NCBI GenBank assembly: GCA_964016885.1
Contig: OZ024745.1
Span: forward strand, 46,190,001 to 46,254,000
DNA from: Eledone cirrhosa
Lineage: Eukaryota
Length of the DNA: 64,000 nucleotides
Direction: 5' to 3'
Part shown: piece by piece, positions 1 through 64,000 of the stretch
Layout of the letters: every line of letters begins with the position of its first letter
Numbering within the stretch: the stretch's first letter is position 1
Made by a program: the position numbers and the translations under genes
The notes under the pieces: model-generated
Databases searched by the model: none
Told to the model about the DNA's origin: nothing
What the model saw: only the letters and a program-made list of their open reading frames with translations

Positions 1-212
1 CTACTCTTCAATTGTTGAGTTGTTAGACAGTTTATCTTGGCTGCTATTTCTAGTAACAACTTTAGGCTCGTCACTAAATCTATAATGTACAAATCTTTAC
101 CCTGGTGTTAGTTATGCGCATGTGTTCAGTATTGTACAATATGTTAGATCGATGGAGTGTATGTGATGTTCAGTAACAGTTAAATATACCAATCTACCGT
201 ACCTTTTTCTTA

Positions 213-398
213 TAATAATTGTTTCTACTTTTGGCACAAGGCCGGCAATTACCCAGTACATTACTGGTACTTTATTTTATCGACCCCGTAAGGATGAAAG
301 GCAAAGTTAACCTCGGCAGGATTTGAACTCAGTCCGTAAAGTGACGTAACTGTGCTGCAAAGCATGGCGTCCGACCCTCTACCGATACTGCCAATCCA
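213..398 (-). mobile_element. tRNA-derived SINE family 2 (MESC-like core)
   Basis: A box TGGCAGTATCGG, B box GAGTTCAAATC, core gcctttcatccttacggggtcgataaaat and (ATT)n tail. Confidence 0.8.
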
Positions 399-1015
399 CA
401 GTACCCTCTGAAGATCGTCAAGTTCTGAGAGAACGAACTATCTTAGTTTTGAATAGTCAATTCTGTTCTTTTGCTCATTAAACTTCAGTAAGAGGAACAT
501 TTGTTGAGCCCTCTAGCTTTAAGTTGCTTAACGAATAACCTACCCTCAGGATGAGATGCTTGTGAGGTTTCTTTATTTTAATGAGCTTTACTGGGATCTT
601 CCCTTTGGTTAGTCTGCGCTCTATTTAACATATTTCTATATTTATACTTATAAACTTCTTTAAATTAGATTCAAAGCAATCTTGTTAATCAAGATTTAAA
701 GTATATTACTGACAAATTTTTAAACATATATATATCTTCATCATCATCAGTGTTATACGTCCATTTTTCCACGCTAGCATGAGTTAGACGAATGTCCTGT
801 TGTGGGCAATGTCAGGGCAGGTGACCGTGTCTTGCTGATATAGGACTGATTTTGGCTTGATTTCTACAGCTGGATGCCCTTCCTAACGCCAACCTCATTT
901 ACATTGAGTACTGGGCGCTTTTTGTCATAACGCCTACGCAATCATTTTACAGTGCGGACTGGGTGCTTTTTGTCGTGACACCTACACGTCCACTTTACAG
1001 TGGGAGGGTGGGGGA

Positions 1016-1018
<3 letters not shown>

Positions 1019-1069
<51 letters not shown>

Positions 1070-1091
1070 TTCTCCTATATATATATATATT

Positions 1092-1177
<86 letters not shown>
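1019..1177. repeat. Compound (TA)n-(GA)n microsatellite
   Basis: Seen directly. A mirror-type (CT)n-(TA)n lies at 2598-2710. Confidence 0.95.
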
Positions 1178-1180
<3 letters not shown>

Positions 1181-1578
1181 ATGTATGCATACATACTTAA
1201 ACACATACGCACACATACATATAACCTGCACTGCTCTATATGTAACAGCAACCAAATATCATTCAGCAAACTTTCCTATCACCTTTGACTTAGGGACATG
1301 AATTTAGAAAGGCTTGTCATAGTTTATCGCATGAAGCAACCACTTCACTCCATTGAATACATGTTTGAAATGTAAGCTTAAGCAGTGTTCACCAGAACAT
1401 CATAATGTCATAATAGCCATATTTAGTATTAAGATCAACATGTTGACCAATTAGTCTCTACGCAATTGCAATATTATAAAGCTTCATGAAAAAATAAAAT
1501 TGGACCCTAAAATAAACAAAATTTAAGTGAGAAGAAACAAAAAAAAATATGAGAAAAAAAGGATCAATTCTAACTTAC

Positions 1579-1702
1579 CAGAAAGACCAGTAACATCCAT
1601 TTTTGGCAGATTTCTTGCTTTGAGTACAACAACTGTAAGTCTGTTGGCTGCTGGTTGATAAGAAAGAGAGACAAGAAGTTCTCCTCGGCCTTGGGTACGA
1701 AA
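1579..1702 (-). CDS. Syt4: Synaptotagmin exon: N-terminal part of C2B
   Basis: Acceptor tttgtttcag| (phase 0) and donor G|gtaagt (phase 1). Encodes [41 protein letters not shown]. Confidence 0.92.
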
Positions 1703-2255
1703 CTGAAACAAATATTTAGAAAATTTAATAGAAATTTTGCTTCAAGAAAATAGATTTTTAAAGTGAAAATATTCGATAGTAACTGATTGTTTGAAATAGC
1801 AGTGATATTGAGAGATGTTTACTACTAGAATTACAATGATTTCTTAATTAGACATGAAGCTATAATGTTGTTGGAGAGGTGAAAGTGTATTTGTGACAGA
1901 TATGCTTTACACAAGGTGAATGTGAGGCAGTTCTAATTGGGAATTTAATATATGAACTACATATTGATCCCACAAATGAAAACTGACCCCAAAATTGTTA
2001 AAAGAGGAATATGCATGTCATGATCATTATTGTCATAATTATCACATAATTGTACATCCATTTTTCCATGTTGATATGGGTTGGAAAGGTTGTTATATTT
2101 GAGTCAGTTCTTATTCAAAGTTAATATTCTCCAAGATGGATCAAAGTTTAGGCGTTGTTCTTACATTGCATGTTTGGCATGGTTTCTATGGCATTTCTTG
2201 TCACCAAGCATTTTAAAGAGTGTGTATGTATTTATGTATATGTGTGAATGTATAT

Positions 2256-2714
<459 letters not shown>

Positions 2715-2866
2715 CATACATACATATATATGCTCATGCCTATCTTTTTCCATTAACTGGGTTTATATGGCCCCATTATTATTAGACTATTATATTTAAA
2801 ATGAAGTCTTCTATTTCAATTTTCAGACTCTACTCACTGCTTTCTAAACATACTTCCTTTGTATAG

Positions 2867-2919
<53 letters not shown>

Positions 2920-3610
2920 GTCCAAGGAAATGACAAGGTACAATCAACCCATCTGGACCAAAGTATAACTGAACTTGGATTTGTAAAAAAAGGTACATCG
3001 CTCCTTAATTCCTAAGCTACAAATGGCCATGATATCTGGAACCTTCAAAATTTGTAAAACATTCTTACAATTCAAAGGAAGAATGCTTACACAAGAGACA
3101 ATAACAATTTCCTTTCTTTACAGCCTTGCCACTGGAAAGGGGGCCAATTAAAAATGAACCCAAAATTAAGAGAAAGAGAGGACATACATTTAGTCTTGCT
3201 GTGAAAAAGGACTCTGTGGTTGTACCACATGCCTCTCACTGCAGTTGTTTATAAGTTCATTCTGTAAAACGACCCTGTAATTATACCACAGGGTCACTTT
3301 CACAGAAAATTTATTAACACACACTGTAGATTGTAGGAGAACAACAAGCGGGAGCAGTTAAATTATTGACCCTCTTTAAACTAGTTCAATATATCTGGTA
3401 CATCTAACAATACACCTATTCTAGTGAAGCTACATGTTCCTATGTTTTGGAATAAAACCAAAGAGAAGAAACATTCAGTAGATATTAGTCTACCTTCAAA
3501 CAATTGCATTTAAGTTAAAGAAATCTGGGAAGACATGCACTCAAGTTAGAGGTATTATCATAAACATCCCAAGAATAATTATTACTGAAGCAATGGATGG
3601 AAATGCTTAA

Positions 3611-3818
3611 CCCTTTAGCATTTAAACTGGCCGTATCCAGCCAGAATTCTCTCACCACTTTCTGTTCAAACCAGCTCTAACTGGCTGCTCATACTGATGT
3701 TAAGGTATTGTTCTCAAAATAAATAATATCAAAATCTCATTGATTCAATATCATATGAGATAAAGCCTTTACCATGAAAATATAATAGTAAATATAATGT
3801 ATTGTAAATGATAAAGAG
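3611..3818. mobile_element. piggyBac-like MITE
   Basis: TTAA|CCCTTTAGCATTTA ... TAAATGATAAAGAG|TTAA. Five copies in the window. Confidence 0.7.
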
Positions 3819-4066
3819 TTAAGAGTTTCTGGAAGCAAATGCAATCTATTCCATTAATTATAGAAAAATAATAATCCAGAGAACATGTAAAAGTTTACAG
3901 AAATAAGTAGAATAAAAAGTCATGCAGAGAATCAGGCATTAAAATAAATTCATTGCTACTTCTTCTGTAGCAATCTGGTGCATTTGGCGACTAACCAAGG
4001 CTTCATTGCTTGACAGCCAAACAGGACATACTATTGAAATACCTATATATATGTGTGTGTGTGTGT

Positions 4067-4127
<61 letters not shown>

Positions 4128-4487
4128 ATACATCATCATCATCATCGTTTTTACATCCACTTTTCCATGCTTGCATAGGTTGGATGGGTCCTTCTCAGCA
4201 TGGCATCTCTCCACACACTGTGATCCTTTTTCATTGCCTCTGTGAGTATATATATATATATATATATACATATAGTCTAGCCCATGCTAGCATGGAAAAT
4301 AGACATTAAACGATAATGATGATGATATATGTATAAACATATACATATGTATATAAATATATAAAACATAGTTTAATTAATGCCAAAACATCCATTGTTT
4401 TGGCATTAATTAAACTGTTTTAAATGCTTCTCTGGTTTTTTTCATTGAGAAGTTCAAGTATATTAGTGACAAATAACTTTCTGTCTG

Positions 4488-4518
<31 letters not shown>

Positions 4519-4521
<3 letters not shown>

Positions 4522-4710
4522 ATAATTGTTTCTACTTTAGGCACAAGGCCAGTAATTACCCAGTGCATTACTGGTACTTTATTTTATCGACCCCGTAAGG
4601 ATGAAAGGCAAAGTCAACCTCGGCAGGATTTGAACTCAGATCGTAAAGGGACGTAACTATGCTGGAAAGCATGGCGTCCGACCCTCTACTGATACTGCCA
4701 ATCCACCGCC
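4519..4710 (-). mobile_element. SINE family 2
   Basis: Matches 213-398. Confidence 0.8.
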
Positions 4711-4874
4711 CTTTATATAATAATAATAATACGATTTGTTAAGCCTTCATTATGTTTATTGATTGGTGACGCGCGTTTTGCTATTGATCAGCTCAAGGTT
4801 CGATCTGTATCGATCTGGCCTGATTCTGATTGCTCACCTGGGTGAACCTACAGTAACTTCATGTTACACTCCCT

Positions 4875-4924
<50 letters not shown>

Positions 4925-4988
4925 ATAATAATTATGAAGACCAAAATCCAAAGAGGGCTTGATAAGGATTGTATATATATCTATCTAT

Positions 4989-5225
4989 CTAAGGCGGGTA
5001 AAATTCCCGAGATCCATGGACGAGTTCTCTCCAGCGGTCTCTGTCCCTCATTATCGCTGCCATATCCTGCATCTCCAACAGACCAGTGTCTGTCCTTAGG
5101 GCATCAACATATGTTAACCTTGGTCTTCCTCTTCTAGTGTGTCCATGTAGGGGCTCCCAAAGAAGCACTGAGTGCAATGTCAACTCTGGATGTCGGTGAG
5201 CATGTCCAGCCAACCTCAGTCTTCT
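4989..5225 (-). mobile_element. RTE-like LINE 3' end (third family)
   Basis: AGHAHRH...RRGRPRLTYVDAL...DRDRWRELV C-terminus, near-identical to 9852-10010. Confidence 0.75.
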
Positions 5226-5395
5226 GATTAAAGTTTAAGCAAAGAATCACTGCTTTCAAGGTGAAAGCAGCGATTCTTTGCTTAAACTTTAATCTGTTAT
5301 TTTAATCAATATTTGCTCTACGGTTTTATATATTTTATATATATATTATCCTTATCGAGCCGTCTTCGGATTTTAGTCTTCACATTCATTATTAT

Positions 5396-5400
<5 letters not shown>
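5226..5400 (+). mobile_element. Fold-back element (GAAAGCAGCGATTC family)
   Basis: Hairpin 5226-5294. The tail matches 44199-44310, and an inverted partial copy lies at 4921-4980. Confidence 0.65.
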
Positions 5401-5427
<27 letters not shown>

Positions 5428-5429
<2 letters not shown>

Positions 5430-5626
5430 CGAAGGAAATGTGGTAAGGAACCAGGTGGACTATAACGCACCAAAGTACTCAATACTTAGGGTAGTAGAGT
5501 GGGTAATAGGAACAAGTAAGACCCCGACGGCTGAGCTCAAGCCATTTCGACAGCTAATTCTGGACATAATTAGTCCAGAATTAGCCGTTGAAACAGCTTG
5601 AGCTCAGCCGTCGGCGTCTTACTTGT

Positions 5627-5692
<66 letters not shown>

Positions 5693-5897
5693 ATGTTCAG
5701 GACCCCGACGGCAGAGCTCAAGCCATTTCGACGGCTATTTCTGGACGCAAAGTCCAGTCCAGAAATAGCTGTCGAAACTTCTTGAGCTCTGCCGTCGGGG
5801 TCCTGAACATTTTCATATTACCCACTCTACTACCCAAAGTATCGAGTACTCTGGTGTGTTATGGTCCACCTGGTTCCTTACTACACTTCCTTCATTA
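5428..5897. mobile_element. Two head-to-head copies of a ~200-bp fold-back element (GACCCCGACGG family)
   Basis: Hairpins 5507-5631 and 5686-5817 are separated by (TA)n and share a unique tail with the copies at 52290 and 62567. Confidence 0.75.
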
Positions 5898-6898
5898 AAT
5901 ATATATATATATATATATATATCATATATATTCAGAATGCAAGGCTCAGCTCTAAATAAATATTTTCCAGTGTACCTAACAGTATTAAGTACTTTCTTTC
6001 AAAGAAATGAAGACATAAGAAATCCATATTCTTTGAAATAATGTCAGTAAGTTTACAGATAAAGAATGCTGGACTGTTCCCATTGAATCATTTGATAAAA
6101 TTACCTGCAATGCATCACCCTTCCAGCAAACAGCAGCAGTAGTTTGGTTCTTCACCTAAGAAGTACAATTCTGCCAATTCTATGCTAACTACCCTCTACA
6201 AAAAATCTGTTTTATCTTTGACTCGTCTGAAACAACTAAGTATGTAACCTATCCCATTCTCTTAGTTATCTTTTTTCACATCCCTGGCACAATTAAAACT
6301 CACAGCTCTCAAATCCCCTAAGTGTTTCTCACACCATCACTAACTGGGAAGCAGGACATAAATATGTTTAAGGCATATTAATAGGTTACAAATAGTAAAT
6401 ATACTTTCACAAACTGAACTTTGGGCATAAATTGAACTGTTTCTTAAATAAACAATAGTGTTAAGTATACATACATATACATACATACAATTCAAAGGGG
6501 AAACGCTTACACAAAAGACAACAACAATTTTCTTTTCTTTACAACCTTACCACGAGGAAGGTGGCTGGTCAAAATAAACTCAAAATTAAAAGAGAGAACA
6601 TACATACATACATACATACATACATATGAGTGTTTCCCCATCTCTTTTTTCTCCTTTTTCCTTATTTCTTCCTCTTCTCACTCTTTATCTTTCTATTTCT
6701 AACTCAGTTTTTTTATGAATGACTAGTGTCTGAAACGTTAAGATTCTTTTCCTGCTATTTCAAGTGTTAAACTAATATATTTCTTCAATGTACTGTGTCA
6801 TTTGCTTTGTTATTTCTATTTACTTTTTAGATACATACACACATACAGGCAGACAGACAGACATGCATACATCACTATCAGTGTTATCATTGTATATA

Positions 6899-7087
6899 TA
6901 ATTGTTTCTACTTTTTGGCACAAGGCCAGCAATTACCCAGTGCATTACTGGTACTTTATTTTATCGACCCCGTAAGGATGAAAGGCAAAGTCAACCTCGG
7001 CGGGATTTGAACTCAGATCATAAAGGGACGTAACTATGCTGGAAAGCATGGCGTCCGACCCTCTACCAATACTGCCAATCCACCGCC
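6899..7087 (-). mobile_element. SINE family 2
   Basis: Matches 213-398. Confidence 0.8.
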
Positions 7088-9079
7088 ATTGTATATATAA
7101 TGATAGCCAAAATTATTGAAATTTAAAAGAAATATTATTGCTTTTTAACACATTATTTATATAGCTATGAAAGCATGTATATATGTGTTACTGTTGCTTT
7201 TTATTACTTCAAAAATGACAGGTATTTGTGTACAGAGCTGGATGTTGTCCAATTATTTATTATGATGGCAACAGTGCTACAGAAATGATGCAAGCTTACA
7301 AACATAGTTATGGCTTTCAAAACAATTGCTTTCTGTTTGATTAAACATTTTTAAAAAAGTATTTAAAAAACAGTTCAGTGTGATGACTATCATTCCAGGA
7401 CAACAATGTTCCTGTTGTCAAAGAATTATTGTATGTATGGACCCATAACTTCTGGTGGAGTCATAGGGTTGCCATCATATCACTTTAAACCCAGCAGAAC
7501 ACATCCCTTCTTCAGATATGAACACAGCTAATTTATTCCATAGAAGGAAAGAGAGGAAATAAGAAAGAGATATAAAGAAATTTTTTATCGATTTTTATAG
7601 AGAATTTTTTATCCACTGAATTGGAACCTTTTTATCAACCATGAACAGATGAAAGGTAAAGTTGACTTCAGCAAGATGGAGACTTAGTGAGCACACACAG
7701 TCAGAAAAATACTGCAAATTTGAATATGGCAAATGTTCCACCTCTCAAAGAATCATTGGCTTTTAACTATATCATAGATTTCACTGGACAAAAAGATTCT
7801 ATATTATTGAGTTTCTAAACATTTACATCATGTTGTTGATACAAGAGATCTGTACTTGTTTCATACCTTATAGGAACACATTTCTGAAATACTAACCATC
7901 TGCCCCTCTCCCTTAGAACATCCATTATTGACACCTATCCCTTTCTCTTGTCATTGCCCATCTCTATTACTTACCACCACTCCCTCTTATTTCATGCCCA
8001 TCACTCTCTTCTCTATTACTCTCTCTCTCTCTCTCTCTCTCCCTCCCTTTACCCTCTTGTTATTGTTCCTTTTCTGTCATAGTTCTCTCTCTTCTATTCA
8101 CCCTCATGGTCATGTTGCCTTTTACAGCTTTACTACTGCCCTAGAAATATTCTATGTCAATTACATTCCATTAGGTTTGGCAATAATACAGAGCTGCCAC
8201 AGCCTTCTTACAGTATCTCCATCTAGCTTTAATAGTTTTCAAACTCTATAACGTTGAATGATGTGTTCAATGTTATAGAATTTTCAAAATGTAAAATGGC
8301 TTGTATCCTACAATACATATGTGTGTATGTGCAGAGGGAAGAGAGATGCATTATTGACTTATTTTTCTTTAATTTTTCAAACACGTTACAAACATTTAAT
8401 TTGTTATCATCATCACCACCATCACCCTTATTGTATGCCTGTTTTAGCTCCTAGCAAGGGTTGAACAGGTCGTCACAGATCAAGTCTGTACTTAATTTGA
8501 TCTACAGACCTCTCAGATGTCCTGGGGGCTGCATCTCACTTATATACTTTCCCATACACTCTATCTCTCTCTGCAGAGTGCCTCAAGTGCATTTTCATGG
8601 CACCAGCACAAGGCAAGTTGTCATGTCTCTGACACAACTCAAGATCTTATTCCATTGTTTGACAGCTTTCCTATCACCAACCACTTTACAGAGTGTACTG
8701 AATGCATTTTATCATGTCACCAACAGTATAGAGGTTGTCATGTCTCAACACAACTAGAGAGTCTTCTTGACTCTTATTTTAATTCAAACAGTCACTTAAT
8801 TTCATGATTACTAGCAAGGAATACCACTTTAGTTTTTTTATTTATTAATTTCATTTTCTGTTCTTTATATTTTTTGTTTTTGTTTTTTTTAATAAGTTCC
8901 TTCACAATTCCATGTAAAAACTGATGATATTTATTTTATTTATTTTAATTCAGAAAGAAAAGATTTTTTAAATGATTTGTATAATTTAAGAAGCTCTTAA
9001 TTAGTTGCCAGTTGAAGTATATATATATAGTAGAAAAGTTCTTGTTTTATTTCACATAATAATGTATACAAATAAATAT

Positions 9080-9085
9080 AATTTA

Positions 9086-9140
<55 letters not shown>

Positions 9141-9197
9141 GTTTATTTATTTATTTATATATACACATATATATATTTATATATACACACATATATA

Positions 9198-9237
<40 letters not shown>

Positions 9238-9293
9238 CACACACATGCATATATATATACATATATATACATACATATATATATACACACACA

Positions 9294-9361
<68 letters not shown>
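9080..9361. repeat. Compound (TA)/(CA) microsatellite
   Basis: Seen directly. Confidence 0.9.
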
Positions 9362-9366
<5 letters not shown>

Positions 9367-9800
9367 AGAGAAAGGAAATGGGAGAAGACATGCACATTCA
9401 ATCAAATGCCACAACAAAGGGCACTGAAGTTTCTCTCTAATAATTTTTCAGACAAGTCAACACACTTGCAGCATTGCTATGGGAAATAATTTCCTATTCG
9501 TATTTGATATTACTTCCCATGAATGAATATATTTGCTTCTTAAATGGATTATAAAAGTTTATAAAAACCAAAACATAACAAAGTGAATGCAATAGAAAAG
9601 AGCAACACAAAAAAATATATAAATAAAATAAATGAATATATATATAAAAGCATAGCAATGCAAATTAATCAAGCAACTAATGAAAGCCAAAGACATATAT
9701 AAATAAAGAATACTTAGGCTAAAAACAATCAGTGATTCTGAGATGAAAAATGTCAATTGTACATGTACAATCAGATTCTGTATTATTTCCAACTAGAGTG

Positions 9801-9851
<51 letters not shown>

Positions 9852-10010
9852 CATGGACACACTAGAAGAGGAAGACCAAGGTTAACGTATGTTGATGCCC
9901 TAAGGACAGACACTGGTCTATTGGAGACGCAGGACATGGCAGCGATAATGAGGGACAGAGACCGCTGGAGAGAACTCGTCCATGGATCTCGGGAATTTTA
10001 CCCGCCTTAG
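9852..10010 (+). mobile_element. RTE-like LINE 3' end (same family as 4989-5225)
   Basis: HGHTRRGRPRLTYVDALRTDTGLLE...REFYPP* set between microsatellites. Confidence 0.75.
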
Positions 10011-10035
10011 AATAGAATATATATATATATATATG

Positions 10036-10066
<31 letters not shown>

Positions 10067-10085
10067 GTGTATATATATATATGTG

Positions 10086-11830
10086 TGTAGAAAAGATGAA
10101 TATAAAATGAAAGTGCTTTTATAAAGGAATTTATTAGGTATTGACATATGTTTCTGTAACAGACGGAATACCTATGTATCGCTGCTTGCGTAATCATATA
10201 ATGTTAGCAAGTATTCAATAGCAAATGTATAATCAGTTGTCACTTCTTCAGAGATATTGGATAAATTGGAAAAAATCAGAAAAATTAAAGTATTTATATT
10301 AGTTGTAAGAAAGGAAGAAGAGAAGGGATAGTATATGACAGATGGCAATTCAATTTGCTGGTAAACAAGTATATAGAAGGTTTTTAATGAGAATACAATG
10401 AGTATATGGCTTATTTTATCTAAATAAGAATATTTGGGAGTGTTTATTTTAATCTATATTTGACCAACTGAACAATGGACAGGGCTGGTCGTTTGGTGTA
10501 GTAGTATTAATACAGATATAAAGTGTCAAGTAAGGAAGAGAGAGATTTTCACTGCTACTGTATAACAACAATGCTAGTAGCCTGCTGGTATATGCATTAG
10601 GGAATTGAATTAAGAAATCTCATTTTATCTATAGTAGTTTATATCTATAGTAGTTTATATTAAATGGTAAAGAATAGAAGAGTTGATAGAATTAAGACTA
10701 ATAGAGAATGTTAATATGTATTTTGACAATCAAACGGAGATGGAGACAGGCGTTCAATCCTGGTAGCGTTTGTAAAATGAAAATGTAGATTTCAAGCGAT
10801 GGTTACAGTATAACGATCGCTCTATTCTGTTATTTAATAAAATATTTTTGGATTTCATAATACAAAATATTTCCATATTACACAATTTCCAAAATTCCTG
10901 TCCGTGGTTATATGGAGGGGCAGCGGTTATTATATCCCATTTTAGGTTAAATTGTTGGTTATTTTCGCGCAGCTGCCAAGCCTTGTCTGTGAGTGTTGTT
11001 ACATAACGCTGGTTTTCAAGTTTTATCGAGTAACGATGTCTATAAAGGCGAGATTTGAAGGAGGTAGCTGTAGACCCCACATAATACCACTTCTGGCTAC
11101 CCGATTCGATAGTACATTTGTATATGATGTATATGTTGTCAAAATACATATTAACATTTTCTATTAGTCTTAATTCTATCAACTCTTCTATTCTTTACCA
11201 TTTAATATAAACTGCTATAGATAAAATGAGATTTCTTAATTAGTTGTTATACAGTAGCAGTGAAAATCTCTCTCTTCCTTACTTGACATTTTATATCTGT
11301 ATTAATACTACTACACCAAACGACCAGCCCTGTCCATTGTTCAATTGGTCAAATATAGATTAAAATAGGTACTCCCAAATATTCTTATTTAGATAAAATA
11401 AGCCATATACTCATTGTATTCTCATTAAAAACCTTCTATATACTTGTTTACCAGCAAATTGAATTGCCATCTGTCATATACTATCCCTTCTCTTCTTCCT
11501 TTCTTACAACTAATATAAATATTTAATTTTTCTGATTTTTTCCAATTTATCCAATATCTCTGAAGAAGTGACAACTGATTATACATTTGCTATCGAATAC
11601 TTGCTAACATTATATGATTGCGCAAGCAGCGATACATAGATATTCCGTCTGTTACAGAAACATATGTCAATACCTAATAAATTCCTTTATAAAAGCACTT
11701 TCATTTTATATTCATCTTTTCTACATTTTCTCCGGAATATAATTTATACTCGTTGAGCAAACCTACACGTACGCTGTTCATCTCTAACGTGACGATATAT
11801 TATCACTACATTATTGATAACTTGAAATGT
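10086..11830 (-). mobile_element. Penelope-like element derivative: GIY-YIG endonuclease plus about 600-bp inverted repeat
   Basis: IIYKCTI...YYVGST..FKSRLYRH...KLCNME...YCNHR is a PLE-type GIY-YIG. 10086-10729 is the reverse complement of 11136-11725. Confidence 0.8.
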
Positions 11831-11876
11831 TATATGTGTATATATATATATATATATATGTACATATATGTATATA

Positions 11877-11929
<53 letters not shown>

Positions 11930-11931
<2 letters not shown>

Positions 11932-12285
11932 TTTCTGAATTTGTTTAGCAAGATTCTTTATCTGAAATCGTGTGTTGAAACCGATATTGTTATACTTTGG
12001 GAGGGTCATGTTGCCAATAAGAAATACACGCACCAGTTGCTTTCACTTCAATTTAATTTAATATATATTTATAAATTTACAAATTTATAAATTTCTGGTT
12101 GGTTGGTTGGTTCCACAACCAGATAGTTGTTTATATAAACAACTATCTGGTTGTGGAACCAACCAACCAACCAGAAATTTATAAATTTGTAAATTTATAA
12201 ATATATATTAAATTAAATTGAAGTGAAAGCAACTGGTGCGTGTATTTCTTATTGGCAACATGACCCTCCCAAAGTATAACAATAT
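11930..12285. mobile_element. Same family as 28780-29258; about 300-bp perfect palindrome
   Basis: 11984-12285 is self-complementary around gtttatataaac and shares ttatactttgggagggtcatg with about 28835. Confidence 0.75.
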
Positions 12286-12404
12286 ATATATATATATATA
12301 TAACAAAGGGCGGAAGAACTCATAAGAGTCAATGGCCATCAAAAAATGTGTAAATATGTATATACACATGTACATATGTATGTGTATGTATATGCATGTG
12401 TATA

Positions 12405-12985
12405 TGCCTGGGGTGTCAGGGAGGGGCATGTACCTCTGTAGGGAGGGTAGCCATGCCCTTTTCAGGACAGCTCGTCCTGCATTGGGTCCCGCCTGACACT
12501 CAACTCTCACCTGTGGCCCCAAGAAGCTGTAGCATGTGACAGCAGGCACACCCCGATAAACCGCCTTGGCTGGCGGGCCGAACCAGGTTGAGGGCAGTCT
12601 GACGGGTCTGAAATCTCCTGGTGAGTTAGATAGGGGATGCCTGGCCCTGCTTGCGAAGACTGGACCTGGCGGAGTGAGTGGAGGAGGACAACATCATCCC
12701 AACGGTCACGAAGGTGGCAACAGCAAGGGGTGTGGAGCGCTAGGGCACGGCAAGGCACCACAGACGTTGTGACCATCCCGCACATGTTTCTTCTTTGGCA
12801 TGCACACCCAAAGCCCTGCGGTGATGGGCGTGAGCTGGAGGTAACAGGTGGAGGTAACCTCTGGGAGTTGCCAGTCTGACTCTGGTCTCTTCCCCTGCCT
12901 CCACTGTCCCTGGACTTGCAAGTCAAGGATCGGCCTCCACAGCCACCTTTGTGCCCACGGCAGACGGGAACAACAATAAAGAAGA
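12405..12985 (+). mobile_element. GC-rich segment resembling an RTE/BovB-type 5'UTR
   Basis: Abrupt GC-rich island between microsatellites. The run ggcgggccgaaccaggttgagggcagtctgacggg resembles RTE leaders from memory; there is no ORF support. Confidence 0.4.
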
Positions 12986-13053
12986 TGTCATCATCATTTA
13001 CGATTTACAACCAAGATATATATATGTATATATATATATATATGTGTATATGC

Positions 13054-13084
<31 letters not shown>

Positions 13085-13112
13085 TACACATATATATATA
13101 TATACACACACA

Positions 13113-16021
13113 CATCATCATCATCATCATCATACATCCGCTTTTCCATGCTTGCAAGGGTGGGACGGGTCTTATTCAGCACAGCATCTCTCCACTCGTC
13201 ACGGTCCCTCATCATCTCCACCGTGAGCTTCAATGATCTGAGGTCTGTTCTCACCACCTCCGCCCATGTTTTTCGTGGTCTACCTCTACCACGTCTTCCT
13301 TCAACTGGCAATTCCTGGCACTTCTTCACCCATCGGTCATCCACCCATGCGCATTACATGTCCATACCACCTCAGTCTCCTCTCCCGTACACTACATTCT
13401 ATCCCTCTCAGACAGTTTCTCTCTCAACACATTTATGCTGGGTCGTTCACGCACATTTACACTGCACATCCAACGGAGCATGCTTGCCTCATTTCTCTCC
13501 AGCCATCGCATATCCTCTGCAGTTGCTGCCCATGTCTCACTACCATGCAGCATCGCGCTCCTCACACAGGCATCATACAACCGCCTTTCGTACGCAGGGA
13601 GAAACCGTTCTTCGTCAACAGAGGAAGCAGCTCCCTAAATTTCTTCCAACCCGTTCTTATTCTAGATACTATGGCCTCAGAACACCCTCCTCCCATGCTA
13701 ATCTGATCTCCTAGGTACCGGAAGCTATCCACCACTTCTATAGCGCCCTCCTGCATTTGAAAAATGTGTCTATCAATGCGACTTCTACTGTCTAATTTCC
13801 CTGTACATCTACTGCATACATATTTCTCCCTACCTGTTAGTTTGCCTGCTATCCTGCTACATCTCTTGTGTACCCAGGATCTGCATTGTGTGCATTTTAT
13901 AGAATTTATGCCAGTTCCTTTTCTGCATATCGAACATGGCCATTTCCCTGACAGAATCAGGGTTTTGTCCTCTTTTCTACTCATCAACACTTTTGTCTTA
14001 GCTAGATTCACTCTCAGTCCTCTTGCTTCCAACTGCTGTTTCCATAGCCAGAATTTATTCTCTAGCTCCTCTACTGATTCTGCTATAAGAACCAGATCGT
14101 CAGCATAGAGAAGTTCCCATGGACAGCCAGTCTTAAACTCCTCTGTTATGGCTTGGAGGACTATAATGAACAAGAGCGGGCTGAGGACCGAACCCTGATG
14201 TACTCCTACTTGTATCTGGAATTCCTCACTAAACTCCATTCCTACCCTGACTTTACTGAGAGTACCTCTGTACAAAGTTTGCACTGTCCTCACAAGCCAT
14301 TCCTCAACACCTAGCTTCCTTAAGGACCACCAGATGACAGATCGGGGTACTCTATCAAAGGCCTTCTCTAGGTCAACAAAGGCTAAGTATAGTGGCTTAT
14401 TCTTCTCTAAGAACCTCTCTTGCAATTGTCTCACCAAGAAGAGGGCATCTGTTGTACTCTTCCCAGGCACAAAACCAAACTGCATCTCATCTAGTTTGAC
14501 CCTTTCTCTAATTAGTTGTGCTAAAATCCTTTCTGCCACTTTCATAACCTGATCTATCAGTTTTATACCCCTATAATTGCTCCTCTCCAAAGCATCCCCT
14601 TTACCTTTGTAGCAATTTATGAGAATACTGCTGCACCAGTCTTTGGGTATGACACCACCATATATAGCCTGATTGATGATGCGTGCAACGAGTTTAGTGC
14701 CTACGTCCCCTGATGCCTTCAGCATCTCAGCAACTATTCCCGATGGTCCGGCAGCCTTACCATTTTTCATTTTCATAATCGCCTCTTGGACCCTATATTC
14801 GTCAATCTCAATAGCTGGTCCCTCTGTCGGATCTACCAAGGGTAATTTCTCTCTCTCCCATTCGTTCTCCACATTCATCAGTCTCTCATAATGACATTTC
14901 CAGGCCTCCTTTTTCTGATCATTTGTGACACTAAGTACACCAGCATCATCCCGGACACATTTATCTCCAACAACATCCTGATTTGCATTGACACACTGCC
15001 TTGCAATGTGGAACACCGCACGCCTCTGATCTTCCCGTCGCAGAACATTGGCAAACCTCCTACTCTCTGCCTCCCTGCGTGCTAAGTACACCTGACGTCT
15101 AGCTTCTCTCTTAGTGGCTGTATATTCTTCCCTACTCCCACCCTTTTTCCAAGCCTTCCATGCTAGTCTTTTGTCTCTAATAGCCTTATCTACTGTGCTG
15201 TTCCACCACCAGGTCACTCTCTGTCTGGTTGGAGCTCTGCAGCAAGTTGTCACGTAAGAAATTCCAGTTATTATCTATGTCATGCGTCTCTAAATCGTCT
15301 TCTTTTTCGTCATATACATCTTGAAGGGCTTTCCTAAATTTGTATTTTAGTGAAAGGTCTTTTAGCTTCCAGACCTTTCTTCTCCACACCTTCCTATATG
15401 TCTCATTCCATCTCTTGCTTACTGAGATATCACTAACAACTAACCTATGCTGTGGGGTACATTCTTCCCCAGGGTATGCCTTGGTATTAGACACTATCTG
15501 CCTGTCCCGCTGCCTAACTAGTAAGAAGTCAATCTGGCTTATGTGCTCACCAGATTTGTAGGTTATTAGGTGATTGGCAGGTTTCTGGAAGTTTGTGTTG
15601 CAAATAGTCAATGTACCCGCATCACAAAATTCAAGAAGTCTCACTCCTTCATTTCTTGAACCGTAACCGTGCCCACCATGTACCCCAGTGTAACCATCCT
15701 GGAGCTGTCCAACATGACCACTGAAGTCTCCTGCTAGCATAACGATGTCTCCGTCCTCTGTCATTGCGGTTGTTTGCAAATGTTGCTCATAAAAGCAGTC
15801 TTTCTCATCTTTGCCTAGGCCTGCTTGGGGAGCATAGGCCAAGATGATTGTCAGTAGTCTCCTACCTACAACTAATCTAAGCTTAATTATTCGATTACTA
15901 ACTTGAACTACCTCTATTGTCTTATTGATCCATTTCTCAGCCAGGAAAATGCCTACTCCCCCTAGCCCATCATCCTTACCTACCCAAAATAGCTTATAGC
16001 TAAGACGCTTGCCTACGACTA
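13113..16021 (-). mobile_element. RTE-clade LINE, 5'-truncated within the APE endonuclease, frameshifted
   Basis: APE motifs (AYAPQ, LAGDF, SQIDF, QHRLV), RT motifs (QFGF, DLEKAFD, QGSVLSP, YADD), PHD finger and (GAT)n tail. Confidence 0.95.
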
Positions 16022-16387
16022 GTCACATATATATATATACATATATACGCACATATATATATATATCATCATCATCATCACCATTTAATGTCTGTTTTTC
16101 CTGCTAGTAAGAATTGGGTGGGTCTTTACTGAAGTGGGCTGCAGACCTCCCAGAAAGGCCGAGGGGTCTGCATCTCCTTTATATATATATATGACATCAT
16201 CATCATAATTGTTTAACATCTATTTTCCATGCTTGCACGGGTTGCATGCTGAGACTAGACTAATAAAATGACTAGGTCCTGCTCATACACTTTCTTTTGG
16301 CTTGGAGTCTATGGCTAGATGCCCTTCCTAACATCAATCATTTAATAGAGTATGTATATATATACACACACATAAGTATATATATAT

Positions 16388-16474
<87 letters not shown>

Positions 16475-16502
16475 TATATATATATATTTATATATATATA
16501 TT

Positions 16503-16584
<82 letters not shown>

Positions 16585-16758
16585 TATATATATATATATT
16601 AATTTTTAAAATTTTCTTATTTTACGTCTTTCATATAATTGTTCTGCATCCTCCTGCATTGAACCACCTAGGTACTATGACGTAACTTATGTATTTGCTA
16701 GCATTAGTGTACATCTGTACGCATATGTTGGTAAATATACTAATTCTCTCTATATATA

Positions 16759-19600
<2,842 letters not shown>

Positions 19601-20062
19601 AATGAATAATAACAGGTAGACATCATAAAAAGGTAATTTATTCCGTGTGCTTACAGAGCATTCTGCTCTGAGAATACAGTGGTCACAGCATTGGATATTT
19701 GAGTTCTGCAAATACTTGTAAATTTGCACATAGCATAACTAGGCTGTAGTACCACCGTGGAAACATTTGTAAGCACACGGAATAAATTACCTTTTTATGA
19801 TGTCTACCTGTTATTATTCATTCTTTATATACACTCCGGAATACAGAAGGATCAGGAACTAAGTTTCTTCAACAATGCTTCCATAACTCGTAGAGTAACC
19901 TCTCACCGTACGTCAACAATATCCAGTGTAGTAATTAACCATTACTACATCTTGGATAATCCTATACCTAATATATATATATATATTAGGTATAGGATTA
20001 TATATATATACTCTTGTCATTTCAAATAACTTATACATATATACACACACACATATAGATGT

Positions 20063-20093
<31 letters not shown>

Positions 20094-20110
20094 CACATAT
20101 GGAGGCACAT

Positions 20111-20457
20111 GGAGGCACATGGCTTAGTGGTTAGAGCATTGGCCTTGCAATCGAAAGGTTGTGAGTTCAATTCTCAGACCGGGTGATGTGTTGTTTCCTT
20201 GAGCAAGACACTTTATTTCACATTGCTCCAGTTTACTCAGCTGTAGAAATGAGATGATAGGGACTTGAGTCCCTATCATTCCACTGCAAAGTGGTCGTGG
20301 AGGTGCCACGGCAAAAAAGCACCCAGCACTCACTGTAAATGAAATTGGTGTTAGGAACGGCATCCAGCTGTAGAAATCAAGCCAGAATCAGTTCCCGTCC
20401 CACCCTTGCAAGCAGGGAAAAGTGGACGTAAAATGAAATGATGATGATGATGATGAT
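20111..20457 (+). mobile_element. SINE family 1 (followed by an inverted head fragment at 20467-20509)
   Basis: Near-identical to 2256-2600. Confidence 0.85.
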
Positions 20458-20509
20458 ATATTTTTTCGATTGCAAGGCCAATGCTCTAACCACTAAGCCA
20501 TGTGCCTCC

Positions 20510-20539
<30 letters not shown>

Positions 20540-20541
<2 letters not shown>

Positions 20542-21135
20542 ATAATATATAGTAAGAAACACAGTAAACCGTGTGTCTAAAATTACAAGGGTTGAAAAAC
20601 CACATTTGTTTGAAATATTTAACCAAGAAGCAGACAGATTGATAAAATATACAAACCGCCTCAATAACCATTATATCTCTCGGACAGATTATCCCTAATC
20701 TGCTCCCTCACAAGTTGAGCTTATTAAGTTGTGTGTGTTGGACTGTTATTTCTATTCAATACACGCTTACCACGTTTGACTAGCGGAGCACGAGGTGACA
20801 AATTCATCTTTCTGTGTGAACGTTGGCAAATAGTGTCTGTGGCATTTAATCAGAATCTCTCGCTGATGAAGCCCAGGATTATCTGTTACAAACACACTCA
20901 GGGCGAAACAGATTAGGGATAATCTGTCCGAGAGATATAATGGTTATTGAGGCGGTTTGTATATTTTATCATTCTGTCTGCTTCTTGGTTAAATATTTCA
21001 AACAAATGTGGTTTTTCAACCCTTGTAATTTTAGACACACGGTTTACTGTGTTTCTTACTATATATTATTAATCGGCTCAGTATTTATACTTGGAGCTTA
21101 ATAGTTGCAGGGTTCCAATTGAGTGTTAACTCTAA
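20540..21135 (+). mobile_element. Hammerhead-bearing fold-back element (PLE pseudo-LTR-like)
   Basis: 20540-20702 is the reverse complement of 20909-21070. Flanked by (TA)n on both sides. Confidence 0.7.
20855..20936 (+). ncRNA. Complete type I hammerhead ribozyme
   Basis: Stem I AUCUCUCG/CGAGAGAU, core CUGAUGA plus one extra A, stem II GCCC/GGGC, GAAA, stem III ACAGAUUA/UAAUCUGU with GGGA loop, GUC triplet (cleavage after 20928). Confidence 0.85.
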
Positions 21136-21136
21136 T

Positions 21137-21189
<53 letters not shown>

Positions 21190-23481
21190 TATATATATTA
21201 TATAAATATATGGATAGTATATATATGTCTGCCACTCTTGCCTCAAGTGGGAAAACTCCTGTCCAAACCCATGCAAGTGTGGAACATGGACGTTAAACGA
21301 TGATGATGATGATGATGATGCATGTGTATGTACATATATATATATATATATCATCATCACCGTTTTACGTCCGTTCTTCCACGCTAGCATGGGTTAGATA
21401 TATATATATAAAGAGAGAGAGGGGGGGAGAGGAGGGAACAATGTTTCAATTTAAAATTTTTTTTATTCTTTATTAAACATGATGTGTTTTGCAGCTGATC
21501 AGCTTGAGTTGTTAATGTAGACTCTCAACTTGGCTGTGGCATCCATCTGCCATAACAAACATTACTCACTAACCAACTATATATATATTTATAGACATAT
21601 ATATATCATCGTCATTGTTTTTACGTCCATTTTTCCATGCTTATATTCGTATGTGGTTGACGGCTGAGAGAGAAGAGTACTCAATACCAAAATAGCAATT
21701 TTAATATTCATTTTATTAAGGCTAAATAGTGAGTCTTGTATGTATGTTATTCATACATACATCATCATCATCATCATTTAACGTCCATTTTCCACACTAG
21801 CATATACATACATACATACATAAATATATACATTCATATATATATGCACACATATATATATGCACACATACATAAGTATATACATTCATACATATATATA
21901 CGTTCATATGCATGTACACATATACGTTCATATGCATGTACACATAAATGCATTCATAAAGAGTAACCATGCACACACTCATATACACCTATTACATAAG
22001 TGCATTGACACATTCATATGCTTATATACACACTAATTCACTCATGCATTCACAAATTCCTGGGACTCTCTTGCTTTGCAGCATAGTTACGGCTCTTTAC
22101 ACTCAGGCTTCAAATGCCACTGGGGTTAACTTTGCCTTTCATCCTTATGGTGTTAAAAGAATAAAGTAAATGTACTGGAGTCGATTTAGTCGACTTTCCC
22201 CTTCCCTTCAAATTGATAGCCTTGTGCCAAAAGTAAAAACAATTATTATCATAAATAATTTCTCAACACAATTCATGCTACCTAAGGTTTCAAAGTTTAC
22301 TCTAGCATAAGTCATAGAGACATTATGTATGCTAGTGTTGTTTATCTTTCAAGCAAGAATAAGCAGCACTATATATAGTGTCTCTATGACTTATGCTAGA
22401 ATAGGCTATGAAAGCTTAGGTAGCAAGCAACTGTGTTAAAAAATTATTTATAATAATATATTTTGAGTTTTTTTTCTCTTACCTATTCTATGGAAACCCT
22501 TGACACTATCTGTATATATATATGCACACATACACTCATGCACACATACATAAAGAGCAATCTAAAACCAAATGTATAGCAATGAAAAACAAGCATTAGC
22601 AAAATTAAACGAAGTAAATTTAAATAGCACAGAAACTAATTATATTCACTAAAATCTATTTTCTTAACTGTAAACACAGGAAATATCTTAATCAAACAAA
22701 ATTAAAATTTTAATTGAATCAGTTCTATTCAATGGCACTACTTCAGATTATAATATTATGCTATTCTAAAATGTTTCTAAGACATAACATGCAAAGTAAC
22801 ACAAATTTCAGATAACAGTCAATATAATAAATAAAAGCAACCAAAACAGTGAGTTTGAGAAAACACCATCATGCCAAATATGTATAGTTAGTAATGAAAC
22901 TCAGTAGATGTTAGCATTCATTAATTTCGACTCAGGTTACTAATAATCAAAAATAGCAAAGGAAACTTTAAAAAGCTTGTTTATGAAAATGAGTATTGAC
23001 CCTAAACAATCTGCTATGAAGCAAATCTTTAATATAAGCCATAATCTTAAACTCAAATAAATTCATGTCAACATTAGAAAGGATGTATAACACTAGCTCC
23101 AAGAATACATGCAAATATCCAAATTTGTAAAAACATGTCACCTATGCTTATAAATATTAAAAAAAAAAAAGAATGTAAACACATGTTGAAATAATAACTA
23201 GTATCTATATATATAAAATATAGTAAAATGTTTCATTGGATCAGTTGGAATAATTTCATTAAGCTATGGACAAGATTGCCTTAATAAGCAAATACATTTA
23301 TTTTATCCAATCTCTATTTACTATTTTAAATCCATTGGATGCTACATGTTGCCAATAAAAACAAAATTTATAGAAGCATAAAATCACCATTTACGTCTAG
23401 ATCTGTATTGTCCATCAATAGAACAAAGTCTACTCTAAAACAAATGAAGCTACAAAAGGGAAGAATGAGATTATGAAATAC

Positions 23482-24057
23482 CTTAAGATGTCTCGCTGTG
23501 ATGTCCTTGCATAAAGAGATCTCTTTCTGAGTTAAATCCACATTAGATAGTGGATAAATGATTTCTCCAATGATTTCGTCTCTTGAGAACTTGTCAAAGC
23601 TGAGAACCACAAAGTGAAGGATAATGTCTTCAAGTTGGTTATAGTCAACTCCATAAAATGTGAAAGTTTCATCGTAGATTGGATTCAATGTCTTTCTGAG
23701 GATTCTGGTTTTGCGCTTGTATTTCTTGTCAGGCAAGAGCTGGAGCTTGATGTAGGGGTCACATACAGCAATTCCTGGTACTGATGGGTTCAGGTCTGAT
23801 GCTTTTAAAATTGTTACATGAAGAGCATTTTTCTTTGAATCATGCTCAATCGAAAAGTCTATGTTTCCAAGGTAAGGAACTTTTGCAGCAGATGAACTCT
23901 GAAACTTCTCAAAAGCCCCATCATATTTCTCGTTTTCCAATTCAAAGTCTTCTTTGCAACCGAAGGCCTCAAAAAGATACTTGCTTTTCTCAGACATCCC
24001 TTCTAAATCTTTTTCAGACGAAGTTCGTCCCCAATTATCTCCATTTGATGGACTTAC
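23482..24057 (-). CDS. Syt4: Duplicated C2A-like exon (C2A') with short linker and no TM; 5' boundary uncertain (24057, 24093, or ATG at 23997)
   Basis: Open frame of 192 codons from just after an in-frame TAG to AAG|gtattt, the same donor position and sequence as the canonical C2A exon. Hand alignment gives 97/131 identical residues with no indels. Confidence 0.8.
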
Positions 24058-24060
24058 CTA
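24052..24060 (-). promoter_or_regulatory. Candidate recursive splice site (TAG|GTAAGT)
   Basis: An acceptor AG directly abuts a perfect donor GTAAGT at the start of the C2A' open frame. The pyrimidine tract (gtccttttaaaacc) is only moderate. Confidence 0.45.
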
Positions 24061-24544
24061 GGTTTTAAAAGGACACTATTGTGATCTCTGATGCTTAAAA
24101 CAAATAAGACAATACAATAAAACAAATATTTAACCCTTAATCTATGTCTAAAGTTATATTTTTTAAAATTTAGTTTATAGAAATGAAGAAACTACCAAAA
24201 TTAACAGATTAAAGATATTTAAATATAGAAAACAATTATATAATAATATAGTGAAACAATATTTGTGATTGTGTGATTGAATATGTATAGTGAGTGTTCT
24301 TAGCTATCAGCTTCTATTTAAAAATAGGTATATAAGTGTAAACACAGTATTCTTAAGTTATCAAATTGGTGCAATTGTATAGTGCCAGAATAAGGATTAA
24401 CAGAATACTGGTTGTTAAGAATGAAAGTTAACAAGGAAATGTTTAATGATCATCTCTATCTCTTGAAGAGAAAATTGACAATAGGCAAGACTTCAAATCC
24501 CACCAAGAAGTGGCTGACCATAATCTGACATCTTACATATATGT

Positions 24545-25022
24545 ATTTGTATATATTATGGTGACTACTTCTCTCTGTGTGTTTATTTATGTGTGTATGT
24601 ATGTGTGTATGTATATGTATATGTGTGAATGTATGTCTACATGTATGTGTGGTAATATATGTATTTGTATATGTTGTTGTGACTACTTCTCTCTATGTGT
24701 GTATGTGTATGTATATGTGTATGTGCATATGTGTATGTGCAAGTGTATATATGTGTGCATACAAATGAGTTTATGTATGTCTACATGTATGTATGATAAT
24801 ATATATATTTATATTTGTTGTGGTGACTATCCTCTATGTGTGTATGTGTATGTGCATATGTGTCTGTGTATGGGTGTATATAAGTGTGTGTATGTGTGTG
24901 TATGTATATATATCTACATGTATGTATGGTAATATGAATATTTGTATATGTTATGGTGATTACTTCTGTGTGTGGGGGGGGGGGGTGCATTTGTGTTCAT
25001 GTATGTGTGTGTGCATGTGTGT
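24545..25022. repeat. Degenerate TG-rich tandem repeat, ~130-bp unit
   Basis: gtga(c/t)ta(c/t) anchor recurs at about 24561, 24679, 24823 and 24956. Confidence 0.6.
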
Positions 25023-25319
25023 AGCAATGCATTATGGGTGTAGGCATGGCCAGTTAGTTAAGAAGCTTGCTTTGCATTCATGAGTGGAATCCTGTCGGAT
25101 GGATTTTACATGTAATTCAAGCATCCATCTTTGTCATTAAATGTTTCAAACTGATTCTGCTTCGGAATTATGTTAATTGTACACGTGTCTGTGGAATGCA
25201 CAGTGATGTGTACCATATTTCAATGAGTAGGCAGTTCAGTAGATCAAATAACTGGAATACTCCTCATCAAACTCAATAAGTATCCATCTATATTTATTAT
25301 ATAAGGGGTAAAAACTCAT

Positions 25320-25622
25320 TTCAGTCATGAATAACCATGGGTTTTGTACCTAGAGTTCCCCATCTGAGGCACAAGCCCAGGCAAGGTGTTTTTGTGGAAG
25401 ACCAGCAGTCACCCATGCATGCCTGTCTCCCCTCTCCACGCCATTAATGTTGTTGAAGGGAAAGTCAAAGCTTGGCACCAGTGACATCCCAGCTCATTTC
25501 TCCAGCTGAGTGCAATAAAGTGTCTTGTTCAAGAGGCACAACGCACTACCCAGTCTGAGAATTGAACACGCAACCTTATGATTGTGGACCCAATGCTTTA
25601 ACTACTATGCTACAAGCCTTCG
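25320..25622 (-). mobile_element. Older SINE family 3 (second partial copy at 51833-52055)
   Basis: Head similar to family 1. Body ggaagaccagcagt...gggaaag shared with 51833-52055. Confidence 0.6.
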
Positions 25623-25734
25623 CATCATTTATATATTAATATAAAGTTCATATCACAGTTCAATTTTAAGGTTTAATTTCTAATATATGATTTAAAGTAC
25701 AAGAGTAGCAGCATTTTTTTCCCATCTGGATCAT

Positions 25735-27110
25735 CTTCTATACATATCACATGTTCATGCCAATATAGTTTCCTCTCTTGCACACTATATTTGGTTTCTC
25801 TAGTACCCAGTTTTTGTTAAGCTCATTTGTACTTTGTAGTTCATGCCAACTAACTTTACACATCCAGCATAGCATGCTCATTTCAGCCTTCACACATCCT
25901 TTGCATTCAAGACCCATACATCACACAAGAGAAAATCACTTTGTTACCAGCAGAGGTTATATCTCCCTAAAAGTTTTCAGCTTGTTCTTATTCTAGCTTC
26001 TTTACTTTTGGAGCACAATCTCCCACTGTGAATTATGTGACTTAGATAACAGAAGCTATCAACTACTGAGCATTTGAAAGAATGTACTTCGCAAGTGCTC
26101 TTATGGCTAACTTCTCCTGTGCATCTCTTACATACAAAGTTTTCCTTCTCTGTCCACTTACCTTTGATCCTACTACAACACTTGTGTACCCATAGTTTAC
26201 AATAGAATTCTTACTAACTACTTTTCTGCAATATCAAGCATAGTCACATCATGGATAACATTAGTGCCCTGTCCTGTGTTTCTTGCAAAATAAAACTTTT
26301 GTCTTTGCTAGGTTTACTTTAAGACCTCCAAATTCTAAGGTTTGCCTCCATGTTTGGAATTTTTTCTCTAATTTTTAATGGATGTAACCAGGAGAATTAG
26401 ATCATTGCCATACAGGATTTCCCATGGATACCCAGTTTTAAACTCTTCTGTTATGGTCATGATAATCATTATAAAGAGGTGGTGACCTAGAATTAATCCC
26501 TAATAGATACCTATTTGCACTTTAAATTCCTTGCTGAGATGATTGCCAACTTTTACCTTTCTGGCAGCATTTCTGAGTATAGCTTGCATGTTTTTCATGT
26601 CATTCATCCCCACCTAGCTTTTCTTAGTGATTACTTGACTACAAAGAAGAATACCCAGTCAAACGCCTTCTCCAGATATAATGGTTAAATAGACTTGCTA
26701 ATAACTTATCCTATAGTTGTCTCACAAAGAAAAGTTTACCAGTGGTACCCTGTTCTGGAACAAATCTGAACTGCATCTCACCTAAGCTAATTATTTTCTT
26801 AATTAGTTACACTATAACTCTTTCTGTTACTTTCATTGGGCCATCAATTTGTTACTTTTGTAGTTGCTTCTTTCTAGATCATTTCCTTTGCTTTTATAGC
26901 AGCTTATGATGATGTAACACTTGTCAGTAGGTATGACATCATCCTGTACTACATTTTTTACAATGTCATTGATTAGTGTGTGTCCTATTTCATCGGATAT
27001 CTTTTAGCTTCTCAGCTTCTTTGACTCTCCATGCCATTAAATCCTTAATATCCCTTTTCATCATATAACCACCAGCATCAATAGCTGGTCCCTGGTTTCC
27101 TGAAGTTAAT
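25735..27110 (-). mobile_element. Degenerate RTE LINE
   Basis: Stop-riddled similarity to the young copies, e.g. cccatggatacccagttttaaactcttctgttatgg and aactgcatctca. Confidence 0.75.
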
Positions 27111-28566
27111 GTTGCAGATAGTCAGATTATTTGCATCATAAAATTCCTTGTATCATATTCATAGCTTCCTGACATACCATAGTAGTGATCATGATGCTGC
27201 CCAGCATCTTCCTTAAAATCCCCAGTCAGTGTTACTGACATAACCCCTGTCAGAGACGAGGCTGTAGAAGCACAACAAATATAGTAAATTCTGTGAATTC
27301 CTAAATGAGAAAAATGTAACTCTTCATAAAGTACTTGTAACATACAGATGTAAGAGAGAATTTGATTGGTTGAGTTGATAGAATATTGGTTGATTTAATT
27401 AGTGGTTCACAGTTCATAATTCGTCACTGGTTATGTATCCATGGACAAGACGCCTGACTGTGATCTCATTCCACAACATATGCTTCACAGTACTATTTTT
27501 TATTGTTACAAGCAATTATAGTGTTTGAAAATTGATGATAATTTCATTAAGCTGAAATACTGGTTTAGGTGTTCTTACGGAGGAAAATTGCCATTTATTT
27601 TTAGAAAAAGGCTGCATAAGCATTGGATCAAGAAACTATTAACTGTAAATGCTACAATGATACAGGATACAATCACAATACACGTTGTGTTTAGACAGTG
27701 TATACCACAAGACATTAGATAAGGAAGGAAATACATATCAGCATCATCATTATCATCACTAATGTCGATTTTCACTGTTTGCATGGGTCAGACATAATAT
27801 ATATATATCCTTGAAACCTCAGATATACATATATAATTTTTTTTCAATGTGGTCTGCCCTTGGTGGTAGGGTCCGTACCGTAAATAGAACTCAATGTAAT
27901 CTGATGGCAAGTAATCCAGTGAAATCCATAGAAAGGTTCCGTGTTCCGCTGAGTTAATTCCTTAGATACAGAAGAAGATGGTCTGATTGAACCTATATAT
28001 GAAGTCTGATAGGATACAGTTATATAACTGCTATAGACCAGTCAATATATGTCAATATGATCAACCCTCCAAAACAATCGTAAAACAATGATATGAATAG
28101 GTAAATAACTCGACTTTGTTGTCATTATTTTCATTGTTAAATTAATACCTAATATATATATATATATGAAACAGAAAGTTATTTGTTGTTGATGTACTGA
28201 AAATATCAATAAATTATAGCTAAAAATACCTCTTAGAGAATTATATAGAAAAGTAGAGCAACTTTTACAAAGTTAGGCCATGGGAGATAACTCGCAGAGC
28301 AGTCTGAAATACACCCGCTCTACCACTGTTCTATAATTGTAGAGCGGCTGTGTGTGTGATGTTGACAGACGTGAGAATGATTACTCAGTACTGAAGTAGA
28401 GTTTAAATATGATCAACTGATGAATCTTCTTACTCTGGTATTTCACTTATGTACTCACACATCATCATGTCTTGTCTGATGATCCTGTGAGTCTGTGAGT
28501 ATAGAGGTGGAACTCCAGAGTAATAAGTCTCATCACCTAGCCATAATAAAGAATATTATATATATA

Positions 28567-28756
28567 GGGTGGTGGATTGGCAGTATCGGTAGAGGGTCGT
28601 ATGCCATGCTTTCCAGCATAGTTACGTCCCTTTACGATCTGAGTTCAAATCCCGCCGAGGTTGACTTTGCCTTTCATCCTTACGGGGTCGATAAAATAAA
28701 GTACCAGTAATGCACTGGGTAATTGCTGGCCTTGTGCCTAAAGAAGAAACAATTAT
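28567..28756 (+). mobile_element. SINE family 2
   Basis: Matches the family, in reverse orientation. Confidence 0.8.
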
Positions 28757-28779
28757 ATATATATATATATACTTCATTT

Positions 28780-29256
28780 TTTAATTTGTTTTGCAAGAAT
28801 TCTTATCTGAAACCGTGTGTTGAAACAGATATTGTTATACTTTGGGAGGGTCATGGCTGCCAATAAAAACACATGCACCTGTTGGTTTTCACTTCAATTT
28901 ATTATAAATTTCTGGTTGGTTGGTTGGTTAGTTCGATAACCGGAAAGTTGTTTATATATTGTCAAAGCTCTTTCATCACACATTCTGTAACCTCCTCAGT
29001 GAATGGGTTTTTATTTTGTGTCCCTCCTTTCTTCTGTCCTATACCATTTTGTTTTTGTGTGGAGGACAGAACAAAGGAGAGACACAAAATAAAAACCCAA
29101 TCACTGAGGAGGTCACAGAATGTGTGATGAAAGAGCTTTGACAATATATAAACAACCATCCGGTTATCGAACCAACCAGAAATTTATAACAAATCTAATG
29201 AAAACTAACAGATGCATGTGTTTTTATTAGCAACATGACCCTCCCAAAGTATAACA

Positions 29257-29258
<2 letters not shown>
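28780..29258. mobile_element. Palindromic element with a minimal hammerhead on each strand (29101-29141 +, 28962-29002 -)
   Basis: UCA-CUGAGGA-G-GUCACA..UGUGAU-GAAA-GAGCUU-UGA occurs in both arms. The arms are slightly diverged. Confidence 0.65.
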
Positions 29259-29311
<53 letters not shown>

Positions 29312-29314
<3 letters not shown>

Positions 29315-30537
29315 TCATCATCATCATCATCAACGTTTAACGTCCGTGTTCCACGCTTGCATGGGTTTGGACGGGGGTAGTCCCACTTGAGGCAAGAGTG
29401 ATTGTCTTGCTCGCATAGGACTGTCTGGCAGGTTTTCTACGGTTGGATGCCCTTCCTAACACCAACCACATTTACAGTGTGGGTCTGGGAGGTTTTTACC
29501 GTGTTGCCTACACGACCACATTACAGCGTGGACTGTGTGTTTTTTTGTCGTGACACCTACACGATCTCATTTGTTTCGGCCTCGATGGCGCGGCACCAAC
29601 ATAACTTTACATAGAACGGGGTGGTGTGGATGGGGTGGGGGTGGTGGTGGTGGGACGGGGTGTATTTTGTTAGAGATGCCTACTGGCTGGAGTAGGTTTT
29701 ACTATATATTTAGGTAAGGCGGGTCTTCTCTGTTACTGAGTACCGCCAAAGGTCTCGGTCCAGTGACATTGTCTTGGAGAGGTGTAAGTGTGTGATGTCG
29801 GAGTTTATCAGCTCGTCCCAGGTTTTTCTAGGTCTGCCTGTTCCGTGACTACCGTCTATCTTTATTGCCCTGCACTTTGTTATACAGCTATCGACTTTCA
29901 TGCGCATCACGTGTCCATACCAACGTAGCCTTCTCTCGAGTAAACAACATCTGATCCCTCTTATCTCTAATTTTTTCCTTAGTTCGTTTATGCTTTGCCG
30001 TTCACGTATATTACTGTTACACATCCAGTGGAGCATGCAAGCTTCGTTCCTCTCTAGTCTGCGTATATCCTCTGCACGCAATGCCCAGGTCTCACTGCCA
30101 TGCAGCATTGCTGTTCGTATGCAGACATCGTACAACCTGCCTTTCATTTTTAGGGAGAACCATTTAGCAGCTAATAGTGGTATAAGCTCTCTGAACTTTT
30201 TCCAACCAGTTCTGACTCTAGCTACAGTACTTTCAGAACACCCTCCCCCACTGCTGATTTTATCGCCCAGGTAACGGAAGCTGTCCACTATTTCTATAGA
30301 ACCCTCTGCGCAATTGAAAGAGCTAGTATTTTGTGGGCACTTGCTGCTACTTATTGCACCAGAACACCGGCCACATGTAAAATCTATGTTCTTAGTTAGC
30401 TTACCTGTGATCCCACTACATCTTTTATGCACCCATACTTTGCATTTAGGACATAAAATGGAGTTTCTACCTACGCCTTTCCTACACACCGAGCACGACC
30501 ATTTCCCAGAAGGGACCGCCGCCTTGTTTTCTTTCCT

Positions 30538-30540
<3 letters not shown>
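29312..30540 (-). mobile_element. RTE-clade LINE 3' fragment (second subfamily, long 3'UTR)
   Basis: PHD finger, FRYLG, HGSETW, RLRWYGH and GRPRKTW, then 3'UTR and (GAT)n tail. Confidence 0.9.
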
Positions 30541-30592
<52 letters not shown>

Positions 30593-32967
30593 TATATATA
30601 TATATATAAGTATGTATTATATACATCATCATCATTTAACATCCACTTTCACTGCTTGCAAGGGTTGGTTAGGGTGTCAACAGACCAAGTTATTACTCAA
30701 GCAAAGCTACTCACTCCATGGATGGGCCAGGAGACTGCATCTCACTTATATATGTTTCCAAACTCTACTGAGTATTTAAACAGATGGCTGCCCATAACTG
30801 ACTTACTTATGATCCAAAGTGCATTTTAAAGTGTGGGATCATATAAACACCATGAATTGAATTATTCCAAATGATTGAAACAAGCAATAATAAACGACCT
30901 CCTTTGATAAAGAAATAATGTATCAAATCAAATATGCTCATTTCTTATATATAAACACCCACTCAGCTAATTATATAAAGTTAGTGAAGAGGAGTCACCA
31001 TGACATGAACTCTTAATTCCTGGCAGAGTCATAGGGGCATTGTCATAACATACAACATGTCTTGGACTTTAAACTTAGCAGAACCTATGCCTCTCCAAGT
31101 CAGAACACAGTTGGTTTATTCCAGATAAAGAGAGAGTAGAAGAGAAAGTGAGGAAGAGAGATAGAAGAAGAATTGGAATTTGATTTCAGAACACAGAAAG
31201 AGATAGCATGAATAATACAAAGCATATTATCTAATGTTCTATGACTCTGAAAATTTGCTAACTTGAAGAAGAATCACAAACTGCTGCTGTTTCTATCTTG
31301 TTGCTGATTCTATTATCAGGTAGTATTAGTCAGCTTTGCTTGAGCATTCTGTGACATGAAAAAAAAACAATGCTACAAACGATGGTACAAATTTGTTCAA
31401 ATATAACGATTTCTTATATAATGAGAGCAATAAAGTTGGAAAAAATGTAATAGTAAAGCACATTGAGAAAAGTGAAGTAATTAGTTCTGTGACTCTCAAT
31501 GGGTTTAGACAATATTCTATTTCAACCATACGACTCTGCTGAAAAATAAAAATAGAGAGGTGCCTAGTCAAATGAAATTGATTATTTATAAATTTGTCCA
31601 GATTCTTTTGGTTCCCCCTACCCATAACATACTTCCTCCCCAACTCTCATAGGGTAGAGAAAGCTCTTCAGTTAAGTTAATAACCAACAACTTCCCCAGT
31701 ACTGGTGCCATGATAAAATGCACCCAACACACTCTGTAAAGTAGTTGGTGTTAGGAAGGGCTTCCAGCTGTAGAAATGAAACCAAAGGGTTGTGAGGACC
31801 CTCCTGTTATGACATGGCAATCTCCTCAGTGCTGGTGCCACAATAAAATGTACCCAAAACACCCTCTCAGGCATTTAATGATAGGAGGGTGCATCCAGCC
31901 AATCTGGGGTGTGACTCTGATTAAGTACTGACTTGGTTTATGATGACTCATCCAACCCTTGCTAGCAGAGAAAATATGATGATAATGATGTGCCTAAATT
32001 AAATATCATTATTGATTCCATTCCAAACATGAAATTCAGTAACAAATAATTGAAAAGATAATTAAGATAAATATAATATATGTGTAGCGAAATTATCATG
32101 GGTAATATTAACTGCAGGTTAAAATAGCTATCACAAAACATACAGGTATTTAAGCCCAGCTAAATTACAATTTTGCCCTCTTGCCTTTCCTCTCCTTCTC
32201 ACTCTGCTGTTCTCTGAAACAGTTGGCAACCAACACCCAACTGTAGCAGTCACCATTCATTAAGGCTCTGATGCAACTGGGCCAGTAAATCTACTGTGCA
32301 CAAGACAATATCTTGTCTCAACCAACATTTATGCATCCCACATTCACTCAGAAGCCCAACATATCACAACAAATTACGTTTATCTGTGATCACTACTTCT
32401 AGCCACCTGTTAACAAAATATTCTGTTGCATCAAATCTTTTACATATTCTGGCTGTATTATATTCTGCACATGGTGTTATTTTATATCAGGGCACACATA
32501 AAAATATCAGAATTAGCAGTTTGGTTTTCCTCATTGTTTTGCCTCAATTCATCATGGTTCTGATTGTTATTCAACCACACCAATCAACACATTCAACAAC
32601 ATGTACAACAACATGCACAACATTTAACATAACATTCACCAACTTCGACAAATATAACAGTTCAACCACAACAGCTAACCACATAACCATTAAAATGAGA
32701 TCTACAAACATTTCTGCTAAATATGTTAATAATATAGATGTCAATATATAAATGCATATATTTACCTACTTACTCATATATATATATATATAAATAATAG
32801 AGGTATATATATGGTTTTTATTGCTGGACTCCCTTCCTATCACCACCTATCTTGCAGAGTGTACTGGGTGTATGTTTCATATCAATGAATGAATTACTCA
32901 GAAGAAATATGTGAAGGTAAAGAGAATTAAGCAAACCACCTAAGTTCACAAAATATCATTGTTTTCA

Positions 32968-33189
32968 CCCATTAGCATTTACATTACTTTATACATATAC
33001 TATTGTATTTTCACGGTAAACACTTTATTTCACATAATTATCTCACATAATATCGAATCTATGACATTTTGATATTATTTATTTTGAGGACAATACCTTA
33101 ATACAGGTATGAGCAGCCAGTTACAACCAGTTTAAACAAAAAAAGGTGAGAGCATTCTGGCTAGATACGGCGATTTAAATGGTAAAGGG
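32968..33189. mobile_element. piggyBac-like MITE
   Basis: Same body as 3611-3818, reversed. Ends AAAGGG|TTAA. Confidence 0.65.
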
Positions 33190-35004
33190 TTAAATATTTA
33201 ATGTGTAGAATTAAATAAGCAGAGGATATAATAATGCTAGAAGAGACAAAATAGGAACACAAAAGATTAGTATTAACATTGATAAGATGAATTCACCCAA
33301 TAACACCTTGACCATTTTGTCTGTGGAGCATGGCTGAGGTACTGTTCAGGCTGGGGTGTAGTGTCTGACCTTCCCCCTCTCCCTTTTTTTGTTGTTTGAT
33401 CCTTTTTTTCTTTTTCTCCTTTTCATTTTCTTTTTTTTAATTTATTTTCTGTTCCCTTTAATAGTGTTTTATTTTTATTAAATATTGGTCAATTCTTTTT
33501 CATAGAATGTCAATGGCTTTTCATGACATTCAGAGATTTTGTATATTGACTAATAATTATTAATAAACAAAATACTGAACAAAAAAAGTTTACAATACTT
33601 ATGTCGATGTTTCATATAAATATTCCTGCATATTTTCCATACAACTGTTATGATTCTATGCAATTCAATCATAAATCTTTCTATATAATGGAATTTTATT
33701 GATTTTCTTGTCGAAGTTTGAAAATTGAGAAGAAGATAAAAAGGCCAGCACTAAACTGTTGAATATTATGGAAGAAAGAAGGAAAAAAGCCAACAAATTC
33801 TTAATATATATGAAATTGACATCATAACTAAAGGTGAGTGGTACTACACATCATAACTTTTCCTCTAACTGCTTAGTTGTCGCACCTCATTAACAGAAAT
33901 ACTATTCTGTTTACTATGTTGATGGAAGTATCACTTTTGTTCTGAAAATACATTTTAAAATGTTACTTAATCCTTTCCTTTAAGAAGAATAAAACAATAT
34001 GTTTGAATGTTAATGCTAAAAGCTTTTGGTTTGTTAATCAATAAAAATCAATAAAAAAAATCAATAAACTAGAAATCACAGTAAGGTTGCAGAGAATTAG
34101 TTCATCTCTCAGACTGACAAATCAATAAATAACATTTCTTTATAGAAAATGAATAAATCTCAATATCCTCTTGCACAAAATTTGTTGTTGCTATTGTTCA
34201 TGTTTCTGTTGTTGCCAAGCAAATATTCAAAATAAATTTATTTCTGAAATTAATGCAGCCCTTTTCGTAACTTATCCAAATGTTCCTTCAAATGTCTAGA
34301 ATGAATTTTCATTCTTTGAGATTGTTATAGTACATTATTAGCTTTCTGATTAGGACCACGGGGGAAATGTTAGTCTACAGATATGATTGGAGCAGCAAAA
34401 GAGCATTTTATTCATAAACAGTGACACACTCATACATAATAGATGGCAGATATGGTAATGAGACCAATAATAGATATTAATCATTTTTAGCAATGATTAA
34501 TAAAGTTATTTTGAGTGGTCTTCACTAAGACGTATTATGCTCCAGGCATATTAAGACTATGATGAATGTAAATAGTGATTATATTATTGTTTACAAGCAT
34601 TGTCCAGAGTAAATATAAAGCAGAAAGATAGACAAAACAAGAGACTATGGGGAGAAATATTGTGTTTGTTTTTTATATTGGATCTAGATGACTTCTACGT
34701 TATGGGATATATTGTTCACATGACAATAACATTTACTTAATGTCATGCAGAGAAGCAGCAAGATAGCTTAAAAGGGATTTTGGCTTACTGGTTTAAAAAG
34801 AAAGGGTATATATTTGCTCACTAACACTTTGTATTTAGCTCTAAAACAAACCAATGAACTTAGCTGCAAATAATTACAACACAATGATACAGATCTTTGC
34901 TCCAAATTCTTTTGTTACTTTGTAATGTTGAGCTTGAATCTACTCATGATTATACAGGAGCACTAAGGAACTAATATTGTTATTTTCATCAACACATAAT
35001 TATA

Positions 35005-35211
35005 CCCTATCAGCATTTCATTACTCTATATATACTATTGTATTTTCACGGAAAACACTTTATTTCACATAATATCAAATCTATGAGATTTTGATATTAT
35101 TTATTTTGAGAATAATACCTTAACATATGTATGAGCAGCCGGTTATGGCCAGTTTGAACAGAAAGAGGTGAGAGAATTCTGGCCAGATACAGCCGGTTAA
35201 ATGCTAAAGGG
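35005..35211. mobile_element. piggyBac-like MITE
   Basis: Ends TAAATGCTAAAGGG|TTAA. Confidence 0.65.
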
Positions 35212-35387
35212 TTAAATATGTTAACACTAACTTAATTGATTTTTTTCAAGTATATAATGCTAATGTGTAATTTATTCTCTAAACATCACTAGGTTTCTGC
35301 ATTTACAAGGATATATTTTTGTATATTTAGTTAGAAAATCTCCCATCATTACATCAGTGGGTACTTAGAAGACTATCCTAACACACA

Positions 35388-35520
35388 TAATTGTTTCTAC
35401 TTTTGGCACAAGGCCAGCAATTATCCCAGTGTATTACTGGTACTTTATTTTATCGACCCCGTAAGGATGAAAGGCAAAGTTAACCTCGGCGGGATTTGAA
35501 CTCAGATCATAAAGGGCTGT
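35388..35520 (-). mobile_element. SINE family 2, 5'-truncated
   Basis: B box, core and tail present. Confidence 0.75.
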
Positions 35521-35837
35521 AATGAGATATAATTATGTTCAAAGTTGTCTATCATTCTTGCAAAAAGAATTAGAATATTATAAGTGTCATTTCGAGCCAT
35601 ACCATGTAAATGAAATTAGGTAGATGAAAACTAATGGCTGGATTGTGCTTATATTTCAATGGGTCAGCTTTGTCACAAACTATGTCACACTGAATCTCAT
35701 TGAGAATTTTGTTAAGGATACACATGTTTGTGGAATACTCAGCCACTTGCATGTTAATTTCATGAACAAGCTGTTCTGTTGATTGAACAGCTAGAATACT
35801 CATTGTTCAAACAGACAGAGATCCATTCTGCATTTTC

Positions 35838-35838
35838 T

Positions 35839-35890
<52 letters not shown>
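35838..35890. repeat. (CAT)n retroelement tail
   Basis: Followed by ttaacgtctgtttttccacactagcatggg, the shared LINE/SINE 3' end. Confidence 0.85.
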
Positions 35891-36825
35891 CTGGTTAACG
35901 TCTGTTTTTCCACACTAGCATGGGTTAGACAAGTTCGTCCTGCTGTAAGCAGTGCTAAGTCAGGTTACCATGTCTTGCTCATACAGAACTGATGGTTTCT
36001 ACAGCTGGATGCCCTTCTTTCCAAAACTTTCAATTAAGGGATTTTATAAGAATTATCTCCTTTGCTTGTAGCTTATAGTTTTTATATATCTCCTTTGGGG
36101 AGTTATTGTTTTCTAGTTACATAATCGCAGGTAAACAAAGTGTTTTAGTATCAGTTATGTGAAACCCTATTTTTATTTATTGTGTATAATGTTCCCTTTA
36201 GTCATTTTTACCTCTTACCATGCTATTGATACCCATAATTATATCTTGTGGAGAGGAGACCTTTCAAGAAGGATTAGCCGAGATTTGCTACTTCAAAACA
36301 TTCTTAAATTTTAAATTGATCCAACAGACCCTGTGACTCACTTTTACAATAATACTATGCATCAGTTTTTAACTATAAGTCCATCATCCTTCTCCGCCTT
36401 ATCACTACCGTCAACATCATCACTGCCACCAATAGCATCAACATAGTCATTGAAATAATAGTGTAGAGAAATGAGACATCAATATATATGTGGATTAATC
36501 CTCTGATAACCCTCCCACCTGCCTGGATTAAACATTGTAGTTAATCTTTACTGATTAATCTTACTCACAGCCAGATACATTCAATTTTGAGAATTTCAAA
36601 TCAATTTCATTCAGAAGCTACCACACATATATGCTTAGACACACACACACACAAGCTTACTTTCTTCCTCTAGCCATTTCTCCTACTCGCGCCCCCTCCC
36701 CTCTCTCTCTGTTTATTATTTATCTACCAATGTCAAACCCTCTCTCAAAAATTCTCCCCCAGAACATCCATTATTGAGAGCCATTGCCCATCTCTATTAC
36801 TTGTCATCTCTCTCTCTTTCTCTCT

Positions 36826-36920
<95 letters not shown>

Positions 36921-37574
36921 CATGCATATATCACCATTACCCGCAAACATCTCGTTGCCATTACTTGACTCTCTTCTGTTAGTCCTTCCTCTAAAAATCC
37001 CTTTATTTCTCTATCCATGTTGGATAGGGACAAATGGAGATGTAAAGTTATCAACATTGACTGGGGAACTCAACATGATGATAATGAGGATGACAAGATT
37101 CCCAAAATATGTTTTGACTTTTTTATGAAGATTATATAGCCAAATCAATAGTTACTATGAAAGTGTTAGTTGGCTGTAGAAATACTCTTGGTAATAGTTA
37201 TTTATTCTAAAGTGTATCAGAAAACATATAGATACACATAACATCAAAATTGTTTCTCATTTAATAAACAACGGTATCAGACAGCTCTTTTGTTTTGTTT
37301 TATATGTTGATGTTTTTGTTATAATTTTTAACCAGTTAACATTAAATGAACTTTAAATAAAATAAAGGTAGCAACAGTACTATATTTTCAACCAATCAGA
37401 ATGTGAAATGTCAATATTCATTAGTTGGAACCTTCTTGTTTTATTTTGTTTGCACTTGAAAATTATTTTGCCTATGGCATCTTAATTTAATGAATACATG
37501 AAATAGAGATAGACAATTCAAATCCTATGTCTGTGATCAAGTGAATATAATTCTATAGATTATAACTAACTTTA

Positions 37575-37870
37575 ATGTTGGTTCCACAATAAAAAGTACT
37601 TAGTCCACTCTGTAAAGAAGTAGTTAGTGCTGGTGCCATGATAAAAAGCACCCAGTCCACCCTGTAAGGTGATAGAGCTTGTGCCATGGTAAAAACCACC
37701 CAATCCACTCTATAAGGTGGTTGTATTGAAGTCATGTTAAAAAGTACAAGGTCCATCCTGTAAGGTGGTAGTGGTGGTGCCATGATTAAAAGCACCCAGT
37801 CAATCCTATAAGGTGGTAGTGCTGGTGCCATGATAAAATGCTACCAGTACATTGTCAAGTGGTTGGCATA
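37575..37870 (+). repeat. ~42-bp tandem repeat expanded within a LINE-3'UTR/SINE-type repeat
   Basis: About 7 units similar to gtgctggtgccatgataaaaagcacccagtccaccctgtaag. Confidence 0.7.
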
Positions 37871-38439
37871 AGGATAGGCATCCAGCCATAGAAACAAAGC
37901 CAAAAATGGAACATATGAGCTATGTGTAGTCACCTGATCAGTATAGCCTCAGAACATGACAACCTGTCTAACACATGCAAGCATGGAAAATAGACGTGAA
38001 ACAATGTTAGTTATGATAATGGTGTTGATGATTTTCTTTTCCATAAAGAATAATTTTTCCCTTGCTGTTCTAGATTGCAGGGGAATCAACTAATAATGAT
38101 GATGATTTACACATAGAAATGGGAACCATTAGTTGACCCGGTAAACTTCTTTTTGATTTAAATCGTCTAACAAGGCAAGTATGTATAACAAAGGATCAAG
38201 AAGGGTATTCAGTTATGTCAAGGACATGACAACCTTTACAGAGTATACTTGGTGACATGTTAAAATGCACCCAGTATACTCTGTAAAGTGGTTGATGATA
38301 GGAAGGATACCCAACCATAGAAAACCTGCCAAAGAAAGGGTTAAGAGGACTCTTTAGTTTGCAAAATGGAACACCCTAATGTATAGTCTCCATTATATGA
38401 TACCTAAGGTTCACTGAATAATGTTGCTGGTATATTTGA

Positions 38440-38760
38440 TAATACTTTTCTCCTCCCTCTTGCTTCTTGTAGCCTATTAATACAACTGGACTCAAAGTTT
38501 CTGTTCCCATATGATACACGGATCTCCAGTTTTTTTCACTTCAAAGCCACTTTCTCAAATGTCACATAAGGTATATTGGTTGCTGAAAGATTACGCTTCA
38601 GCTTGTCTTTGTACCTAGGCCATTGCTGTCCAACATTTCTATATCCACCATCAAGCTGGTTGATATTATTTTGTCACTCATTCTAATGACAGGATCAGCC
38701 CAGCATAGTTGTGATTTCAGAAGAAAGGTTTCAATTCCTCCAATATTGCACATAGTGAAG
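38440..38760 (-). mobile_element. Degenerate RTE/BovB-like 3' fragment
   Basis: IETFLLKSQLCWADPVIRMSD resembles the RTE QLRWAGHVxRM motif. Confidence 0.55.
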
Positions 38761-41176
38761 AGGTCAGTGTTAGATGTATATAAAAAAATAAGGGTATTTT
38801 TATATTCCTCATGGGTAAAAATATACAAGATAAAACTTTGAAGTTATTGCCACTTTTCTATATAGAAAATAAATTTCTATATTCTACCCATAAATACTGA
38901 GTGTTCATTCAGTTCACATTTGGTTTAAATATTGTAATATATATATATATATATATAGTAACAATTTTTAATACTTCACATATTAAATTCAATAATACCA
39001 TTTGTTTATTCTTGTTACTTAATAATTCATATAATGAAGTAAATTAGAAAGAAATTATTGATGAGAAAAAAATGTATTTAATGTGAAGATTAAAGCAAAT
39101 AAATTTAACCATTTTGGTGCCAACCTGCTTGGCTCTTGGCTACAAAACTAACTGATTAAAATGTTCAGTATCTAAATTAGAACCTCCTAATTTTATTTAC
39201 TGCAACAACCTTTCTATTAGTATGTGTTCAAATGTCATCTTAATATACCAATAATGGAAGACCCAGTTATTTTACTAAAGCCTTCCAGATTCTTAATATA
39301 AACACTATTTATATAATAAATATAATTTGAAAAAGAAACAAATCCATAAAAATTTATCTGGAGAAAATAAAAGAGAGCAGACTTGCACACCCAATTATTT
39401 GCTACCAAAGGGAAAGCTAATGCTCCCTTCTAAAAATATATAAGGCAAGCCAGGGCATTCCTGGTATTGCCATGGATGATAATAAAACTAAGGTGCAGGA
39501 ATACCCAAGCACAGACATAGCATCACTTGATACTTCATTAAGGTGAGCCACCAACAATGACAAAAACCTTGTTGTCAGAGCCTAGCTCCCCTGAATGTCT
39601 CATATGCCACAGACTGAAAGATTCTTGATTAGTTATCAAATTTAATTAAAACTTAAACAGAATATTTCATTAGAAATTTAGTGATTTAAATTAAAATCTA
39701 AAATGAATATAGGAATATAATAAATAACAAAATTAACTATTGACAAATTTGCTAGCAATTATTAGCAAATGAACTCCACAAAGATAAGCTGAAAAATAAT
39801 AAACTAAATATAAAATGCTATCATTAACAAAGGATGATACTAAAAACTAATAGAAGAGATCTTCAACTTTTCCATCATTGAATGTAGTTTTAAAGAAAAT
39901 TTATATCAATAGTAATAGATGGTACTGATATATTATATTTTAATCTACTTGCTGGCACTACCTTCCTTTTTGTGGGATTGTGGGGGCACTGTGATGTCCC
40001 GTGAGCAGAAGGGGATTAGCATTAGGGTATGCTTATTTGATAGCATGGACCTCTTTCTTTTCATCTGGTGTAGGTGAGCTCTAGGTAGGCCTGAGGATAT
40101 CTGTGATCAGAAATTCTTGAGTTTACCTAGAACTAATTAGTGTACAAACATGGACAAACACAGGGTTACTTGTACTTGTCTAAGTATTCCATTTTTGGTT
40201 TTTGTAAATATATTGATTTCTCTCGATTATGTATACAATGCCTTTCTCAATAATACTAGCAGTATTACAGGAAATAAAATTACTTCAGCACTAAATCGAA
40301 TTTTTGTAACAAACTCAGTTTGCGACTTCATATATTAGATATACACATACACACTTTGGATACTTTTCGTATTTATTTGTGTAATTCAGCAAAAGGTATA
40401 ACTTGTCCTGTCTTTGTCTCTACCTGTTTTGTTACATCCCAATGTACACTGGAATGAATAGTATCAACCTTAAAAAACACCAAAATTGTGGTGATTTCCT
40501 TAGGTTGAGTGAGGAAATGGGATTGTTCATTTTTCCGTCGTTTTTGCCATTGTTTTGTCCTATGCCCCCCTTTTCAATATGTGTGTGTGAAGAAATTTTG
40601 GTAAGTTGATATGCTGCAGGCAAATACTTCCATGTGAGCATACAAATTTCTTCACATAATTGTGTTAACGTTAAATTATATCAAACGGGTACCAGTTGTT
40701 GTTATAATGATTGCATAACAGCTGTACACTGGTGTCTCTGAAATACGTATTATGTAATAAATATGATTATATATATGTATATATGTATGTATGTATATAT
40801 ATATATATCAGATAGATGTGCATGAACTTAGGAAATACAATTTTAGTTCATCTGAGCAAGTTATTTAATCAACAACAGTGCACTCAACAGGTAATTGGTG
40901 CTATGACCTTATATCATTGCAAATTAAGGAAAGGATAAGAATGGACAACAAATATATGACATAAAGAAAATATGAAATATCTGCTACAAGTTACTTCACA
41001 GAAGATCTATGTTTCGGTGTCTATACACCTCGTCAGCCACTTTTGAAGGAAAAACTGCTACTTATTTAACCACTGAGTCTGTGTGATAGCCTATGGAAAA
41101 CTAGGCTGACTTTTCATAGGATATCACTGTTTCTGTGACATAGCCATGATATATTATTAGTGATTGTATTTTTATT

Positions 41177-41900
41177 ATCATCACCACCATTTTACATCCA
41201 TTTTTTTCTTTTTATGCTTTCATGTGTTGTACAGGTCTATTCCAGTACAGCATCCTTCCACTCATCGCAATTCTTTGTCAACTCCACTGTGAGCTTCAGT
41301 TATTTGAGATAAGTTTTCACAACCTCTGCCCAGGTCTCCCCTGGTCTCCCACTAGTGTTTCTTGGCAATTCTATATCCAAAGATCATCATCCATATATAT
41401 CACATATCCATACCAGTACAGTCTTCTCTTCTGCACATTACTTTTCATTCCTCTTATATCCAGTTTTTCTCTCAGCTAATCCATACTTTGTTGTTCATGT
41501 ACATAAGCATTTCACACCCATTGGAGTATGTTTGCTTCACCTCTGCAGTTATGCCCATGTCTCCTTATTATCTAACATCACACTTCACACACAAGCATCA
41601 TTCAGCCAGCCTTTCTTTCATAGAAAGAAACTTTTTGTCGTCAACAGAGGTAGAAGCTCCTTGAACTTTCTCCTTCCTGTTTTTACTCTAGCTACAATGC
41701 TCTTGATGCAGCATCCTCTCTTACTAATTTGATCACTTATGTAGCAGAAACTATCAACTACTGCTATGGAGTCTTCCTAGGATTGGAAGATATTTATTTT
41801 ACTGATGCTCTTATTACCAACTATCCCTAAGCATCTGCCTCATACAAAAGTTTACCTTTCCTGTCAGTCCGCTTGCTATTCCACTACACCTCTTGTGTAT
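41177..41900 (-). mobile_element. Degenerate RTE LINE 3' part
   Basis: Collinear with 13113-13870 (gtcaacagaggtagaagctcc; ccactacacctcttgtgtat). Confidence 0.75.
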
Positions 41901-42226
41901 ACAAGATCCAAGATTGATTGTATTTGAAAAGATTAGAAGTGGCAGCATCCTTAGTTGGTACATATGGACAAGATAAAAAGCTTCCTAATCAAAGTATAGA
42001 CCAGATTGGTCAGTTATGAAGCATACAAGAAATCAAGAATACCCAAACAAATCCTGTATAAGGAAATACCAAATGTTTATGACTGTCAGATAGAAAAATT
42101 TGAGGAAGGAAAAACTGAAGCACAAATTCTTGATCTCAATCTCAGTAAATTAATACATAACCTCTTGAGCTTGAGAAAATTAGATGAGTAAGGAATTAGC
42201 AGAGTTTTGTGACAGACAGACATATG

Positions 42227-42281
<55 letters not shown>

Positions 42282-42282
<1 letters not shown>

Positions 42283-42678
42283 TATTTCTTTATTAGCCAC
42301 AGGGGCACAAAAGAAGGGGACAAATACAAAGGGGGAAGTTTACATACAATAAAAACGTGTAAAATGTTATCACAGATGGAATTTAAAAGTTAGTCGATTT
42401 TCCCCAATAGAGGGAGACAGTTTATATGGGTAACACAGACCCCCGAAAAAAATGTGCAACCCTCATCTCCAGGAGTACGAAGAGCTTGTACTCCTTTCCT
42501 CTCCTCCTCCTTTTCCTCAACCTACAGGCTGATATAGAGAGAAGGCCCATTCACTTGGGCCATTCTCGCCACTTTCACCCACCTTTCATAAAACTTGCTG
42601 GGGTACAGCACCTCTCTCTCCATCCTGATTCTTCTTCCAAAGTGGTATTTGAAAAAAAGAATCAGTTGTTGGCCGGAG
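42282..42678 (-). mobile_element. Tx1/L1-like non-LTR 3' end inserted in (AGAT)n
   Basis: ORF end QLILFFKYHFGRRIRMEREVL...FYERW, a 3'UTR with AATAAA, and (AGAT)n on both sides. Confidence 0.5.
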
Positions 42679-42740
<62 letters not shown>

Positions 42741-44099
42741 GTATATAGATAGATAGACAAATATGTGTTCATACATACATATAAACATACATCACTGGTG
42801 TAAATGAGCTTAAACTGCTCCTAAATCCTGACACACTGACATATGCACATTCTATCCAGAGTCACTGCCCACCCATCATTCAATTCTTCTCTAGATACCC
42901 CCTCCCCCACACTGCCAGAGGTCATCCCTGCTATCCATCATCCCTCACCCTGTCAAATCCCTCCAAATTTGGCACCTGCCCTTGACATAGATCCACACAC
43001 CCCATTTAGTGGTTTACATGATAAAAGCACCCAGTACATTCTGTAAAGTGGTTAATGATAGGAAGGGCATCCAACTATAGAAAACTTGCCAAACAAGGGG
43101 TCAGGGAAGAGTTTCAGCTATGCTGAGGACATAACAACTTCAATAGAGTTATTGCCATGAGAAATTGCACACCATTTGTAACATTGTATCCAAACCTTGT
43201 TAACGGGGGAGGGGGGCAGATGTTAAACAATGATGATGATGATTTATATATATATATATATATTATATATTATATATATATATATATATTATATATTATA
43301 TATATATATATATATATTATATATTATATATATATATATACATATATATGTGTGTGTGTGAATTTCGTATTGCTAAATTTAGATATAAATATATAACTAC
43401 GCACATGAATACAAGAATTTTGGGAAAGAAAATGAAAGATATTGATTTTCTAATACTTGTTATTCTATCTATCCATCTTTTAAAGTTGATAACTTCCTTT
43501 ACTGTTTTATGTTTCTACAATAATATCGAATTTCTATACAACTTTTAACTGTACTGCAATAATGGGATAAAACCAAAAATTTCCTTTTCAGAGCCATAAA
43601 ATATTGCAGTTGTTTACTACGCAATAAGTCCTACACCAGTATATTTCTCGTGCATTATACAACAACTCACACACAATGTTTGTTTTTTACAGTCAAATAA
43701 CAACCAACAATCTCTTCCTTTTATCTTTCTGTTATGATCACAATCTCTACTCTTCTGATCTGAAATGAGAAGTATCACTCCTATCTACATCAAATCAAAG
43801 TACATGCCCCATTTCAGATTAAAGAAATCTATTGTTTCCCATGTTAAAGATTTGAAAAGATAGTATACACATATATATATCAACATCATTTAACGCCCAC
43901 TTTCTCTGCTAGCAAGAGTTGGACGGGTCTTTAAAGACAGGCTAGGTGTTCACATCACACTTACTTATGATTACATATTCTACCATGGCACCAGCACTAG
44001 TGGTGTTGTCATATCTTTGACACAATTGAAGGGTCCTCCCAACCCTTTGTTTGGAAGCTTTGTATGGGTGGATACCCTTCATATCACCAACATTTTACA

Positions 44100-44147
<48 letters not shown>

Positions 44148-44198
44148 TTATATATATATATATATACATTTATATATATATATACATTTATATATATA

Positions 44199-44317
44199 AA
44201 TCTGTTATTTTAATAAATATTTGCTGTACGGTTCTTATATATTTTATATATATTTATCCTTATCGAGCCCTCTTTGGATTTTAGTCTTCAAATTTATTAT
44301 TATTACTATATATATAC

Positions 44318-44375
<58 letters not shown>

Positions 44376-44411
44376 ATAATAACAAATTTATTATTATTAC
44401 TATATATATAC

Positions 44412-44455
<44 letters not shown>

Positions 44456-44600
44456 ATAATAATAAATTTGAAGACTAAAATCCAAAGAGGGCTCGATAAG
44501 GATAAATATATATCAAATATATAAGAACTGTACAGCAAATATTTATTAAAATAACAGATTAAAGTTTAAGCAAAGAATCGCTGCTTTCACCCTTAACGGG
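44199..44600. mobile_element. Two tail-to-tail copies of the GAAAGCAGCGATTC family around (TA)n
   Basis: 44199-44310 and 44452-44560 are reverse complements. Confidence 0.65.
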
Positions 44601-44852
44601 AAATATATATATATTAGAAAAAAATGACGAAGTTTCGCTTACATCTATATGATATTTAATTGTGTATATATAACACAAATATATGTGGAGAATTATTTAT
44701 GGTAATATATAATTGTCAAACAGTTTAGAAATACCTCAATGTGTTTATATATTAGTCTGAAGAAAAAGGAGATTTTTTTTTTAGGGAGATAAACACATAT
44801 AATCAAATATAGATGGAAAAATTAGTTTTATAATCATTTTAAATTCTTTTCG

Positions 44853-45107
44853 TTAAAATAAAGTACCAGTAATGCACTGGGTAATTGCTGGCCTTGTGCC
44901 TAAAGTAGAAACAATTATTAAAACAGCGGTGGATTGGCAGTATCGGTAGAGGGTCGGACGCCATGCTTTAACACAGAGTTACAGTTCAAATCCCGCCAGG
45001 GTTAACTTTGCCTTTCATCCTTACGGGGTCAATAAAATAAAGTACCAGTAATCCACTGGGTAATTGCTGGCCTTGTGCCAAAAAGTAGAAACAATTATTA
45101 AAACAGC
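44853..45107 (+). mobile_element. SINE family 2: tail fragment followed by a second copy
   Basis: The second copy is flanked by the direct repeat attattaaaacagc. Confidence 0.75.
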
Positions 45108-46013
45108 ATTTTACATAGAACTACTGAAAGGATGTTACACATAATTTATATAAGCAAAAAAAAACAATTTAAATATATACATAATGAGCCTTCCTCAGAA
45201 GAATTTAAAAAAATAATATTAAATTAAACAGAATATAACAGAATTCAATTCCCACATTACAAGGAAATATTTTCTTCAATTGTCTACCTATTTCCCTATT
45301 TCCATCTTAAATAAATAACGGCTATATAATTTGTCCATCTATATATTTGATTATATATATATATATACACACACACAGACACACACACACATATATATAT
45401 ATATACATGTATGTATAAGTATGAATGCCATTGGCAATATACTGAATAATATATTGATAAAGTATAATTGTCAAAAGATAATTATTTATCGCTTGAGCTA
45501 AAATATATAACAAGAAAAGATTGTTTTCCAACTGATAAAAAGTCCCTTATCAATTTCTGGCAATTATACTTTGATGGTGTTGATAATTATGATATATATA
45601 TATATATATACTTAGGGTAAACATTGATGGAATTCAATTCAGGCACTCAACGTACTTTTTCCACATAGGAGTGACGGAGTAAATATCGAATAAGTAAAAG
45701 CGAAGTAGTTTCATATGTTCAAGTCCTTTAATAATAATGCTGTGATATATATTTCAATGACGACACTGGCCACACTGTTCTGTGTGCGAGTGTCGTGACA
45801 TCATCAGACAGCTTGTTACATAATAAGGTTATGTTTCCGAGGCAATCCAAGTTGAATCGACATGGGAACGAACGAAGTGTGTGCTTTTGGGTTCTTCATC
45901 CGTTCCCCTGTGAGTACCAATTCACCCCCACCGGTCTGCGCAGGTGCATGTCCGAAGGAAGTTGGCCAGTGTCGTCATTGAAATATATATCACAGCATTA
46001 TTATTAAAGGACT

Positions 46014-46199
46014 GCCAGTGGATTGGCAGTATCGGTAGAGGGTCGGACGCCATGCTTTGACGCATAGAGTTACGGCCCTTGCCATTCTGAGTTCAAATCC
46101 CGCCGAGGTTAACTTTGCCTTTCATCCTTATGGGGTCGATAAAATAAAGTACCAGTAATACACTGGGTAATTGCTGGCCTTGTGCCAAAAGTAGAAACA
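46014..46199 (+). mobile_element. SINE family 2 with 17-bp target-site duplication
   Basis: ATTATTATTAAAGGACT at 45997-46013 and 46200-46216. Confidence 0.85.
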
Positions 46200-46248
46200 A
46201 TTATTATTAAAGGACTTGAACATCTGAAACTACTTCGCTTTTACTTAT

Positions 46249-46305
<57 letters not shown>

Positions 46306-46332
46306 ACATTCTATATATATATATATATATAT

Positions 46333-46412
<80 letters not shown>

Positions 46413-46544
46413 ATACATATATATACTTATATATATACATATACACACATATATATATATATAGTGAAAAATGGAACGGGAACAAAACAGAGAGGCAGTA
46501 CAAACAAAGGTTTATTAGTTTCACGCTCTTGAGGGTGGGGTGGG

Positions 46545-46571
46545 GACGTTTCGGGCATAAGCCTTCTTCAG
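46545..46571 (-). ncRNA. Minimal PLE-type hammerhead motif
   Basis: CUGAAGA-AGGCUUAUGCCC-GAAACGUC with palindromic ACGU in place of stem III, and AAUAAA about 30 nt downstream. No stem I pairing is evident. Confidence 0.55.
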
Positions 46572-47139
46572 GAGAAAAGTGGGTGGGAAGAGAGTTCCGA
46601 CTTTATTAATATATTATTCTGTACACTACCAAAAACATTTATACTTATATACATATATATATATATATTCATCAATGATGACAATATAAAAAGGGAGTGT
46701 TGAGAGGGTACACTGTAAAATGGTTGACGATAGGAAGAGCATCCAACCATAGAAAGCTTACCAAACAAAGGGTTGGGAGGACCCTTCAGTTATGCCAAGG
46801 ATATGACAGCCTCCCTAGTGTTGGTGATCTACACAATAAATACAGCAAGTACATGCTGGAAACTAGTTGGTGACAGGAAGTGCATCCAACCATAGAAAGC
46901 CTGCCAAACAAAGGGTTGGTGGGGCCCTTCAGTTGTTTAAAGACATGACAATCTCCCCTATGCACACAATTGAATGTAAGACCAGACATAAGTGCAATGC
47001 AGACCCACACCTCCATTGGCCAGCCTGGGAGGTCATTAGACCTGTTTCAATACTGACTTGGTGTATATAGGCCTGACCAACCCTTGCTAGCAGGGAAAGC
47101 AGATGTTAAACAATGAGGATGATGACATTGATGATGATG

Positions 47140-47186
<47 letters not shown>

Positions 47187-48054
47187 TATGCATATTTAAA
47201 TGAAAGCATGTGTTTGTGTATTTATTTATGTGAGTCTGCAAATGTAGACGAGTGAGAAAATATTACACAGGTCAGATAAAGTTACCAGTTGACATTAAAT
47301 TTACTGTTAAAGAAAATTTATCATTTTAGCTTGGTTAGAATTAATATGATTGTCATAAGTTATCTATTAATCCATATTTGATATTGAGATTTGTGTAATC
47401 TTTTTGTATGTTTCTACTCATTGAATTTTCTCAGATTAATTAACATACATCATGGTTAGTATCAAATATTTCAACATTTGACCCATTATTAAAGGGAAAT
47501 AAGGATAAACAATATCTGCAATGATTGTGCTGGTAAAGACACGATATATATACTCTCGGGTCCCAAATAATAGATGAGGGAAATAAGCAGGGGGTTGGAC
47601 ATTTGCTTAAATTTTTATAAGTAGGAGGGGAGTAAACGGAGGGATTGGGAAATAATACCAAAAAAACTAACAAGAAATAAAAAATATGGTAAGACAAACA
47701 TACTTTTAATCAATGAGTCCTTTCTTGTTTAATAACATGTCATACTGACCTCAAATATCCAAGCCATCTTGCTTTGAAGAAGAATAGAATTTAGTAAAAG
47801 AAATTCTTGTGTTGTGTTTGTTTCACATGTGATATGAGCTGAGACAGTATGTTGTGACTAAAACAAAACAACTGCAAACTACTAGGGGGATTGTAGCCAT
47901 TAAAACACATACTTTTATTTTATTATTATTTTGTAACACTAATTTCTGATTTAGGCACAAAACCAACAATTTCTGGGGAGAGAAAAGTCAATAGCATTGG
48001 TCCCAGTACATGACAGGTAAATTACTATTAACATATTTTATCAACCCATATTTT

Positions 48055-49745
48055 CTTAGTTCTTTATGCTTAGTTTAGAACAGTAACATTCTTAAATTCA
48101 TGTGTGTATTAATGTTTCAAAGCTCTCATGACTCCATCTTCAGAATCATAATAGTCATATTAGTGGCATATTGGTAACATGTTTAAACAGTGATTGTAAG
48201 GTATTCTGGATGTTGTAAATCACAGATGCCTGATTTAAAATTCTTCAGGGGGTTGAAGCATGACAGTTATTTTAATTGGTTTTAAGTATGATGTATCTAT
48301 GTGATAATTTCTAATATATATTCTGATATTAATCAAACCTTCAGTTATTTGCCTCTTTTTGTATAGAATTCTATACAGAATTCTTGTATTATTAACTAAT
48401 GTTATACTAACTAATGTTTTTCATGAACTCTATGGAAATGTATTATGATAGCTACTTATTGTAAGTGCATAGTTAACCAATGGGAAAGTTTTGTGCTTGT
48501 GTGACCATTGTAACAATTTTAGTCATGAAGTTCACAACTTTCATGTTTACATTGAATTCTTCTGATGAACTTATACTAAAACAATCTGGTATGTATGACT
48601 TGATAATGGTATGCAGTCATTTAGCAATTCTGTGTGTAGGTGTGTTGATTTAGGAGGGTATTGGCCAGAGAGGATTATAATGTTTGAGAGTCATAACTGT
48701 GCCATAGATGTATGCAGGGTTAAACTCTCCTTTAATATGTTGGGATTGTATGCAACCTATTTGGTTAACAGCAGCAATTAGTTTAAGTTTAGTTCTTTGT
48801 TAAACAATGGTGTCATTCATAATTTTCTTAAATTTGTTAATATCTTGGAGTATATTGTTTATTTTTGTGATGCATTCCTCCTCTTTATCCATTATAACCA
48901 TTTAATTTCTCTTGTCAATTTTAACAAAGACAAATAATTCATTAAACTTTTTTAGTTCTTCCAATGCTCCGAGTAATCAAAATTTCTTGTTAAGTACGGA
49001 TGTTCTTTCTGTTGTGTTGGTGTCACTGTTTGTTTCCTAATTCAAATAATTTCTTAGTTTGTCATTAATCTTTATTATATTTTCATCAATGAGAGACTCA
49101 AGGGATTGATAAAGAAATACAAGTTCCACTTACTTTATATTTTTATCAGGAATGTAATTTAATCCTGAGTGAGTGTATGATGGGAGTGGTTGAAAAATTT
49201 GTTTTCATGTATAGGCAACAATATATTTCCATTCTAGAGATTACTATGTTTTTTTTTTATTTTGTTCTTTTTTAATCAGGTATCCATAATACCCTCACAA
49301 ATCCTTTTCGAACATTGCTAAGCATCTGACCAATAAGCCACTAATAAGTGCCCAGTCCACACTGTAAGGTGGTCATGTTGGTGACACAACAAAACACACC
49401 CAGTCAACCCTCTAAGGTGGTCGTTTCAGTGCCATGATAAAAATAACCCAATCTACACTGAAATGTGGTTGCTGATAGGAAAGGCATCCAGCTGTAGAAA
49501 CCAAGCCAAAATACAGACTCGTATGAGCAAGATCTGATTTCTGGACCTGACTTGTCTCATAATATGACAAGCCATCTAACCCATGCAAGCCTGGAAAATG
49601 GACATTATACGATGATGAAGATGATGATGATAACCAATCTGATTCTGAAGATGGAGCCTTGAAGGCTTCAAGACATTAATACACACATAGATTTAAACAT
49701 GTTATTGTTACAAACTAGGCATAAAGAACTAAAGTAGAAATATGA
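48055..49745 (-). mobile_element. Degenerate Penelope-like element with RT relic and inverted terminal copy
   Basis: 48580-48725 reads PAYIYGTVMTLKHYNPLWPIPS*INTPTHRIAK*L, matching the PLE RT pattern PxxYGxxKxHK...PLRPI. 48055-48150 is inverted at 49636-49735 and each copy has a decayed hammerhead. An unrelated repeat occupies about 49340-49630. Confidence 0.65.
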
Positions 49746-50157
49746 AAAATCTTGAATGTATATGATCAAAGAGGAGCATAGTCATGTTTTCAACATAGCA
49801 TAATTGAAATCAAGAAATAGAGAGTAAGATATCAATTTAGCTGTCAATTCATGTGAAGAGCCCATCACTTTCAGAGTTGAACCCTTTCATTACATAAGTA
49901 TTATATAATTGTCAAGGGTTTTGAGGTGGATCATAGGGAGATAAGTGTAATCAGAATAAATGTATGTTACATTGATATCTCACTCTCTATTTCTTAATAC
50001 TTGTTCTCTGTATTCCCACATGATAACAGGTAGCAGTCATCTTATGTCCCTTGTGTCTGATTCACCTTGAAATCACATTATTGCATTGAGTGCTGAACAT
50101 GGTTTATACCTGCATTAATTGCAAACAAAACAATGTATATATATATATATATATATA

Positions 50158-51795
50158 TTTGGGTTTGTTCCAGGGAAAGGCACCACTGATGCGCTCTTCC
50201 TTGTGAGGCAATTACAGGAAAAGTACCTAGCTAAAAGTAAGCCACTCTACTTGGCATTTGTCGACCTTGAGAAAGCCTTTGACAGAGTTCCACGTGCAGT
50301 AATCTGGTGGGCTCTTAGAAAACTAGGAGTAGATGAATGGCTTGTGAAAGCGGTACAAGCCATGTATAGGGGAGCAGTCAGCAAAGTTAGGATTGGCAAT
50401 GAGTATAGCGAGGAATTTAGCGTACAGGTTGGGGTCCACCAGGGCTCTGTTCTTAGCCCTCTCCTGTTCATCATAGTCCTGCAGGCAATAACGGAGGAGT
50501 TTAAGACCGGATGCCCATGGGAACTCCTGTATGCTGATGACCTCGCACTCATAGCTGAATCTATGGTAGAACTAGAGAATAAATTCCAAACCTGGAAGCA
50601 GGGACTAGAGAGAAAGGGCCTCAAAGTCAACATGACAAAGACTAAGGTCCTTATAAGTAGACGAGAAAACAGAACCCAGATCCCCTCAGGGAAATGGCCT
50701 TGCTCAGTATGTAGGAAAGGTGTAGGTAGGAACTCCATTCTTTGCCCCAAATGCAAACAATGGGTACACAAGAGATGTAGCGGGATCTCAGGAAGCTTAA
50801 TTAAGAATGTAGGATTCACATGCAGCAGCTGTGCTGAAACAGCAAGCAAACAGCCACAGGAAACAAGTACCACCAATCTCTGGGAGGGCCCTGTAGAAAC
50901 AGTAGACAGCTTCTGCTACCTAGGTGACCGAATTAGCAACGGAGGTGGGTGCTCAGAAAGTACAATAACTAGGGTAAGAACGGGATGGAAGAAGTTTAGG
51001 GAACTACTACCACTGCTAGCTGCAAAAGGCTTCTCCCTCAGAATGAAAGGCAGACTGTATGATGCGTGTATCCGAACAGCGATGTTGCATGGTAGTGAGA
51101 CCTGGGCGCTGAAGGTGGAAGACTTACGTAGATTAGAGAGAAACGAAGCCTGCATGCTCCGATGGATGTGTAACAGTAATATACGTGAACGACAAAGCAT
51201 AAATGAATTGAGAGAGAGACTGAGCATAAGAGGAATCAAATGCTGCGTGCAGGAGAGGCGGTTACGCTGGTATGGACATGTGATGCGTATGAAGGATGAC
51301 AGCTGCATAAAAAGGTGCAGAGCACTAGAAGTTGATGGAAACCGCGGAGTGGGGAGACCCAAGATGACTTGGGATGAGGTGATAAAAGCCGACCTTACCC
51401 AACTACACCTCTCAAAGTCAATGACACACGACCGTGACTTCTGGCGTCACGCAGTAATACAGGGTACCCGACCTCCCATGGGTACATGCTGAAGCATATA
51501 AACAATATGCCCCACTCCCCCCACCGCAAGGTGGTCGTGGAGGTGCCACGGCAAAAAAGCACCCAGCCCACACTGTAAAGTGGACGTGTAGGCGCCACGA
51601 AAAAGCACCCAGCACTCACTGTAAATGAGGTTGGTGTTAGGAAGGGCATCCAGCTGTAGAAATCAAGCCAGATCAGTTCCTGTATGAGCAAGGCATGGTC
51701 AGCCGACCAGACACTGCCCACAACAGGACAACCCGTCTAACCCATGCTAGCGTGGAAGAACGGACGTAAAACGGTGATGATGATGATGATGATGA
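50158..51795 (+). mobile_element. RTE-clade LINE, 5'-truncated, open from RT to C-terminus
   Basis: FGFVPG, DLEKAFD, YADD, PHD finger and RLRWYGH, then 3'UTR and (GAT)n tail. Starts directly after (TA)n. Confidence 0.95.
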
Positions 51796-52063
51796 TATAT
51801 ATATATATACGTAGCGTAATGGTAAAGACCGCCTTCAATCATGAATGACCATGGATATTGTACCTAGAAAGTTCCCCACTGAGGCACAAGTCTGAGCTAG
51901 GTTGTTTGTGGAAGACCAGCAGTTGCCCAAGCATACCAGTCTCCCCTTTCTATGTCACCGATGCTGTCGAAGGGAAAGGCAAAGGCCAATACAGCTTGGC
52001 ACCAGCGATGGCGCAACTCATTTCTACAGCTGAGTGAACTGGAACGGCGTGAAATACACACAT

Positions 52064-52126
<63 letters not shown>

Positions 52127-52241
52127 TATTTTTCACGGTTGCATGGGTTAAACAGACTATCACATACTGGGGCTAGACAGATCAAGTGACTTTGCTGTGA
52201 CTTTGCTTTTATGGCTGGATGTCCTTACTTGTACCAAGCAC

Positions 52242-52289
<48 letters not shown>

Positions 52290-52293
<4 letters not shown>

Positions 52294-52455
52294 AACAAGT
52301 AAGACCCCGACGGCTGAGCTCAAGCCGTTTCGGTCGAAACGGCTTGAGCTCAGCCGTCGGGGTCTTACTTGTTCCTATTACCCACTCCGCTACCCTAAGT
52401 ATTGAGTACTTTGGTGTGCGTTATGGTCCACCTGGTTCCTTACCACATTTCCTTC

Positions 52456-52460
<5 letters not shown>
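52290..52460 (+). mobile_element. Fold-back element (GACCCCGACGG family)
   Basis: Perfect hairpin 52290-52377 plus family tail, inside (TA)n. Confidence 0.75.
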
Positions 52461-52504
<44 letters not shown>

Positions 52505-52859
52505 GTTGTCTGGCAACTTGCCATACTAAAAATGACTCACCCACCAGTACAAGCAATGAAAAGCTAAAAGTGATGAGAAATTAGAGACTGCATGGAACAG
52601 AGAGGTCTCTTTTTACCCTGCAGTGAATGAAACAGACCCTTTAGTGTTGATACCTCAAGCGAATGCACTCAGTAACACTTGTAAAGTAGTAAACAAACAA
52701 ACTGAGGCAACATGGAGTAGAAAGGACTTCTGTCCTTTACAAGAAGATTGAGGTATTGAAACTTAAGTAACCTGTGCATCTTATTTTTGTCATATAACAT
52801 ATGCACAATGGTTAAGAGACATATAGAGGCGTCATTTGTAGTATTGTAGATTGCTTCAA

Positions 52860-53500
52860 GGCCACTGGGGAAACGTCTCAGGGGACAATCCCGAACAACA
52901 TGCAGTACTGTCTGGTCAGAGTACCTATAGTCATCACCTCAGCCGTCTTTCATTTTCCATTGATGGAGACGATGGACTGTTCTGGCATGTGTTGTGCAGA
53001 TTCAATTAATGAACAGCCATTGCTTTCTATGAAGGTCAAAACTGGCTGGTTTCACTGTGGGGTCCTGGACAAGGTCTTTGCTGGCAATTTTGGACTCAAT
53101 CCATGATCTTCGCCACTGTTCTTTCAGATTAAAGCTATTGTCTTGAAGAATGGTTTGCGTGATTTCAAGCCCGTATTGGGAATGTTTTCCAGGTTTTCAT
53201 GGATGGGAAGTTCAGGCTAGGACTTAGTAAGAAGTGCTGCGCTCATGGATCATCTGATGCCACATGTGAAGAAGGTTCTATATGAGAAAGGGTGGATAGC
53301 CACTGAGTAGGTGAAGATTTCAGTGTACCAGATACTATTCTCCTTGCTGAGTTGAGAATAGTGTCAACTTGCTTGGCATGGCAGCTCCCTGCCCAAACTG
53401 GTGAACAGTACTCTGCAACTAAGTATGCAAGTGCTAAGCATGCAGTTCGGAGTGTGTGTGCATCAGGCACCCAGGTGGTTACTGCTAACTTGTGGATGAT
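52860..53500 (-). mobile_element. Degenerate Ingi/Vingi-like LINE 3' part
   Basis: TLRTACLALAYLVAEYCSPVW...LNSARRIVSGTLKSSPTQWL is a post-RT motif of non-LTR elements. Clade assigned from memory. Confidence 0.6.
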
Positions 53501-55105
53501 GGTGGGAGATGGCAATCTTCATGTGGTCTACCTTGTATGGAATTCATTCCAACAAATGCCATTACTTGATATATACACAACTTGTATATAAACACATTGC
53601 AGGATACTGCTAAAAGTGACAGGGTATATAAGCCTTTCATTACATATTTCCTTATGGTTGTTTAGATGATACACATGTCTGCTGATGAGAACTAAACTAG
53701 GTTCAAAAATCAATTAAAAGTATTAATCACTGATACAATTTTGGGAGAAAACTGTAAACATTTGCATGTTTACATATCTATATATTCAATATGTAAATTT
53801 ATATACACATTTACACAGTCTTGGATACATCTATACTTTATATATACAGATATATAGATAAATATTTATCATATGATCATTCTTACATTTTTACATTTTA
53901 CATTTTATTTACCATATATATATATGTATCATATATATATATATATATATATGATAAAGAGTCAGATACTCTACTACCCCAAATATCGAGTAATCTGTTG
54001 AGTAATGGTATAACCTGTTGCAAACTGATTCCATCCTGATTTATGTATATATATATATACACACACTTCATCATCGTCATCATCATCTAATGTCTATTTT
54101 CCCTACCAAGGCTCAGTCTTCAGTCCCCTACTGTTTATCATCCTCCAAGCCTCATATACTTCACATATACATTTTATAAAATCACACTGTATGCACAGGC
54201 ATGCATTTATACTCAAGGCTGCCTCATTAGAAAGATATTTATAGTTTTGTGTTTTAAAAGTACTCAGATATACTTGTGTGGTTATTGTGTGCAGATTTGT
54301 TATTGTATGATTATGCCTGTGCATTTTATTAATTTTATGTTTTTATTTATTTTATATATTAATATATTTTTATATTTTTCTCTTATGAACTGACACAGAA
54401 ATAAAGTTGGCAGCCATTGTTGTTTGACATCCGCAGTGGATAATTCAATGTGGAAAATGCAGTAACTTATAACAGGATAAGCAGTATCAATATGACTGCT
54501 TATTGATTTGTTTATTGAACTGCTGCAAGTCCTGCTGATGGCAATGGCATATCGTTCACTTGTACAGCAAGCTTCTTATTCATCTTAAAAGATAACAGAA
54601 TAGAAGTTTTATTCGGCTGATGAAGATAACATGGTAGTGATGTATCTTATCTAGATACTGCTGTTGAATTAAACAACTGTTTAAATTTTATTAGTTAAAA
54701 TTAATAATAATTTCTGATTAAAACTCTGATGAGATTGGATAATGAGAGCTGAAAGTGTGTATCAAATGTTTATGTATTTTATTGACTATTTTTTTTTATA
54801 ATGGTGTAATAGTTACGTTTTAAGAAAATATATAGAAGTATTAACAAGCAGTGAAAAGTACTAGTGAGGTGCTTTTCTGAAAAATAATAAACTCATGCTA
54901 GAAATAATGAAAAATTATACAAAATTATGTGTTTAAGTGTGCTTGACACAGTGGTGTCATACTAGACAGCATGCTTTATTTCATCTATATAGTATTTAAA
55001 TTTAACATTTAAATTTCTCTTGTATCACATTTGCTTTTCATCACGCAATAGATCGGTAAATTATATCAACACTCGCACCTCATGTCACAAAAAAGATGTG
55101 TTTAA

Positions 55106-55326
55106 ACCTTTAGCATTTAAACCTGCTGTATCCGGCCAAAATTCTCTTCACACTCTCTGTTCAAACTGGCTGTAATCAGCCGCTAATACCAATGTTTAGA
55201 CATTGTTCTCAAAATAAATAACATCAATATCTCAAACCTTCGATATTATGTGAGATAGTTATGCGAAATAAAGCTTTTACCATGAAAATACAATAGTATA
55301 TATAGAGTAATGTAAATGCTAAAGGA
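55106..55326. mobile_element. piggyBac-like MITE
   Basis: TIRs CCTTTAGCATTTA / TAAATGCTAAAGG flanked by TTAA. Confidence 0.65.
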
Positions 55327-55748
55327 TTAAACAAAAATAAATTTTTTCATCCACAGAGATGAAATAGAAGTGCCTATATATGTTGAATGTTCCAGAAATG
55401 GACTAAATTACAAGTCATCTGAGAACAAGGAGATTGCTTTGTAAATATAATATAGCAATATACAAAGAAAATTTTATATAATCTTTTATTCTTTATTTCA
55501 ATCAGTAGACTGCAGCTTTGTTGAGGGTCCACCTTGAATTTAGTTGATACTACCAACCCCAGTACTTATATTTTCAAATCTGGCACATATTTTATCAACC
55601 TCAGTTTGTCGAACTGCTAAATTACAAGACATAAACACAGACATGGACACACACACACTCACACATATGGATATATATAATATGGATACATATATGTATA
55701 CAAATATATAAATCTCTCTCTCTCTCTATATATATATATATGTACATA

Positions 55749-55838
<90 letters not shown>

Positions 55839-55995
55839 ATGAGCTTCTGCAGTTTCCATCTGCCAAAATCATGAAGCGGACTCCTTAGCCACTCAGCTAT
55901 TCCTACACATTTAATAATTTAACCGTATTTAAAACTTGTGGTTTTTGACTCGGCAATATGTTTTGAAGTTTAACACAATGAGTATATACAATATG

Positions 55996-56037
55996 GAAGA
56001 AGAAGAAGAAGAAGAAGAAGAAGAAGAAGAAGAAGAA
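55996..56037. repeat. (GAA)n
   Basis: Seen directly. Confidence 0.95.
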
Positions 56038-57217
56038 ATATATAAAAAGAAATTATCAAACTTTTACTGTACTTGTTAGTTGTGTAACATTGCAGTTACT
56101 AGAGGTGCTGTCATCCCCCACCCCACCCCACCCTCCCAAAAAGGGACCGCAGTGAAAACAATATGCATTCCTAAAAAGTTTACTGGAAATATTTACCTTT
56201 ACAGTAAATGTTTTAAAGGACCATATCTAGAAGTGTGATTTTTTTAAAATAATTAATATGGGGCAGATGTGGGCTCTATAAGCCATAGTGAAGGCAATCC
56301 ATCTAGGAAAGCAGTCGCTCTGAATAAAATCTGTAACAGGTTAGAGAGGAAGGACCCTTAAGTCAGGTGAGACAACCTCTTTAGTGTTGGTGGCATAAAT
56401 AATACACCTTTTCCATGCTTTAAAGTGGTTTGTGTTTGGAAAAACTTTAAATATGACCAACACAACATATGATGTAGGTATTAAAAGAGAAATCCCACTA
56501 AATGTGAGGTTAAACTGTGAATCCATTATACTGTAGTACTTCATCTCTGAGGTATAGAAATAACCAACAATTGCTGGATTTGTTGCTGCAAGGCCATACA
56601 TTGTTTGGGGGAAATGTAGCCAATTGAATTTGTCTGAGGACATATTCAATACTTATTTTATTAATTCTGGAAGGATGAAAATCAAAGTTGATCTTAGAGA
56701 TATTTAATATACAGAACAAAGAAGGGTGAAAATAAATACTTTTAGATATTTAGTCTTGCATGCTACTGTCTCTGCTCTGCTACTGCTTCTAATATATTCC
56801 ATAAATACACATATATAAAGAGATATTTGTCTGCTTATATATGTGTGAGTCTATGTGCATGCACGTATGTGTGAGTGTATGTGCATGCATCTATGTGTGA
56901 TTTATGTGCATGTAAGTGTGGGAATTATGAAATATGTTTGCACCACTAAGTTTCAATATTTTGGTAAATTCTTCATTATAATATTTTTTTAATTTATTTC
57001 AATATTTGAGAAAGATATTTTTTTTTCATGATTTTTAAAATATAGTTAATTATTGGGTTGATAATAATATGTATGCTGTTCTATAAAATATTTACCAAAA
57101 TGAATCTAGTTAAACACATCAAAAAATGAAAATATCACCAAAAAATACCAGCCAACAGTGCAATACTTTTCTAATCTAATTGCATTCCAAATATCAATAA
57201 CAAATGTGTTCAAATAC

Positions 57218-58050
57218 CTTGAGATGTCTTGGTGTGATGTCCTTGCACAAAGAAACTTCTTTCTGTGACAAATCCACAGAAGATAGAGGGTAAACAACTT
57301 CTCCAATGATTTCATCTCGTGAGAACCTGTCAAAGCTGAGGACAACAAAATGAAGAGTAATACCAGGAAGCTGGTTATAGCTAATACCATAAAATGTAAA
57401 TGTTTCGTCATAAACTGGATTCAATGTCTTCCTGAGAACCCGAGTCTTGCATTTGTGTTTTTTCTCTGGAAGCAGTTGCAGTTTGATGTATGGATCACAC
57501 CCTCCTATGCTTGGGTCTCTTGGTGGAAGCTCTGAGGCCTGCATGATTGTCACCAAGAGAGCGTTTTTCTGAGAATCATACTCAGTTGAGAAATGAAGTG
57601 TTCCAAGATGTTGTGTTTTCAGGTCATCTTCGTGTTTCTCTCGCATACACTCATCCTTCTCAGGTGTTGCACCATCTTTTTCGTTTTCAATGCTATACTC
57701 GGCTTTCACATGGGATGGATCAAATTGTGATGGAAGAGGACCTCCTCCGCCACCACTTGTTCCACTACCACTGCTTTGGCCTCTCTCAGCAAGACTTCCA
57801 CCAATGTGCTCACCCGAGGAAGGATAGGTTGGGCTTGTTGCTTTTGATTTCATGATAACTTTTCGGGCTGAGGATGTCTTTTTCAAATTTCCATTGTTGC
57901 TCTCTTTCAACCCTTTTTTAATGGCTGATGAGAGACGATTCTGTGCATTTTTGGCCAGCCTTCTTTTGTAGCATTTGTAAGCAACAGCTGTAGCTGTGGC
58001 AAACATTACCATGACACCAAAGCAAACTCCAACTATGGCACTGGCAGAAA
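57218..58050 (-). CDS. Syt4: Synaptotagmin-4-like exon: TM helix, basic linker, C2A domain
   Basis: Acceptor ttttatatttcag| (phase 1) and donor AAG|gtattt (phase 0). TM AIVGVCFGVMVMFATATAVAY followed by KCYKRR. C2A motifs CDPYIKLQLLP, KTRVLRKTLNPVYDETF and VLSFDRFSRD, the last with the Asp-to-Ser change diagnostic of Syt4/11. Confidence 0.93.
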
Positions 58051-59851
58051 CTGAAATATAAAACAAAAAATAATAATTAGTTTATTAGAATTGATTAAGC
58101 AGTTTATAGACACATTTAATACCCTTTTTTTTCCCCAGTTGTTCCCTCGGTATTAAAACTTTACTAAATACTTCTTCCCTAGAATTTCATCCCACTTGAA
58201 ATCGTTTTTTTCCTATGTTCATCCTTTAATTACTAACAGGAAAAAGACTTTAGAGAAACTCTAAGATGTACTAACTTTACCTCACTATTACTGATTCCAG
58301 TTTAAAAGGACCTAAATTAGCTTTCAAAACAATCTAATCTAACTAATTAAAAAATCAAGACAAGTTTAGAAGATTGAATGACTTCTTTTTAAGTTAAAAA
58401 TATCGAGTATTACTTCACTTACTTGCCAAAAAACGTAGACCAAAAACTAATGATGAGGTGAGTTTTAACCCATCAAGTTTAATGCAACAAGATGTCAGTA
58501 AGTGCAATCGAACCTAGAACTGTCTGGTTGCAAGTAAATGTTTTTAACCCATCTGATATCAACCTGCCTGAGACTGCCCCTGGTTCTATGAAATAGCACC
58601 TCTAATTTTAAACTTTTCATATCTAAATTAAAACCTTTGTGATTTTATGTGAGAACCTTTTGTTATATTCCAAACACTAGACTAATAATAATTTTTTTAA
58701 TTAGTTGTTTTACTAAATCCCTCCAAATTCATGATTATTTTAAAAATTAAATAACATACATTGATAGTGTGTTTTATTAGAAATATGGTAACATGGGTTA
58801 ACCATTATGCTTGCAACTCAGCTATCTAAATTTTTTTCAGTGTAACTATAAATCTGTCATCGGAAACTATTTAAAATAGAATAATTGTTCTAAACCATAG
58901 AATCAGAATGAGATCAATGCCATGTTTATAACTCAAATTACCTTAACATCTAAATCTGGAATACATAATAGAGATGACAAATACACCATGAAATTTTGTT
59001 ATCACTACAGGTATTAGTTTGTTATTCCATTCTATTTTATTTCAAGCATAAAGAACCACAAACAATAAAATCTCTCAGTTTAAAATATTAAATACTTGGA
59101 TTCTAGTTTTATGTATGTTCTTTTGGAGATTATATTACTCAGTGTTTGTATAATGTTGAAGCAATTATCTTCCTACCTAGATTCTTTTTTATTATCATTC
59201 ATTCATTTGTAAACATTGAAGCCAGTTTGATTATGTGTAATGCACAAAGACATAACATAGAGGCTATTGTAAGATTTTAAATTACTACTGTGAAGTTATT
59301 GGTGCCACCTCTAAACCATACAGCCATTGTATCTTAACGGGAATCTCAGAAAAATATGAGTTAAGTATTTGACTTTTACATTTTCATCTTAAATTATCAA
59401 TCTGTTTAAATTTGAAGATAAACTTTATAATAGGGATGTATATGAAAGCATATATGATATGTTTATGTATAATAAACATTCATAGTGACACTCTTGAATG
59501 TTTGTTGAACAGAAACATATATATGTTTTTATATACATCCCTATTAGGAACCACACTATGCTAGTGTTATAGCTAAGTAAACTTTATAATGGTAATGTAT
59601 TTCACAAAGTTGCAAGGTCTTGTGGTTAGTGTTGAATTCACAATCATAAAGTACTAGGCTCAATTCTAAGTTTTGGTTGTGTATTTATTTTACATTGTCC
59701 CAGTTCACTCGGCAAAAAATGAGCCCAAGCAGCAGCAGACTTTCAATCACTTAACATCACATGAAACCAGGCTAAACTCCAGCCTGTATCACACAAGCAT
59801 TTTACTACTTTCCAAGTCTTTTTTAACTTACCTCTGTATGTAACAGTTTAA

Positions 59852-60071
59852 CCCTTTAGCATTTACATTACTCTATATTTACTATTGTATTTTTGTGGTA
59901 AAGGCTTTATCTTAGATAATTATCTTACATAATATCAAATCTATGAGATTTTGATATTACTTATTTTGCGAACAATACCTTAACATCAGTATGAGCAGTT
60001 GGTTATAGCTGGTATGAAAAGAAAAAGTGAGAGAATTCTGGCCGGATACAGCCAGTTTAGAGGCTAAAGAG
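59852..60071. mobile_element. piggyBac-like MITE
   Basis: TTAA|CCCTTTAGC ... GCTAAAGAG|TTAA. Confidence 0.7.
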
Positions 60072-61045
60072 TTAAAGTATATATTTTCTCAATAGTTTTA
60101 AAGTCTAATAGCTTATTCATTTATATGTTTATAAAATGGTATTAATGTGTGTGTTTTATATATACAAATAGCAAGTGAATGTGTGCTCAAAACATTTCTA
60201 TTATATAAAACTTAATATGTTGGTAGGTTTAAATTCATGCTTAACAACAAATAGGGAGAGTAAAAAAACGATGGAATGGATCTTCATCTGTTTTGACGAT
60301 GTGTGTTGAAATTGTTCAATCAGTGGGATAGCTTGCTCACAAAAATTAACGAGTAGGTGGCTGAGCATTCCACCAACATGTGTACTTTTAACATAATTCT
60401 CTGGGAGATTTAGCATGTCACAGTGACAAGGCTGGACCTTTGAATTGCATGTACAATCCATCCAACAGGCTTCCAAACAGTTTCTGCCTACACAATTTCC
60501 TTCACAAGGCATGGGCCAACACAAGGCTATGGTAAATGACACTTGCTCAATTTGCCACACAGTAGGACCAAACCCAGGATCTAATGATTGCAAAGTAAAC
60601 TTATTCACCATTTGACCATGTTGCATTCACAAACAAAAAAGACAGACAGTGCGAGAATTAATGTATGGGTTGAATGAGGAGTATAAATACTGACATGTAA
60701 AGAGTGAGAGAGATACAGAGTTGAACAACTGCTAAAATGAGAGGACACTTATAACATGTATAGGGGGTTTAACGCTTATAACATTTATAGGAAGGGCATC
60801 CAGCCGTAAAAAGCTGGCCAAACTAAGGGTTGGGAGTACCCTTCGGTTTAGGCCAAAAGACACCTGCACTCAATATGACCATACGTAAGTGGGATACAGA
60901 CCCGTCAGCCTGTCTGGGTGGTTAGTAGCCCCACTTCAGTACTAACTTGGTCTATGTAGACCCGACCAGCCCTTGCTAGCACAGAAAGCGCTTGTTAAAT
61001 GATGATGATGATGATGATATGTGTGTATGTGTATATGTGTGTGTG

Positions 61046-61048
<3 letters not shown>

Positions 61049-61102
<54 letters not shown>
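61049..61102. repeat. (GA)n
   Basis: Seen directly. Confidence 0.95.
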
Positions 61103-61105
<3 letters not shown>

Positions 61106-61480
61106 GACATTTCAACAGAACTCTCCAGAAGTTTTAAAAAATACCTAATAAATCTATTTCAGAAAGAGTGAATGAAGAAATAATGACTCAGAGGAAGAAA
61201 TGAAATGACAGCCATGGAGGAAAAAATAAAGATAGACAGAGAGAAAGAAAGAAAAAAAAGAGTGGGAAGCTTGTTGCTATGACTATATCAGTGAAGTCTG
61301 CATTTTCTGTACAAATAGCTAGAATGAGTTATTGATCTGTGATTATTATTCAGCCTGTATGATGGCGGTGGTAGAGGTGATGTTGGATTGGGATGGAAAA
61401 AGGTGGAAAGCAAAACAACAGACCACTATGTGTAATCAAATGAATAAGGAAGAAAAAAATAAGGTTTTAGGTTATATATA

Positions 61481-61516
<36 letters not shown>

Positions 61517-61567
61517 TATATATAACCTAAAAGCTTATTTTTTTCTTATATATATATATGTATATAC

Positions 61568-61630
<63 letters not shown>

Positions 61631-61770
61631 ATATACTATATATATAATATATATATATATATATGTATATATATCTATATATATATATACTATATTTATA
61701 TATATACTATATATATACTATATTTATATATATATACTATATATATATATACTATATATATGTGTGTATG

Positions 61771-62761
<991 letters not shown>

Positions 62762-62775
62762 ATATATATATGGAC

Positions 62776-63123
62776 GGAGGCACATGGCTTAGTGGTTAGA
62801 TCATTGGCCTTGCAATCGAAAGGTTGTGAGTTCCATTCTCAGACCGGGTGATGTGTTGTTTCCTTGAGCAAGACACTTTATTTCACATTGCTCCAGTTTA
62901 CTCAGCTGTAGAAATGAGATGATAGGGAATGGGGTCCCTATCATTCCACTGTAAAGTGGTTGTGGAGTTGCCACGGCAAAAAAGCACCCAGCACTCACTG
63001 TAAATGAGGTTGGTGTTAGGAAGGGTATCCAGCTGTAGAAATCAAGCCAAAATCAGTTCCCGTCCCACCCTTGCAAGCAAGGAAAAAGCGGACGTAAAAT
63101 GAAATGATGATGAAATGATGATG
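62776..63123 (+). mobile_element. SINE family 1
   Basis: Near-identical to 20111-20457. Confidence 0.85.
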
Positions 63124-63349
63124 TACCTCCCCGGCGGGGAATATATATTACTAAAAATATATACTATATATAAGCTAAAAATGTGTAAATTTAAATACGC
63201 ATTTACACAATCTTGGCTACATCTATTCTGTATATATTGAGATAACTTTATCATGAATATATGTGTGTGTAACGGTAATGATGATGATGATGATATATAT
63301 ATATATATGTATTTATATATATGCATATGTATATGTGTGTGTGTGTGTG

Positions 63350-63406
<57 letters not shown>

Positions 63407-63844
63407 GTATATATATGCATATGTATATGTGTGTGTGTGTAATCACCATCAGCCTCTTTTAACATCCATTTTTGCATGCTGGCACATATGTCTATGTATA
63501 CATTTATCTATATAAAGATGTAGATGTAGATAGACATATTCAGGTCTACACATGACTATTCTTTACCTACAAGTTTCTCATGAATACTCAATGTGAACGC
63601 CACAGATGACAACTAAGCCCCTCACTAGTTAAGACCATCACTGTTTCAATTCCATGCTGAAGTCATTCTGCTTCACACAAGCCATATCAATCACTACTTC
63701 GTCAATCAGAGGCCTTGTGCCAGCATATGGGTGTGGTTTCAAGTCTGATCATGTTCATATTTATATATTTATACTTCTTGATGTTATCTATATTTTATAA
63801 AATAAAACACACACACACACACACACACACATGATATATCATCA

Positions 63845-64000
63845 CGGTGAATTGGCAGTATCGGTAGAGGGTTAGACGCCATGCTTTCTAGCATAGTTAC
63901 GTCCCTTTACAGTCTGAGTTCAAATCCCGCTGAGGTTAACTTTGCCTTTCATCCTTACGGGGTCGATAAAATAAAGTACCCGTAATGTACTGGGTAATTG
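63845..64000 (+). mobile_element. SINE family 2 (runs off the window)
   Basis: A and B boxes and core present. Confidence 0.8.

Follow-up and report, generated by a model that had tools for sequence, protein, structure and literature searches.

Organization of the locus

The window, a 64,000-nt stretch of the Eledone cirrhosa genome (contig OZ024745.1), carries on its minus strand part of a gene whose closest named relatives are Syt4 and Syt11. Completed using ten neighbouring stretches, this Syt4/11 gene spans about 117 kb and consists of exon 1, a 57-kb intron, exon A, 33 kb of intron, exon A', another 22 kb, exon C, 2.7 kb and the last exon. Exon 1, with 49 coding nt, was placed by spliced contigs at window positions 115213-115165 (L010), 51 kb past the window's high end, and the last exon starts 1156 nt past its low end (L001). 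Exon A (57218-58050, 833 nt, phase 1-0) encodes a transmembrane (TM) helix, a linker and a C2A domain (Pfam C2 E-value 1.5e-24), and contigs join it to exon 1. Its C2A domain (57218-57610, 131 aa) has the third Ca2+ ligand changed from Asp to Ser with the loop-1 Asp kept, and the exon ends at the donor AAG|GTATTT (57212-57220), which agrees with the U1 consensus at 6 of 9 positions. A repeat-rich intron of 33,160 nt (24058-57217), without a C2 exon, leads to exon A' (23482-24057, 576 nt, phase 0-0), a duplicated cassette identified by Pfam and in contigs. It consists of a 61-aa linker (23875-24057), which is acidic, predicted to be disordered and starts with VSP where exon A has TSP, and of a second C2 domain, C2A' (23482-23874, 131 aa), in which the Asp to Ser change is kept, the first loop-1 Asp is Val and the basic strand carries an extra Arg. 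The A' acceptor (24052-24082), which is weak and whose use is seen in contigs, is followed directly by GTAAGT, a candidate recursive 5' splice site; the donor at the other end, AAG|GTATTT (23476-23484, again 6 of 9 U1 matches), was copied with the exon. After an A'-C intron of 21,779 nt (1703-23481) comes exon C (1579-1702, 124 nt), the first part of C2B, found by tblastn and in contigs. The assembled open reading frame is 629 aa long with A' and 437 aa without it. The coordinates, length, phase and open frame that a first-pass annotation had given for A' were all recovered on re-measurement.

A Pfam scan finds one C2 domain (PF00168) in each of exons A and A', and tblastn with A, A' and C revealed no further C2 exon in the window (best other E-value 0.5). 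With full-length relatives as the query, the 164 kb around the window contain one exon 1, one A, one A', one C and one last exon only, and the close C2A copies among the 14 matches of a genome-wide search are A and A' alone. The first-pass annotation had seen no C2B exon between the two copies, and neither the tblastn search of the window nor the 164-kb search found a second C2B set. Its proposal of an intragenic exon duplication likewise stands, as both copies lie in one gene with a single exon 1 and a single C2B set. Two tandem genes were considered and rejected, since a second TM segment, exon 1 and C2B set are all missing from the 164 kb.

Exon A' as a copy of exon A

Re-alignment of C2A with C2A' returned the hand count made earlier, 97 of 131 amino acids identical and no indel. 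At the nucleotide level the 393 nt of C2A align ungapped with 289 identities, and the 104 differences fall on codon positions 1, 2 and 3 in the proportion 27/14/63. The Nei-Gojobori estimates are a dN of 0.16 and a dS of about 1.9, which is near saturation, giving a dN/dS of 0.083 (bootstrap range 0.04-0.17, from the 1603 of 2000 resamples in which dS was defined). The copy had been proposed to be kept under selection, and the ratio of about 0.08 agrees with this, lying far from the value near 1 that the first-pass annotation had set against its own claim; the orthologous copies of A' are also open, free of stops and frameshifts, in all species seen. On these two counts a pseudo-exon was rejected. 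An assembly artefact was rejected as well, the copies being 26% divergent in DNA and both present in RNA contigs and in other species.

Both copies end in the same AAG|GTATTT donor and the TM segment is missing from A', just as described before. As the VSP start of A' sits at an internal TSP of exon A, the copy is a partial one that runs from mid-linker to the donor. Around A' no relics of the TM part or of the flanking introns were detected, the local DNA scores of 30 and 30 falling within the shuffled maxima of 36 and 41. The linker relics listed earlier need a partial correction: the ENEK match is right, yet SNGDNWGRTSS of A' pairs with SSGEHIGGSLA of exon A, which follows ATSPTYP, and not with SNNGNLKKTSS.

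Splice forms in assembled contigs

Our splicing data are assembled contigs of five runs from five studies with five organism labels; none of the five is recorded as RNA, and they were judged to be RNA from their splice junctions. Inclusion (A>A'>C) is present in three of the four runs that cover A' (X21, X1 and X10), in contigs of 633 or 627 nt that comprise the last 30 nt of A, the whole of A' and 27 nt of C. The fourth, X5, shows the A'>C junction, the 5' end of A' lying outside its contig cover. Skipping (A>C) is seen as 57-nt contigs in all four runs over exon A (X21, X1, X10 and X19), and in X5 the exon-A contig continues into exon C, so that 5/5 runs show skipping; exon A is joined to exon 1 in 3/4 runs. 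The X21 inclusion contig has 0 differences from the window over A', but X21 is not independent of the assembly because its study also holds the best-matching DNA runs. All three junctions named for checking by the first-pass annotation (57218>24057, 23482>1702 and 57218>1702) occur in spliced contigs, and the in-frame three-C2 product that it expected on inclusion corresponds to the 629-aa reading frame with both inclusion junctions in contigs. Contig depth gives inclusion fractions of 0.44, 0.31 and 0.50, a crude measure that we read only as both forms being common. A' is a cassette exon, and both of its splice forms are common. Beyond what had been described before, A' is optional, it is common to decapods, the long protein is already annotated and the start of A' rebuilds a 5' splice site.

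A circular RNA of A', as a joint that goes back 576 nt might be read, was rejected: the X21 contig continues into exon C, and the joint was read as A>A'. The 33-nt piece of X21 shows 3 differences from the end of A', the same as the end of exon A has; the 0 differences of this piece in X1 and X10 are taken as a probable counting quirk, their exon A ends being equal to that of the window. The last 30 nt of exon A (57218-57247) are identical in 4/4 runs, possibly by chance, while exon A overall differs at 44 (X1) and 66 (X10) of 837 positions. The real donor follows this identical stretch, and so does the rebuilt one.

A' might instead serve as an alternative first exon, whose product, started at the internal Met at 23997, would be a soluble C2A'-C2B protein without a TM segment, or as a mutually exclusive exon that replaces A, and a 315-aa model of Octopus bimaculoides (P0106) does begin at this Met. 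However, the contigs are unbroken from A' into exon A in all three runs that cover the 5' end of A', Argonauta has Ile in place of the Met, and joining exon 1 to A' would shift the frame, exon A starting in phase 1 and ending in phase 0 whereas A' starts in phase 0. In the three spanning contigs exon A is the sole partner of the A' 5' end, which speaks against a first-exon role as the main use of A'; as the main form it is already largely refuted. Contigs lose rare forms and a minor form of this kind could escape them; taken as a whole we regard this reading as very improbable.

Distribution and origin of A'

Annotated three-C2 proteins, 621-627 aa long, exist in Octopus bimaculoides (XP_014791402), O. 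sinensis (XP_029658006), Argonauta hians (GAB1602484) and Sepia pharaonis (CAE1175243), whereas the O. vulgaris entry CAI9717685 is the 437-aa skipped form. Among decapod-type assembly proteins P0003, P0108 and P0109 are the skipped form and P0234 is the included form, reading exon1-A-HLK|VSPTY with the same N-terminus as P0108; on a second decapod contig A and A' are present as two separate frames (P0209 and P0208). In Octopus, Argonauta and cuttlefish the copy starts at the same codon. Three C2 motifs were found in four of the 236 fetched proteins, all four from cephalopods, and none of the fetched non-cephalopod Syt4 proteins contained A'. These relatives came from word-based searches (103 matches, the best 120 of 367, and 25 matches), with Nautilus outside the set. 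The long protein is thus already present in automated annotations and appears to be undescribed: literature searches on cephalopod synaptotagmins and on recursive splicing in cephalopods turned up no account of a three-C2 isoform in the literature within reach, which left out most subscription papers and supplements. The accessible parts of PMC9282427, PMC12607849 and bioRxiv 10.64898/2026.09.23.753964 mention synaptotagmins or syt11 but not a three-C2 isoform.

The change of the TSP start to VSP (Thr to Val) is common to octopod and decapod A', and three A'-only residues (H>Y, V>I and V>I) occur in both lineages. One duplication before the octopod-decapod split, which dates to about 270 million years ago, is the likely origin. 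In maximum-likelihood trees decapod A' falls together with decapod A (support 93/90 in a first tree without three outgroup rows and 86/87 in a second that includes them, neither starred), and sites that group the copies by lineage outnumber those that group them by copy by 4 to 3. Along with the strongly different linkers, such trees and such sites would be expected had octopods and decapods duplicated the exon independently. Against two duplications, the breakpoint is identical and accompanied by the same Thr to Val change, the three A'-only residues are shared, and a single A' clade is not rejected by the AU test (p-AU 0.326), which leaves one origin standing; the four lineage-grouping sites moreover cluster 3', at C2A positions 78-122, a pattern that fits gene conversion. 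Trees and sites by themselves cannot tell two duplications and gene conversion apart. Weighing all of this we consider two duplications unlikely, and we infer one origin with later gene conversion.

The two predicted proteins

Exon A opens with a hydrophobic stretch that corresponds to helix 19-63 in the AlphaFold model of P0001, the long form of O. bimaculoides, and is the single N-terminal TM segment. The model runs from the TM helix through a disordered linker, C2A, a low-confidence linker (292-352) and C2A' to C2B, with three beta-sandwich C2 domains; with a mean pLDDT of 61.6 and a pTM of 0.32 it is uninformative on domain packing. Extended synaptotagmins carry an SMP domain, and exons A and A' and proteins P0001 and P0002 contain only PF00168, with the SMP domain not found, so that this is not an extended synaptotagmin. 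Two tandem C-terminal C2 domains are true of the 437-aa form and not of the 629-aa form.

In both copies the third ligand is changed from Asp to Ser, LSFD(R/K)F standing against YDFDRF of Syt1 (2r83_A). The loop-1 Asp is present in 17/17 outgroup C2As and lost, to Val or Ala, in all octopod A' copies seen, and the basic strand reads KYKRKTR in C2A' versus KHKCKTR in C2A. Since A' ends where A ends, inclusion gives C2A' the short connector to C2B and moves C2A about 60 flexible residues away. In the long form the predicted C2A'-C2B pair would act on the target membrane, on a longer tether, and the original C2A would be left behind the predicted disordered linker of about 60 aa. With two of the five customary Ca2+ ligands missing and a more basic strand, octopod C2A' would favour Ca2+-independent binding of lipid or SNAREs. 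We infer that the long form would be a longer tether whose terminal C2 pair has a lower Ca2+ capacity and a more basic surface; judged from sequence, it likely extends farther away from the vesicle than the short form and likely differs from it in calcium binding. The vesicle location and trafficking role of this gene are themselves presumed from its family. This Ca2+ argument is not transferable to decapods, in which C2A' keeps the loop-1 Asp and C2A has Glu. Counting ligands is also an unsafe predictor, as Drosophila Syt4 binds Ca2+ despite its Asp to Ser change (PMC8164606, in the portion available).

We consider it highly probable that A' is a duplicated cassette in a single Syt4/11 gene which yields a predicted protein of either 629 or 437 aa, that it likely has one origin, and that it likely acts as a switch which makes the protein longer and places a differently tuned C2A' next to C2B.

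Splice signals and the route of skipping

The A' acceptor has 7 T in positions -25 to -4, compared with 13-17 at the other three acceptors of the gene, and 4 AG in positions -40 to -4, compared with 0-1 elsewhere. Scored as matches to the nine positions of the U1 donor consensus, a count and not a MaxEnt score, the A|A' junction AAG|GTAAGT reaches 8/9 and the own donor of A', AAG|GTATTT, 6/9. Because A' begins AG|GTAAGT, the joining of A to A' rebuilds a strong donor. In addition, the GTA at this junction is kept in the three of three runs that span it, with bases +4 to +6 read directly in the window's species only, and the six cephalopod sequences in which the start of A' is visible all read Val-Ser-Pro there, while the remaining linker diverges. 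A search for decapod DNA of the A' start, by junction pattern and by protein scan of metagenome contigs, returned none.

Two routes to the skipped form can be drawn from these signals. The weak acceptor and weak donor of A' are enough for ordinary skipping, in which A would be spliced straight to C with the splice sites setting the outcome and the GTAAGT would be a silent by-product. The T and AG counts of the acceptor and the 6/9 donor favour this route, and we consider it slightly the better bet. It does not explain, beyond acceptor preference, why the first codon went from ACA to GTN in both lineages, and given Val-Ser(AGY) and the codon use of this gene GTAAGT would arise by chance with a probability of about 0.07, which is low but not negligible; a preferred acceptor context could have produced it incidentally.

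Alternatively skipping may be mainly recursive: A' would first be joined to A, the rebuilt AAG|GTAAGT would then compete with the weak A' donor, and the winner would set the isoform. An acceptor that abuts a consensus donor, the rebuilt donor's lead over the exon's own, the length of the flanking introns (33 and 22 kb), the GTA in every spanning run and the shared Val-Ser-Pro start all point this way. Against it, the mature mRNA is identical by either route, the A' acceptor is weak whereas true ratchet-point acceptors are strong, and AGGTAAGT, occurring 4 times in sense and 4 times in antisense over the 117-kb gene, is not enriched as a motif alone. Precedents from elsewhere fall on both sides. 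In Drosophila, 7/7 reporters of expressed RS-exons carried the stronger donor at the exon start and were skipped through it, and mutating that donor led to constitutive inclusion (PMC8605326, available part), while the 1.7-4.9% of human exons that rebuild a donor are mostly included (PMC6224609, as far as accessible). We place the chance that much of the skipping would proceed by re-splicing at the rebuilt junction somewhat below even. More tentative still is the full picture, in which coleoids would have gained a three-C2 Syt4/11 by partial duplication, the new acceptor would double as a recursive donor, and regulated re-splicing would change which C2 domain pairs with C2B and adjust the release of vesicles in coleoid neurons.

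Two further features of these splice sites were noted. In the minus-strand interval 24058-24118 a stronger-looking acceptor (15 T in -25 to -4, no upstream AG) precedes the used one by 36 nt; paired with the GTAAGT as donor, it would delimit a microexon of 36 nt (24093-24058), which has a stop in frame 0. The interval 24058-24200 is without contig cover in four runs, which is not counted as evidence. In other cephalopods the read-through frames of P0107, P0208, P0209 and P0210 end in LK-VF for both copies, which suggests that a weak GTNTTY donor (57217-57212 and 23481-23476) has been retained by both copies in octopods and decapods alike.

Relation to known systems

The gene is orthologous to Synaptotagmin-4/11, of which the 437-aa form is an ordinary TM-C2A-C2B member, with the Asp to Ser change in both copies (PMC8164606, portion available); the optional third C2 sets it apart. 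For Syt4, the available part of a synaptotagmin collection from 46 genomes reports only terminal, inter-C2 and C2B variants, with no cephalopod among the genera listed there (PMC2823689). The same source, again in part, describes fish esyt1b, where an internal duplication also added C2 domains to a synaptotagmin-like gene; that gene is of another family and its extra domains are part of the gene product, whereas in the present gene one of the domains can be left out. Mutually exclusive tandem duplicated exons (PMC9741552, accessible part) share with A' an old, selected tandem copy used in alternative splicing, but here A is constant and A' is added, as A>A' in 3/4 runs and P0234 show. With respect to the partner of C2B, A' does behave like a tandem-exon substitution (PMC9741552).

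Closest to the candidate route are the expressed RS-exons of Drosophila (Ubx m1/m2, sm and msi) and the annotated human ones, which are coding, frame-preserving and alternative, lie between long introns and rebuild a donor stronger than their own (PMC8605326 and PMC6224609, parts available). By its sequence A' fits the putative RS-exon definition given in the accessible part of PMC6224609. The Ubx exons m1/m2 are 51 nt long (PMC8605326), while the candidate described here has 576 nt, encodes a whole domain, was born by duplication and is found in a mollusc. If A' is recursive, it would be an RS-exon the size of a domain, born by duplication, and the first in a mollusc within the literature searched; confirmed recursive splicing would provide a route that makes a duplicated exon optional from birth.

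Synaptotagmins are defined by their C2 pair, and the use of the serine-substituted C2A of Syt4/11 is an open question according to the accessible text of PMC8164606. Isoforms that differ by one C2A, in octopods and decapods, provide a natural comparison in which the effects of tether length, of C2A-C2B coupling and of the Ca2+ ligands can be studied; the three-C2 form is a concrete candidate for an alteration of the synaptic machinery specific to coleoids. A gene called syt11, which may not be this locus, is neural-enriched, and its regulatory element drives reporters in transgenic cuttlefish (bioRxiv 10.64898/2026.09.23.753964, in the part available).

Other features of the window

Reverse-transcriptase-like open reading frames with a YADD motif lie at 13016-15354, 16772-19137, 29710-30648 and 50119-51492; we presume them to be of LINE type. 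The first two form a 2.4-kb pair of 95.6% identity. On the minus strand, 10754-11194 holds a 146-aa frame with a YYVG...RLYRH motif, which we take to resemble the GIY-YIG endonuclease of Penelope-type elements. The A'-C intron contains a 302-nt perfect palindrome (11984-12285, 100% self-complementary) and two inverted pairs, one at 10086-10729/11136-11725 (90%) and the other at 20540-20702/20909-21071 (99%), which could fold in the pre-mRNA.

What the first reader, a model, noticed from the sequence alone, without database searches (positions are those of the whole stretch)
24052..24060. C2A' starts at TAG|GTAAGT, so splicing to it regenerates a perfect donor (recursive-splice switch)
Seen: the open frame begins exactly at GTAAGT after an AG, and the upstream exon ends in AAG. 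The spliced junction AAG|GTAAGT is a full consensus 5' splice site, stronger than the exon's own distal donor GTATTT. The site divides a 55,515-nt intron about 33.2 kb from its 5' end. Known: RS-exons in long neuronal introns work by competition between a regenerated and a distal donor. Inference: here the RS-exon encodes a whole folded domain, so donor choice would toggle 2-C2 and 3-C2 synaptotagmin. The acceptor's pyrimidine tract is only moderate.
Basis: partly seen in the sequence, partly recalled or inferred. Interest (0 to 1): 0.82.

Follow-up and report, generated by a model that had tools for sequence, protein, structure and literature searches.

The report
Optional third C2 domain, octopus synaptotagmin
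An octopus gene for the nerve-vesicle protein synaptotagmin-4 carries a duplicated, optional exon, and assembled transcripts indicate versions with two and with three C2 domains; the exon begins with a perfect splice-donor sequence, but whether cells use it to cut the exon back out is untested, and ordinary exon skipping is likely the main route.

Summary
On the minus strand, TAG|GTAAGT opens a 576-nt in-frame exon (24057-23482), 33,160 nt into a 55,515-nt intron of octopod Syt4/11. The exon is a selected duplicate of linker plus C2A (dN 0.17, dS 1.89). Gene models of three other octopods and a cuttlefish have it too, always joined as HLK|VS.

Contigs of 4 of 4 laid runs splice the upstream exon to 24057. 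Three have the length that a de Bruijn simulation predicts when inclusion and skipping coexist (633 nt, or 627 with a 6-nt deletion). So the acceptor is used and the 2-C2/3-C2 toggle is well supported.

The recursive route is untested, because its product is identical to plain skipping. For it: the donor at the junction matches U1 at 8 of 8 core positions against 6 of 8 distally, and this genome has a class of ratchet-point-like sites. Against it: the acceptor is weak, Ser-Pro is inherited from the parent exon, and no decapod DNA was available. Odds: conventional skipping 0.45, recursive switch 0.33. The scan noted ratchet-like sites before, in this genome's titin and in other animals.

The parts
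57218..58050 (-). Exon 2 of Syt4/11 (833 nt): transmembrane helix, linker and C2A; ends AAG
   Evidence: joined to 24057 in run contigs (with the 3 differences predicted)
57212..57217 (-). Donor GTATTT of exon 2 (6 of 8 U1 core matches), needed by both isoforms
1703..57217 (-). 55,515-nt intron (as removed in the 2-C2 form), split by C2A' into 33,160 nt and 21,779 nt
24094..24134 (-). T-rich tract ending in AAG, 36 nt upstream of the used acceptor; it looks stronger than the used one (15/20 pyrimidines, 40 AG-free nt)
   Evidence: no contig covers it in 4 of 4 runs
24058..24093 (-). Candidate 36-nt (or 30-nt) stop-carrying microexon that would use GTAAGT as an ordinary donor; hypothetical
   Evidence: translation HQRSQ*CPFKT*; no RNA support
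24052..24060 (-). TAG|GTAAGT: used acceptor fused to a consensus donor (putative recursive 5' splice site)
23482..24057 (-). Cassette exon C2A' (576 nt, phase 0/0, 192 aa): duplicated linker plus C2 domain
23476..23481 (-). Distal donor GTATTT of C2A', same hexamer as the parental donor
   Evidence: joined to 1702 in 3 of 4 runs
1579..1702 (-). First C2B exon (124 nt), common 3' partner of both isoforms

Best explanation
C2A' is a duplicated cassette exon of octopod synaptotagmin-4/11 whose acceptor is used and which is inferred to be included or skipped to give 3-C2 and 2-C2 proteins, with skipping likely due mostly to ordinary failure to recognise its weak acceptor rather than to re-splicing at GTAAGT. 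Shown: the exon, its purifying selection and both of its junctions in contigs. Strongly inferred: the skip form in the same runs. Inferred: a single origin in a coleoid ancestor by partial duplication of exon 2, starting at the T-S-P of the linker and carrying the parental donor along. On this reading GTAAGT arises largely from an AG|GT exon start plus the inherited Ser codon; it would be held quiet after splicing (for example by the exon junction complex) and contribute little skipping. The long form is predicted to place a second, probably calcium-blind C2 domain and a 60-residue linker between C2A and C2B.
For: Inclusion junction in 4 of 4 runs; in X24 the 30-nt upstream piece has the 3 differences that mark the C2A end. 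Contig lengths of 633, 633 and 627 nt (6-nt deletion) with 30 nt before and 27 nt after match the simulated inclusion-plus-skip graph; inclusion alone gives 1533, and adding a read-through path gives 606. 432-aa 2-C2 proteins exist in Logan assemblies. Weak acceptor: 11/20 pyrimidines, 16 AG-free nt; only 2 of 73 ratchet-like sites in the genome have 16 or fewer, median 60. Parental ACA AGC CCA versus duplicate GTA AGT CCA; T-S-P is present in 15 of 15 non-cephalopod mollusc Syt4 examined. 1.7-4.9% of human exons rebuild a donor, and EJC-sensitive ones tend to have strong acceptors (PMC6224609).
Against: The junction donor is a perfect core match and beats the distal donor, 8 against 6 of 8. 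Three of the six bases (G, T and the last T) differ from the parent, all towards consensus. V-S opens the exon in 5 of 5 coleoid sequences although octopod and cuttlefish linkers share only 22 of 60 residues. This genome has an excess of acceptor-donor fusions. In Drosophila, expressed exons of this layout were confirmed recursive by donor mutation (PMC8605326). The comparison with the 73 sites is biased because they were selected for ten pyrimidines.
Confidence: 0.45

Rival explanations
1. Recursive switch: most transcripts first splice exon 2 to 24057, then choose between the junction donor AAG|GTAAGT (giving 2-C2) and the distal GTATTT (giving 3-C2).
For: Acceptor used; 8/8 against 6/8 U1 matches; both products present; long flanking introns of 33.2 and 21.8 kb; V-S in 5 of 5; GTA at the junction in 4 of 4 runs. 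A genome-wide class of ratchet-like sites exists: 75 against 14 after a pyrimidine tract, 41 against 27 after a purine tract, p=0.0009. In X5 a contig reads through the distal donor while the junction contig runs unbroken into the exon, compatible with upstream-first splicing (one run, two separate contigs).
Against: The acceptor is weak and unlike the ratchet-like class. The exon is 576 nt, whereas second donors in that class lie 35-83 nt downstream. Keeping two residues at 37% linker identity has about a 13% chance. No read-through path appears in 3 of 4 runs, though contigs drop rare paths. Synonymous positions could not be checked outside octopods.
Confidence: 0.33
2. GTAAGT is an ordinary donor in the unspliced RNA, closing a 30- or 36-nt stop-carrying microexon behind the stronger upstream tract, or acting as a decoy that competes with the overlapping acceptor.
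For: TAG|GTAAGT is already an 8/8 match before splicing; the upstream tract is better than the used one; both candidate exons keep frame and carry stops. The simulation shows such an exon would not change the 633-nt contig.
Against: No contig was laid on 24075-24200 in 4 of 4 runs, which is weak evidence. The upstream AG is AAG. No conservation data.
Confidence: 0.12
3. C2A' mainly serves another transcript: a soluble form starting at its internal ATG (MSEK) from an intronic promoter, or a form ending in the intron after C2A' and lacking C2B.
For: Database proteins P0093 (315 aa) and P0094 (202 aa) start at MSEK, and P0094 reads through the donor. X5 has a read-through contig.
Against: All 4 runs join exon 2 to 24057, with no sign of another 5' path. 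The Met is Ile in Argonauta and absent in Sepia.
Confidence: 0.07
4. C2A' is a dead duplicate or an annotation artefact.
For: None beyond its weak acceptor.
Against: Intact frame, dN/dS about 0.09 against C2A, presence in gene models of 4 other species, and spliced junctions in contigs.
Confidence: 0.02

Closest known systems
Expressed (annotated) RS-exons: Drosophila Ubx m1, msi, ps, heph, mub, sm (PMC8605326); human KPNA1, AP1G2, MRPS5 (PMC6224609)
   Same: An alternative exon whose first bases rebuild a donor that is stronger than its distal donor, with both included and skipped products.
   Different: 576 nt and a whole domain, against 51 nt for Ubx m1/m2; weak acceptor; arose by exon duplication; use of the donor not shown; the searches run found no report in molluscs.
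Drosophila intronic ratchet points with cryptic RS-exons (kuz, Bx, Ubx-RP; PMC8605326)
   Same: AG|GTAAGT inside a very long intron of a neural gene.
   Different: Those have strong acceptors and exons of about 50 nt that are usually out of frame and excluded; this exon is long, coding, selected and included.
Synaptotagmin-4/11 (rat and fly Syt4, PMC2945570; PDB 1ugk)
   Same: Transmembrane helix, linker, C2A with the Asp-to-Ser ligand change (LSFD), and C2B.
   Different: The long isoform has a third C2 domain. Among the 90 proteins listed, only the two coleoid clusters were about 620 aa; the rest were 357-530 aa.
Alternative splicing of tandemly duplicated exons (general knowledge, recalled)
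   Same: A duplicated exon keeps the parental donor and phase and diverges under selection.
   Different: The copy is partial and additive rather than mutually exclusive, and it needed a new acceptor in the middle of the parental exon sequence.

Membership tests
Expressed RS-exon | Acceptor directly followed by a consensus donor | tested here: met
   TAG|GTAAGT, 8 of 8 U1 core matches
Expressed RS-exon | Upstream exon is spliced to the site | tested here: met
   Junction in contigs of 4 of 4 runs
Expressed RS-exon | Junction donor at least as strong as the distal donor | tested here: met
   8 against 6 of 8 by U1 match count; no trained model
Expressed RS-exon | Included and skipped products both exist | tested here: met
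Expressed RS-exon | Junction donor is actually used (RS lariat, saw-tooth, donor mutation) | not testable with these tools
   Only contigs were available; the recursive product equals the skip product
Expressed RS-exon | Upstream intron removed first | tested here: inconclusive
   Read-through contig in 1 of 4 runs, not linked to the junction
Expressed RS-exon | Nucleotide conservation of the donor beyond coding needs | tested here: inconclusive
   V-S in 5 of 5 proteins; GTA in 4 of 4 run contigs of close relatives; the metagenome scan gave no coleoid C2A' DNA
Intronic ratchet point with cryptic RS-exon | Strong acceptor with a long pyrimidine, AG-free tract | tested here: not met
   11/20 pyrimidines, 16 AG-free nt, against a median of 60 in 73 genome sites
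Intronic ratchet point with cryptic RS-exon | Short (about 50 nt), non-coding, normally excluded exon | tested here: not met
   576 nt, coding and included; no internal donor with 7 or more of 8 matches
Synaptotagmin-4/11 | Transmembrane helix, C2A with Asp-to-Ser ligand change, C2B | tested here: met
   criterion from PMC2945570
Synaptotagmin-4/11 | Exactly two tandem C2 domains | tested here: not met
   Holds for the 432-aa form; the 621-627-aa form has three

The most novel reading that the evidence does not exclude
Coleoid cephalopods evolved a three-C2 synaptotagmin-4 by partial exon duplication and control it by recursive splicing: an old, 576-nt, whole-domain RS-exon whose first two codons double as a splice donor, in a genome that also carries dozens of fly-type ratchet points.
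Probability: 0.33. Interest if true: 0.72.

Novelty: new variant of a known kind. Interest (0 to 1): 0.5.

Why it matters
Classical synaptotagmins have two C2 domains (PMC2945570). A coleoid Syt4 that switches between two and three is present in database gene models, but the literature searches run here found no description of it. In rat/fly chimeras C2A can shut off the adjacent C2B (PMC2945570), so changing which domain sits next to C2B could retune vesicle release in cephalopod neurons. If the recursive route holds, it would show that a whole domain can be toggled by donor competition, and it would extend recursive splicing to molluscs. The site gives a clean test, because the donor can be changed synonymously.

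Tried and rejected
The run search listed no holder on record as RNA; the four runs laid are contigs of unrecorded or guessed type. They join exons across introns, and the own-genome searches showed no intronless copy, so I treat them as spliced RNA. Contig depth (about 1,600 at the junction and about 6,500-6,900 on short C2A-like pieces in X5) was not used as an inclusion rate.

Back-splicing of C2A' was considered because X1 and X13 show 0 differences in the junction piece. It is rejected because those contigs run through the exon end into C2B and have the inclusion-plus-skip length; the zero itself stays unexplained.

A search with the C2A' linker found nothing among 105-336-aa proteins, and one with the Sepia linker found no further 3-C2 cluster.

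The trees had three outgroup rows cut wrongly; its C2-only tree grouped Sepia C2A' with decapod C2A (80/74), so a single origin is not proven. One row (Mizuhopecten) was still overlong.

The other six YAG|GTRAG sites in the intron have weak tracts and were not pursued. No structure prediction was run, and no supplementary files were read.

Full report
Observation. The minus strand at 24060-24052 reads TAG|GTAAGT. An open frame starts at 24057 and runs 192 codons to AAG|GTATTT at 23482. The upstream exon (58050-57218) also ends AAG|GTATTT, and the next exon starts at 1702. The intron is 55,515 nt and the site lies 33,160 nt in. AG+GTAAGT is expected about 1.3 times on this strand of the intron and occurs twice, so only its position at an exon start is notable. 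By U1 match count, the genomic site and the spliced junction both score 8 of 8 core positions, and both GTATTT donors score 6 of 8. Splicing therefore does not create the donor, and GTATTT is a working donor in this gene.

The gene. It is an octopod synaptotagmin-4/11: the closest hit is 93% identical to an Octopus bimaculoides protein. Exon 1 lies about 57 kb upstream of exon 2 and the last exon just outside the window. Both exon 2 and the 576-nt exon encode a Pfam C2 domain, and the latter matches solved Syt IV C2A (1ugk, E 4e-37). The exon is a partial duplicate of exon 2. It begins at the T-S-P of the linker (parent ACA AGC CCA, copy GTA AGT CCA), and no similarity was found upstream of that point. 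Over the 132 C2 codons, differences fall 27/15/64 on the three codon positions, with dN 0.17 and dS 1.89. Only these two close copies were found in the genome.

Relatives. Gene models of O. bimaculoides, O. sinensis, Argonauta hians and Sepia pharaonis have three C2 domains, each with the junction HLK|VSP. Three Logan proteins of 432 aa, close to Sepia, go straight from C2A to C2B. In a tree of linker plus C2, all coleoid copies form one side (98/99) and the five C2A' rows form one side with moderate support (77/95). A C2-only tree instead put Sepia C2A' near decapod C2A (80/74). A single origin before the octopus-cuttlefish split (a few hundred million years ago, recalled) is likely but not proven. 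T-S-P is present in 15 of 15 non-cephalopod mollusc Syt4 examined. V-S opens C2A' in 5 of 5 sequences while octopod and Sepia linkers share 22 of 60 residues, which is weak evidence of constraint. A Syt4 linker serine is a kinase site in rodents (PMC5714612, passages), so protein-level constraint on linker motifs is plausible; that site lies 20 residues before C2A and is not shown to be this one. Octopod C2A' keeps the Syt4 serine in LSFD and has lost the first-loop acidic residue (PSVP against PRDP), so it is predicted not to bind calcium well.

RNA-like evidence. I laid 4 of the 24 listed runs on 23400-24200; all are contigs, of unrecorded or guessed type. All four join a 30-nt upstream piece to the exon start. 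In X24, which is identical to the window across the exon, that piece has 3 differences from the C2A' end, as many as separate the C2A end from it. In X24, X1 and X13 the contig continues 27 nt into the C2B exon and stops; lengths are 633, 633 and 627 (6-nt deletion). A k=31 simulation gives 633 = 30+576+27 when inclusion and skip paths coexist, and also when the 36-nt microexon is added. It gives 1533 for inclusion alone, 606 with a read-through path, 605 with an unspliced upstream intron, and 727 with only retention after C2A. The acceptor is therefore used and both isoforms are inferred in three runs. X1 and X13 report 0 differences in the junction piece, which I could not explain; the geometry argues against back-splicing. 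X5 has a contig that reads through the distal donor, which fits a splicing intermediate or an alternative end, but it is not linked to the junction.

Recursive or not. The recursive product is identical to the skip product, so contigs cannot decide. The used acceptor is weak (11/20 pyrimidines, 16 AG-free nt), and a better tract lies 36 nt upstream, which could define a stop-carrying microexon ending at GTAAGT. To set a prior I counted patterns genome-wide. After ten pyrimidines plus N-CAG there are 75 GTAAGT and 14 GTTAGT; after ten purines, 41 and 27 (odds ratio 3.5, p=0.0009). The reversed-pattern controls gave 37, 13, 72 and 31. Of the 75, 73 are distinct. Their AG-free zone has a median of 60 nt against 25 in the 14 controls (p=0.002). 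Seventeen of 73 have a strong donor 35-83 nt downstream, against 9 of 219 in three other windows (p=6e-6), but against 4 of 33 in the two control sets (all 14 of one, 19 distinct among the first 20 of 41 of the other) the excess is not significant (p=0.29). The genome thus seems to carry fly-type ratchet points. C2A' does not look like one: 2 of 73 have as short an AG-free zone, with the caveat that they were selected for long tracts.

Known systems. In Drosophila, ratchet points have cryptic exons of about 50 nt, and expressed RS-exons were validated by donor mutation (PMC8605326, introduction and one results section read). In human, 1.7-4.9% of exons rebuild a donor and are mostly kept in by the exon junction complex; sensitive ones tend to have strong acceptors and lose the upstream intron first (PMC6224609, passages and one section). 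Lariat mapping is the accepted test (PMC10156609, passages). By the human definition C2A' is a putative RS-exon; the defining use of the donor is untested. Searches for recursive splicing with octopus, ratchet point with mollusc, exon duplication with synaptotagmin and cephalopod, and synaptotagmin-11 with octopus returned 0 papers. Recursive splicing with cephalopod returned one paper on microexons (listing only). (10 of 428 listed) showed nothing on a 3-C2 Syt4. Subscription journals are not covered, and no supplements were read.

Verdict. Conventional skipping of a weak-acceptor cassette (0.45) is slightly favoured over a recursive switch (0.33); the two can coexist. These odds are my judgement from the evidence above, not a computed result. 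Novelty: new variant of a known kind. Interest 0.5.

Noticed in passing
G000 genome-wide; loci L028-L047, L062-L116: 73 distinct sites with ten pyrimidines + N-CAG + GTAAGT, in excess of controls, with long AG-free tracts; 17 have a second strong donor 35-83 nt downstream. This is the layout of fly ratchet points with cryptic exons. They were not mapped to genes.
   Followed up: partly
window 24058-24134 (-): A stronger pyrimidine tract and two further AGs lie 30-36 nt upstream of the used acceptor; with GTAAGT they would define a frame-keeping microexon that carries stops.
   Followed up: partly
window 23416-23481 (-), run X5 and protein P0094: A contig reads through the distal donor into the intron; by eye its loose end matches the C-terminus of P0094, suggesting an intermediate or a form without C2B.
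   Followed up: partly
window 23482-23877 (-): Octopod C2A' lost the first-loop acidic residue and changed DRFS to DKFS, while Sepia C2A' keeps an Asp there and resembles Sepia C2A more, hinting at faster octopod divergence or gene conversion.
   Followed up: partly
window 13562-19154, 29710-30648 (-) and 50119-51492 (+): Several reverse-transcriptase-like open frames (LINE-type retrotransposon remnants, recognised by eye) lie inside the intron.
   Followed up: no
window 10754-11194 (-): A 146-aa frame that resembles a GIY-YIG endonuclease fragment of Penelope-like elements (recalled motif, untested).
   Followed up: no
L026:1165-1213 (-): Exon 1 of the gene lies about 57 kb upstream of exon 2, so intron 1 is as long as the intron studied; it was not scanned for recursive sites.
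   Followed up: no
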